Part shown: positions 1 through 64,000 of the stretch, piece after piece
How positions within the stretch are numbered: the first letter of the stretch is position 1
Layout of the letters: every line of letters starts with the position of its first letter
From: the human T2T-CHM13v2.0 reference genome, Homo sapiens
Length of the DNA stretch: 64,000 nucleotides
Assembly: GCF_009914755.1 (NCBI RefSeq)
Contig: NC_060925.1
Strand: one strand, 5' to 3'
Position numbers and translations under genes: made by a program
The notes under the pieces: generated by a model
What the model was told of the DNA's origin: nothing
Database searches by the model: none
Seen by the model: the letters and a program-made list of their open reading frames with translations, nothing else

Positions 1-967
1 ACTTTTCTTTTCCTAAAGACAACAGAAAACTTTGGTCCCACACATTCTGCTACAAATCTTGGTGGTCCTTTTTGTCCCCAATTCATTTCCTTAACCTACA
101 TATTGAAATATCTTGGCCTTTACTTGGGGTTGTTTTGTTCTTCCTTTGTTTGAGGTGGAACCACTTTATGGTTCTCTTCCTGATGCACATGTATGTCCTT
201 CACATACTAGTGTGTCTTAGCCCCCACATTTGTTCCTGAGACACCATACTAATTTGCTCTCTTCAAGGAAGCTACTAGCATTGCCTACTTGCTGAAATAT
301 CTCAAGTAATTCCAAGCAAAGGGCTTGAGTTAATATTAATAGAAGGCTAGATTCCTAGAATGACCAGAAAACTCATGGAAAACCCTCCAGTGACTCCCTT
401 TGCCCTACAAGATAATGCCAAGGGTCCTTCATTGTCATGAATCTATCATCTAGTTTCCACCTACCTCTTCAGTATTATCATTTCTAATTTTGTTATTCTC
501 CATTTTCTATATGCCTTTTGTACACTCTGAAGCTAACCAACTATTTGCTTGTTTTAAAACAAATAAATGTGATGAACAAAATAAATGTGGTCTCTGCCCT
601 CATAGGCCTTATTGCCTGGTTCAAGATAGTCCCAGTAAACAGAAAAATGAGGGAAAATACCTTACCAGTTTAAGTTGATTCTCTGAAGAAAAAGTGCATG
701 CAGGCGATAGAGGAGAGAATACTAAGATAAACCTAATTTAGATCGAATGGCATAGGGTTGGTTTCCCAGAGAAACTGAGAGTTAACCTGCATGTAACCTG
801 AAGGGTAATTAAAAGTCTTCAGGTAAAGGGGATATCCTTTAGGACAGAAGAAACAATGTGTACAAAACCCCTGAAGCAAGAACTGGATGAGTTGGAGACA
901 AGCAAAGAAGGCCTGTATAAATGCTGTTTTAAAAATGCTTTTCAATTGACAAAATTATATATATTTA

Positions 968-2266
<1,299 letters not shown>

Positions 2267-2749
2267 AAAACATGATATTTTGATACACATATGTATTGTA
2301 GAATGGCTAAAGTTAATTAACATATACCTTTAGCTCATGTACTTATTTGTTTGTGGTGAGAACACTTACAATCTACTGTTAGCAATTTTCAAGTATATAA
2401 TACATTATTATTAACTATAGTCACCAAGATATGCAGTAGAGCTTTTAAAATTATTTCTCCTATCTAACTGAAATTTTGTACCCTTTGATAAACATTTTCA
2501 AAACTCTCCCCTCAACTGCTCAACCAATTTCAGCCTCTGGTAACCAACATTCTACTCTCTGCTTTTATGAGTTTGACTTTTTTTAGATTCCACATATGTG
2601 TGAGATCACATGGTGTTTGTCTTTCTGTTCCTGGCTTATTTCACTTAGCATAATATCATCCAGGTTCATCCATCTTGTTGCAAACAGGACTTCTTTCTAT
2701 ATATGGCTGAATAATATTTTATTGTGTATGTATACCACATTTTCTTATA

Positions 2750-2834
2750 TTAGGTTGGTGCAAAAGTAATTGTGTATTTTTTTTTGCCATTACTTTCAAT
2801 GGCAAAAACTGCAATAACTTTTGCACCAACCTAA
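2750..2834. mobile_element. MADE1 (Hsmar1 mariner-derived MITE)
   Basis: Terminal inverted repeats TTAGGTTGGTGCAAAAGT...ACTTTTGCACCAACCTAA, about 85 bp, flanked by TA on both sides (2748-2749, 2835-2836). Confidence 0.93.
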
Positions 2835-4308
2835 TACATTTGTCCGTTAATAGACACTTACTTAGGTTGATTCCACACCTTGACTATTGTGAATAATGCT
2901 ACATAAACATGGGAGTGCAGCTATCTCTTTGACATTCTGACTTTATATCGATATACATCAAGTAGTGGAATTACAAGATCATATGGTAGTTATATTTTCA
3001 GTTTTTTGAGGAACCCCTTACTGAGTTCCATAATGGCTGTACTAATTTACAACTGTCAACAGTGTGTAGGGGTTCCCTTTTCTCCAAATCCTCCCTAACA
3101 CTTTACATCTTTTGTCGTTTTGATAATAGCCATTCTAACAGGTGTGAGGCGATATCTCATTGTGGTTTTAATATGCATTTTCTGATGAATAGTGGGGTTG
3201 AGCATTTTTTCAGCTACCTACTGTCCATTTATATGTCTTGGGAAATGTCTATTCAGATTCTTTGCCCATTTCTAATTGGGTTATTTGTTATTTTATGATT
3301 GAGTTTTTAAAGTTCTTCACATGCTGTGAATGTTAACCCATTATCAGATATATGGTTTGCAAATATTTTCTCTCATTACATATGCTGTCTCTTTATTCTT
3401 TTGATTGTTACTTTTTCTGTGCAGAAGTTTTTTAGTTTGATGTAATCCCATTTGTCTATTCTGGCTTCGATTACCTGAGCTTTTGGGGTATAAATTCTTT
3501 TTCTGCTTTCTCTCTGGAATGAATTTGAATTTACTGACAGCATGGGTTTTTGCACCAGACACAACTTTGTTGACCCAGTTCCTTGTATGGTGCCTGGCAT
3601 AACAGAAATATCTGTTTTATGAATGGCCATCACTGTCCTGCAATTTTATGTGCCCCCCAATCTTGCTCTGCCATCTTCATGCCTTATCTTGGTGAATATT
3701 AACTCCATCCATTCTAGCAACCATGCCAAGCACATGGAAGTCATCTTCACTACTTTTTTTTTTTTAATCCTCATACCACCCATTGTGTCCTATAGATTCC
3801 ACTGGCTAAAAGTTCCTCAATCACATTCCTTTTCTGTTTTTACAGGATCATCCTGTCTTTTCTGGATTACTGCAAAAACTTCAAGTCCCTTGGTCCCCAA
3901 TCCATTCTTCACACTGCTGCCAGGGAAGTCTTAGGGTTGTTGTGATGGTTAATTAGAAAATATGTGTTAAACACTTACAACAGTTGTCTGGCATATACTG
4001 AGCACTATTTTAATGTTGATTTTTATTATCATGGTCATCATCATCTTTCTAAAATAAAAATCTAATTAAATAATATCCCAGGTTATAAAACTTTCAATAG
4101 TTTCTAACAGATTTGAAGGTACATTTTAACTCTGTTAAAAATTCTACCAAAGTACTTGTTGTTCCAATAAAATACATTGTTTCATGCCCTTTGCTTTTAC
4201 ATGTATTTCCTGAAAATTTATGATTTCTTATTATTTGTCTACCCACTACTCAGATTTCAAAACTTCACTCAAGCATAACCACCTCTAAGTAGTTATTGAC
4301 CTCCATAA

Positions 4309-4739
<431 letters not shown>

Positions 4740-5059
4740 GGAGGGTTAATTTCTTAAGGTAAAAACTACCAATTATTTGAACTCAGATCACCTAAACACA
4801 ACACAGTTCATGACTGAAACTAAACTTTGTAATAGATAAATACATGAATGCTCTCTCTGGGCACTATAACTGAGTTCTCCCACATTCTGCCTCATTTCCC
4901 ATATTTGCTCCTTGCTGCTGTCACTGCTGGATCTACAAGCACCTGTCAGTCCATTGCTCTGCCATTTCTCAAAATATATTCCTTCCCTTGAAATAGAGGC
5001 TTGAGTTAAGGAGTGAATATTCTTGTCTCCAGCAAAAGGGCAAAAATCAGAAACTATAG

Positions 5060-5403
5060 GAGGAAGCCCATGGGAGGTTTTTCTGCTGATTGTATTTCTA
5101 GTAGCTTCTAGATTTGTAATGAGTCACTTCACCAAAGGATCTAAAATAGGAAACCAACTAATTTCCTGAGTCTATTCCTTTATCTATTTGGAAAAAAAAG
5201 CCTTGAGGAGCATTTTCCCTTTGGATCATAGTTGCTAATTGAGGGAGGGCAGAATGTGTCAGAAGCAATGTGGTCATGGCTCTCTAGGGTGCTAGATAGT
5301 AAAATTACCAAGCAGGCATTGATGCTAATGTGAACCAGAAAAAAAGCTCCTTAATTATACTCATTAGGCCTGTAGCTGATCCAGCCCATACAGAAGAGGC
5401 ACA
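5060..5403 (+). promoter_or_regulatory. OR10R2: Putative OR10R2 promoter and 5'UTR with homeodomain (Lhx2/Emx2-type) and O/E (EBF)-like sites
   Basis: GCCCATGGGA 5066-5075 (O/E-like), TAATGA 5117-5122, CAACTAAT 5155-5162, TGCTAATTGA 5233-5242, CTCTCTAGGGT at about 5280, CTCATTAG 5360-5367. Colinear similarity to 19810-20120 and 43910-44535. Confidence 0.65.
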
Positions 5404-5430
5404 ATGACCACTGTTCTGGGGAGCGAAGTA
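5404..5430 (+). CDS. OR10R2: Putative first coding exon of OR10R2 (MTTVLGSEV)
   Basis: ATG at 5404 with A at -3, exactly 9 codons, then a consensus GTAAGT donor at 5431 (phase 0). This matches the phase-0 acceptor at 13015/13016. Confidence 0.75.
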
Positions 5431-6769
5431 GTAAGTCATTTGTTGCTGTCTTGAAAAATTTTAAGAGACTAGCAGGAAGATGTGTAATATATTGGGAATA
5501 TGCTAGTTTTGGGGAATTACTTAGATTTTTCCTTAAAGGGCCTGGGCCATGATTAAGATATACGGCAACTGCATTCCTCTGTACCCCAGGATTCGTGTTT
5601 TAAAGAAAGTGAAACTCTTTCATATTGGAGATTTGGTCTTTATTCCATAGATGGCTTGCAGAAATTAAATTATCTAAAATCTTAGGACATATTTATGTCA
5701 TTTTAAAGATGTTAGCTAGTTATGCCTTTTATCTTATGTTTAATTCAGAAATTGTTGAGATTTTCTTCAAATTGCAGTCTACAAATACGTGACAGCAAAG
5801 GATTGGAAGGTGGTAATAGGAAAAGTAGCTGGATGGGCAGATAAAATAATGCTCAAGTTGAGATCTTAAGGTCAAGAAAAAAGAACATTAGAGATATTGC
5901 AGAATGGTCAAAAAGGCTATCCCTGGCACCAGTCTTAAGAAGGAATGAAGGAAGAAAGGAAAGAAATATTTAATTAGGGCTTCTTATAATTCTGGGCTAC
6001 ATTTTTTACTTATGTTGTCCATTCATCTTTATAACATCCCATATTACAGAAGAGAAAACTAAGATTCAGGAGGATTAATTTATTTGCTCAAAGAAAATGC
6101 TGAAATAAGAATGTGAATTCCATCTTGAGTGCTTTCTTCATAACATAAATTTTTATCTAGCTTCCTTGATCGCTTGCTGGAAGTATCTTTACCAACTACA
6201 TGAAAAATACCTACAAATTAGTTGCAATGATTTATTTAGGTATTAATTTGCTTAATTATAATTTTGTCAGATTTTGAATATTTGTTCTTGCTAGAAACTC
6301 TGATGCTGATGTGGTTAGAGAGATGTATATAAATGTTTGGTGCATGATACGGAAACTTTTGTCAAATGAACAACATAGTCTTTGATTCTAAGAGCTTAAA
6401 TTGTACCAGGTAAGAATGATCATTGTATAGAATGATCTAAAATGTAAGAAGTCCAAGAATGAGTGTTTCACAAGGGTAAAGATCTTTGGTTTGTTCACTG
6501 TTGTATCTCAAACACCAAATAATGTGTCTCAGATTTAGTAATGTATACAATAAATAGTTTTTAAATTGAAATAGTGCTTGGAAACCTGACTTACAGGGAA
6601 GTGATTTGAAAGATTAGAGGATCTGCCCTAACACAGGAAAAGGCATTGTTGTTATAAGACATGGCTCTTTGCATGTTCAGTGAACTAAGAAGTTCCATAA
6701 GATTAAAACATTGGGATAAAATCTGGGAACTGGAATAAATGTTTGCAGTGTTGTGAGAGATCTAACAGC

Positions 6770-7125
6770 CTTTTTCCTTGTCTTTCCTTCCTTTTTTCTT
6801 CCCTTTCTTTCCTTCCCTTTCCCTCCCTTTCTTTATCCTTCCTTCCTTCCTTCCTCCCTCCTTCCCTCTTTCCCTCTCTGCTTCCTTCCTCCCTCCTTCC
6901 CTCTTTCCCTCTCTGCTTCCTCCCTCCCTCCTTCCCTCTTTCCCTCTCTGCTTCCTTCCTCCCTCCTTCCCTCTTTCCCTCTCTGCTTCCTTCCTTCCCT
7001 CCCTCCCTCTCCCTCCCTCCCCCTCTCTCTTTCTTTCTTTCTTTTTCTTTTCTTTCTTTTTTCTTTTCTTCTCTTTCTTCATTTCTCCCTTTCTTCCTCT
7101 CTTTCTTCTTTCTTTCTTTCTTTCT
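6770..7125. repeat. Polypyrimidine tract containing a 35-bp minisatellite (4 copies, 6846-6985) and (TTCC)n/(TTTC)n runs
   Basis: Unit CTTCCTTCCTCCCTCCTTCCCTCTTTCCCTCTCTG; its single G recurs at 6880, 6915, 6950 and 6985. Confidence 0.95.
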
Positions 7126-8029
7126 AAGAAAATTGGAATTTTACAACGTTTGCAGGGATTATTATAGGGTTCTGAGTAAGAAGGTACTTGGTAAAATGTA
7201 AATTTAAATGTCTCTGTGACTGCCACTTCTGAGTTGAACTGTTTCAACACCCACCTTACCATTTATTCTCCTATCCTCTCCCATCTTCTCCTAGCTGTTC
7301 TCTGTGTTCGCAATGCCATGCCTCCTATTCTCAGGCCCCTGTATCTCTGCTGCCCAAATCACTCTGGAAAATAATCTCCTCCAATTGCCCTTCCCAAGTC
7401 AACAGGAGTGGAGGTAAAAATGAAAAACAGAATGAAACAAACAAAACCCTATAGCTTCCTACTTTGAATAAATTTGTTTCTTCTAATTTCTCCCTTCAGG
7501 CTGGATACAAGAGAGGAAAGGCAAACAAAAATAAAGAGTGTCATAAGATATTTATTCTTTTTAAAGAAATACAGATTCTCTTAAGATTCCATAGTTCTGG
7601 CTCTAGAGAGGAATCAGTCATGTAGAAAATACCAGACAGGGGTTACAGGGGGCCTGGAGAGAAAAAGAAAGTTCATTCTCCAATAAAGATGTTATGAATC
7701 AGTTGGTCAGCCCATTGAGTGTGTATTCTATTTTTGTAGTTCTATCTGCAAGAAAAAGTACAAATATATTTTAATTGACACCTAGTATGCATGCACACAT
7801 ACACAAATTGAAATAAAATATTTGCTTTAAATAAGAGCTATTCAGACTGGGTATGCTTTATTTTAATCTTCTCTTCTTTTATCTGCTCTCCATTTAAATT
7901 TAAAAACTGCTGGGGTTGAAACCTAATTTGATTCTATAACCTCAGTGATGTAATAAACATAAAGTTTCAAAATCACTGTCTTAAAACGTATTTTCCTATA
8001 AGACAAAGAGACCAGCAAAAAAAAATTAA

Positions 8030-8260
8030 TAATAGTTAAGAAAATAATACCACTAGATAGAGCACTTATTATGTAGCAGGTGTTGTTCTCAGCACTCTAT
8101 ATAAATTAATACATTTAATAATAATCACAGCCTGTTTCATAGATGAGACAACTACAATATAGCGAGGTTAAATAAATTGTCTAAGGTTACAGTCACCCAA
8201 TGGAAGAACTGGTACCCAAAGCCAAGTTACCTTCCTCTAGATTCCATACTGTCATTCAAT
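8030..8260 (-). mobile_element. MIR SINE remnant
   Basis: 'gagcacttattatgtagcagg...catagatgagacaact...gaggttaaataaattgtctaaggttacag' matches the MIR core in reverse orientation. Confidence 0.7.
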
Positions 8261-9343
8261 ACACAATAATCCTGCCTTTCTTAAAACAAGTACTATTAGT
8301 TTGTGTTACAATTTTCAATTTTTCCCTATTAAAAATACATTTTTACATATAAATCTCTATAGGCAACTTTTAAGAAATAGAATATTGGAATAAATTAGAT
8401 AAATATATTCAAGGATGTAGATATAGTTTGCTAAATTTCTTGGCATAAACAAAACCAAATTATAATCTTATTAGTAAATTTTTTGTTACTAGTCATATAA
8501 CACCACCACAGCTAATTTGATGAGTGTAAATAATATCTCTACTTTACTTTATTTGAAATACACTTCAAGTTAAAATATATTTTTAACATAAATTTTTATA
8601 TGTTTGATGCATTCTATTTCTATTTTATAAACTGTATGCTTTTATCTGTTTTCTTCTTCAAAGTTTGTTATTTTCTCCATCGGCTTGTAATACATTTTTT
8701 ATTAATATTAACATCTGAAGAATATTTTTGGTAGTTTTCCATTTGTTGTTTGCTTTCTATTATTTCTAATTGTGCCTTTCTGTAAATAAATATTTTATTT
8801 TACACCAATTGTTGCTTAATACTCTTTGATAATATCTCATTATTGTTTACGTTTAGCTTTTCAAATTTTCTGTCCAGTAATACAATGTTTTCTAATCCTT
8901 TACATTTTTTTGTATTTTATTAACATATAAATTTTGAATGTATCCGTTGAAAATTTAAACTGATATTTAAAATGTATTAAAGATGTATTTATTAAGTTAC
9001 TATTATAGGTCAGAAACAGTTTAGGTGGCATTGAGATGTTTTATATTTTAAAAATCATTAAATTTTTGTTTAGGTAAAGAATTAAGGTATAAACTTTCTT
9101 CTGATAACTGCTTTAAATTTAGCCATATTTTCTAATATATATAGCTGACATTATTTTCTAGAACTTATTTTATTTTACATTATATTTTCCCTTTGACCCA
9201 ACACTTGTTTAATAGTATTTTCAAATTATCATATGGAAGAGCTTTCAAAAATATGATTTTCGTATGATTTTATTGTTACTGATCAATGGTTTTGCTCAAA
9301 TGTACAGACAGGTTTTCTATATTTTTTAAAAAAAATTTAAGTA

Positions 9344-9682
<339 letters not shown>

Positions 9683-9839
9683 TTAATTAATGCTTCTTTA
9701 AGTATATAGGATAAATGTGTAAGATACGTTTTAGTCTTTACAGTTTTTGATCAATGTTTGTGAGCACTTGGATAGTCATGAATATGAATAAGATGAAAGG
9801 GTGATGGATCATTTCAATGTGTAGATACAAGTCTTTTAT

Positions 9840-11435
9840 TTCATAGCATTCTGACTGGTGTGAAATGGTATCTCATTGTGGTTTCGATTTGCATTTCTCT
9901 GATGATTATTGATGATGAGCATTTTTCATAAGTTTCATGGCTGCTTGTATGTCTTATTTTGAGAGGCGTCTGTTCATATCCTTTGCACATTTTAAAATGG
10001 GGTTTATTGTTTTTTGCTTGATTTGTTTAAGTTTCTTAAAGATTCTGAATATTAGGCCTTTGTCTGATGCATAGTTTGAATATTTTCTCCCATTCTGTAG
10101 GTTGTCTGGTTCAATATTTGAAAATCAATAAATGTAATTCATGACATAAACAATTAGAAATGAAATTCATATGATCATCTCAATAGATGCAGAAAATTTT
10201 CAATAAAATCTAACGTCCCTTCATGATAAAAACCCTCAACAGACTAGGCTTTAAGGAACATATCTCAAAATAATAAGAGCCATCTGTGACAAATCCACAG
10301 CCAACATCATATTCAACAAGCAAAAGCTGGAACTATTCTTGAGAACTGAAACAACACAAGGATACCCATTCTTACCACTCCTATTCAAGGCAAGAGAAAG
10401 AAATTAAAGGCATCCAAATAGGAAGAAAATGTCAAACTATTTGTCTCCATTGTTGATATTATTCCATATCTAGAAAACTAATTTAAAGACTCTGCCAAAA
10501 GGCTCCTAGAACTGATAAATGACTTTAGCAAAATTTTAGGATACAAAATCAATCTAAAAAAGTCAGTAGTGTTTCTATATATCAATAATGTCTAGACTGA
10601 GGGTCAAATCAAGAACACAATTATATTTGAATAACCACAAAGAAAATAAAATATCTAGAAATGCACCTAATAAAAGAGGAGAAAGGTCTCTACAAGGAGA
10701 ACTAAAAAACACTGCTCAAAGAAATCAGAGATAACACAAATAAATGGAAAAACATTCCATACTCATGAACTGGAATAATCAATATTGTTAAAATGGCCGT
10801 ACTGTCAAAAGCAATTTACAGATTCAATGCTATTCCTATCAAACTACCAATGTAATTTTATCAGAATTAGCAAAACTATTATAAAATTCATATGAAACCA
10901 AAAAAGCCCTCAAATAGCCCAAGTAACCCTAAAGAAAAAGAACAAAGCCAGAGAGAAGCATCATACTAGCCAACTTCAAACTATACTATAACGTTACAGT
11001 AACCCAAACAGCATGGTTCTGGTGCAAATACAGACACATAGACCAAAGGAACATAATAAAAAACTAAGAAAGCAAGCTGCACACCTACAACCATCTGATC
11101 TTCAACAAGGCTGACAAGAGCAAACAATGGAACAAGGACGCCCTATTCAATAAATGGTGTGGGAATAGCTGGCTAGCCATCTGCAGAAGAGGGAAACTGG
11201 ACCCTCACTTTTCACCATATACAAAAATTAACTCAAAGTGGATTAAAAATTTAAATGTAAAACCTCAAACTCTAAAAATCCTAGACGAAAACCTGGGGAA
11301 TACTATTCTCAATATCAGCCTTGGCAAAGAATTTTTGGTTAAGTTCCCAAAAGCAATTGTAGCAAAAACAAAAATTCATAAGTGGGAGCTAATTAAACTA
11401 GAGCTTTTGCACAGCAAAAGAAACTATTGACAGAG
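9840..11435 (-). mobile_element. Older primate L1 (L1PB/late L1PA) ORF2 fragment with inversion: 9840-10110 on -, 10111-11435 on +
   Basis: The + segment ends at '...gaaactattgacagag', and the adjoining L1 sequence ('acaacctacagaatgggagaaaata') is the reverse complement of the end of the - segment. Confidence 0.85.
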
Positions 11436-12603
11436 AGAAGAGATTCTTATTTCTACCTGTTAGAACCTGAGGGGAGGTTTATGTGCAGTAATTAGAAAAA
11501 ATTTCATATAAGCTAATTTTATTTAATGGGATTCTACCTGACTAAAAAGTATTCTTGTCTTCTCTTATACTAAGATTTAATTAACTGTTACTAGAAAATC
11601 AAAGGTATACTACATTGCTTTGACTATTTACTGCAGAAAAAAACTATTGTAAGTTTCAAACCCCAATTTTCATTTTTTCATAAACCATACACAAAGTTTT
11701 TCCTAAAAGCAGTTTATGTATCAGAATTCAATGACTCTACAATGGACCATGTTTTATTTAAGGCATGCTGGACTCCATGTGTGTCTATAGATGAAGATGA
11801 TGGGTAAGGAAAGAAGGAAGGTGATAAGGATAATTCTAGTCACTTCAGAAAATACTTATTCTGCATATAAATACAGATAATTAGTCATAATCTGTTTGCT
11901 CATTTTTCTTGAATGTCTACATTATTGCTGTTCAAAGTGGGGAATAAGTGATATTAACCTAATTCAATCCATCTATATTGAGCTCAACAGAACCTATCTC
12001 CCAACCCTCTGTTCAGGTATATAATATCTTCTTTTGTAAAATGTGTTTATGGTTATTTTAATTATTATTACAAATATAACTGGGCATTACTAGAGTGGTA
12101 AACTTTATCAGCCTGAGAATGCAAATAATCAACTTACAATTGTTTCTATCAACAATCTTCAAAGAGCTGTGATGTGTTCCAGAAACACTTAAAGATCCTA
12201 GAGTAGGACTAAAATGGTGACAATTAAATGGATCACAATGCTCCAAAAGCCTCTATTTAGTGATTAAACTAGACACATTTGGGCAATTCTGATTTCTTTT
12301 CATATAAATTTTATAATCATCTTATCAACCTTTAGATGAAAAGCCTGCTGGGATTTGTTAAGAATTATGTTGACTACATAGACCAATTTGGTCAGAATTG
12401 CTCTTTATTTTATTACATCTTTAAACTCATGAACATGGGTGTTCTTCATTTAGTCATATATTTTATAATTTAACCCAGCAATGTTTGAGAGATTTCTCTG
12501 TATATGTCTCACACTTTTTTGTTAAATCTGACACTAAGCTTTTTTATGATATTGTGAATTGAATTGTTTTCTTAATATCATTTTTAGATTTTTTGTTGCT
12601 TGT

Positions 12604-12950
12604 TGTAGTAGGCCAAATAATGAGCTCCCAAAGATGTCTATGTTTTAATCACCAGAACCTGAGAATATGTTAGATTATACAAGCTCAAGGAATTAAGGCT
12701 GCAGAAGGAAAGTCAACTGACAATAAAATAGAGATATTATCTTGTATTATTCTGGTGGGCCCAAAGTAATCATAAGGGTTCTTAAAATTGGGAGAGAGAA
12801 TCAGAAAGTCAGAGAAAGAGATGTAACTTTGTTGACTTTGAAGATGGAAGAAGAGGACCATGAACCAATGAACATGAGAGGTAGTTAGGAACCGGAAAAG
12901 GTGAATAAAAGGCAAGATTCTTCTTTGTCACCACCTGAAAGGAACAAAGG
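12604..12950 (+). mobile_element. MLT1 (MLT1D-like) MaLR LTR fragment
   Basis: 'tgtagtaggccaaataatgagctcccaaagatgtc...gtgggcccaaagtaatcataagggttcttaaaa...ttgaagatggaagaagaggacc' matches the recalled MLT1 LTR consensus. Confidence 0.8.
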
Positions 12951-12955
12951 AGTGC

Positions 12956-13963
12956 ATGCCCCAAATTCTTATATTCACATACCTGAATATGTTTTACTTC
13001 TTTCCCCCTTTGCAGATCTTGGCAGAAAACCTCACCATGGTCACCGAATTCCTGTTGCTGGGTTTTTCCAGCCTTGGTGAAATTCAGCTGGCCCTCTTTG
13101 TAGTTTTTCTTTTTCTGTATCTAGTCATTCTTAGTGGCAATGTCACCATTATCAGTGTCATCCACCTGGATAAAAGCCTCCACACACCAATGTACTTCTT
13201 CCTTGGCATTCTCTCAACATCTGAGACCTTCTACACCTTTGTCATTCTACCCAAGATGCTCATCAATCTACTTTCTGTGGCCAGGACAATCTCCTTCAAC
13301 TGTTGTGCTCTTCAAATGTTCTTCTTCCTTGGTTTTGCCATTACCAACTGCCTGCTATTGGGTGTGATGGGTTATGATCGCTATGCTGCCATTTGTCACC
13401 CTCTGCATTACCCCACTCTTATGAGCTGGCAGGTGTGTGGAAAACTGGCAGCTGCCTGTGCAATTGGTGGCTTCTTGGCCTCTCTTACAGTAGTAAATTT
13501 AGTTTTCAGCCTCCCTTTTTGTAGCGCCAACAAAGTCAATCATTACTTCTGTGACATCTCAGCAGTCATTCTTCTGGCTTGTACCAACACAGATGTTAAC
13601 GAATTTGTGATATTCATTTGTGGAGTTCTTGTACTTGTGGTTCCCTTTCTGTTTATCTGTGTTTCTTATCTCTGCATTCTGAGGACTATCCTGAAGATTC
13701 CCTCAGCTGAGGGCAGACGGAAAGCGTTTTCCACCTGCGCCTCTCACCTCAGTGTTGTTATTGTTCATTATGGCTGTGCTTCCTTCATCTACCTGAGGCC
13801 TACAGCAAACTATGTGTCCAACAAAGACAGGCTGGTGACGGTGACATACACGATTGTCACTCCATTACTAAACCCCATGGTTTATAGCCTCAGAAACAAG
13901 GATGTCCAACTTGCTATCAGAAAAGTGTTGGGCAAGAAAGGTTCTCTAAAACTATATAATTGA
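12956..13963 (+). CDS. OR10R2: Olfactory receptor family 10 subfamily R, intact; the true coding exon probably begins at 13016
   Basis: 335-aa ORF with OR motifs GN, LHTPMYFFL, MGYDRYAAICHPLHY, HYFCD, KAFSTCASHL, PLLNPMVYSLRNKD, and an N-glycosylation site NLT. Name recalled from the N-terminal sequence and length. Confidence 0.95.
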   Translation: MPQILIFTYLNMFYFFPPLQILAENLTMVTEFLLLGFSSLGEIQLALFVVFLFLYLVILSGNVTIISVIHLDKSLHTPMYFFLGILSTSETFYTFVILPKMLINLLSVARTISFNCCALQMFFFLGFAITNCLLLGVMGYDRYAAICHPLHYPTLMSWQVCGKLAAACAIGGFLASLTVVNLVFSLPFCSANKVNHYFCDISAVILLACTNTDVNEFVIFICGVLVLVVPFLFICVSYLCILRTILKIPSAEGRRKAFSTCASHLSVVIVHYGCASFIYLRPTANYVSNKDRLVTVTYTIVTPLLNPMVYSLRNKDVQLAIRKVLGKKGSLKLYN

Positions 13964-13988
13964 AATATTATTACATTTTAGATTTCTT

Positions 13989-13994
13989 AATAAA
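13989..13994 (+). terminator. Candidate proximal polyadenylation signal for OR10R2
   Basis: AATAAA 25 nt after the stop codon. The context is AT-rich, so chance occurrence is possible. Confidence 0.3.
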
Positions 13995-16629
13995 TAATGC
14001 CTTTTTATCACAAGCATATTATAACTGTAACAAATTCATTGAAATAATAGGAGTCCTTAAGAGGCATGTCATAAAATATGTTTTTCTCCTTACAGTCTCT
14101 TTAAATTTAATCCACAAGCTAATGTTTTTCATTTCCTCATATGGAATCTCAGGGAACTCCTCAAATTTAAATGCCTAGTCCACTGGGATAACTGAAAATT
14201 TAAACTTAATTTAAAGCTAAAATTTCTGCCTTTTCTGGGTGTTGAATTTTGAACTGGGAAGCCTTCATTGGTACCAGTGAAGGTTGACTTATGTATTAGC
14301 TCTTTCAGCAAACACTTTTCTCTCTACTTATTTCAGTGACTGACCCTTCAAGCATTATACTGGGGAGGGAGGGATAGGTGGAGGGAACATCTTGCTTCAT
14401 TGCCACAGTCATGCTCTGGCAATACTGCTTTCAGATGTTGCACACTGAGTCTTTCTTATGCAGGGAGCTTTCATGGCTGCTGAAATAATTCCTTACTCGG
14501 AACTTCTACCACATTTCCTGTGATATGGTTGAATCTGCCTCTAGCTGACAGCTTGTAAAGTTTCCTCCTAATTCTGAGGTTTCAACATTTATCTGGGTCC
14601 CATGTTTTCTAAAGGTCTTATTGGACAAAATGTTATTTTTAAGTGATTCCACAATGACAATTTCTCCTAAATGGTCAATATGTGATCCAAAAGAAAATTT
14701 TGACAATCCTTGCTACCCATAGTCAGTTGAAGTGCTGACATATTTCTCTGTGTACTGGTATTTCAGGCCAGTAACTGCAGATTTCTACATTCAGATTTCT
14801 CAGGTGAGCTCAGATAGCAATCCACTGTGTTCCTTTATCTCCAGCAGATATATATCAATATCTTGAAGCAGTTTTCTACTCTTGGGGAGAGATAAAACAT
14901 TAAGAAAGTCAAGAGCTTCCTCCAAAGATTATATTTCCACCCCTTTTTTCTCAAAATTTTTATTTTTTAAGAGCAGTTCACATATTTTATTCTCTCAGCT
15001 TTTGTGCCTCAACTGAAACTAAGAAAAACTGCCTTTTATGACATTGCTGCATGTTTTTCCTATAGTTTAAGGTGTTATGATGGTGTTTATTGGTAAATAT
15101 TTAGTTCATAAAGTTACCATCTGTATACAGAGTCAAGTAGTTGGCCTGACCAGTGGTATAGCCGTAAATAGTCACCTTAATCACTCTAGATCACATTTTG
15201 CAGCACATGGTTTTTTGAGAATCTGTTGAAAGCTATGTATCTAATGCATGAAACTCTCCTCATGCACATATACAGGAAAAAAAAAACTTGCTTACAATCT
15301 GAGGAGTTTACATAGTATACAAAGTCCATCCCTAAATCCAATTCATGGGAGTACTTGTTCATGGCCAAAGTCATATAATCTATTTAAATTTGCTTTCATC
15401 ATTTCACCTTTTCTTTTTTACTTTTAACAATTTGTTGTAACTTTTTTTTACCTGATTGAAAGGTTATTTATATCATCATGTCACAGAGTTTACATGTTTT
15501 ATAATTTTATTATAACAGCAGGATAGATTAATAGACATCCCTGCTGCTATCTTCTAGATCCCTTTAATGGATTTAATTTCCTTTTTAATATCAAATTTCA
15601 GAAAAATTTACCGCAAGGTAGGCAGAGAAACTATCCTGGTCAAGATAGCATATTCAATTAACTAGAGTATTGCTATTTTATGTCACATTCGTTAAAAATT
15701 TAGGAGAAGGTACTGTGCAGTCTAACATTTGAGGTTTTTAAATACAGAATATGTATACATTAGGAAAACTAAATTCTATACTGTGAAAAGAAATGAAAAG
15801 TAAGCAGGAAGTTTCAGAAATAAACTACACTTAACATCTTGATCAACTTTCATGAAAAGTAGCTGATTTTTGTGTCCAACACTAATGTATAGAATATTTT
15901 CTGCAGCATGCCGACATGAATGTGATTCAAAACATTTTTTTCTATCTTACTATATGGCTCTAGTTTCCTACCATCCTGGCATATAGGTCTCTTGAATTCC
16001 TTTTTTTATTAGTAGAAACAAGAAAGAGTTAAAATTATGTTTAAAAGATATTATAATAATAAACAGTAGAATAATACTTCTACAGGAAAATAATTTGCAG
16101 TGACAAAATGGCCTTGTTTGCCATCATCATACTATAGCCATCATTAATTAAAAAGGCAGTAGAAGATAAACATAAATTTGCCATTCTGTGCACCACATTT
16201 CTTTACTTACAGCTTATAAAGTGGGATCCTATGGAGAATGGTCCTGTACCGGCCTAAGAATCAAAAAAGGTCTTATTTGAAAAGATTATCTCCTTCTTTG
16301 TCCAATGTCTACCATCAAAGTTTTTTTTATTTTCACCTGTTTCATGAAGTATTACCTGATTTCCATTCTTCAAAACACCATAGCATTGTAAGCTTTACTT
16401 ATACTTCTTACTGAGCTCTGACATATTGAGCTGATTATGTACATATCTTATTTTCTCTAATGGACAATCAACAACGTGAAAGGAAGTAATTTATTATACC
16501 GATACATTAACTCCTCCTAAATGTCTTTTATATCCCTGACATTCAGGAGATAACTAATACATGTCTCTTAACTTTAATTGAATAAATGACTTCTTGGTCT
16601 AGCTAAGAAAAACATCTGAAACTACATGT

Positions 16630-19000
16630 GAAAGTGTAGCAATATTTATGTCCCCCATAACAGTAATTAAAAATAACAATGACAATGATAATTTATTTTG
16701 CTCATTAATCTCTTAAATGGGAGAGGGCTTATAAGATTGGCTTGTCTTAACTCCATACAATGTCAACTGAGCTGCTCAACTAGAATTGAGGGACCCACTT
16801 CCATTTGGCTCATTTACACGGCTGGCAAAATGATGCTGATTTGTAGTGGAGCTGAGTCAGGGCTATAGGTTGTGAGAGTCAGTATCTCTCCATGTGGCCC
16901 TTTTCATGGGGTTCTATAAACTTTCTCACAACATCATGACTGGTTTCAAAGACTAAACATTCCAAGAAACAGAAAGAGGAAGCTGCTAGTCTTTTAAGGC
17001 ATAATACCAGCAGGTTGTCTGCTCCTGACACCCAAAAAGACAATGATGTGATGGGCATAGGAATAGCAATGGACATTCCCTTGTGAAAAAGGAGGAAATT
17101 AGACACATCACAGTCATTGGTCCATAGAAATTCTGAAATTCATCTGGACACTGTTGCCAGTCCTATTTTCTGGGAATGAATTCCATGACTCTTAGATCTA
17201 ACCTGTGATGCCATTTCCCCACTTTCTGATCATCCTTTTTTATCTGCAAGACATAGCTACAATTTGCAGACATGTCATTTCTTAGTCTGATACCTCCATG
17301 GAAGAAGTTGAGGGTCCAAAGGTCTATTCATTTCTGTTTGCTCTGTAGCCTTTAGCACATGTTGATAGAATGCCTTTTTAAAACTTGGTGAGTTTCTTAT
17401 GTTTCAGTTTATAAATTAATTCCATTAGATAAAAGTCACATCCATATTCATTTCTTTATTATGGGTCACTTGTGAGGTAGCAGTATTAATAACTGCTGTA
17501 TGGCAATTCCCTTAAGATTCTTAAAAAGACTTATTGCTTAACTTTAAGGAGTCAGGCCCTTAGGATATTTATAAATCTTGTTGGGTATAGCCTAAAATAT
17601 TTCTGAGTTCTAACAAAAAGTATTACAGCTACATTCTTAAGAGGTTTACCCTGAGGCATTGGTTTCCTGATAGCACCTTGGATTTGATTTCTTCCTTGAA
17701 GCCATTTTGTACCTTGAGAGTCTTTGTTGAGAGAGACTGTGCATGAGAAACATCTTTATTTGCAAACCCAACAAGTTTTGTTTCTTTCTGTTTCCTCTAA
17801 ATTCTCAGAAACTTAAGAAACTTTAAAAAATTATGTACTTTTAAATTGACAAATAGTCATTGTTCATATTCCTTAGGTGCATAGTAATATTCTGATATAA
17901 ATAATGTTATAGGGATCAGATCAAGGTAATTAGCATATCATCATCTCAAACATTTATCATTTCTTCATGTTGGGAATGTTCAACACCCTCCTTCTGGCAA
18001 TTTGAATCTATACATTACTGTTAACTATAGTCATCCTACAGTAGCAAAGAACACTGTAACTTATTCCTTTATCTAGCTGTAATTTTGTATCCTTTAGCAA
18101 ATCTCCACCTATCCTTCCCTTTTCTCTACTATTCCCTTCCTCTAGTATCCTGCTGTCTACTCTCTTTTCATATTTTATCATTGGTTGGAATTTTCTATAG
18201 TCTTCCTAGAAATTTACCCAGGAAGATAATGAGATTACTAAATAGTCTATTTTCCAGGCTGTAGCATGTGGTCCTGCTGCCAAACTTTAGAGCAATGGAT
18301 AATAAGTATCCATGTTTTACCTAAGTATGATAACAGTTTCCTCTCTGTCCTTCAAATATTTTTCTCTCTGTGCTTCAAAGCTTTACCAAGAGTTGCCTTA
18401 TGATCCTTTCACCTTTTAGTAAGAGACTCCTTAAGTCCTTATGGATTATTTATACCACCAATTGCAAAATTAATGCCAAATGTTTTAAATGTTGATTATA
18501 ACAGCACCCTGCCTTTAGATACCAAATTCTGTTCTCATTATTTACTGCTGCATAATCAACTCTCTACAACTTTAGTTGCTTAAATGAGCTGTAATTATTT
18601 TGCACACAAGTCTGCAATTTTGGCAGGGCTCAGTGGGGACAGCTGGAATTTGTTCTTTGTCCCAGCAGGTTGGATGATTCAATTGGGGCTGAAGGATTTA
18701 CTTTCAAGATTGCTCACTTATGTGCCTGTTTTATTCGTGTTAGCTATTGGTTGTTTGCTCAGCTGGGGCTATTGGCCAGGAGCCTTGGTTTTTTACCATA
18801 TAGATTCTCCAAGGGCTGTTTGGGCTTCCTCAAAACATGGTTACTAGGGTACAAAAGTAGATGATTCAACACTCCATAAGTAGCAGCTACAAGACTTTAG
18901 AGACTAGGGTTAATAAACGGATACAGTCTTACATTTACTATAATTTATTTGTCAAAGTAGTCACTCTTCCTATCTGGATTCAGGGGAAGGAGGAAGCCAC
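16630..19000. mobile_element. Degraded MLT1-family MaLR LTR/internal sequence, interrupted by an L1MA 3' end (about 17830-18165, -)
   Basis: Two similar LTR-like blocks (about 16680-17000 and 18530-19000; 'ggctcatttacacggctggcaa' and 'tgctcacttatgtgcctg') with degraded sequence between. The L1MA signature is 'tttaaattgacaaatagtcattg...taattagcatatcatcatctcaaacatttatcatttc'. Confidence 0.5.
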
Positions 19001-19064
19001 CAAAAGTTCCTGTCTGGGTTAATCACTTGGGCTTTTCTCTTGTTTTCTCATTGCTGCAGCATCT

Positions 19065-19329
19065 TTTTTTAAAAAAAATTAATTTAATTTAAAGTTCTGG
19101 GATCCATGTGCAGGATGTGCAGGTTTGTTACATAGGTAAACATGTGTCATGGTGGTGTGCTGCACCTATCAACTCATCGCCTAGGTATTAAGCCCAGCTG
19201 CATTAGCTATTTATCCTGATGCTCTCCCTTCCCCTGCCCCTCAACCATAGGCCCCAGTATGTGTTATTTCCCTCCCTGTGTCCATGTATTCTCATTGTTC
19301 AGCTCTGACTTATAAGTGAGAACATGCGG
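19065..19329 (-). mobile_element. L1PA 3'-end fragment (older L1PA)
   Basis: 'catgtgcaggatgtgcaggtttgttacataggtaaacatgtg...tataagtgagaacatgcgg'. Confidence 0.9.
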
Positions 19330-19809
19330 GACATGACTTATACGAGAGCAGTTCACGTGAGCACCTTAGAGAGACGTCCATGCATGTCTAGCATTTGACC
19401 CATTTCCAGCCCAAGTGGATGGACTCACTGTCAGAAAGAATCGATATGTGAGCTGAAATGGGGAGAAAGCTGATGGGCTTTGTGAAAACCTACATGAAGG
19501 CATTGTCACACTTTTCTCTATAACCCAAACTGTATTCATATACTGAGGAAATATTTACCAAATTCACATTATATTCCAGAAGCAAACCTGTTTCTAATGT
19601 ATCTGAAAGATTCTGCCATTCTAATATTCTGTCCTCTATTCTTTATATCTTCTTCTCTTTTAGCTTTCAGAAATAGGAATGTGTAGCAGCATAAAAAAGA
19701 ATACTTTTCTTCAACTTCAGAACGAAACTCTAGAGGCACTATGTAGGGAAATTCAAAGGAGATAGTTTCATTGATGTATATTTTAACAAATGTTGCCTGG
19801 AGAATCTCC

Positions 19810-20097
19810 ACATCTCTGACTCCTTAGAGAATTTCCAAGAGGAAGTCAACTAATCCCCATGAATAATAGGGCTTTTTCTTTGGCCAATGAATTCTCATAG
19901 TGTATTATCATGGTTCCACATGCTAATTAGAAAAATTATGGACAAGTATTGGGCACAATGTGGTAATTAGCTCCCTGTGGAGATGGCGAGCTCACTTACC
20001 AACCAAGGCATTGAGACCATGGCTAATGTAAAAAGGAAAGGCCATTGATGACACCCATTGAGGCACTACCTAAAGCACCCATGGAGACAGGGCACAG
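19810..20097 (+). promoter_or_regulatory. OR10R3P: Putative promoter and non-coding exon 1 of OR10R3P
   Basis: CAACTAAT 19847-19854, TGCTAATTAG 19921-19930, TAATTAGCTCCCTGTGGA at about 19964-19981, and donor CAG/GTAACA at 20097/20098. Colinear with the OR10R2 module. Confidence 0.6.
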
Positions 20098-21053
20098 GTA
20101 ACATTTTTCTCTGGAGTAATGCTATTTTCTTATTTTGGTCTTGGGAGTTCCTGAAAGATGAAGAAGAACCCTGAGGCATCATGACAGGGAAGGCAATTTT
20201 GGCAAATTTCACTTAGAAACCCTTTACAGAAGTTTCTAGGAAATGCCTGAGAATGAATTAACTGGCAGGTTACAAGGCACTAGAACTCTGATTTGAAGAA
20301 ATGTAAAATTTTAATTTTTATTTAGAGACCTTGATTTTTTTATTAAGAAGACCAGTGACAGTCATTTATTTGTATGTCAAATTTAAAAATTGTTGAGTTT
20401 TTCCATGAGCTAGTGATCTGTTTATCCCTAGTTATTAGTAATGAAAAATAGAAATTGTGACCAAATGACAGAAAGCAAAGCTGAATAGTGAAGAAAATAA
20501 GGATAAAAATTGAGACCAAGGCCAAGACAAAGGCAGAGACTCAGGCTAAGTCTTGATTATTTCATAGGGTGGAGGTAGTATTAGTTTTGGAAAGAAAGAA
20601 TAAAAAATTTACAGTAAACATAGAATGTATAAGGAAGACAGAAGTGTTTCTCACTTAAGAGGCACATGGTAGTGCCTCTTAGGGAAACCAAGTTACTACA
20701 AAATAAACTAATTGGAATTATTATTAATTCATTAATAGACATTTATTTTTTCATCAAGTATCCATATCTCATTTATTTAAATATTGGATAAAGTTGAGGA
20801 TACAAAGGGAATAAGATGAGGCATTTATCCTTGGGACTCTTAAATCTATTGGAGAGACCAATAGGAAAAAAAAATTAGATATAACATGTTGAGTATTTTG
20901 ATGAAGACATACTAGACAAGCTTTAGATTACTAAGAAGGGAACAGCACACCCTCCCTAGACATATTGGAGAAAGTTCAATAATTGATGACTCAAAAAATG
21001 TGAGGAATGAGTGGGCCATACATGAAGAGGAAATGATATTGGAGGCTGAGATC

Positions 21054-21067
21054 GCTCTCTCTCTCTG

Positions 21068-21100
<33 letters not shown>
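21054..21100. repeat. (TC)n/(TCTG) microsatellite
   Basis: Read directly from the sequence. Confidence 0.9.
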
Positions 21101-23603
21101 TCCAGTGGAATCTTGAGACACAAGGGCATATAATGGAAACTGTATTTCAGTACAATTCCTGTGTGATGAAAACTTAGAGGATTAGATTGTAAATGTATGT
21201 GAGACAGAGAATCAGATGTCCTATGATTCAGCTTAAGGAATTCTGACTTTACCTGTAGATGATGAAGAGTTACTAAGCGGTATAATGTGAAAATATCAAT
21301 TCACAATTTCTACTTGTTAAGAAGGTGATCTAGTTACTCTATTTTTCTTCTTTTCTTTTTCTCTCTCTTTCTCATTTTTCTAAGCTTTTCTTTCAACCTG
21401 TAATGCCTTGCCTTCCAAACTCATGTCACTATCTCCTATTTAGCAGTTACTTTAAGCAGTATCCTAGACTGAGTTAAGTAAAGTCAAAGATTTCCATAGT
21501 AAATTTTATTTTTCACTATTAGTTCCACATAGGTTCCAAGGATGAGTTTGAAAGAACAGATGGTTGATGGGGTAGGAGTTATAGAGTAAATACTGAGTAA
21601 TGTGACCTTACTTTTCATTCAGGTGCACCAACTTTATTTGCTTACTTTGTCACTATTAATACTGGCGATGAGCCTGTAAGTGAGAAAACACTCCAAGAAA
21701 GGATATATGGAAAGTGGAAAGGCATAGAAGATGTCTCAGGAAGAATGTTAGTGAGGACTCTGTTTTGGTCAAATGCATGGTGTATATTCTTTATTTATAA
21801 AGCTTAGAGATAAGGCCATTCAAAGATGTATAGAGATAGAAAATAAAACTCTTGGTTCTAGTCCCATTTCAAAATTTTATTAAACATTTGCCTAAGCAAA
21901 ACAGCAAATATTGATAGCAATTTAGTTATTTGTAAAGGATTTGAAGCCCCTAAATCAAGTGTTTCTAAAATTAAAATAAAAAGTTTAGCTAGTGAGATAA
22001 CGGAGGAAACTATTTGATCATCAGAAATGATAAATAAGATAGCAACATTTTTTACGGGATTTTTTGCTCTGCATTCAGAGAATAATATCAGAGAGATTTT
22101 TCATCCCAAAATGTTGAAGCAGAGTGTAATATTACAGGCTAGGTTGATATTAAGGTAACAAGTTTTGAAAATCCCTGGAATCAAATATCATCTACTTGAG
22201 AGTTTTGAAATGATTTAGAAAATAAAGTGATATCATTGGTCATTTATTTTTTTAACAGGCTTTGAAGCACTTAGTATATATTGGGCATCATTGTGTGTTT
22301 TTGAGATGCAGTTTCTGTTATTTGGTAAGTTATAATTTGTAGAGTCAAAGACATTCTTATAATAATAGTTTGTGGCAAAGCAGGTAAGATTCTAGTGATT
22401 ACTCAGGAAATCCAGAAAAAATGGTGCAGCATGATTAGGAAGCTGTAGGAAGGATTCTATGAGTAAAGTCATTTTAAATGAAAAGTAAAAGGAGACCACA
22501 AAATCAGAAGCAGAAAAACAATAAGTATAAAGCAGAGACTATTTACAGATATAGAAAGTAGTATGAAAAATGACTTGGTTGTGTAAAAATTCTCACTGCT
22601 AAAGTACATATGAAGGAATCTATAATGGCAGTTATGAGTGAAAAGGTGAAACTGGGAAAAGTGTGAAAAACCTAGAATATTTTATAGGTAACAGAGTCAG
22701 TTGTTGTGGTAATATGATAGGATTTGTTCTATAGAAAGACAATTCTGCTGCTATTATGAAGGATTACTCAGAGTGGAAGAGAGAATCTGGGCAGTTCATT
22801 TATAACACTATAGTCCAGGGAAGGGATAATTGCTTGCAAAAGATAAGAATGAATCCTAAAAGTGAAAAAAAATAGATTGAATGTGGAGGATTAGAAAAAT
22901 GGTGAGTTTAAACACGTCTTAGAAATTTACAGCTTAGATGGCTTAAGAGTATTTTGAAACTATTTATTGAGATACAGAATCTAGATAAAAGAACACATTT
23001 AGGCAAGAGGTAGCACAGAATAAGAATGTTTTGATTAAAATGTATATAATTCAGTACCAGCAATGATAAATATGTTGGAGGCCTTAGGGAAGATATCTGA
23101 GCCCACTTATTCAGAAATTTAGAGACAGCTCCTTGGAATGACAGCCTTTTGGGCCTCCAAGTCAGGTACATCAAGGATAGGACATAAAACAATGGGCAAC
23201 AAGTGAATGCTGAAGCAAAACTAAAGATTCTAGCTATGTCTTTTCTGTAAGGAGAAATCAGGCCTATAATTTTGTAAGAGTTTGTAGAATAATCATAAAG
23301 CTAGTCCTAAAACAATAGCAATAGTTCAAAACCAATTTATTTGTAACAAATGAATGCATAAAAATTGGTTATATAATTAGTTGTAAAAGGGAACTGTGCT
23401 CTTTAAGTAACACAAAGATCAATGGATGTTTCTCTAGATGGGGAAGGTATTAAAAACAGGTGTAGAAATGTGAATTGTCAGACATTGGTGCTATTGCTTA
23501 TTCATGCTATCGCTTATTGACATATGTATCAGTAATCAGGATAAAAGTGTGACCGTTGAAAATAATAATTAATATAGATAAAGGATTTTATAGCATTAGA
23601 TTA

Positions 23604-23990
23604 CAAGAATCCCCTCTAGTCTGCAGGGAATATATTCCAAGACTCCAATGGATGTCTGAAACTGAACAGTACTGAACCCTAAATATACTATGATTTTTTT
23701 CTATAATACATGTCCATGATAAAGCTTAATTTATAAATTAGGCATAGTAGGATATTAACAACAATAACTAATAATAAAATAGATCAACAATAACATTATA
23801 TCAGCATCACTACTCTTGAGCTTTGGAGCCATTATTAAGGAAAATAAAGGTTACTTGAGCACTAATTTGGTGATACCATGACAGTTGATCTAATAACTGG
23901 ACGGCTTCTGAGTGACTAATGGATAATAGCATATACAGTCTGGATACACTGCACAAAGGGATGATTCTTATCCTGGGCAGGAAGGAGCAA
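23604..23990 (+). mobile_element. MER44-type (Tigger7 family) DNA transposon fragment
   Basis: 'atattccaagactccaatggatgtctgaaac...gataaagcttaatttataaattaggcatagtaggatattaacaacaataactaataataaaatag...ctgcacaaagggatgattc' matches the recalled MER44B consensus. Confidence 0.8.
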
Positions 23991-24296
23991 GAAAGTCTCC
24001 AAGTAGGGGACCTAATAGATAGGCTTTATTTGAGCAAATGACTGTACACTTCATGTGTACATTTGTCCCCAGATTCACTGCTAAAATCAACAGCAGAAAA
24101 ATAGGAGTTTGAATGCATACCAATTTAGAAGAACTTCTGGTTAAATTTACAATTCTTTTTTCTCTCCCATGCTTGTTGTTTCTCATCCAAACAAGACTGG
24201 CATAGCTACTTTATGAGGGTAGGTCTCCCTGAATTTTAAGTTCCAAAGATCTCTGGACCTGATCATATTGACTTTATTCCGTGGGATCAACTCTTC

Positions 24297-25238
24297 ATGG
24301 CCAATTCTTCCTCTGTCACTGAGTTCTTAGTGCTGGGCTTCTCTAGCCTTGGGGAATTGCAGCTTGTCCTCTTTGCAGTCTTTCTCTGCCTCTATTTGAT
24401 TATCTTGAGTGGAAACATCATCATCATCTCAGTCATTCATTTGGATCACAGCCTCCACACACCCATGTACTTCTTTCTAGGTATTCTTTCTATCTCTGAA
24501 ATCTTCTACACAACTGTTATTCTGCCCAAGATGCTTATCAACTTATTCTCTGTATTCAGGACACTCTCCTTTGTGAGTTGTGCCACCCAAATGTTCTTCT
24601 TCCTCGGTTTTGCTGTCACTAACTGTCTGCTTCTGGGAGTGATGGGTTATGATCGTTATGCTGCCATCTGTCAGCCTTTGCAATACGCTGTTCTCATGAG
24701 CTGGAGAGTATGTGGACAACTGATAGCAACTTGTATTATTAGTGGCTTCCTAATATCTCTGGTGGGAACAACTTTTGTCTTTAGCCTCCCTTTCTGTGGC
24801 TCCAACAAGGTCAACCACTACTTTTGTGATATTTCACCAGTTATCCGTCTCGCCTGTGCTGACAGCTACATCAGTGAACTGGTCATCTTCATCTTCGGGG
24901 TCTTGGTGCTTGTTGTGCCCTTGATATTTATCTGCATTTCCTATGGCTTCATTGTCCGCACCATCCTGAAGATCCCATCAGCTGAAGGCAAACAAAAAGC
25001 CTTCTCCACCTGTGCTTCCCATCTCATTGTAGTCATTGTCCATTATGGTTGAGCTTCCTTTGTCTACTTGCGACCCTCAGCCAAATATACATCGGGCAAA
25101 GATAGGCTGGTGACAGTGACCTATACCATCATCACCCCAGTCTTGAACCCCATGGTATACAGCCTCAGGAACAACGATGTGCAGATGGCTATTCGGAAAC
25201 TGATTGGAAAGTCTGGGTTTTCTCTTAAGACTCTATGA
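24297..25238 (+). pseudogene. OR10R3P: OR10R paralogue with one premature stop (TGA 25050-25052) in an otherwise intact 313-codon frame
   Basis: 251-aa ORF with OR motifs. After the TGA the same frame continues ASFVYLRPSAKYTSGKDRLVTVTYTIITPVLNPMVYSLRNNDVQMAIRKLIGKSGFSLKTL* to 25238. Symbol recalled from gene order. Confidence 0.92.
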
Positions 25239-28200
25239 GCAGAATACTTTCTAACAGTATGGACACCATTAGAACAATTGTGTCACGATTATTTAAACCA
25301 TGAGATTATCTAGTCTATTTATCTAACTAACTGCGAGGCCTTGGATTAATTGTTTGACATTTGGGGCCTACATGTTCTATGTAAAGCAGAGATAGCAATA
25401 TTTTCTTCCTGGAGTCATTGTAATTAAGATAGATTACAAAATATCTGGCAATAAAACATAACTCTCCTCCTCTTTCTCTTCTTCCTCTGAATTTAAAGTC
25501 CTCAAAAGGGTCTTAGCAACCATCATTTTTTGCCCTATATTTGTCTTGCTTGACCAAGATCTCTGATTGCACTCTGTTTAAGGTTATGTCCAGCTTAAAA
25601 TGAGGTGTCCAGGCCTGAAGGTGGCTTAGATCTAGTGGTATGACATGGCAGGGAAAACTGTACCATACAGGTAATTAGATGATTTAAAACTGGACACTGG
25701 TTAGGTCATGACTGAAGCGTTGACTCTTCTCTGAATCTAAATTCTAATATATGGAAGGTAGGGATAATGTAATTTCCCTGTTTTACTTCATGGGGGCTTT
25801 ATTTGTATCTTATAAATAGTATAAAAGAAAGTGTAAAAGCAGTGCAAAATGTGAAACCATATACAATGTAGAGCTCATTTCAAACATGCTTTCCATAACT
25901 GAGAGGATTTTATTTCTTTCAAGGTCCTCAAAACAGGTATTTTGGAATGGCTTTTCTGACTGCTCCTTTGAACCACTTCTTATGCAATGTAGAAGTTTTG
26001 CTATGTAACATAGAAGTTATGCTTCATAATGGAATGGAAAACAATATTCAACCATTCCGTCCCATCTTGGGCTAAAGGTATCTACGTGGCTTTCCACACT
26101 GAATTTATTAGGAAGAGGAAGATACCCAGCTTCAAATTTATCATGGGAATATATAAGATTTGAGAGAGAAGTATCTTGGTGATCATCTGGTCCAACCTCT
26201 CACCTGTACAGAAATTTCTTCATCAGTATCTCTAAGGGAAACCCTTCTCCACTGATTGGGCATCAACGACCTCATAAAATGTATATTCCCGTTGCACTCA
26301 GCTCATACTATTATCCCCTCTCATTTCAGCTGAAGTTTGCCTCTGCTTTTCATGCATTCTATCTCTTGTGTCATACAGTAAGTCGAGTCCTGATTCACAG
26401 ATGTTTGAGACAGTTATGATGACAGTCTGAACATTTTCCATAATTTATGTGACCTGAATTTCAGATGCCTCACTATCCTGGGTGCAGTTCTCTAGCTATG
26501 CTGTAGATTATCAGTATTCTTTTAAAATAATAATAAATAAAACTGAAGTTCATATTTCATATGCAGCCTCTTTTTTCTGGGACATAATATAACTGTATTC
26601 TTTCCTGTTAACCTTATTTAGATTTTCAAATTAAAATGTGTCAAATCACAAATAATGTTTTCTTATATTTAAAAATTATAACCTCTGTTCCAATTTTTAT
26701 CTCCCTTTTCCAGTTTTTGGCCTAGGTATTTTTATTTATTTTCATTTTACTTCATTTCATTTTCATGGTTAAATAATTAAGGCATTTCAAGTACAACATT
26801 GGTTATTGCCATTGTTTTCTTCTGTTCTTTTTTTTTCTAATGGGTTTATATTTCTCATTTATTGACCAAATGTTATTTAGGAATGGAGTGTTTATGTATT
26901 ATAGATATATTCTTGCTGATATTTAAATAACTTCTGTTATTTATTTCTAGTTTTGTTTGTGGGAGAATGTGATTGACAGTTCTATTTTTACAAATTATTA
27001 TGTTTTATTAGTGGTTTCTTATGAATTATGCCCAGTGAAGCACATTCATTTAGATTAAAATTTTGGTATGTGTAGATGTTATATTTATTTTATGAATTAA
27101 ATTTAATTAAACTATTTTAGCACACTATATTGTTATTGGTGTGTATATAACCTGTCATGGTTTCATAGTGCCAAATTAAAATGCTTTACTGCATTTTAGA
27201 GCTTATTAGAGTTTTATACACTTCTAACAACATTGATGTTGAATTTTGTTGTGAAATCTTTTATTACATACTAAATAAACCTCTTGGGATTTAACATGTA
27301 TTTCTACCTATAAATGCACTAAAATAATAGTAGGTGTATTAAAAAATACATATAAGCCCTCATCAAGAAGGTAAACAGGAGAGAACAACACAGGGCAGAC
27401 ATCAAAACAATTATAGAAGCAAAAATAAAAAGGATGATTGACATGGTTGTAAGAGAAAGAGAGAAAGTTGAAAACATACCTGCAAAACGGGGAAGCCAAC
27501 CAGTTCACAACACCAAACTGTATCTGGACATTCTTGTCACAATTGGGTCACCAAGATGACATTGGAAAGAGTAAGATTGGCTTAATATCTGAATAAGGAA
27601 CTCGACTTCTCCATCAGTGCTTCTCAAATCATCTGCAGTAAAGAACCAGTTTCTTTTTACATTTCATAGAAGGCCAATACTTCAGTAAAATATGATAAAA
27701 ATCAACTACTAGAAAAACGAAATGAAAAGCACCTGAGCTATTCTATATTCTGCTCCAAAAATGTGTCTGATTATGTGCTTGTATGTTTCAGTAATACCAA
27801 ATTTTATAATAGTTGCTTACCACTGGTAAGTAACACAAATATAATTTAGTTTCTATACCTGTCTCATTACAAGCCAATAACAAAAAGCTCATAGATCATC
27901 ACTAGACTGCCAACTCCCAACGGAGTAGCATTGCTTTGTATCTGTTGAATGCCAGTTTAAGATTGGAGGTTAAGTTTTACAGCAGTTAAACTAAGGACTT
28001 CTGACTTCAAACACTCGGTAGAACAGAGGCAAATGTAAGGGGCTATACTTCAAGCAGAGGATTAAATGTGAATGCTTTCATACTATGAGGCAGCACCAGC
28101 CTCTTTCCCAACACTCAGACCCCAGATTGACAGCCAGTCTTACACCTTTCACTTAGGTAGTAGGAGTGTTTCTTTCTGGAGAAGGTAATGAGAAGTTATG

Positions 28201-29049
28201 AGTAATTTCAACAAAATGAATAGCATTGCTTTGCCTGACTTCTGCATTGGAACCCACCAGTTCACAAGGTCTACCCACGTGCAGAGAGCTTCAAATAGGC
28301 TTTTTAGTGCTGTGGTCTGGAATATATTTGAACATCCAAGAGTTACCATATATTTGAAGAAGGCTTTAACATGAAACACAGATACCTAAAGATAAGAGAG
28401 AATCCCCAGGGGGATATACAGAAAATGCATAGAATAAAAAATAAAATAATTGACATCTTCATATAAAATATATTGGAACCATGAAAGAAGAAGAGTATAC
28501 CATGTACACTTTTTGATCAAAACACACACATACAGAAAAGTGTACAAATTATGATGAATACATCAATTAATTACCACAAAGTGAATATGTGTAGGTCAAA
28601 AAATATAATATTCCAAATACTTCATTACCCACTACCTATTCTCTAACAGAAACAATATTCATGGCTTCTAATATCATGCATTAGTATTTTCATGCCTTCA
28701 CACTTTATAACGATATAATTACAGAGTTATATTCCCTAGTATTATTATTCTCTTTTACTCTAGTTTCTCTTTCCGTATCTTTTGCTGTTATAGGCTTATC
28801 CATCATGTTTATTGTCTTATGTTCCTCCAAGTTTAACCTTCATTTATGAAACAATTTTTCTTTCATTTCCAACTGCTTCCTAATCTATCCCCTCTTTTCA
28901 AAACTTCTCCTCTATTCAGTCATGACTGAGTTTATGATTCTGATCTTTGCTGTTATTTTGTATTTTCTATCACTTCTTTAACTTCTTTGACCTCATTTTG
29001 AAATATTTAGTTAGAGTTTTCATCGATTTTGAAGTCATATCTTCCTGGC

Positions 29050-29470
29050 TATTGCAAGTTGTGCTCCCTGGGAAGCATATTCTGAGACAACTTGGCATAT
29101 AGAATATTTGTTAATAAATGTATGGGATTAACACCTATGGAATGTGGGGGGAAGTATCGGGTACAGAGAGAAGTCAAGCCGAATGCACTCCTAGTGACAG
29201 CCTCAGCTGACCCAACAGTGAGTTCTGTAGCTAGAATGACCATTCAGAGGCGTCCTGAGCTGAGCCATGATGGCCAGGGCTTTATTAATCTGCATAATTT
29301 TGTTTGGGTGTAGTTTGCTGCACGAAGCCTGTTACTTTGGACAAAGTGTCTGTGTTGCTGATACAATGACTAAGTTGACAGCTAAAGTCTGCCTACTGAC
29401 AGAGCTACCATCAGTTGGCGGGCAACAAGTCCTTTACTTGAAAGAGAACCTGGGCAGGATATCTTGGTTT
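29050..29470. mobile_element. Old ERVL/MaLR-type LTR remnant
   Basis: 'gctccctgggaagcatattctgagac...gacagcctcagctgacccaacagtgagttctgtagct' resembles LTR33/MLT1-class LTRs; subfamily uncertain. Confidence 0.45.
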
Positions 29471-29959
29471 TCACTCGGTAGGTGCACAGTTATTCTCTAT
29501 AGTAATGTTGTACTGCTGATGATTTTTTTCCTCATAATAACTTCATATGAGATATAGGCATGATCTTTTCCTGAATTCATGTTTAGTGAGATTTGTTTTC
29601 ATGTACTCTTGTAAGGGGAGGATAGTATTCCTAGTTTTGCAGCTGTTGAGCTCCCTCTTGTGTTGTCATCAGAAAGTATTCAGCTGTTAATTGGAGCCTC
29701 TAAACATTCCTTGTTTTGGCTAATATCAAATCAGCCAACTGACTTTTTAAGTTATTACCATTGGCAGTTGTTTTTTGTTGTTCTTGTTGTTCTCCCGATA
29801 TTAGTACTTCCAGAATTTGTTCTTTTGCTCTTATCACCATTTCTAATACTATACTTAGAGTTCCTTGTGTGTATTTTGTTAATTAGATTTTTAAAAAACA
29901 GGTCATGAGGGTTTTAAATTTCCCTTTTACATTCACTTTTTTCCTTATTTTTAAATTAA

Positions 29960-32780
29960 GGAATGGTTTATATTTAAAAATTTAAGTATTTTAAGTATCA
30001 GTTATTTGAGGTTTTACAAATACATTCACCCATTTAACCACCCCCACCAGTCAAGAAATATGATATTTTCATCACATCCAAAAGTTATCTCATGTGAATT
30101 TCCAGGTGACTCCCTACCCAGAGACAACACAGAATTGATTTTTATCAATATAGTTCAGTTTGCACTTCTTGAATTTGAGATATATGTAATATTATAGTAA
30201 GTACTCTTGTGTGTCTAACTTATTTCAGAAAACTTAATGCTTATGAGATTCATCTATCTTACTGCATGTAAAATAGTTTGTCTTTTTATTGATGTATTCA
30301 CCTGAATGGATATGCAAAAACATATTTATTCATTTATCTGTTGATAGACATTTGGTTCATTCTTATTATTGGCTGTTATAAATAAACCTGCCATGAACAT
30401 ATTTTGAACAAATCTTCTGTGGACATTTGTCCTGTCTCTTACATGTTTAGGAGTAGCACTCCTGGGGTCATAAGGTAGGTACACATTTAACTCCATAATA
30501 TGATTCCCAAATGTTTTCCGGTATGGGTACACCACATAACTTTCCTACCAGCTGCTTCACATTCTTTCCAACTTTTGGCACTGCCTGTTTTATGTTCCTG
30601 TATTTTTAATATATTAATAATTCTAGTGAGGGTAAGTAGTACCTCATTTAGTTTTATTTTGTATTAGCCTGATATCTAATTATGTTGAACATTATTTTAT
30701 CATTTGCCTATTGACCATTCCATTTTAGTAAATTACCCTAGTCTTCTGCTCATAAGATTAGTTTAAAATTATTGAATCCTATTATTTATATATTCTGAAT
30801 TAAGTTTGTTTGGAACACATATGTACTATGAATATTGTCCCCAAGTCTGTGGCTTGCATTTCTATTATTTAAATAGTGTCTTTTAATGAGGGCAAGCTTT
30901 ATTGAATTTTGATTAATTAAATTTACAATTGTTTTCTTTTATATTTAGTACTTCTTGTGTCTTGTCTAATAAATGTTTTCCTAAACTGAGATTGAAGAAA
31001 TCTTCCCTTATATTTGTGCCTAGAGCTTTGTAGTATTAGCTCATGTGTGTGGTGCAGGTTCATTTATGTTTTATGCCTTAATCAAATATATTGAGACATA
31101 ATTTATATACAATAAAAGACACCAATTTTAAGTGTATAGTTTGATGTTTTGACGTATATGTAGAAACATGTAATCACCACCATGATCAAGATATAGAACA
31201 TTTCTTTGCATGTAAGACAGAAACAAAGGGTTATCAGTGACAGTTTCTACCCTACATCAGGCTCAGCCTCCAATGTGTTTCTGCATTATATTTGTATTGT
31301 ACTTTATTACTTATTCATACAGATAAGTAATTTCAAGTTAAAAGAGAATTATTTATTTTTTATATTATCCCTTCTTGCAATGCTTTTCAATTAAAATCAG
31401 ATATAGGCAAATCTTTAATCCCAGACTTACCCAAAGCAACTTTTCTGCTGATTTCAAATGCGTTAAAAGTTGTACAACAGAATATCCAGCCTGTATTTGT
31501 TTTAAAATACTTAAAAAAAATCAAGAAATATTTATTAAGCTACACTTTAAAATACCATTTATATTAGTATAAAGATGAATAAATAGATTAATGGAACAAA
31601 ACAGAACATTCAGAAATAGAAACACATATGTATAGTTAATTTTCTACAAGGCTCTCAAGGCAATTTATTATAAAAATGATATTGAAAATGAAAAAAGATA
31701 TAGAACATTTCCATTACCCCTAAATTTTCTCACATGCCCCATCCCATTGTGTCCCCTATACCACCATCAGCCGCAGGAAACCAATGATTTGCTTTCTATT
31801 GCCAGAATTTAGTTTGACAATAAAGAATCTTATCAAAATAAAATAACAATTTGCTTTCTAACTTCTTATCACTAAGCATACTTTTGAGGTTTATCCGTTA
31901 TGTGTGTGACTTCGCAGTTCATTCTTTTTGTACCATTGTGTATATATACACAATGGTTTTATTTTCTTACACTCTCAACAGAAACGTATGACAGTTACCA
32001 GTTGCTTAACATTCTCAACAAAATGTGTTAGTCTTAATTTCATACATTAAGTAGATGCATAATAGTATCCAATTGTGGTTAGAATTAAAAGTTTTTTTTG
32101 ATGACTGAAGACACTGAATATATTTTTTTGTGTGTATATTGGTCATCTACATATTTTTTAGTTGAGCGTCTTTTCAGATCTTTTGTCCATTCCTCAGTTA
32201 GAGGCATATTTTCTTCTTTCCAATATTTTAATTAGTTCCTTTGTCTTCATAATTGAAATGTAAGAGTTCTTTATGTTTTCCAGGTATATATATTTTTGTT
32301 ACTTGTATATTACGCAAATATTTTCACTATATTGTAACTTGCTTTTAATTTTCTACCATGTCTTTTGAAGAGCAGAAGTTTCCTTTGGTTTTGATAAAGT
32401 CCAACTTATTGACTTTGACTTTTATAGTTCAAGTGTTTTCTGTCATACTTAATAAGTTTCTGAAAAATTCAAGCTCACTAAGGTTCTATCTAATGTTCTT
32501 TTTAATAATATTAGTTCTTACAAGCAGGATGTGATTCATCTCTAGTTAATTTTTGTAAATGGTGTGAAAAAATTTCAAGATTCTTTTCTATCCAAATGCA
32601 TTATTATTGGAAAGAGTATTCTTCTACCATTAAATTGCCTTGAGGCTTTGTAGAAAATTAATTATACATATGTGTTTCTATTTCTGAGTGTTCTGTTTTG
32701 TTCCATTAATCTATTTGTTCATCTTTATACTAATACTAAAAGTATAGCTTAATAAACATTTCTTGAAATCAATGTAATGC
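29960..32780 (-). mobile_element. Patchwork of ancient L1MB/MC/ME 3' fragments
   Basis: Recurrent motifs 'tgagattcatc...ttattcatttatctgttgatagacatttgg' and 'ttgagacataatttatatacaataaaagacaccaattttaagtgtatagtttgatg'. Confidence 0.65.
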
Positions 32781-33527
32781 CTTCTGGATTCTGCCCTCTT
32801 AGTCCTCATGGGAAGCCATCCATAAGGAAGAGCTATACTTTAGAACTTGCTGGAAAACCACTCTCTGAAGTACTCTGTGGGTGGGGGGCATCTATGGGAG
32901 GATGCTTCTGTTTGCAACCTTCTGGCAAAATACCTTTGATGATGGTACTGCCTGGGAAGTAGCACTACTGGGCGTCCTACTTGTTACTAGACTTCACACA
33001 CACAGCATGTCCAGGCAGATGAAAGCAGCCAGAAATGGGAAGAGAACTCCGTTTTAACTTCAGTGTCCCTTCACGCCTTCTACAGAAGAGCTTAACATCA
33101 TGTCTGCTGGTAAAGGAGAAACATTCCAGTAACACAATCAGGACAAGTAAAGGTAGATTTGGAGCTAAAAGGCAATTACATTCTTAATTTTCTTTCTTTT
33201 TAAAATTTTGACAGAATTTAGATTTATTCATCCCTATGAGCCCTAGAATTATGTTAATGTCAGGAGATGTTTATAAAATATACTCCACTAAAATTTTTCT
33301 GAAAATTCTAACAAGGACATTTGAAACAAGGGTTACATAGGTCAATTACAATTTCACTCAGAAAAAACAATAGCACTCTTGATTTATTCAGTAGTTGTTT
33401 TTTAATATAGCATGAGTCACAAATAAGCTAGTTTTTCAACTAGGTCAACACTGACTTTTTTTGTGTGTGATAAGAACATTTAACATGAATCCACCCCCTG
33501 ATCAAAAGGTATTGGTAACTGTAATCA

Positions 33528-36301
<2,774 letters not shown>

Positions 36302-36659
36302 AATCACAATGTTGTACAGTTGGTTTCTAGAATTTGTTTATCTTATATAACTGAAACTTATATTCAACAAAATGGAACTCACATTTTCTCCTCCCCTGCA
36401 GACTGGCAACCACTGTTCTACTCTCTGTTTCTATGAGTTTGACTAATACTGTATCAATTTCTATTCTGGGCATATATTCAAAATAATTAAAATTGGGATT
36501 TTAAAGTGATGTTAACAATCTCATGTTTATTATAACATTATTCACAATAGCCAAGAAAAAAATAAACTAAATGTCCATGAACAGATTAATGGATTAAGAA
36601 AATGTAGTATATACTTACAATGGAATATTATTGAATTTGATTAGTAATCTTAGGCAAGA

Positions 36660-36874
36660 AAGAACTTGTTGCTCTTTCTCTGTTCTTCACCATGTGAGGA
36701 TATAATTAGACCCCAACTATCTGAAATCCTGAAGCAAGCCCCCTTATTAGATGCTGAATCTGTGAGTAGTTCAGCTTGGACTTCCCTCCCTGCAGAACTG
36801 TGAGAAATAAATGTTTGTTGTTTAAGCCACCCAGTCTATGGTAATTTGTTATAGCAGCTGGAACTGATTAAGAC
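36660..36874 (+). mobile_element. MLT1A-type LTR 3' half
   Basis: 'cagaactgtgagaaataaatgtttgttgtttaagccacccagtctatggtaatttgttatagcagc...taagaca'. Confidence 0.85.
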
Positions 36875-39800
36875 AGATGGTTTTCATTTCTGTGGCATCA
36901 ATGCTAATGGCTTCTCATTAGTTTCTGATTTAATTTATTTGAGACTTTTTTTTTAGCCTAGATAACTTTTTATCATTTTTTTATCTTTTCAAAAAACTAA
37001 CTCTTGGTTTTACATTTTTTTCAATTGTTTTAATATTCCCTATTTCATTTATTTCTGCTTTAATCTTTATAATTATTTTAGGTATAAAGTTAGATGGTTT
37101 ATTTGAGATCATTCTTTTTTAATGATGGTGTTTCTTGCTATAAACTTCTCTCTTACTGCTCTTTTTGCTGCATTCCATAAGATTTTTTATTTGCCCTGAG
37201 ATACTTTCTAATTTCCCTTTGATTTCTGCTATGACTCAATGGTTGTTCAAGAGTATGTTGTTTAATTTCCACATATTTGTAAATTTTTCATTTTTTCCTA
37301 CTGTTGGTTCCAAGCTTCATTCTATTGTGGTTGAAAAGATATTTTTATGTGTATCAGTCCATTTGCACATTGCTACAAAGAAATACCTGAGACTGAGTAA
37401 TTTATAAAGACAAGAGGTTTAATTGGCTCATGGTTCTGCAGGCTTTACAGGAAGCATGATGCTGGCATCTGTTTGGCTTCTGAGAAGACCTCAGAAAACT
37501 TAAAATTATGGTGGAAGGTGAAGGGTGAGTAGGCATATCACGCAGCCATAGCAGGAGCAAGAGACAGAGTGAGGACAGAGGTGATATACACTTTTAGACA
37601 ACCAGATTTTATGAGAACTCACTCACTCACTATCACAAGAACAGCACAAAGGGGATGCTGGTAAACCATTTATGAGAAATCCATGCCCATGGTCCAATTA
37701 CCTCCCATCAGTTTTCACCTTCAATACTGCGAATTACAATTTTACATGAAATTTGGGCAGGGAGACAGATCCAAACTATATTCATATGATTTCAATCTTC
37801 TTTTATTTGTTGAGACTTAGCATATGATCTTTCCTGAGGAATGTTCGTGTATTTTTGAGAAGAATGTGTATTCTGCTGCTGTTGGCTGCAATATTCTGCA
37901 TATGTCTATTAGGATCATTTGATCTATTACATTGTTCATGTCCACTGTTTCTTTATTGATATCCTGTCTGAATGTCCTATCCTTATTGCTATCACTGTGT
38001 ATTTCTTTCTTCAGATCTGTCAATATTTGTTTTATATGTTTCTGTGCTTAGATGCTGGATGCACACACACTTATATATAGATTTATAATTAGTATATCTT
38101 CTTATGAATTGACCCTTTTCTTCCTTCCTTTCTTCTGTTGTGTAAAAGTAATCTTCTGATAGTAAGTATTAATTTCTTACTTTTTATTTTTTGTGTATTT
38201 CTTGTAGATTTTTGATTTGCTGTTACTATGAGCTGGTAAATGACATCTTATAACCAAATATTTTAAATTGATGTCTACTTAACTGGTTATTAAAAAAGAA
38301 AAACAAATAAAGAGAAAACAAAAAAACTACACTTTGACATTATTCCCCCTGCTTTTTGAGTTTTTGTTGTTTCTATTTATAACTTTTTCTATTATCTATC
38401 TCTTAAAAACTTGTTGTAGTCATTATTTTTGATGTTTGTATTTTATTCTCCCTATTCAAGATATGAGTGGTTTACACACCACAGTTACAGTGCTAGAGTA
38501 TTCTGTATTTGCTTGTTTATTTACTATTACTAGTGAATTTTAGACCTTCAGGTGACTTTTTGTGGTTCATTAATGTCCTTTTTTCAGATTGAACAACTCT
38601 CTTTAGCATTTTTTTTTGTAGGATCAATCTGGTAGTGATGAAATCTCTCAGCTTTTGTCTGTCTGGGAAAGTCTTTATTTCTCCTTCATGTTTGAAGGAT
38701 ATTTTTGCGGGATATAATACTCTAGGATAATAGTCTTTTTCTTTAGCCCCTTAAATATATCATCTCACTATCTCTTGGCCTGTAAGGCTTTCACTGAGAG
38801 GTTTTCTGCCAGACATGTTCAAGCTCCTTTATATGTTATTTGTTTCTTTTCTCTTAGTGCTTTTAGGATTTGCTCTTTATCCTTGATCATTCAGTTTTGA
38901 TTAATAAATGGCTTGAGATAGTTTTATTTGAGTGAGTCTTCTTAGTGTTCTATGACTCTGTATCTGGATATTGATATCTTTCTCTAGATTTGAAAAGTTC
39001 TCTGTTATTATTTCTTTGAATAAACTTTCTACTCCAATCTCTCTACCTCCTTTTTAAGGCCAATAATTCTTAGATTTGCCCTTTTGAGACTATTTTCTCA
39101 CTCTTGTAGATGTGCTTTATTTTTTTTCTCCTTTCTCCCCGACTTTGTATGTTTATATATCCTGACTTCAAGCTCACTAATTCTTTTAATTTATCAATTT
39201 TTCTGTAGAAAGACTCATGCATTTTCACCTTCTCGATTGAATTTTTTAGCTCCAAAATTTTTGATTTTTATTATTTCAATTTCTTCATTAAGTTGCTATG
39301 ATAGAATTCTGAATTCCCTCTCTATGTTATGTTGAGGTTCATTGAGCTTCCTCAAGACAGCAATTTTGAATTCTCTGTCTGAAAGATCACATATCTCCAT
39401 TACTCTGGGATTGATCACTGGAGACTTATTTAGTTTGTTTGGAGGGGTCATGTTTTCTTGGATGTTCTTGAAGCCTGTGAATGTCCAGCAATGCCTGGGC
39501 ATAGAGGAGTTAGGTATTTGTTTCAATATCACCAGTTGGGGCTTGTTTGCACCCGACCTTCTTGAAAAGGTTTTCCTTGTATTCAAAGGGAATTGAGGGT
39601 TGGGTTGTAAGCCTACTGTCACCACAGCAATATCAGCACTAGGGGGCACCCCAGTCCAGTAATGCTGTGACTCTTTTGGACTCCTGGAGTCACTGCCTTA
39701 GTGGGCTTGGGTAGAATCAAGGAGAATTATTTGGATTACCAGGCAAAGGCTCTCACTCTCTTCCTTCATTTTCCCTTCATCAAAAAGAGTGTCTCTCTGC

Positions 39801-41530
39801 ACTGGGTTGCCTGGAGTTGGGGGAGGGTTGATGCAAGCACTCCTGTGGCTACACAACTGGCATTCTGCTGGGTGATACTTGAAGCTAGGAGAGTACTAAG
39901 TCTTGCCCATGGCCTGTGGAAACTACTGCCTATCTACTGATGTTATTTATTCAAAGCCCAAGGACCCTTTAGTCAGCAGATGATAAATCCATGAGGACTA
40001 GGTCCTTCCCTTCAGGGTAGCAGGTTCCCTTCTGGTCCAAGGTGGGTCTAGAAATGCTATCTAGGAGTTAAGGCCCGGATGGGGTCTTTAGGAATTTGCT
40101 TGATGCTTTGTTTTATTGCAGCTAAACTGGTACCCAATGTACAGGACAAAGTTTTTTGTACTCTTCCCTCTCCTTTCCCCAAGCAGAAAGGGTCTCTCCC
40201 CGAGCTGTGCAAGCACTCCCTTGGCCACCACAATTATGTCTTACTGTGTCTTGTGTGCCCCAATTGCATTGCCTCCAAGCACAATACAGCACTAGGGCTT
40301 TCCCAGAGACTGCAGTCCTTAGGGCCTAACTACCTCCGAAATCTATTTTGGGTCCCAGACCACATTAGTGAGCTGGTGGTAGAACCAGCCAGAACTTAGT
40401 TCCCTCCTGCCAGGGCTGATCTAATTGCTTCCTCCATGGGTGCTGGCAGAATTCTCTCCTGTGTTGAGCACTGCTGTGACAGAGTAGCATTGAGTTTCAA
40501 TGCATAGTCTCCTAATCACTTTCACTTCACTACCCCTTCCCCAAGCACACAGATTCTTTTCCATGTGGTGCTGCCAGGGATTGGGGCAGAGGTGATGTAG
40601 GCAAAGGAAGATTATCTTTCCTAACCTCTTCAATGCCTCTTTCCTTGATGTTGTTAACAACAGGTACTGTAGTTGCTCACCTGATTGTTTGGTTCTTATG
40701 AAGGTGCTTTCTTGCATGGATTATTGTTCAATTTGGTGTTCCTATGAGGGGACAATTGCTGGATGGTTCTAATCAACTATCTTGTTCCCATGACTCGACA
40801 CTTTTGTCATTATATAAATAGCCTCTCTTTCTCTTATGATAGTTCTTTGCTTAAAGTTTTTTTCATTTAATATAAGTATAGCCACCCCTTCTGTCTTTTG
40901 GTTAACATTTACTTAATTGTCTTTTTCCATCCTTGTACTTTCAGTTCACGTGGGTTCTTAAATCCAAAGTGAGTCTTTTGTAGATAGCATAAAGTTGTTT
41001 TTTAAATCAATTTAGCCTATGCCTTTTAATTGAGGTGTTTAATCCATTTAAGTTTAATGTAATTATTGATAAAGATTTATTGTTGCCATCTTGTTATCCA
41101 TTTTCTGACTGTCTTATTGTCCTTTTGTTCCTCTTTTTCTCTTTTGCTCTTTTCCTTTATGATTTGTTAATTTTTTTGTAGTGATATGCTTTGATTTTTT
41201 TTTTACTTTTCTTTTGTGCATATTGTATAGTATTTTCTTTGTGGCTACCATAAAACTTATATATGACTTTTCAAAGTTATGGGTGTTAATTTCAAGCTGA
41301 TAACAATTTAACTTCAATTGCGTACAAAACTCTAAACTTTTACTCTTCCGCCTTATACATGTTACTGAAATTACAATTTACATCTTTTTATGTAGTGTTG
41401 TGGATACCTTGACAAATTATGTAGTTTCAGTTATTCTTAATAGTTTAATCTTTTAAACTTTTTGTTAGAATTAAAAGTGATATTGCTACATCACCATTAC
41501 AGTATTGCAGTATTCTGTATCTGTCTATAT
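36875..41530 (-). mobile_element. Nested old L1M elements (5'UTR/ORF1/ORF2 fragments)
   Basis: Minus-strand ORF remnants such as 39296..39649 (EICDLSDREFKIAVLRKLNE, ORF1-like) and 37817..38023 (DINKETVDMN...AAEYTFFS, endonuclease-like). Confidence 0.8.
37350..37784 (-). mobile_element. Solo MST LTR inserted in L1M
   Basis: 'tgtatcagtccatttgcacattgctacaaagaaatacctgagactg...gagacagatccaaactata'. Confidence 0.9.
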
Positions 41531-41531
41531 A

Positions 41532-41690
41532 CAGATGATTCCCTAAGTACAATGTTTCAATTTAGGATTTTTTGGCTTTATGATGGTGCAAAAGTGACAC
41601 ATATTTAGTATACTCCTTGACATATGATGGGGTTATATCCAGATAAATCTGTTATAAGTTGAAAATATTTTAAGTTAAAAATACTTGAAC
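41532..41690. mobile_element. MER47-type (Tigger family) DNA transposon fragment
   Basis: 'tacagatgattccctaagtacaatg...ctccttgacatatgatggggttatatccagataaatctgttataagttgaaaatat' matches recalled MER47 ends. Confidence 0.7.
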
Positions 41691-41740
41691 TTAACTTTTA
41701 ACTTAAAATATTTTAACTTTTAACTGAAAAATATTGAAAC

Positions 41741-41955
41741 AGTTATTTTTCCTGATCCTCTCCCTTATCTCACCCTCCACCCTCCAATAGACCCCCGTGT
41801 GTGCTGTTCCTCTCTATGTGTCCATGTGGTCTTATCATTTAGCTGTCACTTGTAAGTGAGAACACACGGTATTTGGTTTTCTGCTCCTGTGTTAGTTTGC
41901 TAAGGATAATAGCTCCAGCTTCATCCATGTCCCTGCAAAAGACATGATTACATCC
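41741..41955 (-). mobile_element. L1PA 3'UTR fragment lacking its distal end and poly-A
   Basis: 'agttattttttcctgatcctctccc...gtaagtgagaacacacggtatttgg...catccatgtccctgcaaaagacatgat'. Confidence 0.85.
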
Positions 41956-43909
41956 CATATATAGGAGACATAAGACTGAGAATGTTTCAGCTTTTTGAAT
42001 TGCTAAGAACATATATTTAAGGCTTTTACCTTCATTTTTTTTTCTGTAATTTGGATAAAGCCAGGCCAATGAAAAAGAAATACAGCACATACAGTGAAAC
42101 TTAATCAAGTAAAACAGAGAAAGAAAAACTAGTTATTCATTCAACAAATATATATGTTACCTTTTTACTATGTATCAGGCAATATCCTAAATGATGGGGC
42201 TAAACATTCAGCAAAACATTAAAAAATCACCCCACAAAACCAGAAATATGTAAAGGAAACATGTAATCATAATTACACAGAAATTCTAACATATGTTAAG
42301 AATAAAAAGTAAATTATAATGGGGATGTTTTTCAGAGGTTGACCTCTCAATGAAGACTGAGCATAATGAAGTAATTCAAGTCCCTTTCTCTGAATATAGA
42401 AATAAAAGATATTCTTTGTTTGCATATTTGAACTGTGTTGGTATATTTGAGATGAAATATGTATCATACTAAGTTTGCTGGAAACCTGGGTTTAAACTCC
42501 AGTTTCAAAAAGGAATGACTATCTTTAATTTCCTGGAAAACTATCCTCAGGTACATGAGAATGTGAGCAGAGGCAGCTACTGGTTTGGGGTCCTGCCTGA
42601 GTTCACCACAAATTGTGTCAAGAAGTATTTCTGTAAGTGTGACTAACTATAGTATTTTTTCCAGGTCTATTTCTGTTCTAATACTTTAGAGGTTTTTGGA
42701 CAGTTTTCTTTCTAGAGTTATGCAGTACCAAGTCTGGGGACTTGGCCAGCATCCTGTGGAGAAATGTTTATTTAGGAAGATGCACTAAGCAGACCAGAAG
42801 TCCAAAAAAAACCCCAAAACTCAGCTGCAAATGGAAAAAAAAAACTTTGTGAACATTTGAAAATTGCTGGAAGCAGCAGTAGCTGCCATGGGATCTCTGT
42901 GGGTAACCTGTGACAATGGTTAGTATAATTGGAAAGAAAAAGACTCTGAGACAGGAATCCTCTCATTTGGGAGTTTCTACTGCTCTGATAGCACCTTCTG
43001 GGAACAATGCCAGGAACGTCTGCTGGGAGCCACTGACAGAAACTGCAACAAATAGACTCAGGCTGGGGAAGACCTCGATGCTAAGTGCCTTCAATTCTCT
43101 CTGCCATCCTCTTGCGAGTCACTCATAACAAGCTGAGGGAGAATAGAGAGGGCAGATTTTTCCTCTGTTATCTCACAGAGGAGGAAGAATAACAATTTCC
43201 AGGAAACTTGAAAATCTAGATACTGTGTTACCGAGTCCAGAAATAAAAAGTTCAACTTTTAACCTAATTTCAAATTCAGGGTCTCACAACAGTGGCACAC
43301 AAATGTAGACAGGTACTTAATTGTTTTCTCTCCAACCCCAAGTCCCTCTCATCTATCTTGAGTCAGACTATTAGAGAGTTGCAGGAAAGAATGAGAATAA
43401 TGGAGGACTACCCAAGCCCTCTAGGAGGTTACCCACAAAGCACTTTACTCCCATTCACAAACGTTGAGGCGGACCCTTGATTGAAGTTATTTTCACCTCC
43501 AGAAAGCTGGAAAAAAGCAGAGTATCACTTCTGTGACCTGCACTTAAGCACTCCAGAATTTGTCTTCAGTCTCTAAATATATATTCTTTCCTGCTGTTCT
43601 TCAAGGTTTCAGCTCTGTCATCAAAACATTGCTCTTTTCCCCGTCCCTCATGCTGTGCTCCTATGCTCCTCTCCTTGGTGCAGCAACTCAATTGTTAGGC
43701 TTCAGATGAACACAGACTAAAAGAGAGAACTTTGCTTCTTTTTTGACAATGATAAAGCAAGACTTTGTCCTGATGAAGTCTAAGGGAAAAAAGAGCTTCT
43801 CCTTCACTAAAAAAGGCCTTGTAAAAGACAGGCCTAAATTATCTCCTATAATGTGGTTTTTCCATATATACTTGTACTTCCTTAATTTACAATAGCTTTC
43901 AGCCTCTAA

Positions 43910-44520
<611 letters not shown>

Positions 44521-45756
44521 TAAACAGAGTTTGGGGCCTTGAGAGGTCAATAGTAGAAAGGAATAGAATAGTGTTATTTCAATATAGAAATGGTTGTGAT
44601 AACATTAAGTTTTGAGTCTCATCTCATTAGAAGATTTCACTGGATTACAATAGCTAAGTTCTAGGGAACATCAGAAAATAACCCTGTTTGGATTATTTTA
44701 TGTGGGAAAGTGAATGAAGATAGTATGTGAATTTACTAACAGAAAAGTACCAGTCACCATGCTCATTTTAGAAATGCTCTTATTCTCCCGTGAGTTTTAG
44801 TTTGTTTATCTAGTTACTCAGTGATAGTGAGATAATATATGATAGCTTGAAAAAATGGAAGATAGTATAGGGCTTGGGAGAGATAAAATAGAGCCTCACC
44901 AAATGAGCTACAATAAGCTATTGCTTCAAGCAAATGCCATGAAATATGTTATATTGAGCCCATAGCACTGATTACTTCCCTATGAGCCATCTCAGAAAGA
45001 CTGATTCCTTAAGCAAGGCTTCTCTGGGTAACTGAAAAGGAAAAAAATAGATACCCATAACTTTCCGTCAAGAATGAGCTTTCAACAGTTCACTCACTTT
45101 TCATTCTCAAATGTCACATGAGAGTATTATCTGGTGACAAAGGTATATTAGAAATGTCCAAGCAATGAGGAGGTAAAAAAATGAGTGTCTAATTAACTTG
45201 CCATTCTTTACAGACCTTCTGCTGTTTTTGAATCTCACCATCCTAACATTCTGTGGACAAAAAATCTACTGCATAAGCCTCAGAGATAGCAACTGGGGAG
45301 GTAAATAAATTGCACTCCTCAGGGAAGATACTGGTACTATTTTTTTCGTTAGTCACCAGTTAATAAATAAAGTATTGTGAAGAGCCAGACTGAGAGATAA
45401 AAAAGTAAAAATAAAAATAAATGCCACAGTAGGGAAATTCATGAGAGCTAGATCCAGTTCATATTCCACAACTTCTTGGTCGTGTGAAAGATCAAATTGT
45501 GGGTAGTACAATCATAAATATGCAATGTGATCTAGTAGGTTGCAAACTGGATCTTTATTCCCATCAATTTCCTTTTGAGGCTTAAAATTCCATCACACCC
45601 TTAATGAGCTTAAATAATGCCTTTTACAGATGCCCTTTATATAATAAAATATTTAATAATCAACTAATTGAACAAGTAGCTTTTAGATAGCAATTTGTTT
45701 GTAGATATTATGGGGAATACAAAATTACTCCAAGGCCTTTATGCTCTGATATATGA

Positions 45757-47156
<1,400 letters not shown>

Positions 47157-48007
47157 GAAAAAGCGCATTTCAAGATCATGCAATTGACTATTCAATCATT
47201 GTATATTAATAATTTCTGTGAATAGCACTGTGCTGGGCACTAAAGAAAAAAATTAAATTTATACAACTAATTTTATGAACTTAGATATGCACATTGTGAA
47301 CTTAGAGTTCATATCTATCTTCTGTGATTCACTCTAGTATAGAATAGAAAGTTGCTAAATAATTTAAAAGAAAGGAAATTTTATATCACCCTTAAATTCA
47401 GAGACCAGAGTTGCCAGGGGTTATAGTTCTATTTGGGTCATCAAAAATGAATGCAAAGTGGATAAAGATCTTCCAGATAGAGGGAAAGAGATGAGGAAAT
47501 CACAGAGGTGAGGTGTTGCAAGATGAGAAAACATAGTCTTAACATGAAAAAAACTTCATTTTTTTATTGGAGAATTTAAGGACAGTGGTTGGGGAGAGGA
47601 GAGAACACTTGGTGAAGAAAGTAAGAGATGCTTTAGCATCATTCCTGCTAAGAATTATACTTTGCTTATACAGCCTAACGAAATTGTGTAATATAGACAA
47701 TAAGTATTTATTAAACGTGTGTTTAATAAAGTAGTTAAATTCACATGTTAATTTCCTGTTTGCTATTTAAAGTAGGCAATGTGAAAAGATCACCTAGACT
47801 TAAACGTTATAAGAGATGTAAACATGTCACTGGAAACAAACGTAATCTGAGTATTTTGAAACAATACAATGAATAGATATGATCACTAGGGCATTTACTA
47901 CTACAGGTTCTACCCCCTTTTCTGATTTATTGTTTCTCAATCCATAGTGTAAGTAACTCCTGCATCTTTTAGGGCAAACTATCTTCTTTCATTTTTGTTC
48001 TCTGTAG

Positions 48008-48988
48008 GTCAATCTCTGGGACCAAGTCAATCAAGCTAACTTCTCTGTCAGAGTTCCTGCTTCTTGAGTTCTCCAGCCTTGAAGAAATCCAGCAGATCCT
48101 TTTTCTGTCTGCTTGTGGCTATATCTGATTGTTCTGAGTGGAAATATCACCACTGTCACTGTCATCCGCCTGGATCAAAGCCTCCACATACCTGTATACT
48201 TATTCCTAGGGATCCTCTCCATTTCTGGGACATGCTATACCTTTGTCATTCTGCCCAAGATGCTCATAGATCTGTTGTCTTTGCTCAGAACAATCTCATT
48301 TATTAACTGCCACTCCAGTGTTCTTCTTTCTGGGTTTTGCTGTCACTAATTTCATGTTCCTGGGCATGACAGTTTATGATTCCTATGTTGCCATCTGCCA
48401 TCCACTTCACTACCCTGTCCTTACGAGCTGGCAGATATGTAAACAACTGGCAGCAACGTGTGCTGTGATTGTTTTTTTTTGTTTGTTTGTTTTCACTGAT
48501 AGGCTCCTTCTTAGATTTTCAGCTGCTTTTCTGTGGCCCAAACAAGATCAACCACTACTTCTGTGACATCTCACTGCTTATTCAGCTTGCCTGTACTGAT
48601 ACCTACATCAGGGAGCTAGTCATCTTCATTGGTGGAATTCTAGCACTTACGGTTCCTCTGATTTTATTTGCATCTCCTATGGCTTCATTGTTCACACCAT
48701 CCTGAGGATCCCATATGTGAAAGCAAGCAAAAAGCCATCTCTACTTGTGCCTCCCATCTTATTATGGTCGTTGTCCATTATGGCTGTGCCTCCTTTGTCA
48801 ACCTGTGACCATCAGCCAAATAATCATCCAGCAAATAACCATCTAGCAAGAACAGGCTGGTGACAGTGACCTTACACAGTTGTGACTCCGTTGTTGAATC
48901 CATGGTATATAGCTTCAAGAATAAGAACGTTCAGATGGCCATTTGGAAAGTGATTTGCCAAGGAGGATTTCCTCCTAAAGCTATAATA
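48008..48988 (+). pseudogene. OR10R1P: Heavily disrupted OR10R paralogue (multiple frameshifts and stops)
   Basis: OR fragments in shifting frames ([63 protein letters not shown]), with a strong acceptor 'ttctttcatttttgttctctgtag' ending at 48007. Symbol recalled from gene order. Confidence 0.9.
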
Positions 48989-50545
48989 AGATTATTTCAC
49001 ATCTACAGAAACATTATTTCAGAGGACATAGTGATAATTATAATGTTAATAATACTCTTGTTTTTCATTCACATAGCACTTTACTAGCCTCATAGTACAT
49101 GCTTCCCATGATATTATTTTAATGAACTTTTTGGGGTGCCATCTGAAACTTGGGTTTATCAAAAATCAGATCCAAGCCTCAAAGACTTTTCAAACTTGAA
49201 CAAGTAAGTATTTTGATTTCTCAGTATATTTAAAGGATCGTTTTAGTTTCTTTGGTGACAGATAAGTAAAACATCATGGGTGGTAATTTAGTATAGAAGG
49301 TTCAACTATTACAACTTCTCTATCGTCTAGAACAATCTTAGTAAGGCACCTTACAATGAGATTATAAAGAAAATGGAACCAATGTAATGGAATTTTCTTA
49401 TATAATTATGAGCTACCAGTGTCGGAGAGAACCTAGGGCTATCATGTCCACTTCTCAGTCATTGTAGGATTCTCACCTGCAGCATTCTAGCCTCAATTAA
49501 CTGCTCAATAGGGAGTTATATCACTGTTAAATATTTCTAAGTGTTACAAAGTTCCACTTTTATGTATCATCCTCCTTTTGCTCCTATTGTCTCTAGAGAT
49601 GTATAACTTGTATATAATATTTAACCTACACAGCAACAATTCAAATATTTGAAGAAGCATAATGTATGCCTCCATTAAACACTTAACCTACCTGAAGATG
49701 CTTTTGAACTGCATGATATATCTGAGTTCACAGGCTCCTCAAAATCTTGGTTATCTTTCTCTAGATTCTTTAGATACTTTCCATTTTGTTAATAGTGTTC
49801 TTAAAATGACTTACCAGGAAATGAGGTAACACTGCAGGTGAGTTAAGATAATCACTTTCCTTATTCTGGAAGTCAATTTTAAGCCAATACAACTTAAAGT
49901 TCACTACTTCTCTATCAGTTCTACCACATATGTGCTCCCCTCTGACCCTTAAGTTGCTTAGACTAATGAGTTTAATGTTATATTTCTACAACCCTATGAT
50001 TATGAAACCTATTATGCTTAGTTTAGTTTAATTTTATTCTTTAAAACAATATTATATTTGGAATTTGTTCTTTTAAATTACTGTTTTTGATTTTAGCATA
50101 TAGTTTCAGAATACAAAGGTCTTTTCACATCCCATTTATAATATGCAATCTGCTGGCTGGCTCTCTTATTGTTTCTTTGTATCTCTTCTAGACTTGAATA
50201 GTAAACAGTATTTGTATTGTATGAAAACACAATTAATAGTGGTTGTGTGGATTCCAGTGCTCAATGGCAAAGAGAACTATGGTTGAATACTGATGCCTGG
50301 CAAGAGGTGAATGTGATTCATGGCTATATGGTCAGATGTTCATACCTTTGTCTTAGATACTCAATAAAATGAAATCACTTATCACTCAGTCTCCACAAGC
50401 TCCATTTTGGACACCCTCATGCTTGATTTCCTCTCCATCACATAATGGGAGGCACTGAAAATATGTTCTTCTTTAACATTTACAAGTTCTAAAAAGTAAA
50501 TAAATGTAAATGTAATAGGTAACTCTTTTAAAAAACATATTCTTG

Positions 50546-50883
<338 letters not shown>

Positions 50884-51374
50884 TCATGGGTGAATCAGAA
50901 CAGATTAATTCATGATGCCATAAGAATTACCTGGATTGCCAGATTACCTAGGCAACTTTGTAACAATCAGGATGGTAGAAGCAGGATCTGTGGGTGGATG
51001 GGACATGGTCTTATGAAGTGAAAGTAAGAAATTACCCGAAGTACCTGGAAAAGTTTCTTCTATTGCCACAGAGAAAAATGCCATGGCATTATTTTCTGTC
51101 AAGTCTCTCATGTCTCCCACCACGTATCTCTTATAACCTTCCTTTGTGGCAGTGATATTCTAAAACAGTTATGCCGTTACAACTATTCTTCATGCTTATA
51201 TTACATGTTTTGTTGGTCAAGATTTGCTTTTCTCTTCATTTTAACAAAAATACACTATGATAAAAAAATGAATAGGAAAAGATACAGAGAATGATATTTC
51301 TCTGCTTTTTTTTTTCGTGTCTTGAAAAACAGGGATTAAGAATCTAACATTCTGTGAATAAACACAGAGAATGA

Positions 51375-51798
<424 letters not shown>

Positions 51799-54700
51799 TG
51801 TCAAGCTTTTATAGGTAGGAAAAGCAGCCTTAGTATAGATATTGGAAAATAAAGGAGAGAAATTGACTGACTAATAGCAATTTAATAAATAAATAAAGCT
51901 GCCTTTAAGAGTCTATCAATTATTTACTCTTTCATCAACTATATATTGAGTTTGACGATGGAAGTTACAACAATGAAAGATCCATTTTTTCTGCTTTCAA
52001 AATATTGAATCTACTACTTACTTCCCCCAAATCCTCACTCAGGTAAGAGAGTAGTTTTCTTCTTTCTTTTTTGTTGCATACCTTATTATTATTCCTACTG
52101 AACCAGTAGTAACACAATATACGAAATACATTCTCTTGGGCATAAGGTCAGTATATAGGTGGGAATCCCATAGGGCTAAAAAGAAAAACAATCTAGGATT
52201 TCTGGATGTGCTCTGAAGTGGCACCTTCTAAGCTGCAGTATTTGTTCAACAGTGTTTTTCCAACAAAAAAGAGGATGAGCTCACCTGAGAAGCATCCTGA
52301 AGGGAAACACCGTTGCACTAGGCAGAGATCAGGAGACCTAGAAATTCTTCTAACACAATCTGTGACTGTGTACTTGTTTCTTTTATTAAGTAAAAACTGT
52401 TGAAAATTCTATTTGTACACATTTTAAGTAATGCTTTTTTTCTTTTTCTGTGGCCTCCTTTTCTACTTATTTTACAATTAAAATATTCAAAAATATGTAA
52501 AAGGCATTGAGTAAGTTAATGAACATCAGTAAGGTAGAGAATCCTATCAAGATGGATTAATATAAATTGTACTTAACTTTCTACATTAAAAAGCTAAAAG
52601 TTAGAAAAATATGTGACATAGCAGTTTGTAGACATTAGACAAGAGACAGAATAAGACTGTTATTCTTGAGAAAAGAGAAATAAATGATTTCCACATGTTA
52701 TGACTTAAAAAGTATTTGAAGAGTACAAAGCAAAGAAATGTGGATCCTGTAACAGACTCTAGACAATCCTAATTTTAGTTCTAAAGAAAAACTGAAGATG
52801 GAAATGGGAGTTAAGAGAGTGAAAGAGAAAAAACAGCCCATGATTAACTTCAGCTGGAATTATTCCAACACTTATGTCTCAGTATTATCCAGTTGAACAT
52901 AAGTAATTCCATAGGACTTTAGTACTGGACATTGTGTGACCATGATGGAGTGAGAAAAAATATGTTAAAGTATTTTAAATAGAAATTTATATGCTTCTTA
53001 TATTTAAAAATATAATAACACCAAGATAATACTGGATAATACTGAGACATAACTGATGGAATAATACAAGCTCTATATGTGTATATACATGTATGTATAT
53101 TTATGTGTTTATATATAGAAAGAGAGAGAAAAAGAGAGAGAGGCAGCAGAGGACACCAAAATATATCAAGTAGTCTTACTGAATTAAGGATTAGATTAGA
53201 TAAAGATTATAGAGAAGACTAGATTACATAGAGTATTAAGGAGACTAGATTAGATAAAGATTAGAGTATAGAGAAGACAAAGGGGCCATTTCAAGACAGA
53301 TAACTAAAGAGAAGGGATTAGCACACACATAGGGAGGTCTAATAGCTGCAAAGGGATCTCCTCAAATCTTTGGAAGAGTGCTAATTCGTACATTTGTTAG
53401 AGTAAACTTCTTGTAGAAGATGAACAACTACTGGAAGCAATAGACTAAACAAGTCCTAGAGTTCACACAAAGAAGAGTTTATATTCCCAACAGCCATCAA
53501 GTATAATTAATAGAAATAAAAAATATTATCTGAATTTTAAAAATACATTAAGCAGGATTAGCTGCAGACACTGCCAAAGAAAAGGTCAATTAACTTAAAC
53601 ACATAGCCAACAAAACAACCTGTAATTATAGCAAAACTTCAAAAACCCCAAATAACGACAACAACAACAAAACAAAAACAGAGGCTTGATGACTACGGTA
53701 AAGTGCCAAGCTGTCAAATATTCATGTAATTGAGATCCCTTATAAACCCCCAAACCCAAAAATGTCAGAAATTTCAAGCAGAATAAAAACCAAAATTATG
53801 CTAGAACATATAAGAATATAAGAATTCAATTATTAAAAACTAATGATAAAAAGAAAATTTTAAAAATAGTGAGAGACAAAAGGAGAGAAAGATGGTGAAA
53901 CAGAAAGCCCACTGCTTACATTCCTTGACAGCAGCAATAAGTTCACAGCCATCAATGGGAAAATACCTCTTTGTGGGAGCCTTGAGATTTAGATAGGAGA
54001 TTGTGAAACCCTAGTGAAGATCAAGATGTAGGAAAGCCATTTTGAGGGGGCAGACCTGCCAACAGTGGTCTCAGCTCTAGACTTAGCAATGGCCTTGTTT
54101 TATTGTGGACTTGGATACAGCCTTATTTTGCCATCAGTCAAGGAGCCCAGGAGGAGTCACATATACTAGTGCTTCAGAAAACAAGCTTGTTGACCTCGGT
54201 CCCAGGTGTGGAACTTGAAATGGCTCTGAAACTCAACTCCAGGCATTAATAGCTGTGGTCTGAGAGTAGGCTTGTCCATTCAAGAACCAAGAGAAGGACG
54301 AGCTTGTCTATGACCCTCAGAGGCAGACCTGCTGCCATCAGTCTCACAGAGGATCCTGACACAGCCTTGTAACTTGGATTCATCCCCTCTCAGGTGTGGT
54401 CTGAGGGCAGTTTTGCCTGACCAGGGACCAAATGGGGGATACACCAAACCTTGACCTCAGAGGCAGGCCTGCAGATCTTTGTCTTTACTGCAGCCCTGTG
54501 ACTTATATTCATCTCCTCTCAACTGTAGGCCAGGACAAGTACTGCCTGCAAAGGGACCTACCCAGTCACTTAATGGGAGCTCTCCCAAAGACCTGGAGGA
54601 AACCATACCCATCCACAAACCTAGTAACAGGCCTACCATCTGTGGACTCTGAAATGGATCCTCATTCTAGCACCAACCCTACTGCCCAATGTACTGGAGG

Positions 54701-55596
54701 TAATTCAGTCCACCCGGGGGGAACCAGACAGAATCCATACCCACTGGAGGCCCTGGTAACAGGTCTATTAAGCACAGATCCCATTGTAGATGAAGAGGCA
54801 GCCACATGATCTAGCTCGAAACCCACTTTACTAGGATCCTGGGGGCAATCTCACCAGCATAGAGGCTCAACAGGAGAAAGCTTTTATCTGCCAAAAGCAG
54901 TGTTTAAATGCCAGAAAAGATGTTTATTCAGACATCAATGCGCAGACATCAATGCAATCTATACAGATAATGAAGAATTAGGCAAATGTGACACCACCAA
55001 AAGAAACTAGTAAAGCTTCAGTAGTAAATCACAAAGAAATAGAGATCTAGGAATTGCCTGAGAAAGAATTCAAAATAACCATCTTAAGGATCTTGAAGAA
55101 ATGCAAGGAAATGCACATAGAAAATGAATTGAAATTAGAAAAACAATAATAAACTACCGGTGTCTCAGAAGGAAAAAGAAGCAAATAAAGAGGCATAAAG
55201 CTTATTTAAAGAAATACTGGCTGAAAACTTCCAAAATCATGGGAGAGACATAGACTCAATACAGTTTCATGGAAATCAAAATGTCCAAACAATATCAACC
55301 CCAACAGTAACACTCTGAAGCACATTATAATCAACTTATTATAAGTCAAACACAAAAAGAGACTTTTGAAAGCAGCAGTAAAAAGAAACTTGTCACCTAA
55401 AAGGGAACCCCTTTAAGGATATCAGCAGACTTGGCAAAAACAAAACAAAACCTAAAAAAAAAAATTTTATATGCCCGGATGGTGTGGGATGATATAGCCA
55501 AAGAGCAGAAAGAAAAAAATAAAAACTGCCCAAGAATACTATACGTAAAAAATCTCTCTCAGAAATGAAGCAGAAATAAAGACATACTCAGACAAA

Positions 55597-55909
55597 GGTA
55601 ACACAGGAATGGAAAACCAAACATTGCATGTTCTCACTCATAAGTAGGAGTTGAACAATGAGGATACATGGACACAGGGAGGGGAACAACACACACCACA
55701 GCCCGTGTGGGGTTGGGGGGCAAGGGGAGGGAGGGAGAGCATTAGGACAAATAGCTAATGCATGCAGGGCTTAAAATTTAGATGACGGGTTGGTAGGTGC
55801 AGCAAACCACCATGGCACACATATACTTATGTAACAAACCTACACATTCTGCACTTGTATCCCGGAACTTAAAGTAAAATGTAAAAAAAAAAAAAAAAAA
55901 AAAAAAAAA
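55597..55909 (+). mobile_element. L1PA 3'-end insertion with an A27 tail
   Basis: 'aaaaccaaacattgcatgttctcactcataagt...cccggaacttaaagtaaaa' followed by poly-A 55883-55909. Confidence 0.9.
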
Positions 55910-55945
55910 TACTAGAGTTCTTCAAGTTGTAACAAAAAGATGTTA

Positions 55946-56075
<130 letters not shown>

Positions 56076-56677
56076 TAGATAACATGAAACATTTTTAAGA
56101 AGTTAATAGTTAAAAAAGCCACTAGTAAAAGTAAATAGTCAAATCTGGAATAATCTAATACTGTAATGGCACTGTGTAAATCATTTTAAATTCTATTATA
56201 AAAGCTTAAAACACAGAAATATTGAAAATAACTATATCTATTCTAATTTGGCAATGAATACACAATCTAGAAAGATGTGAAGTGTGACATGAATAACATA
56301 AAATGTGGGCAGAGTGAAGTAAAAGTGTAGAGTTTTTGTATGCAATTTCAGTTGTTAGCAGCTTAAATTAGAATGTTATAATTATAAGATGTTTTATATA
56401 AGCCCCATGATAACCAAGTAGAAAAACAACTCTAGTTGATACATAAAAAACAAAGACATGAATCAAAGTGTGCACCTATCAAAATTCAACAAATTATAAA
56501 GAAAGATAGGAAGATTGGAAAAAAGAAATAAAAGAACTACAAAGCAGTCAGCAAAAATCAAAATGCCGGTAGTAAATCCTTTACCTATCAATAATTACTT
56601 TAAATGTAAATGAATTACATTTTCCAGTCAAAAGATACAGAGTGGCTGAATGGATTTTAAGAAAAATAAATAAATAA

Positions 56678-59565
<2,888 letters not shown>

Positions 59566-60310
59566 AAAAGCCAAGATCTAACAATATGCTGCCTACAAAA
59601 GACTCTTTTTAGCCTTAGGAACACATGTTAAAAGTGAAGGGATAGAGCAAGATATTTCATGCAAATGTAAACCAAAAAAAATCAGGGAAAGTTATACTTC
59701 CATCAGACAAAATAGACTTTCAATCAAAATCTGTCATAAGAGACAAAGAAAGTCACTGTACAATGATAAAGGGATGATGTCATCTTGAGGATATAAGAAC
59801 TGTAAAGATAGATGCATTCAACATGGGAACACCTAAACATATATAAAGCAAGTAGTAACAGAACTGTAGGGAGAAATAAACAGCAATATAATAATGAGAC
59901 TTCACTATCCTACTTTTAAAAATGGACAGATCATTCAGAGAGTGAATCAATGTGGAAACAGGAGACTTCAGTAACACCATTGGTCAAATGGACTAATAAA
60001 CATATACAGAACATTTCGCCCAACAGAAGTTTAATACAAAATTTTCTCAAGTGCACATGGAACATTCTCCAGAATAGATCATGTTAGGTCACAAAACAAA
60101 TCTTATCAAATTGAAGAGGACTAAAATCATCTCAAGTATCTTTTCTGGCTACAATGATATAAATATAGAAATCAATAACAGGAAGAAATTTAGAAAATTA
60201 CAAATAGGTGGAAATTAAACAACACACTCATAAGATACCAACAGGTCAGAGAAAAAATCAAAGGGAAAATCAAATGTACATGGAAATAAACAAAAATTGA
60301 AACACTACAG

Positions 60311-64000
<3,690 letters not shown>

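What the first reader, a model, noticed from the sequence alone, without database searches (positions are those of the whole stretch)
5398..5436. Splice-donor-to-start-codon switch: possible origin of the OR10R2 coding exon 1
Seen: OR10R2 GGCACA ATG ACC ACT GTT CTG GGG AGC aligns without gaps to the OR10R3P module GGCACA G/GT AAC ATT TTT CTC TGG AGT (20091-20117), 12/18 identical after the ATG/GGT position. OR10R3P and OR10R1P (CAG/GTAGGTAAAC, 44515) have a GT donor where OR10R2 has ATG. In the coding exon, OR10R2 has ATC TTG GCA (TTG at 13019) where OR10R3P has TTC ATG GCC. Inference: OR10R2 lost the ancestral donor and the ancestral in-exon ATG (ATG->TTG), exonised 27 nt of former intron and gained a new start. 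This would be a concrete route by which a single-exon GPCR CDS becomes two-exon. Polarity rests only on 2-of-3 parsimony.
Basis: inference. Interest (0 to 1): 0.8.

Follow-up and report, generated by a model that had tools for sequence, protein, structure and literature searches.

The report
OR10R2 start codon in upstream exon
The human smell-receptor gene OR10R2 starts its protein in a small upstream exon because its usual start codon was lost; this layout is already published, and the proposed origin from a splice site turned start codon is plausible but unproven.

Summary
The sequence facts hold. OR10R2 exon 1 reads ATG plus 8 codons, then GTAAGT (5404-5436). The OR10R3P module aligns without gaps and has CAG|GT where OR10R2 has ATG (12 of 18 identical behind it, P about 3.5e-4). 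The coding exon has TTG where OR10R3P has ATG. The promoter and exon-1 modules are homologous (OR10R2 against OR10R3P, z 19). OR10R1P cannot be formally aligned at the donor itself; only its spacing agrees.

The two-exon coding sequence is already known: Barnes et al. 2020 list OR10R2 with 324 aa, an intron after residue 9, and a 7585 bp intron.

Orthologue proteins add two points. The in-exon ATG is ancestral: three Afrotheria and a rhinoceros keep M there, and 17 boreoeutherian rows have L. The exon-1 ATG is old: related 8-9 aa peptides occur in orangutan, lemur, pig, horse, gundi and tenrec. The tenrec model has both starts, so the upstream start came before the loss.

The donor-to-ATG polarity stays open. 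The OR10R1/R2/R3 branching is unresolved: R2+R3 gets 78/75 support, and R1+R3 is not rejected (p 0.205). OR10K and OR10Z exon-1 regions do not align, and no DNA from other mammals was available.

Verdict: a known feature with a plausible, moderately supported evolutionary detail. Interest is low to moderate.

The parts
5136..5297 (+). OR10R2 promoter-proximal module, homologous to the stretches upstream of OR10R3P and OR10R1P. It holds TGCTAATT (5233), CAATGTGG (5266) and CTCTCTAG (5280).
   Evidence: Reading these motifs as homeodomain-like and O/E-like sites is recalled knowledge, not tested here.
5298..5430 (+). OR10R2 exon 1 (133 nt): 5' UTR 5298-5403 and first coding part 5404-5430.
   Evidence: Hub annotation. 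Barnes GTF exon 158472220-158472352 and CDS 158472326-158472352 in GRCh38..
5404..5406 (+). Annotated initiator ATG (context ACAATGA). First in-frame ATG after the TGA at 5377. It aligns with GGT of OR10R3P (20097-20099).
5431..5436 (+). The 5' splice site in use, GTA|GTAAGT. Best-scoring GT of 12 in 5298-5560.
   Evidence: Hub annotation.
12989..13015 (+). 3' end of the 7585-nt intron: pyrimidine tract and CAG acceptor. It also holds the intronic ATG (12989) of the single-exon isoform; another ATG lies at 12956.
   Evidence: Orthologue read-through models show the same tract in 8 rows.
13016..13963 (+). OR10R2 coding exon (315 codons plus stop). Pfam 7tm_4, E 8.8e-56.
13019..13021 (+). TTG (Leu) at the position of the ancestral initiator ATG.
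13037..13039 (+). Internal in-frame ATG in an optimal context (ACCATGG). Candidate rival start; it would drop the NLT glycosylation site.
19828..20097 (+). OR10R3P promoter and putative exon-1 module, homologous to OR10R2 5136-5403.
20098..20103 (+). OR10R3P putative 5' splice site CAG|GTAACA. Best of 6 GTs in 19993-20255. It aligns with the OR10R2 ATG.
   Evidence: rough matrix recalled from memory; no transcript evidence.
24297..25238 (+). OR10R3P coding exon. Canonical ATG at 24297 and a single in-frame TGA at 25050 (codon 252).
44326..44426 (+). Part of the OR10R1P module that aligns significantly with OR10R2 5219-5314.
44516..44525 (+). OR10R1P putative tandem 5' splice sites, CAG|GTAGGT and TAG|GTAAAC. 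Homology to the OR10R2 ATG rests on spacing only.

Best explanation
OR10R2 did not gain an intron. Its start codon moved into a 5' non-coding exon that already existed.

All three OR10R genes in the window carry a homologous promoter plus first-exon module a few kb upstream of the coding exon. In the OR10R2 lineage, before the placental radiation, an ATG arose at 5404. It lies at the end of that module, reads 9 codons to a GTAAGT donor, and splices in frame to an acceptor 3 nt before the old initiator. This gave a receptor with about 10 extra N-terminal residues; the tenrec model still shows this state. With two starts available, the old ATG could decay. It is Leu in every boreoeutherian row seen, and the former 5' UTR intron became an obligatory coding intron.

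The triplet that is now ATG sat on the ancestral 5' splice site, kept as AG|GTAA in OR10R3P and OR10R1P. Its loss moved splicing to the next good donor 27 nt downstream.

Shown here: module homology, the ancestral in-exon ATG, the age of the exon-1 reading frame, and the order of the two start-codon events. Inferred: that the OR10R3P and OR10R1P GTs are or were real donors, that the short exon is the ancestral form, and that the exon-1 ATG is the one translated. My confidence is about 0.85 for start relocation into an old exon, about 0.55 for the donor shift, and 0.6 overall.
For: Module homology: (R2-R3P z 19, R2-R1P z 14). The R2-R3P alignment runs through the site (5339-5453 to 20031-20143, 0 of 500 shuffles reach the score). 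Behind the site 12 of 18 positions match (P 3.5e-4).

Donors: with a rough recalled matrix, the top GT is the annotated donor in OR10R2 (5431). In OR10R3P the top GT is 20098 (score 2.9, next best -0.5). In OR10R1P the top GTs are 44516 and 44520. Spacing from TACCAAGC is 98 nt to the R2 ATG, 98 and 102 nt to the R1P GTs, and 101 nt to the R3P GT.

Ancestral in-exon ATG: 4 of 21 readable placental OR10R2 rows keep M (three Afrotheria and a rhinoceros) and 17 have L. In the OR10R3 clade 60 of 64 rows start with M there, and all 6 marsupial rows start inside the exon.

Old exon-1 frame: 6 of the 21 rows carry a related 8-9 aa first-exon peptide (Pongo, Lemur, Sus, Equus, Ctenodactylus, Echinops). 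Of the 12 ATG-9 codon-GT windows in 1-13015, only 5404 matches each of the five 9-residue peptides tested (Pongo, Lemur, Equus, Ctenodactylus, Echinops) at 3 or more of 8 residues (3-8 of 8; the others reach 2 at most). Echinops is afrotherian and its model has both starts.

Spliced frame: 975 nt, 324 aa, one stop at the end, matching Barnes et al..

Topology: the best tree joins R3 with R2, leaving R1 outside. In that tree a GT shared by R3P and R1P is ancestral.
Against: The R2+R3 grouping has only 78/75 support. R1+R3 (p-AU 0.205) and R1+R2 (p-AU 0.080) are not rejected. If R1 and R3 are sisters, the polarity is undecidable.

OR10R1P does not align at the site (299 of 500 shuffles reach the score).

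GGT to ATG differs at all three bases, so no single switch mutation is evident.

OR10R3P has a weak GT (GGA|GTAATG, 20116) and OR10R1P another (ATA|GTAGAA, 44553) near the place of the OR10R2 donor.

The marsupial rows group with OR10R2 (99/99), so the three lineages split before the therian divergence. Similarity that continues past the putative OR10R3P donor is then odd for a neutral intron, and would fit an exon that runs further in all copies.

The acceptors also differ between the copies.

All orthologue N-termini are computed gene models, and some may have been guided by the human protein. No transcript or protein evidence was available here.
Confidence: 0.6

Rival explanations
1. The long first exon, with its donor at the homologue of 5431, is ancestral or was always used in the OR10R2 lineage. 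The ATG arose by substitutions inside an already exonic 5' UTR, with no exonisation of intron. The AG|GTAA of OR10R3P and OR10R1P is a later gain (shared if R1 and R3 are sisters), is not the donor actually used, or arose by decay in two pseudogenes.
For: An R1+R3 clade is not rejected. OR10R1P is not alignable at the site. Weak GTs lie near the R2-donor homologue in both pseudogenes. R2-R3P similarity continues about 45 nt past the putative R3P donor. No transcript is annotated for either pseudogene (hub annotation).
Against: In OR10R3P the GT at 20098 is by far the best of 6 GTs, and the GT near the R2-donor homologue scores -3.2. OR10R3P became a pseudogene recently: it has one stop and is 95% identical to the intact marmoset protein, so its module should still be near-native. 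R1P and R3P donor spacing agree with each other and with the R2 ATG, not with the R2 donor. The best tree favours R2+R3.
Confidence: 0.25
2. The exon-1 ATG is not the functional start. Translation begins at the internal ATG 13037 (ACCATGG) or, on unspliced or intron-initiated transcripts, at the intronic ATG 12989 or 12956. On this view the split coding sequence is an annotation choice.
For: ATG 13037 has the optimal context, whereas 5404 has ACAATGA. Two small upstream reading frames (ATG 5322 and 5328) precede 5404. [quoted passage not shown] Two perissodactyl models start at the internal M (P0019 and P0023).
Against: The 9-codon frame, its ATG and its in-frame junction recur in 6 other species across 5 orders. 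The residues between the junction and the internal M stay in frame, and the N-x-T site is kept in 20 of 21 readable rows (Lemur has NFA). That is not expected of a 5' UTR over roughly 90 My (date recalled). The junction carries the tag 'RNA_Seq_supported_partial' in the Barnes GTF.
Confidence: 0.15
3. The ATG/GT coincidence is an alignment accident. The last few tens of bases of the modules are not homologous base for base.
For: The stretch behind the site is not significant alone (196 of 500 shuffles). There is no R1P alignment at the site. The dust-filtered BLAST drops the promoter hit.
Against: The R2-R3P alignment is continuous and gapless across the site, from a z 19 match. Behind the site 12 of 18 positions match (P 3.5e-4). 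The six bases before it are identical.
Confidence: 0.05

Closest known systems
Split olfactory receptor genes of Barnes et al. 2020 (BMC Genomics 21:196, PMC7055050), second class: split isoform plus a single-exon isoform. I read the abstract, sections 7 and 10, and supplementary file 3.
   Same: OR10R2 is itself on the list: ENST00000641067, 324 aa, intron after residue 9, 7585 bp, the longest human case. The start lies in the upstream exon and the intron lies in the N-terminal tail.
   Different: [quoted passage not shown] For OR10R2 it found no conserved mouse orthologue. Here, orthologue models from 6 species show the first-exon frame is conserved, the paralogue modules show the exon and intron predate the coding use, and a candidate mutational site is named.
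Split ORs of the first class in the same paper (for example Olfr1174-ps, Olfr1175-ps, Olfr1177-ps/OR5D3P): loci once called pseudogenes for lack of a conserved initiator ATG.
   Same: The canonical in-exon ATG is lost, an ATG is recovered in the adjacent upstream exon, and the first exon holds 9 residues.
   Different: OR10R2 also has intronic ATGs that allowed a single-exon model, so it was never classed as a pseudogene.
Cryptic 5' splice-site activation after loss of the authentic donor (general knowledge of pre-mRNA splicing, recalled; no paper read here).
   Same: In the proposed step the GT is destroyed and the next good donor, 27 nt downstream, takes over.
   Different: Here it would be an evolutionary fixation, and the destroyed site reads as an in-frame initiator. 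None of this was observed directly.
N-terminal extension from in-frame upstream ATGs in 5' UTRs (for example Nucleic Acids Res 2024;52:8112, PMC11317171; I saw only the search listing and the start of the abstract).
   Same: An in-frame upstream start adds a short N-terminal extension to an otherwise unchanged protein.
   Different: In OR10R2 the upstream ATG lies in a separate exon and the original start was later lost, so the extension is obligatory.

Membership tests
Split OR gene as defined by Barnes et al. 2020 | Intact full-length OR reading frame across two exons. | tested here: met
   5404-5430 joined to 13016-13963 gives 975 nt and 324 aa with one terminal stop. The coding exon matches Pfam 7tm_4 at E 8.8e-56.
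Split OR gene as defined by Barnes et al. 2020 | Initiator Met and splice junction conserved in orthologues of other mammals. | tested here: met
   Related first-exon peptides joined at the same point occur in Pongo, Lemur, Sus, Equus, Ctenodactylus and Echinops models. 5404 is the only one of 12 candidate windows that matches the five 9-residue peptides tested, all but Sus. Caveat: these are computed protein models, and no DNA was seen.
Split OR gene as defined by Barnes et al. 2020 | Transcript support for the exon-exon junction. | not testable with these tools
   I saw only the tag 'RNA_Seq_supported_partial' in the Barnes GTF and the RefSeq selected transcript in the hub annotation.
Split OR gene as defined by Barnes et al. 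2020 | No downstream, highly conserved Met that gives a single-exon frame of correct length. | tested here: inconclusive
   The canonical position is TTG in human and L in 17 of 21 readable rows. An internal Met at 13037 is conserved and would give 308 aa without the glycosylation site.
5' splice-site shift by loss of the authentic donor | Ancestral donor at the upstream position. | tested here: inconclusive
   GT is present at the aligned site in OR10R3P and, by spacing, in OR10R1P. Polarity is unresolved and no paralogue outgroup aligns.
5' splice-site shift by loss of the authentic donor | The new donor is used and the old one is abolished in the derived gene. | tested here: met
   OR10R2 has no GT at 5404-5406. 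The annotated donor at 5431 is the best of 12 GTs.

The most novel reading that the evidence does not exclude
In the stem placental OR10R2 gene, changes in one triplet both destroyed the ancestral 5' splice site of the non-coding first exon and created an initiator ATG. Splicing fell to a cryptic donor exactly 27 nt downstream, in frame with an acceptor 3 nt before the old start. A single small lesion thereby turned a 5' UTR intron into a coding intron. The tenrec keeps the two-start intermediate, and Boreoeutheria then lost the old ATG. The sister lineage OR10R1, which also lacks the canonical ATG in 12 of 12 rows, may have become split independently. That would make OR10R a natural series for how intronless GPCR coding regions become split.
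Probability: 0.3. Interest if true: 0.45.

Novelty: already known. Interest (0 to 1): 0.3.

Why it matters
Vertebrate odorant receptor coding regions were long held to be intronless. The published catalogue of exceptions describes them as intron insertions.

For OR10R2, the window and the orthologue proteins show a simpler route. The intron and the first exon were already there as 5' UTR structure, and only the start codon moved, in two dated steps: an upstream ATG gained before the placental radiation, then the old ATG lost in Boreoeutheria. This reading probably applies to most N-terminal split ORs. It also affects how loci without a start codon are classed as pseudogenes.

The specific donor-to-ATG coincidence is a neat, testable detail but does not change the picture much. 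Practically, anyone expressing OR10R2 should use the 324-aa form rather than the 335-aa read-through model.

Tried and rejected
(1) Paralogue outgroups. I fetched the exon-1 regions of OR10K1, OR10K2 and OR10Z1 from the same genome and aligned them to the three OR10R modules. None of the 9 comparisons was convincing: the best, OR10R3P against OR10K1, scored 15, with 6 of 200 shuffles reaching it, and the others had 47 or more of 200.

(2) Formal alignment of OR10R1P at the donor was not significant.

(3) Default-scoring BLAST (E up to 1e-3) found no paralogue match to 4800-6200. A +1/-1 scoring scheme was needed. With dust filtering on, the promoter hit vanished again.

(4) Acceptor homology between the three copies gave marginal scores and more than one plausible register: R2-R3P 10 of 300 shuffles, R2-R1P 53 of 300, R3P-R1P 1 of 300. 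I draw no conclusion beyond noting that the acceptors seem to sit at different distances from the canonical start.

(5) A search of the whole human assembly with 5130-5480 found only the locus itself.

(6) A first tree held a mis-framed OR10R3P row through my off-by-one error. It was rebuilt, and only the rebuilt tree is used.

(8) Protein comparison on the OR10R1P stretch failed because of stop codons. I read the region directly instead.

(9) No DNA of other mammals is reachable with these tools, so no codon-level ancestral reconstruction or dN/dS was possible.

(10) Literature. They found no paper on the origin of the OR10R2 first coding exon or on the route by which split ORs arise. The library misses most subscription journals.

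Full report
WHAT IS THERE. The window is human chr1 (T2T) 157,604,001-157,668,000. The quoted bases are all present. OR10R2 exon 1 (5298-5430) ends with GGCACA, ATG (5404-5406) and eight more codons, followed by the donor GTAAGT (5431-5436). Upstream of OR10R3P lies GGCACAG|GTAACA, with GT at 20098. Upstream of OR10R1P lies GAGCAG|GTAG|GTAAAC, with GT at 44516 and 44520. The OR10R2 coding exon opens after a pyrimidine tract and CAG with ATC TTG GCA (TTG at 13019). OR10R3P reads TTC ATG GCC (ATG at 24297). Joining 5404-5430 to 13016-13963 gives 975 nt, or 324 aa, starting MTTVLGSEV|ILAENLT. The coding exon is a standard odorant receptor (Pfam 7tm_4, E 8.8e-56).

IS THE ALIGNMENT REAL? Default BLAST found nothing. 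Smith-Waterman scores against 300 shuffles were 38 for R2-R3P (null maximum 16, z 19), 31 for R2-R1P (z 14) and 16 for R3P-R1P (z 3.5). Shared motifs are TGCTAAT/GT, CAATGTGG, CTCCCTGG-like, TACCAAGC and GCTAAT. From memory these look like the homeodomain and O/E sites of OR promoters; I did not test that.

Over the last 150 nt the R2-R3P alignment (5339-5453 to 20031-20143) beats all 500 shuffles and crosses the ATG/GGT site without a gap. The 12-of-18 identity behind the site has P = 3.5e-4. There are results against. The part behind the site alone is not significant (196 of 500). R2-R1P over the last 150 nt is at chance (299 of 500). A dust-filtered BLAST drops the R2-R3P promoter hit. For OR10R1P only spacing speaks: from TACCAAGC it is 98 nt to the R2 ATG, 98 and 102 nt to the R1P GTs, 101 nt to the R3P GT, and 125 nt to the real R2 donor.

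ARE THE PARALOGUE GTs DONORS? No transcript is annotated for either pseudogene. I used a rough donor matrix recalled from memory. It ranks the annotated OR10R2 donor first of 12 GTs, which is a sanity check. OR10R3P 20098 (CAG|GTAACA) is first of 6 GTs by a wide margin (2.9 against -0.5). OR10R1P 44516 (CAG|GTAGGT, 6.1) and 44520 (1.7) are first and second of 15. Weak GTs lie near the place of the R2 donor in both pseudogenes (20116 at -3.2, 44553 at -4.9). This makes the upstream GTs the likely donors, as inference.

ALREADY PUBLISHED. Barnes et al. 2020 (PMC7055050; I read the abstract, sections 7 and 10, and supplementary file 3, with passages of files 1, 4 and 6) list OR10R2 among 13 human split OR genes. 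The entry is ENST00000641067: 324 aa, intron after residue 9, 7585 bp. [quoted passage not shown] Four answered literature searches found nothing on the origin of this exon.

ORTHOLOGUES. A protein search with the coding-exon translation returned 120 listed hits. I read 53 of them in full and aligned all 120, together with the query itself and the human OR10R3P translation. I sorted them by identity to three references.

- Placental OR10R2 clade: 27 rows including the window's own, of which 21 are readable at the canonical start. L is found in 17, all Boreoeutheria. M is found in 4: Elephantulus, Loxodonta and Echinops (Afrotheria), and Ceratotherium. The 6 unreadable rows are two N-truncated, two models starting at the internal M, one garbled and one chimeric.
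- Of the 21 readable rows, 6 carry a first-exon peptide related to the human one: Pongo MTTVLGSEV, Lemur MAAVLGSEV, Equus MNIVMRSEV, Sus MSVLRSVV, Ctenodactylus MATLLRNEA and Echinops MVAVLGSAM. A further 8 read through the pyrimidine tract and CAG, showing that the acceptor is conserved. Four have unrelated upstream exons, 2 start at the canonical M, and 1 is the window's own start-less exon translation (P0001).
- As a control, the + strand of 1-13015 holds 12 ATG-9 codon-GT windows. Only 5404 matches each of the five 9-residue peptides tested (all but Sus, which has 8 residues) at 3-8 of 8 residues; the others reach 2 at most.
- The Echinops model has both the first-exon peptide and the canonical M (MVAVLGSAM|VMAENVT).
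- The OR10R3 clade starts with M at the canonical place in 60 of 64 rows.
- All 6 marsupial rows start two codons further upstream, inside the exon.

It follows that the placental ancestor had the in-exon ATG and, by parsimony over Afrotheria and Boreoeutheria, already had the exon-1 frame. The old ATG was lost later. The rhinoceros M against the horse L within one subclade shows the codon can toggle. All of these are computed gene models, and some may have been guided by the human protein.

POLARITY OF THE DONOR SHIFT. I built a careful IQ-TREE of 42 rows: 38 of the 120 hits chosen by hand to span clades and orders, plus human OR10R2, OR10R3P with X at its stop, OR10K1 and OR10Z1. The tree gives OR10R 99/99, OR10R1 99/94, OR10R3 91/92, and marsupials plus placental OR10R2 99/99. 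The three lineages join weakly: R3 with R2 at 78/75. AU tests do not reject R1+R3 (log-likelihood difference 1.39, p 0.205) or R1+R2 (difference 1.74, p 0.080). Human paralogue outgroups fail, and no DNA of other mammals can be reached here.

Because marsupials sit with OR10R2, the three lineages predate the therian split. That makes the continued R2-R3P similarity past the putative R3P donor somewhat surprising for an intron, and keeps the rival of a long ancestral exon alive.

WHICH START IS USED? ATG 5404 has the context ACAATGA, follows an in-frame TGA at 5377, and is preceded by two tiny out-of-frame upstream reading frames (5322 and 5328). ATG 13037 has the optimal ACCATGG. Against initiation at 13037, the residues between the junction and that Met stay in frame, and the N-x-T site is kept in 20 of 21 readable rows. 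I put about 0.75-0.8 on 5404 being the working start on spliced mRNA.

VERDICT. The donor shift is plausible but unproven. The framing as a fresh origin is wrong: the arrangement is about as old as placental mammals, and the two-exon gene is in print and in GENCODE and RefSeq. The session adds three things: the order of events with the tenrec intermediate, evidence from the paralogue modules that the exon and intron predate their coding use, and the limits of the parsimony argument.

Noticed in passing
window 48008-48050 (OR10R1P); proteins P0013, P0043, P0049, P0066, P0069, P0071, P0076, P0077, P0090, P0091, P0093, P0095: The OR10R1 lineage also lacks the canonical start. None of 12 OR10R1-clade rows has M there (Q in 7, H in 3, K in 1, unclear in 1). 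Most rows share an in-frame extension of about 9 residues (VN[FL]W.QVNQ). In human OR10R1P this extension begins right after tctgtAG at 48007/48008. OR10R1 may be a second, independently split OR in other mammals. Its true start is not evident, because the predicted N-termini disagree.
   Followed up: partly
window 25050-25052 (OR10R3P): OR10R3P is broken by a single in-frame TGA (codon 252, in HYG*ASF) and is otherwise 95% identical over 313 aa to the intact marmoset protein P0046. It is a recent pseudogene, so its upstream module is probably near-native.
   Followed up: partly
protein P0058 (Daubentonia, named 'OR10R2 isoform 2, partial'): This gene model joins an OR10R2-type first-exon peptide (MTTVLGSK) to an OR10R3-type coding exon. 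It hints that the OR10R2 first exon can splice to the next OR gene downstream.
   Followed up: no
window 5656-5765 and 20293-20403: A second conserved block lies inside the OR10R2 intron and at the matching place behind the OR10R3P module (66% over 116 columns, E 1e-4; core AAATTGTTGAG.TTTTC). It could be an alternative 5' UTR exon or a regulatory element.
   Followed up: no
window 5233-5240, 5266-5273, 5280-5287, 5306-5313, 5324-5329, and counterparts at 19921, 19956, 19997, 20022 and 44340, 44392, 44418, 44443: Short motifs are shared by the three upstream modules: TGCTAAT/GT, CAATGTGG, CTCCCTGG-like, TACCAAGC and GCTAAT. From memory they resemble the homeodomain and O/E sites of OR promoters. 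The annotated start of transcription (5298) lies just behind them.
   Followed up: partly
window 5322-5333: Two overlapping mini reading frames (ATG CTA ATG TGA) lie in the OR10R2 5' UTR, inside the conserved GCTAATG motif.
   Followed up: no
proteins P0018 (Equus) and P0020 (Ceratotherium): Within one perissodactyl OR10R2 subclade (99/99 in the first, quick tree; P0020 was not in the rebuilt tree), the horse has L and the rhinoceros M at the canonical start. The old start codon was therefore either lost more than once or regained.
   Followed up: no
window 7534-28018, minus strand (LOC107985213), and the OR10R2 coding exon: A thymus-specific antisense lncRNA, Thy-ncR1, is reported to overlap OR10R2 and a related OR pseudogene (PMC3023731; passages read). 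It does not overlap exon 1.
   Followed up: no
window 4433-4730 and 43960-44253; 11022-11442 and 45761-46184: These pairs are 75-80% identical and fall in stretches masked as repeats. They are interspersed repeats, not part of the OR10R duplication.
   Followed up: no

What the first reader, a model, noticed from the sequence alone, without database searches (positions are those of the whole stretch)
5404..13040. OR10R2 has a split CDS: a 27-nt coding exon 7.6 kb upstream supplies the start codon
Seen: the first 20 codons of the 335-aa ORF (MPQILIFTYLNMFYFFPPLQ) are encoded by a pyrimidine tract ending in TTTGCAG at 13015, and that ATG abuts an MLT1 LTR. Exactly 9 codons (ATG ACC ACT GTT CTG GGG AGC GAA GTA, 5404-5430) followed by GTAAGT sit in a motif-rich promoter-like block, and both junctions are phase 0. 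Inference: splicing across the 7585-bp intron gives MTTVLGSEV-ILAENLTMVTEF..., 324 aa, which keeps the NLT glycosylation site. The next in-exon Met (13037) would lose that site. Established: vertebrate OR CDSs are usually single-exon, with a small set of split-CDS exceptions, so curated annotation may already include this one.
Basis: partly seen in the sequence, partly recalled or inferred. Interest (0 to 1): 0.8.

Follow-up and report, generated by a model that had tools for sequence, protein, structure and literature searches.

The report
OR10R2 two-exon coding sequence, already annotated

Summary
ATG 5404 is followed by 9 codons and a GTAAGT donor at 5431. A pyrimidine tract ending in CAG at 13015 is the acceptor. 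Both junctions are phase 0 and the spliced ORF is 324 aa. This is already known. RefSeq NM_001395749.1, the selected transcript, has the same CDS. Barnes et al. 2020 (PMC7055050, Supplementary File 3) list OR10R2 ENST00000641067 with a 324-aa ORF, the intron after residue 9 and a 7585-bp span.

Three points may be new. All rest on predicted gene models or weak DNA similarity.
1. The family-typical start position, two to three codons before the N-glycosylation Asn, is TTG in human (13019). It is ATG in the paralogue OR10R3P and Met in 4 of 23 orthologue models.
2. A homologous 8–9-residue leader appears in models from orangutan, lemur, tenrec, horse, pig and gundi, although Barnes noted no conserved mouse orthologue.
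3. The promoter and leader exon appear paralogous upstream of all three OR10R copies in the window.

Which start codon is translated is not shown. ATG 13037 has an optimal context, is Met in 22 of 25 models, and would give 308 aa. Novelty: already known. Interest is low.

The parts
5216..5241 (+). O/E-like site (TCCCTTTGGA, 1 mismatch to the recalled consensus) plus homeodomain core TAATTG, 60-80 nt upstream of the annotated TSS
   Evidence: one of only 2 O/E-HD pairs within 30 nt in the 64 kb. The review PMC12547500 (passages) says OR promoters often carry O/E and HD motifs within a few hundred bp of the TSS.
5298..5430 (+). Exon 1 (133 nt): 106-nt 5' UTR plus the first 27 coding nt
   Evidence: Hub annotation NM_001395749.1. 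HAVANA exon 158472220-158472352. Sequence. No second copy found in the genome by the DNA search (1 candidate, itself).
5322..5333 (+). Two upstream ATGs (5322, 5328) opening 3-codon and 1-codon uORFs that end at TGA 5331-5333, out of frame with 5404
5404..5430 (+). Coding part 1: ATG plus 8 codons (MTTVLGSEV). Start context GGCACAATGA, with A at -3 and A at +4
   Evidence: In-frame stop upstream at 5377. Homologous leaders in 6 orthologue models.
5431..5436 (+). Splice donor GTAAGT. A second in-phase GT lies 3 nt upstream at 5428 (GTAGTA)
   Evidence: With intron retention the frame stops after 16 codons.
5431..13015 (+). Intron, 7585 nt. It contains the antisense lncRNA exon 7534-7745 from the hub table
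   Evidence: The length equals Barnes Supplementary File 3 'IntronSpan 7585', which is the top of the human range quoted in their text.
12586..12902 (.).
   Evidence: 329 first-look candidates, 40 scored (the query's own locus plus 39 others at 68-81% identity), covering query positions 27-343 of 12560-12955.
12956..12958 (+). ATG of the 335-aa single-exon ORF. Weak start context (T at -3, C at +4)
   Evidence: RefSeq's other transcript is CDS-only, 12956-13963 (hub table).
12989..12991 (+). ATG of HAVANA's single-exon isoform, which is also 324 aa
   Evidence: ENST00000641400 at 158479911-158480885 equals window 12989-13963 (offset checked against four other coordinates)..
12990..13015 (+). 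Polypyrimidine tract (87% Y over 12990-13012) and CAG acceptor. TTTAC at 12992-12996 fits a branch-point consensus by eye (recalled consensus)
   Evidence: 10 of 25 orthologue models read through it and end in Q (CAG) at this position.
13016..13963 (+). Coding part 2 (315 codons plus TGA stop at 13961-13963)
   Evidence: Pfam 7tm_4 E 9.5e-56 over residues 51-328 of the 335-aa frame. 13 solved OR structures match at E <= 1e-20.
13019..13021 (+). TTG (Leu) at the position where the family-typical start codon lies
   Evidence: by my reading of the alignment, with a one-codon shift from the tool's own columns, it lies opposite the OR10R3P ATG 24297-24299 (MANSSSVTEF). Met at this position in 4 of 23 orthologue models and Leu in 19. 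Solved ORs have the sequon Asn at residue 3.
13028..13036 (+). N-L-T N-glycosylation sequon
   Evidence: The sequon is kept in 22 of 23 orthologue models that cover it.
13037..13039 (+). Downstream in-frame ATG in optimal context (ACCATGG), giving 308 aa without the sequon
   Evidence: Met in 22 of 25 orthologue models, and two models (307 and 304 aa) start here.
13964..14014 (+). 3' UTR, with AATAAA at 13989-13994, 20 nt before the annotated transcript end
   Evidence: and the hub table.
19955..20097 (+). Probable paralogous promoter/leader exon 4.3 kb upstream of OR10R3P. It holds the window's other O/E+HD pair and a donor-like CAG|GTAACA where OR10R2 has its ATG
   Evidence: second-best of 1052 tiles, z 7.2.
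44326..44450 (+). Probable paralogous promoter/leader exon 3.5 kb upstream of OR10R1P
   Evidence: 68% over 101 nt, E 0.018. (best of 1052 tiles, z 9.0).

Best explanation
OR10R2 is a class II olfactory receptor gene transcribed from an OR-type promoter near 5298. Its primary transcript is spliced from the GTAAGT donor at 5431 to the CAG acceptor at 13015, removing 7585 nt. On the mature mRNA, the first ATG with a long frame is 5404, after two tiny uORFs. It encodes a 9-residue leader joined in phase 0 to the receptor body. The product is a 324-aa receptor that keeps the N-terminal NLT glycosylation sequon.

The leader is needed, by inference, because the position where this subfamily normally starts (M-A-[E]-N-x-T/S) is a Leu codon, TTG, in human. 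The 60 nt upstream of 13016 that extend the single-exon ORF to 335 aa are mainly the intron's 3' end, a pyrimidine tract that is poor in stop codons, and not conserved coding sequence.

Shown here: the sequence anatomy, the match to curated models, and leader homologues in other species' gene models. Inferred: that 5404 is the codon ribosomes use, and the order of evolutionary events.
For: 1. **Anatomy.** ATG, 9 codons, a consensus donor, a strong acceptor, phase 0 at both junctions, 324 aa.
2. **Curation.** RefSeq's selected transcript has this CDS (hub table). HAVANA's CDS coordinates map to 5404-5430. Barnes 2020 Supplementary File 3 lists 324 aa, 9 aa and 7585 bp. Their stated rule for manually built models was at least 3 junction-spanning RNA-seq reads (methods passage).
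3. **Leader conserved.** Of 25 OR10R2-clade protein clusters retrieved, 6 carry a homologous 8-9-residue leader before [VI][LM]A...: Pongo MTTVLGSEV, Lemur MAAVLGSEV, Echinops MVAVLGSAM, Equus MNIVMRSEV, Sus MSVLRSVV, and Ctenodactylus MATLLRNEA, which is a low-quality model. A Daubentonia 'isoform 2' model (MTTVLGSKG) joins the same leader to a paralogue-like body.
4. **Acceptor conserved.** In the 21 models that extend upstream of the junction, sequences diverge exactly there. Ten read through a pyrimidine-coded stretch ending in Q (CAG), 6 carry the leader, and 5 carry unrelated upstream sequence.
5. **The upstream ATGs are not conserved starts.** The tarsier model has Thr where human has M1. 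The pig and beaver models start elsewhere.
6. **Family-typical start lost.** TTG 13019 lies opposite the OR10R3P ATG in my one-codon-shifted reading of the alignment. The position is Leu in 19 and Met in 4 of the 23 models that cover it. Solved ORs place the sequon Asn at residue 3.
7. **Sequon.** It is kept in 22 of 23 models, so an N-terminus that includes it is the conserved state.
8. **Promoter.** An O/E-like and HD pair lies 60-80 nt upstream of the TSS, the arrangement the review passages describe for OR promoters.
Against: 1. No protein-level or ribosome evidence was seen.
2. ATG 13037 sits in an optimal context, is Met in 22 of 25 models, and gives 308 aa. Barnes' own mouse filter removed transcripts with a conserved downstream in-frame ATG giving more than 300 aa. 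Two equid/rhino models start there.
3. Two uATGs precede 5404, and its +4 base is A, not G.
4. The HAVANA tag is 'RNA_Seq_supported_partial'. The 12 normalised counts in the Supplementary File 6 passage are low (0 to 21, three of them zero).
5. Barnes note 'no conserved mouse orthologue'.
6. The orthologue leaders come from predicted gene models, some possibly built by projecting the human protein. Models that lack the leader cannot tell us whether the exon is absent in those species. This is an ascertainment limit.
7. A phase-0 ATG-to-donor mini-exon is not rare by chance: 4 candidates with GTRAG in 13 kb.
8. The lemur model lacks the sequon (NFA).
Confidence: 0.72

Rival explanations
1. Exon 1 is functionally a 5'-UTR exon. 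Its ATG is a tolerated in-frame upstream ATG, and the main product starts at ATG 13037 by leaky scanning or reinitiation after the uORFs. That would give a 308-aa receptor without the N-terminal glycosylation site.
For: - 13037 has the optimal ACCATGG context, while 5404 has A at +4 and follows two uATGs.
- Met is present at this position in 22 of 25 orthologue models, and two models start there.
- Barnes report in-frame uATGs in 13.6% of human protein-coding ORs.
- The similarity of exon 1 to the leader regions of the two paralogues ends just before 5404. The coding tail is therefore specific to OR10R2.
Against: - The product would lack the NxS/T sequon, which 22 of 23 orthologue models keep. 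It would have only 2 residues before the VTEF block. Solved and consensus ORs align from the sequon onward.
- The leader ATG and its frame persist in models from primates, a rodent, perissodactyl, artiodactyl and afrotherian species.
- A Met inside NLTM-VTEF can be conserved as an ordinary residue.
Confidence: 0.15
2. The receptor is made from an unspliced, single-exon mRNA starting at 12956 (335 aa; RefSeq's other transcript) or 12989 (324 aa; HAVANA's other isoform). The spliced form would then be minor.
For: - The frame is open from the stop at 12902, with ATGs at 12956 and 12989.
- The 335-aa form is the representative of two database clusters (P0001 with 62 members, Colobus P0002 with 46 members).
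- Read-through N-termini are modelled in 10 of 25 clusters.
Against: - Both single-exon models are CDS-only, with no UTR or TSS evidence (hub table).
- The extension coincides with the polypyrimidine tract and CAG of a conserved acceptor.
- Its start positions differ between species, and the tarsier model has Thr at M1.
- 12956 has a weak start context.
- Residues 4-19 are hydrophobic (mean Kyte-Doolittle 1.47), which is atypical for an OR ectodomain tail.
- A dispersed repeat, not a promoter-like block, lies just upstream.
Confidence: 0.08
3. The 5430-to-13016 junction is low-level splicing noise at a weakly expressed gene, and the in-frame ATG is coincidence. The leader similarity in other species would then be ordinary conservation of a non-coding first exon.
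For: - Low counts and a 'partial' RNA-seq tag.
- The chance rate of phase-0 ATG-to-donor mini-exons is not negligible.
- The promoter and exon-1 body are conserved even upstream of pseudogene paralogues, so exon conservation need not mean coding.
Against: - The ATG and an 8-9-codon in-frame length are kept across distant placentals, with one whole-codon length change in pig.
- Consensus donor and strong acceptor.
- Without this exon no start codon precedes the conserved sequon, except the non-conserved read-through ATGs.
Confidence: 0.05

Closest known systems
Split-CDS olfactory receptor genes of Barnes et al. 2020 (13 human, 41 mouse), second class: genes with both a split and a single-exon isoform
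   Same: This is that very entry: OR10R2 ENST00000641067, isoform 2, 324 aa, intron after residue 9, 7585 bp. The intron lies in the extracellular N-terminal tail, as in 12 of 13 human cases.
   Different: Nothing differs in structure. It has the longest intron of the human set (range 1384-7585). It is one of four accepted without a conserved mouse counterpart. Here I add leader homologues from non-mouse mammals.
First class of split ORs in the same paper (for example mouse Olfr1174-ps/1175-ps/1177-ps and human OR5D3P), where the conserved initiation ATG is missing from the main exon and is recovered in the upstream exon
   Same: OR10R2 also lacks an ATG at the family-typical position (TTG at 13019) and finds one 9 codons upstream of the junction. 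That is the same intron position (9 aa) as in the Olfr1174 group.
   Different: OR10R2 was never called a pseudogene, because chance ATGs in the intron's 3' end keep a single-exon ORF open. The paper therefore files it in the second class.
Ordinary OR gene structure: one or more non-coding 5' exons spliced to a single coding exon
   Same: Promoter with O/E-like and HD motifs, a short first exon, a multi-kb intron and an acceptor just upstream of the receptor body. The two paralogous pseudogenes in the window appear to keep the same layout.
   Different: Here the last 27 nt of the first exon are coding.
OR transcripts that share or borrow 5' exons of a neighbouring OR (readthrough and chimeric loci in Barnes et al.)
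   Same: A Daubentonia model joins an OR10R2-type leader to a paralogue-like body.
   Different: No such transcript is annotated for human OR10R3P in the hub table, and none was tested here.

Membership tests
Vertebrate olfactory receptor (class II, family 10), rhodopsin-type GPCR | Matches the OR-specific 7TM profile over its full length | tested here: met
   Pfam 7tm_4 PF13853, E 9.5e-56, profile positions 1-280 of 280. 7tm_1 E 8.4e-34.
Vertebrate olfactory receptor (class II, family 10), rhodopsin-type GPCR | Close sequence relatives among solved OR structures | tested here: met
   13 distinct PDB sequences at E <= 1e-20. The best are bmOR6A2 (8.1e-99) and consOR2, consOR5 and consOR6. The alignment starts at the sequon Asn.
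Vertebrate olfactory receptor (class II, family 10), rhodopsin-type GPCR | N-terminal NxS/T sequon and the MAYDRY-type motif after TM3 (motif names recalled) | tested here: met
   NLT at residues 25-27 and MGYDRYAAICHPL in the translation.
Split-CDS OR gene (criteria of Barnes et al. 2020, methods) | Longest ORF of the transcript spans two exons and encodes more than 300 aa with seven intact TM segments | tested here: met
   324 aa from 5404 across the junction. Full-length 7tm_4 match.
Split-CDS OR gene (criteria of Barnes et al. 2020, methods) | [quoted passage not shown] | tested here: not met
   ATG 13037 gives 308 aa and is Met in 22 of 25 orthologue models. The filter was described for the mouse screen. 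The authors accepted OR10R2 on other grounds.
Split-CDS OR gene (criteria of Barnes et al. 2020, methods) | Starting Met conserved in orthologues | tested here: inconclusive
   Homologous leaders with Met appear in 6 of 25 clusters, from five placental orders. They are predicted models, and absence from the other 19 says nothing. No genome alignment was possible with these tools.
Split-CDS OR gene (criteria of Barnes et al. 2020, methods) | Splice junction conserved in orthologues or closest paralogues | tested here: met
   All 21 models that extend upstream change character exactly at the junction. Ten end in the CAG-coded Q.
Split-CDS OR gene (criteria of Barnes et al. 2020, methods) | Junction supported by RNA-seq reads (at least 3 for manually built models) | not testable with these tools
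   I saw only the paper's rule and the tag 'RNA_Seq_supported_partial'. No read data are available here.

The most novel reading that the evidence does not exclude
OR10R2 may be a case of start-codon relocation.
- The promoter plus leader exon is ancestral to all three OR10R paralogues in the window. The similarity of the OR10R2 leader region (5205-5403) to 19955-20097 and to 44326-44450 ends right before the ATG at 5404.
- Both paralogues have a donor-like AG|GTAA at that point. In OR10R2 that donor is gone and the exon runs 27 nt further, to GTAAGT.
- This extension created an in-frame ATG before the placental radiation.
- The ATG became the only sequon-preserving start once the in-exon ATG changed to a Leu codon. 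That position is Leu in 19 of 23 models, while the three afrotherian models and one rhinoceros model keep Met.
- The OR10R1 clade, which has a conserved acceptor before VN[FL]W.QVN.ANFSS and no in-exon Met, would be a second, undescribed split-CDS lineage of the same subfamily.
Probability: 0.4. Interest if true: 0.3.

Novelty: already known. Interest (0 to 1): 0.12.

Why it matters
**For the scan.** A reader working from raw sequence recovered a correct, non-obvious two-exon CDS. That is a good calibration result, not a discovery.

**For biology.**
- Many expression constructs and databases still use the 335-aa form, whose first 20 residues are probably intron.
- Choosing the 324-aa N-terminus could matter for surface expression and deorphanisation of this receptor.
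- The small additions are testable by genome alignment. They are the lost family-typical ATG, the leader seen in several placental orders, and the paralogous leader exons.
- If confirmed, they would strengthen a curated isoform that was accepted without orthologue support.

Tried and rejected
- **BLASTN of exon 1 against the window** found only the weak 44326 match. The 19955 paralogue was missed by BLAST and by the whole-genome DNA search (self only). It turned up through the motif-pair scan and was then tested by local alignment against 1052 tiles and against shuffles. The margin over the next-best tiles is small (38 and 34 versus 32), so I treat the paralogy as probable, not proven.
- **Thy-ncR1 as the source of the junction.** I asked whether this thymus-specific RNA could explain the exon-1 junction. 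It is antisense to OR10R2, and the sense RNA was undetectable in thymus and Jurkat cells by RNase protection (PMC3023731, passages). It therefore cannot supply a GT-AG junction on the + strand, and I rejected it as an explanation. It remains a confound for unstranded 'OR10R2' expression reports.
- **A coding leader upstream of OR10R1P.** I looked for an ATG-plus-donor pair in phase with its acceptor by eye. None fits phase 0. I did not pursue this because the gene is a pseudogene in human.
- **Ungapped identities** are meaningless for proteins with indels, such as Pongo and Ctenodactylus. I used the identities for those.
- **The MLT1 family name** could not be checked, because no repeat library is available.
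- **Literature search.** 'OR10R2' found 21 papers. None of the 20 listed concerns its gene structure. The gene name does not occur in the main text of Barnes et al., only in its supplements. I found no printed discussion of the lost in-exon start or of leader conservation. This rests only.

Full report
**1. Observation**

The window is human chr1 and carries OR10R2 on the + strand.
- Reading 5200-5520 shows ...GGCACA ATG ACC ACT GTT CTG GGG AGC GAA GTA | GTAAGT. The ATG is at 5404-5406, the ninth codon ends at 5430, and the donor is at 5431-5436.
- Reading 12860-14040 shows ...TGTTTTACTTCTTTCCCCCTTTGCAG | ATC TTG GCA GAA AAC CTC ACC ATG GTC ACC GAA TTC. The AG is at 13014-13015.
- The only long ORF there under the standard code is 12956-13963, 335 aa.
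- 13016 lies 60 nt after 12956, so the acceptor is in phase 0 with that frame, and the donor follows a complete codon.
- A script that joined the two annotated exons gave a 324-aa ORF from 5404. It also gave two upstream ATGs in exon 1 (5322 and 5328, with 3- and 1-codon uORFs ending at a shared TGA) and a second in-frame ATG at 13037 giving 308 aa.
- An in-frame stop lies upstream of 5404 at 5377. Intron retention would stop the frame after 16 codons.

Every coordinate in the finding is right.

**2.

- Pyrimidine tract. The 60 nt that encode the first 20 codons of the 335-aa frame are 68% pyrimidine. The real tract is 12990-13012, at 87%.
- Repeat. Window 12560-12955 gave 329 first-look candidates in the window's own genome. 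Of these, 40 were scored: the query's own locus at 100% and 39 others at 68-81% identity, on both strands and many chromosomes. The matches cover roughly 12586-12902. An old dispersed repeat is therefore present and ends at least 54 nt before the 12956 ATG. No tool could name its family as MLT1.
- Promoter block. With recalled consensus patterns, an O/E-like site (one mismatch) at 5216 and a TAATTG core at 5236 lie 60-80 nt upstream of the annotated TSS at 5298. The 64 kb hold 17 such O/E-like sites and 137 homeodomain cores, but only 2 pairs within 30 nt of each other. Passages of a 2025 review (PMC12547500) state that OR promoters often have an O/E motif within a few hundred bp of the TSS, together with HD motifs.
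- Chance. There are 3 GTAAGT on the + strand in 1-13015, and one of them has a stop-free phase-0 ATG before it. With GTRAG there are 4 such candidates. The pattern alone is weak evidence.

**3. It is already known**

- The hub's RefSeq table gives NM_001395749.1 (selected) with coding parts 5404-5430 and 13016-13963.
- Barnes et al. [quoted passage not shown] I read the abstract, sections 7 and 16, passages, and Supplementary File 3 in full. Files 1, 4, 5 and 6 I saw only as search passages.
- Supplementary File 3 lists 'OR10R2 ENST00000641067, isoform 2, chr 1, ORF 324, intron position 9 aa, intron span 7585'. [quoted passage not shown]
- 7585 bp is the upper end of the human intron range quoted in the main text.
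- The HAVANA GTF passage gives exon 158472220-158472352 and CDS 158472326-158472352, tagged RNA_Seq_supported_partial. With a constant offset of 158466922, these are window 5298-5430 and 5404-5430.
- The second HAVANA transcript, 158479911-158480885, maps to 12989-13963. HAVANA's single-exon isoform therefore starts at the second ATG of the read-through frame and is, by coincidence, also 324 aa. RefSeq's other transcript starts at 12956.
- The gene name does not occur in the main text of that paper. The full-text search for 'OR10R2' found 21 papers, and none of the 20 listed is about its structure.

**4. What the paralogues and orthologues add**

*The family-typical start is missing.*
- I aligned the coding-exon starts of the three OR10R copies in the window. 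In my reading of that alignment, shifted one codon from the tool's own columns, OR10R3P has ATG GCC AAT TCT TCC opposite OR10R2's TTG GCA GAA AAC CTC ACC.
- OR10R3P reads MANSSSVTEF from its ATG at 24297, in a 313-codon frame with a single internal stop.
- In the solved OR structures closest to OR10R2, the sequon Asn is residue 3.
- The usual start position of this subfamily therefore corresponds to the TTG at 13019-13021.

*Orthologue models.* A protein search with the 335-aa frame scored 8000 candidates and listed 120. A second search scored only residues 1-40 of the orangutan protein (21 hits of 65 candidates). I took the 25 clusters of the OR10R2 clade and anchored them on the VTEF/LLGF block. 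I left out three listed OR10R2-named clusters that lacked the anchor: Balaenoptera, Galemys and Marmota. Their N-termini are frameshifted, truncated or chimeric.
- At the TTG position, 19 models have Leu and 4 have Met (Elephantulus, Loxodonta, Echinops, Ceratotherium). Two start further downstream.
- The NxS/T sequon is kept in 22 of 23 models. Lemur has NFA.
- Upstream of the junction, 10 models read through a Phe/Leu/Pro/Ser-rich stretch ending in Q, which is the pyrimidine tract and CAG.
- Six carry an 8-9-residue leader that is clearly homologous to the human one: Pongo MTTVLGSEV, Lemur MAAVLGSEV, Echinops MVAVLGSAM, Equus MNIVMRSEV, Sus MSVLRSVV, and Ctenodactylus MATLLRNEA (a low-quality model).
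- Five carry unrelated upstream sequence, and 4 start at or after the junction.
- The read-through starts are not conserved. The tarsier model has Thr at human M1, and the pig and beaver models begin elsewhere.
- A Daubentonia 'isoform 2' model joins MTTVLGSKG to a paralogue-like body.

*Limits.* These are predicted models, and some may be built by projecting the human protein. Even so, each leader must exist in that genome as an ATG, an open frame and a donor, and the leaders differ in sequence. Models without the leader do not show that the exon is absent.

**5. The leader exon looks older than the subfamily**

- Local alignment of 5205-5450 against 1052 tiles of the window, on both strands, put two + strand tiles on top. 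They are 44281, 3.5 kb upstream of OR10R1P (score 38, z 9.0 against shuffles, 0 of 300 shuffles as high), and 19921, 4.3 kb upstream of OR10R3P (score 34, z 7.2, 0 of 300). The next-best tiles scored 32, so the margin is small.
- The second O/E+HD pair of the window lies in the 19964-19972 region.
- In the three-way alignment, similarity runs from the motif block through the TSS region to GGCACA (5398-5403) and stops at the ATG. At that point both paralogues read AG|GTAA, which is donor-like.
- My inference is that the ancestral first exon was non-coding and ended there. In OR10R2 the exon was extended to the GTAAGT at 5431, which brought in an in-frame ATG. This is a hypothesis built on alignments of 60-70% identity.

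**6. Mechanism and rivals**

*Most likely (0.72).* The spliced mRNA is the main transcript, and 5404 is the start that preserves the conserved glycosylated N-terminus.

*Main rival (0.15).* Initiation at 13037.
- It has an optimal context, ACCATGG, and is Met in 22 of 25 models.
- 5404 has A at +4 and follows two uATGs.
- Barnes' mouse screen excluded transcripts with such a conserved downstream Met. Their discussion says proteomics would be needed in such cases.

*Unspliced 335- or 324-aa forms (0.08).* Support is weak.
- Both models are CDS-only.
- The extension overlaps the acceptor.
- The start positions vary between species, and 12956 has a poor context.
- Residues 4-19 are hydrophobic (mean hydropathy 1.47).

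*Splicing noise with a coincidental ATG (0.05).* This is hard to reconcile with the leader being kept in frame in five placental orders.

**7. Confound for expression claims**

- Thy-ncR1, a thymus-specific lncRNA, is antisense to OR10R2, and its exon 2 covers the coding exon. Sense OR10R2 RNA was undetectable in thymus and Jurkat cells by RNase protection (PMC3023731, passages).
- A T-ALL study validated 'OR10R2' by SYBR qPCR (PMC2913983, passage). By my comparison of the printed primers, they lie inside the coding exon, so the signal may come from the antisense RNA.
- This does not affect the junction argument, because a GT-AG intron on the + strand cannot come from a minus-strand transcript.

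**8. Verdict**

- Novelty: already known. Interest: 0.12.
- The added points are the lost in-exon start, leader conservation beyond mouse, paralogous leader exons, and a likely second split lineage in the OR10R1 clade. They are modest and need genome alignments and transcript data.

Noticed in passing
window 47990-48045 (+), OR10R1P: A polypyrimidine tract ending in TAG|G lies directly before a frame reading VNLWDQVNQANFS, and the TAG is an in-frame stop. OR10R1-like models of other mammals keep VN[FL]W.QVN.ANFSS with no Met at the usual start and unrelated sequence upstream. That clade is probably a second split-CDS OR lineage. No mouse chr1 gene is in Barnes' list.
   Followed up: partly
window 19955-20097 (+) and 44326-44450 (+): Probable paralogous promoter/leader exons upstream of OR10R3P and OR10R1P. 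They are the two best of 1052 tiles against the OR10R2 leader region. The first carries the window's only other O/E-like+HD pair.
   Followed up: yes
window 24297-25240 (+), OR10R3P: A 313-codon OR frame starting MANSSSVTEF, interrupted by one in-frame stop (HYG*ASF). No frameshift was seen. The ATG is at 24297, one base before the annotated span start of 24298.
   Followed up: partly
window 7534-28018 (-), LOC107985213 / Thy-ncR1: An antisense lncRNA spans the OR10R2 intron and coding exon. The published Thy-ncR1 (PMC3023731) is thymus- and T-ALL-specific, and its exon 2 covers the OR10R2 CDS. 'OR10R2' signals in T-cell studies (PMC2913983) may be this RNA.
   Followed up: partly
window 12844-12890 (+): A short frame, MEEEDHEPMNMRGS, at the edge of the dispersed repeat resembles N-terminal stretches of the Camelus (EEGDHEPEAAKNWKK) and Ceratotherium (EEGDYES) OR10R2 models. 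Those species' models use this repeat-adjacent stretch as coding sequence ahead of the receptor body.
   Followed up: no
window 5428-5436 (+): Two in-phase GT dinucleotides 3 nt apart (GTAGTAAGT) could serve as tandem donors, giving 8- or 9-codon leaders. The pig model has 8 residues.
   Followed up: no
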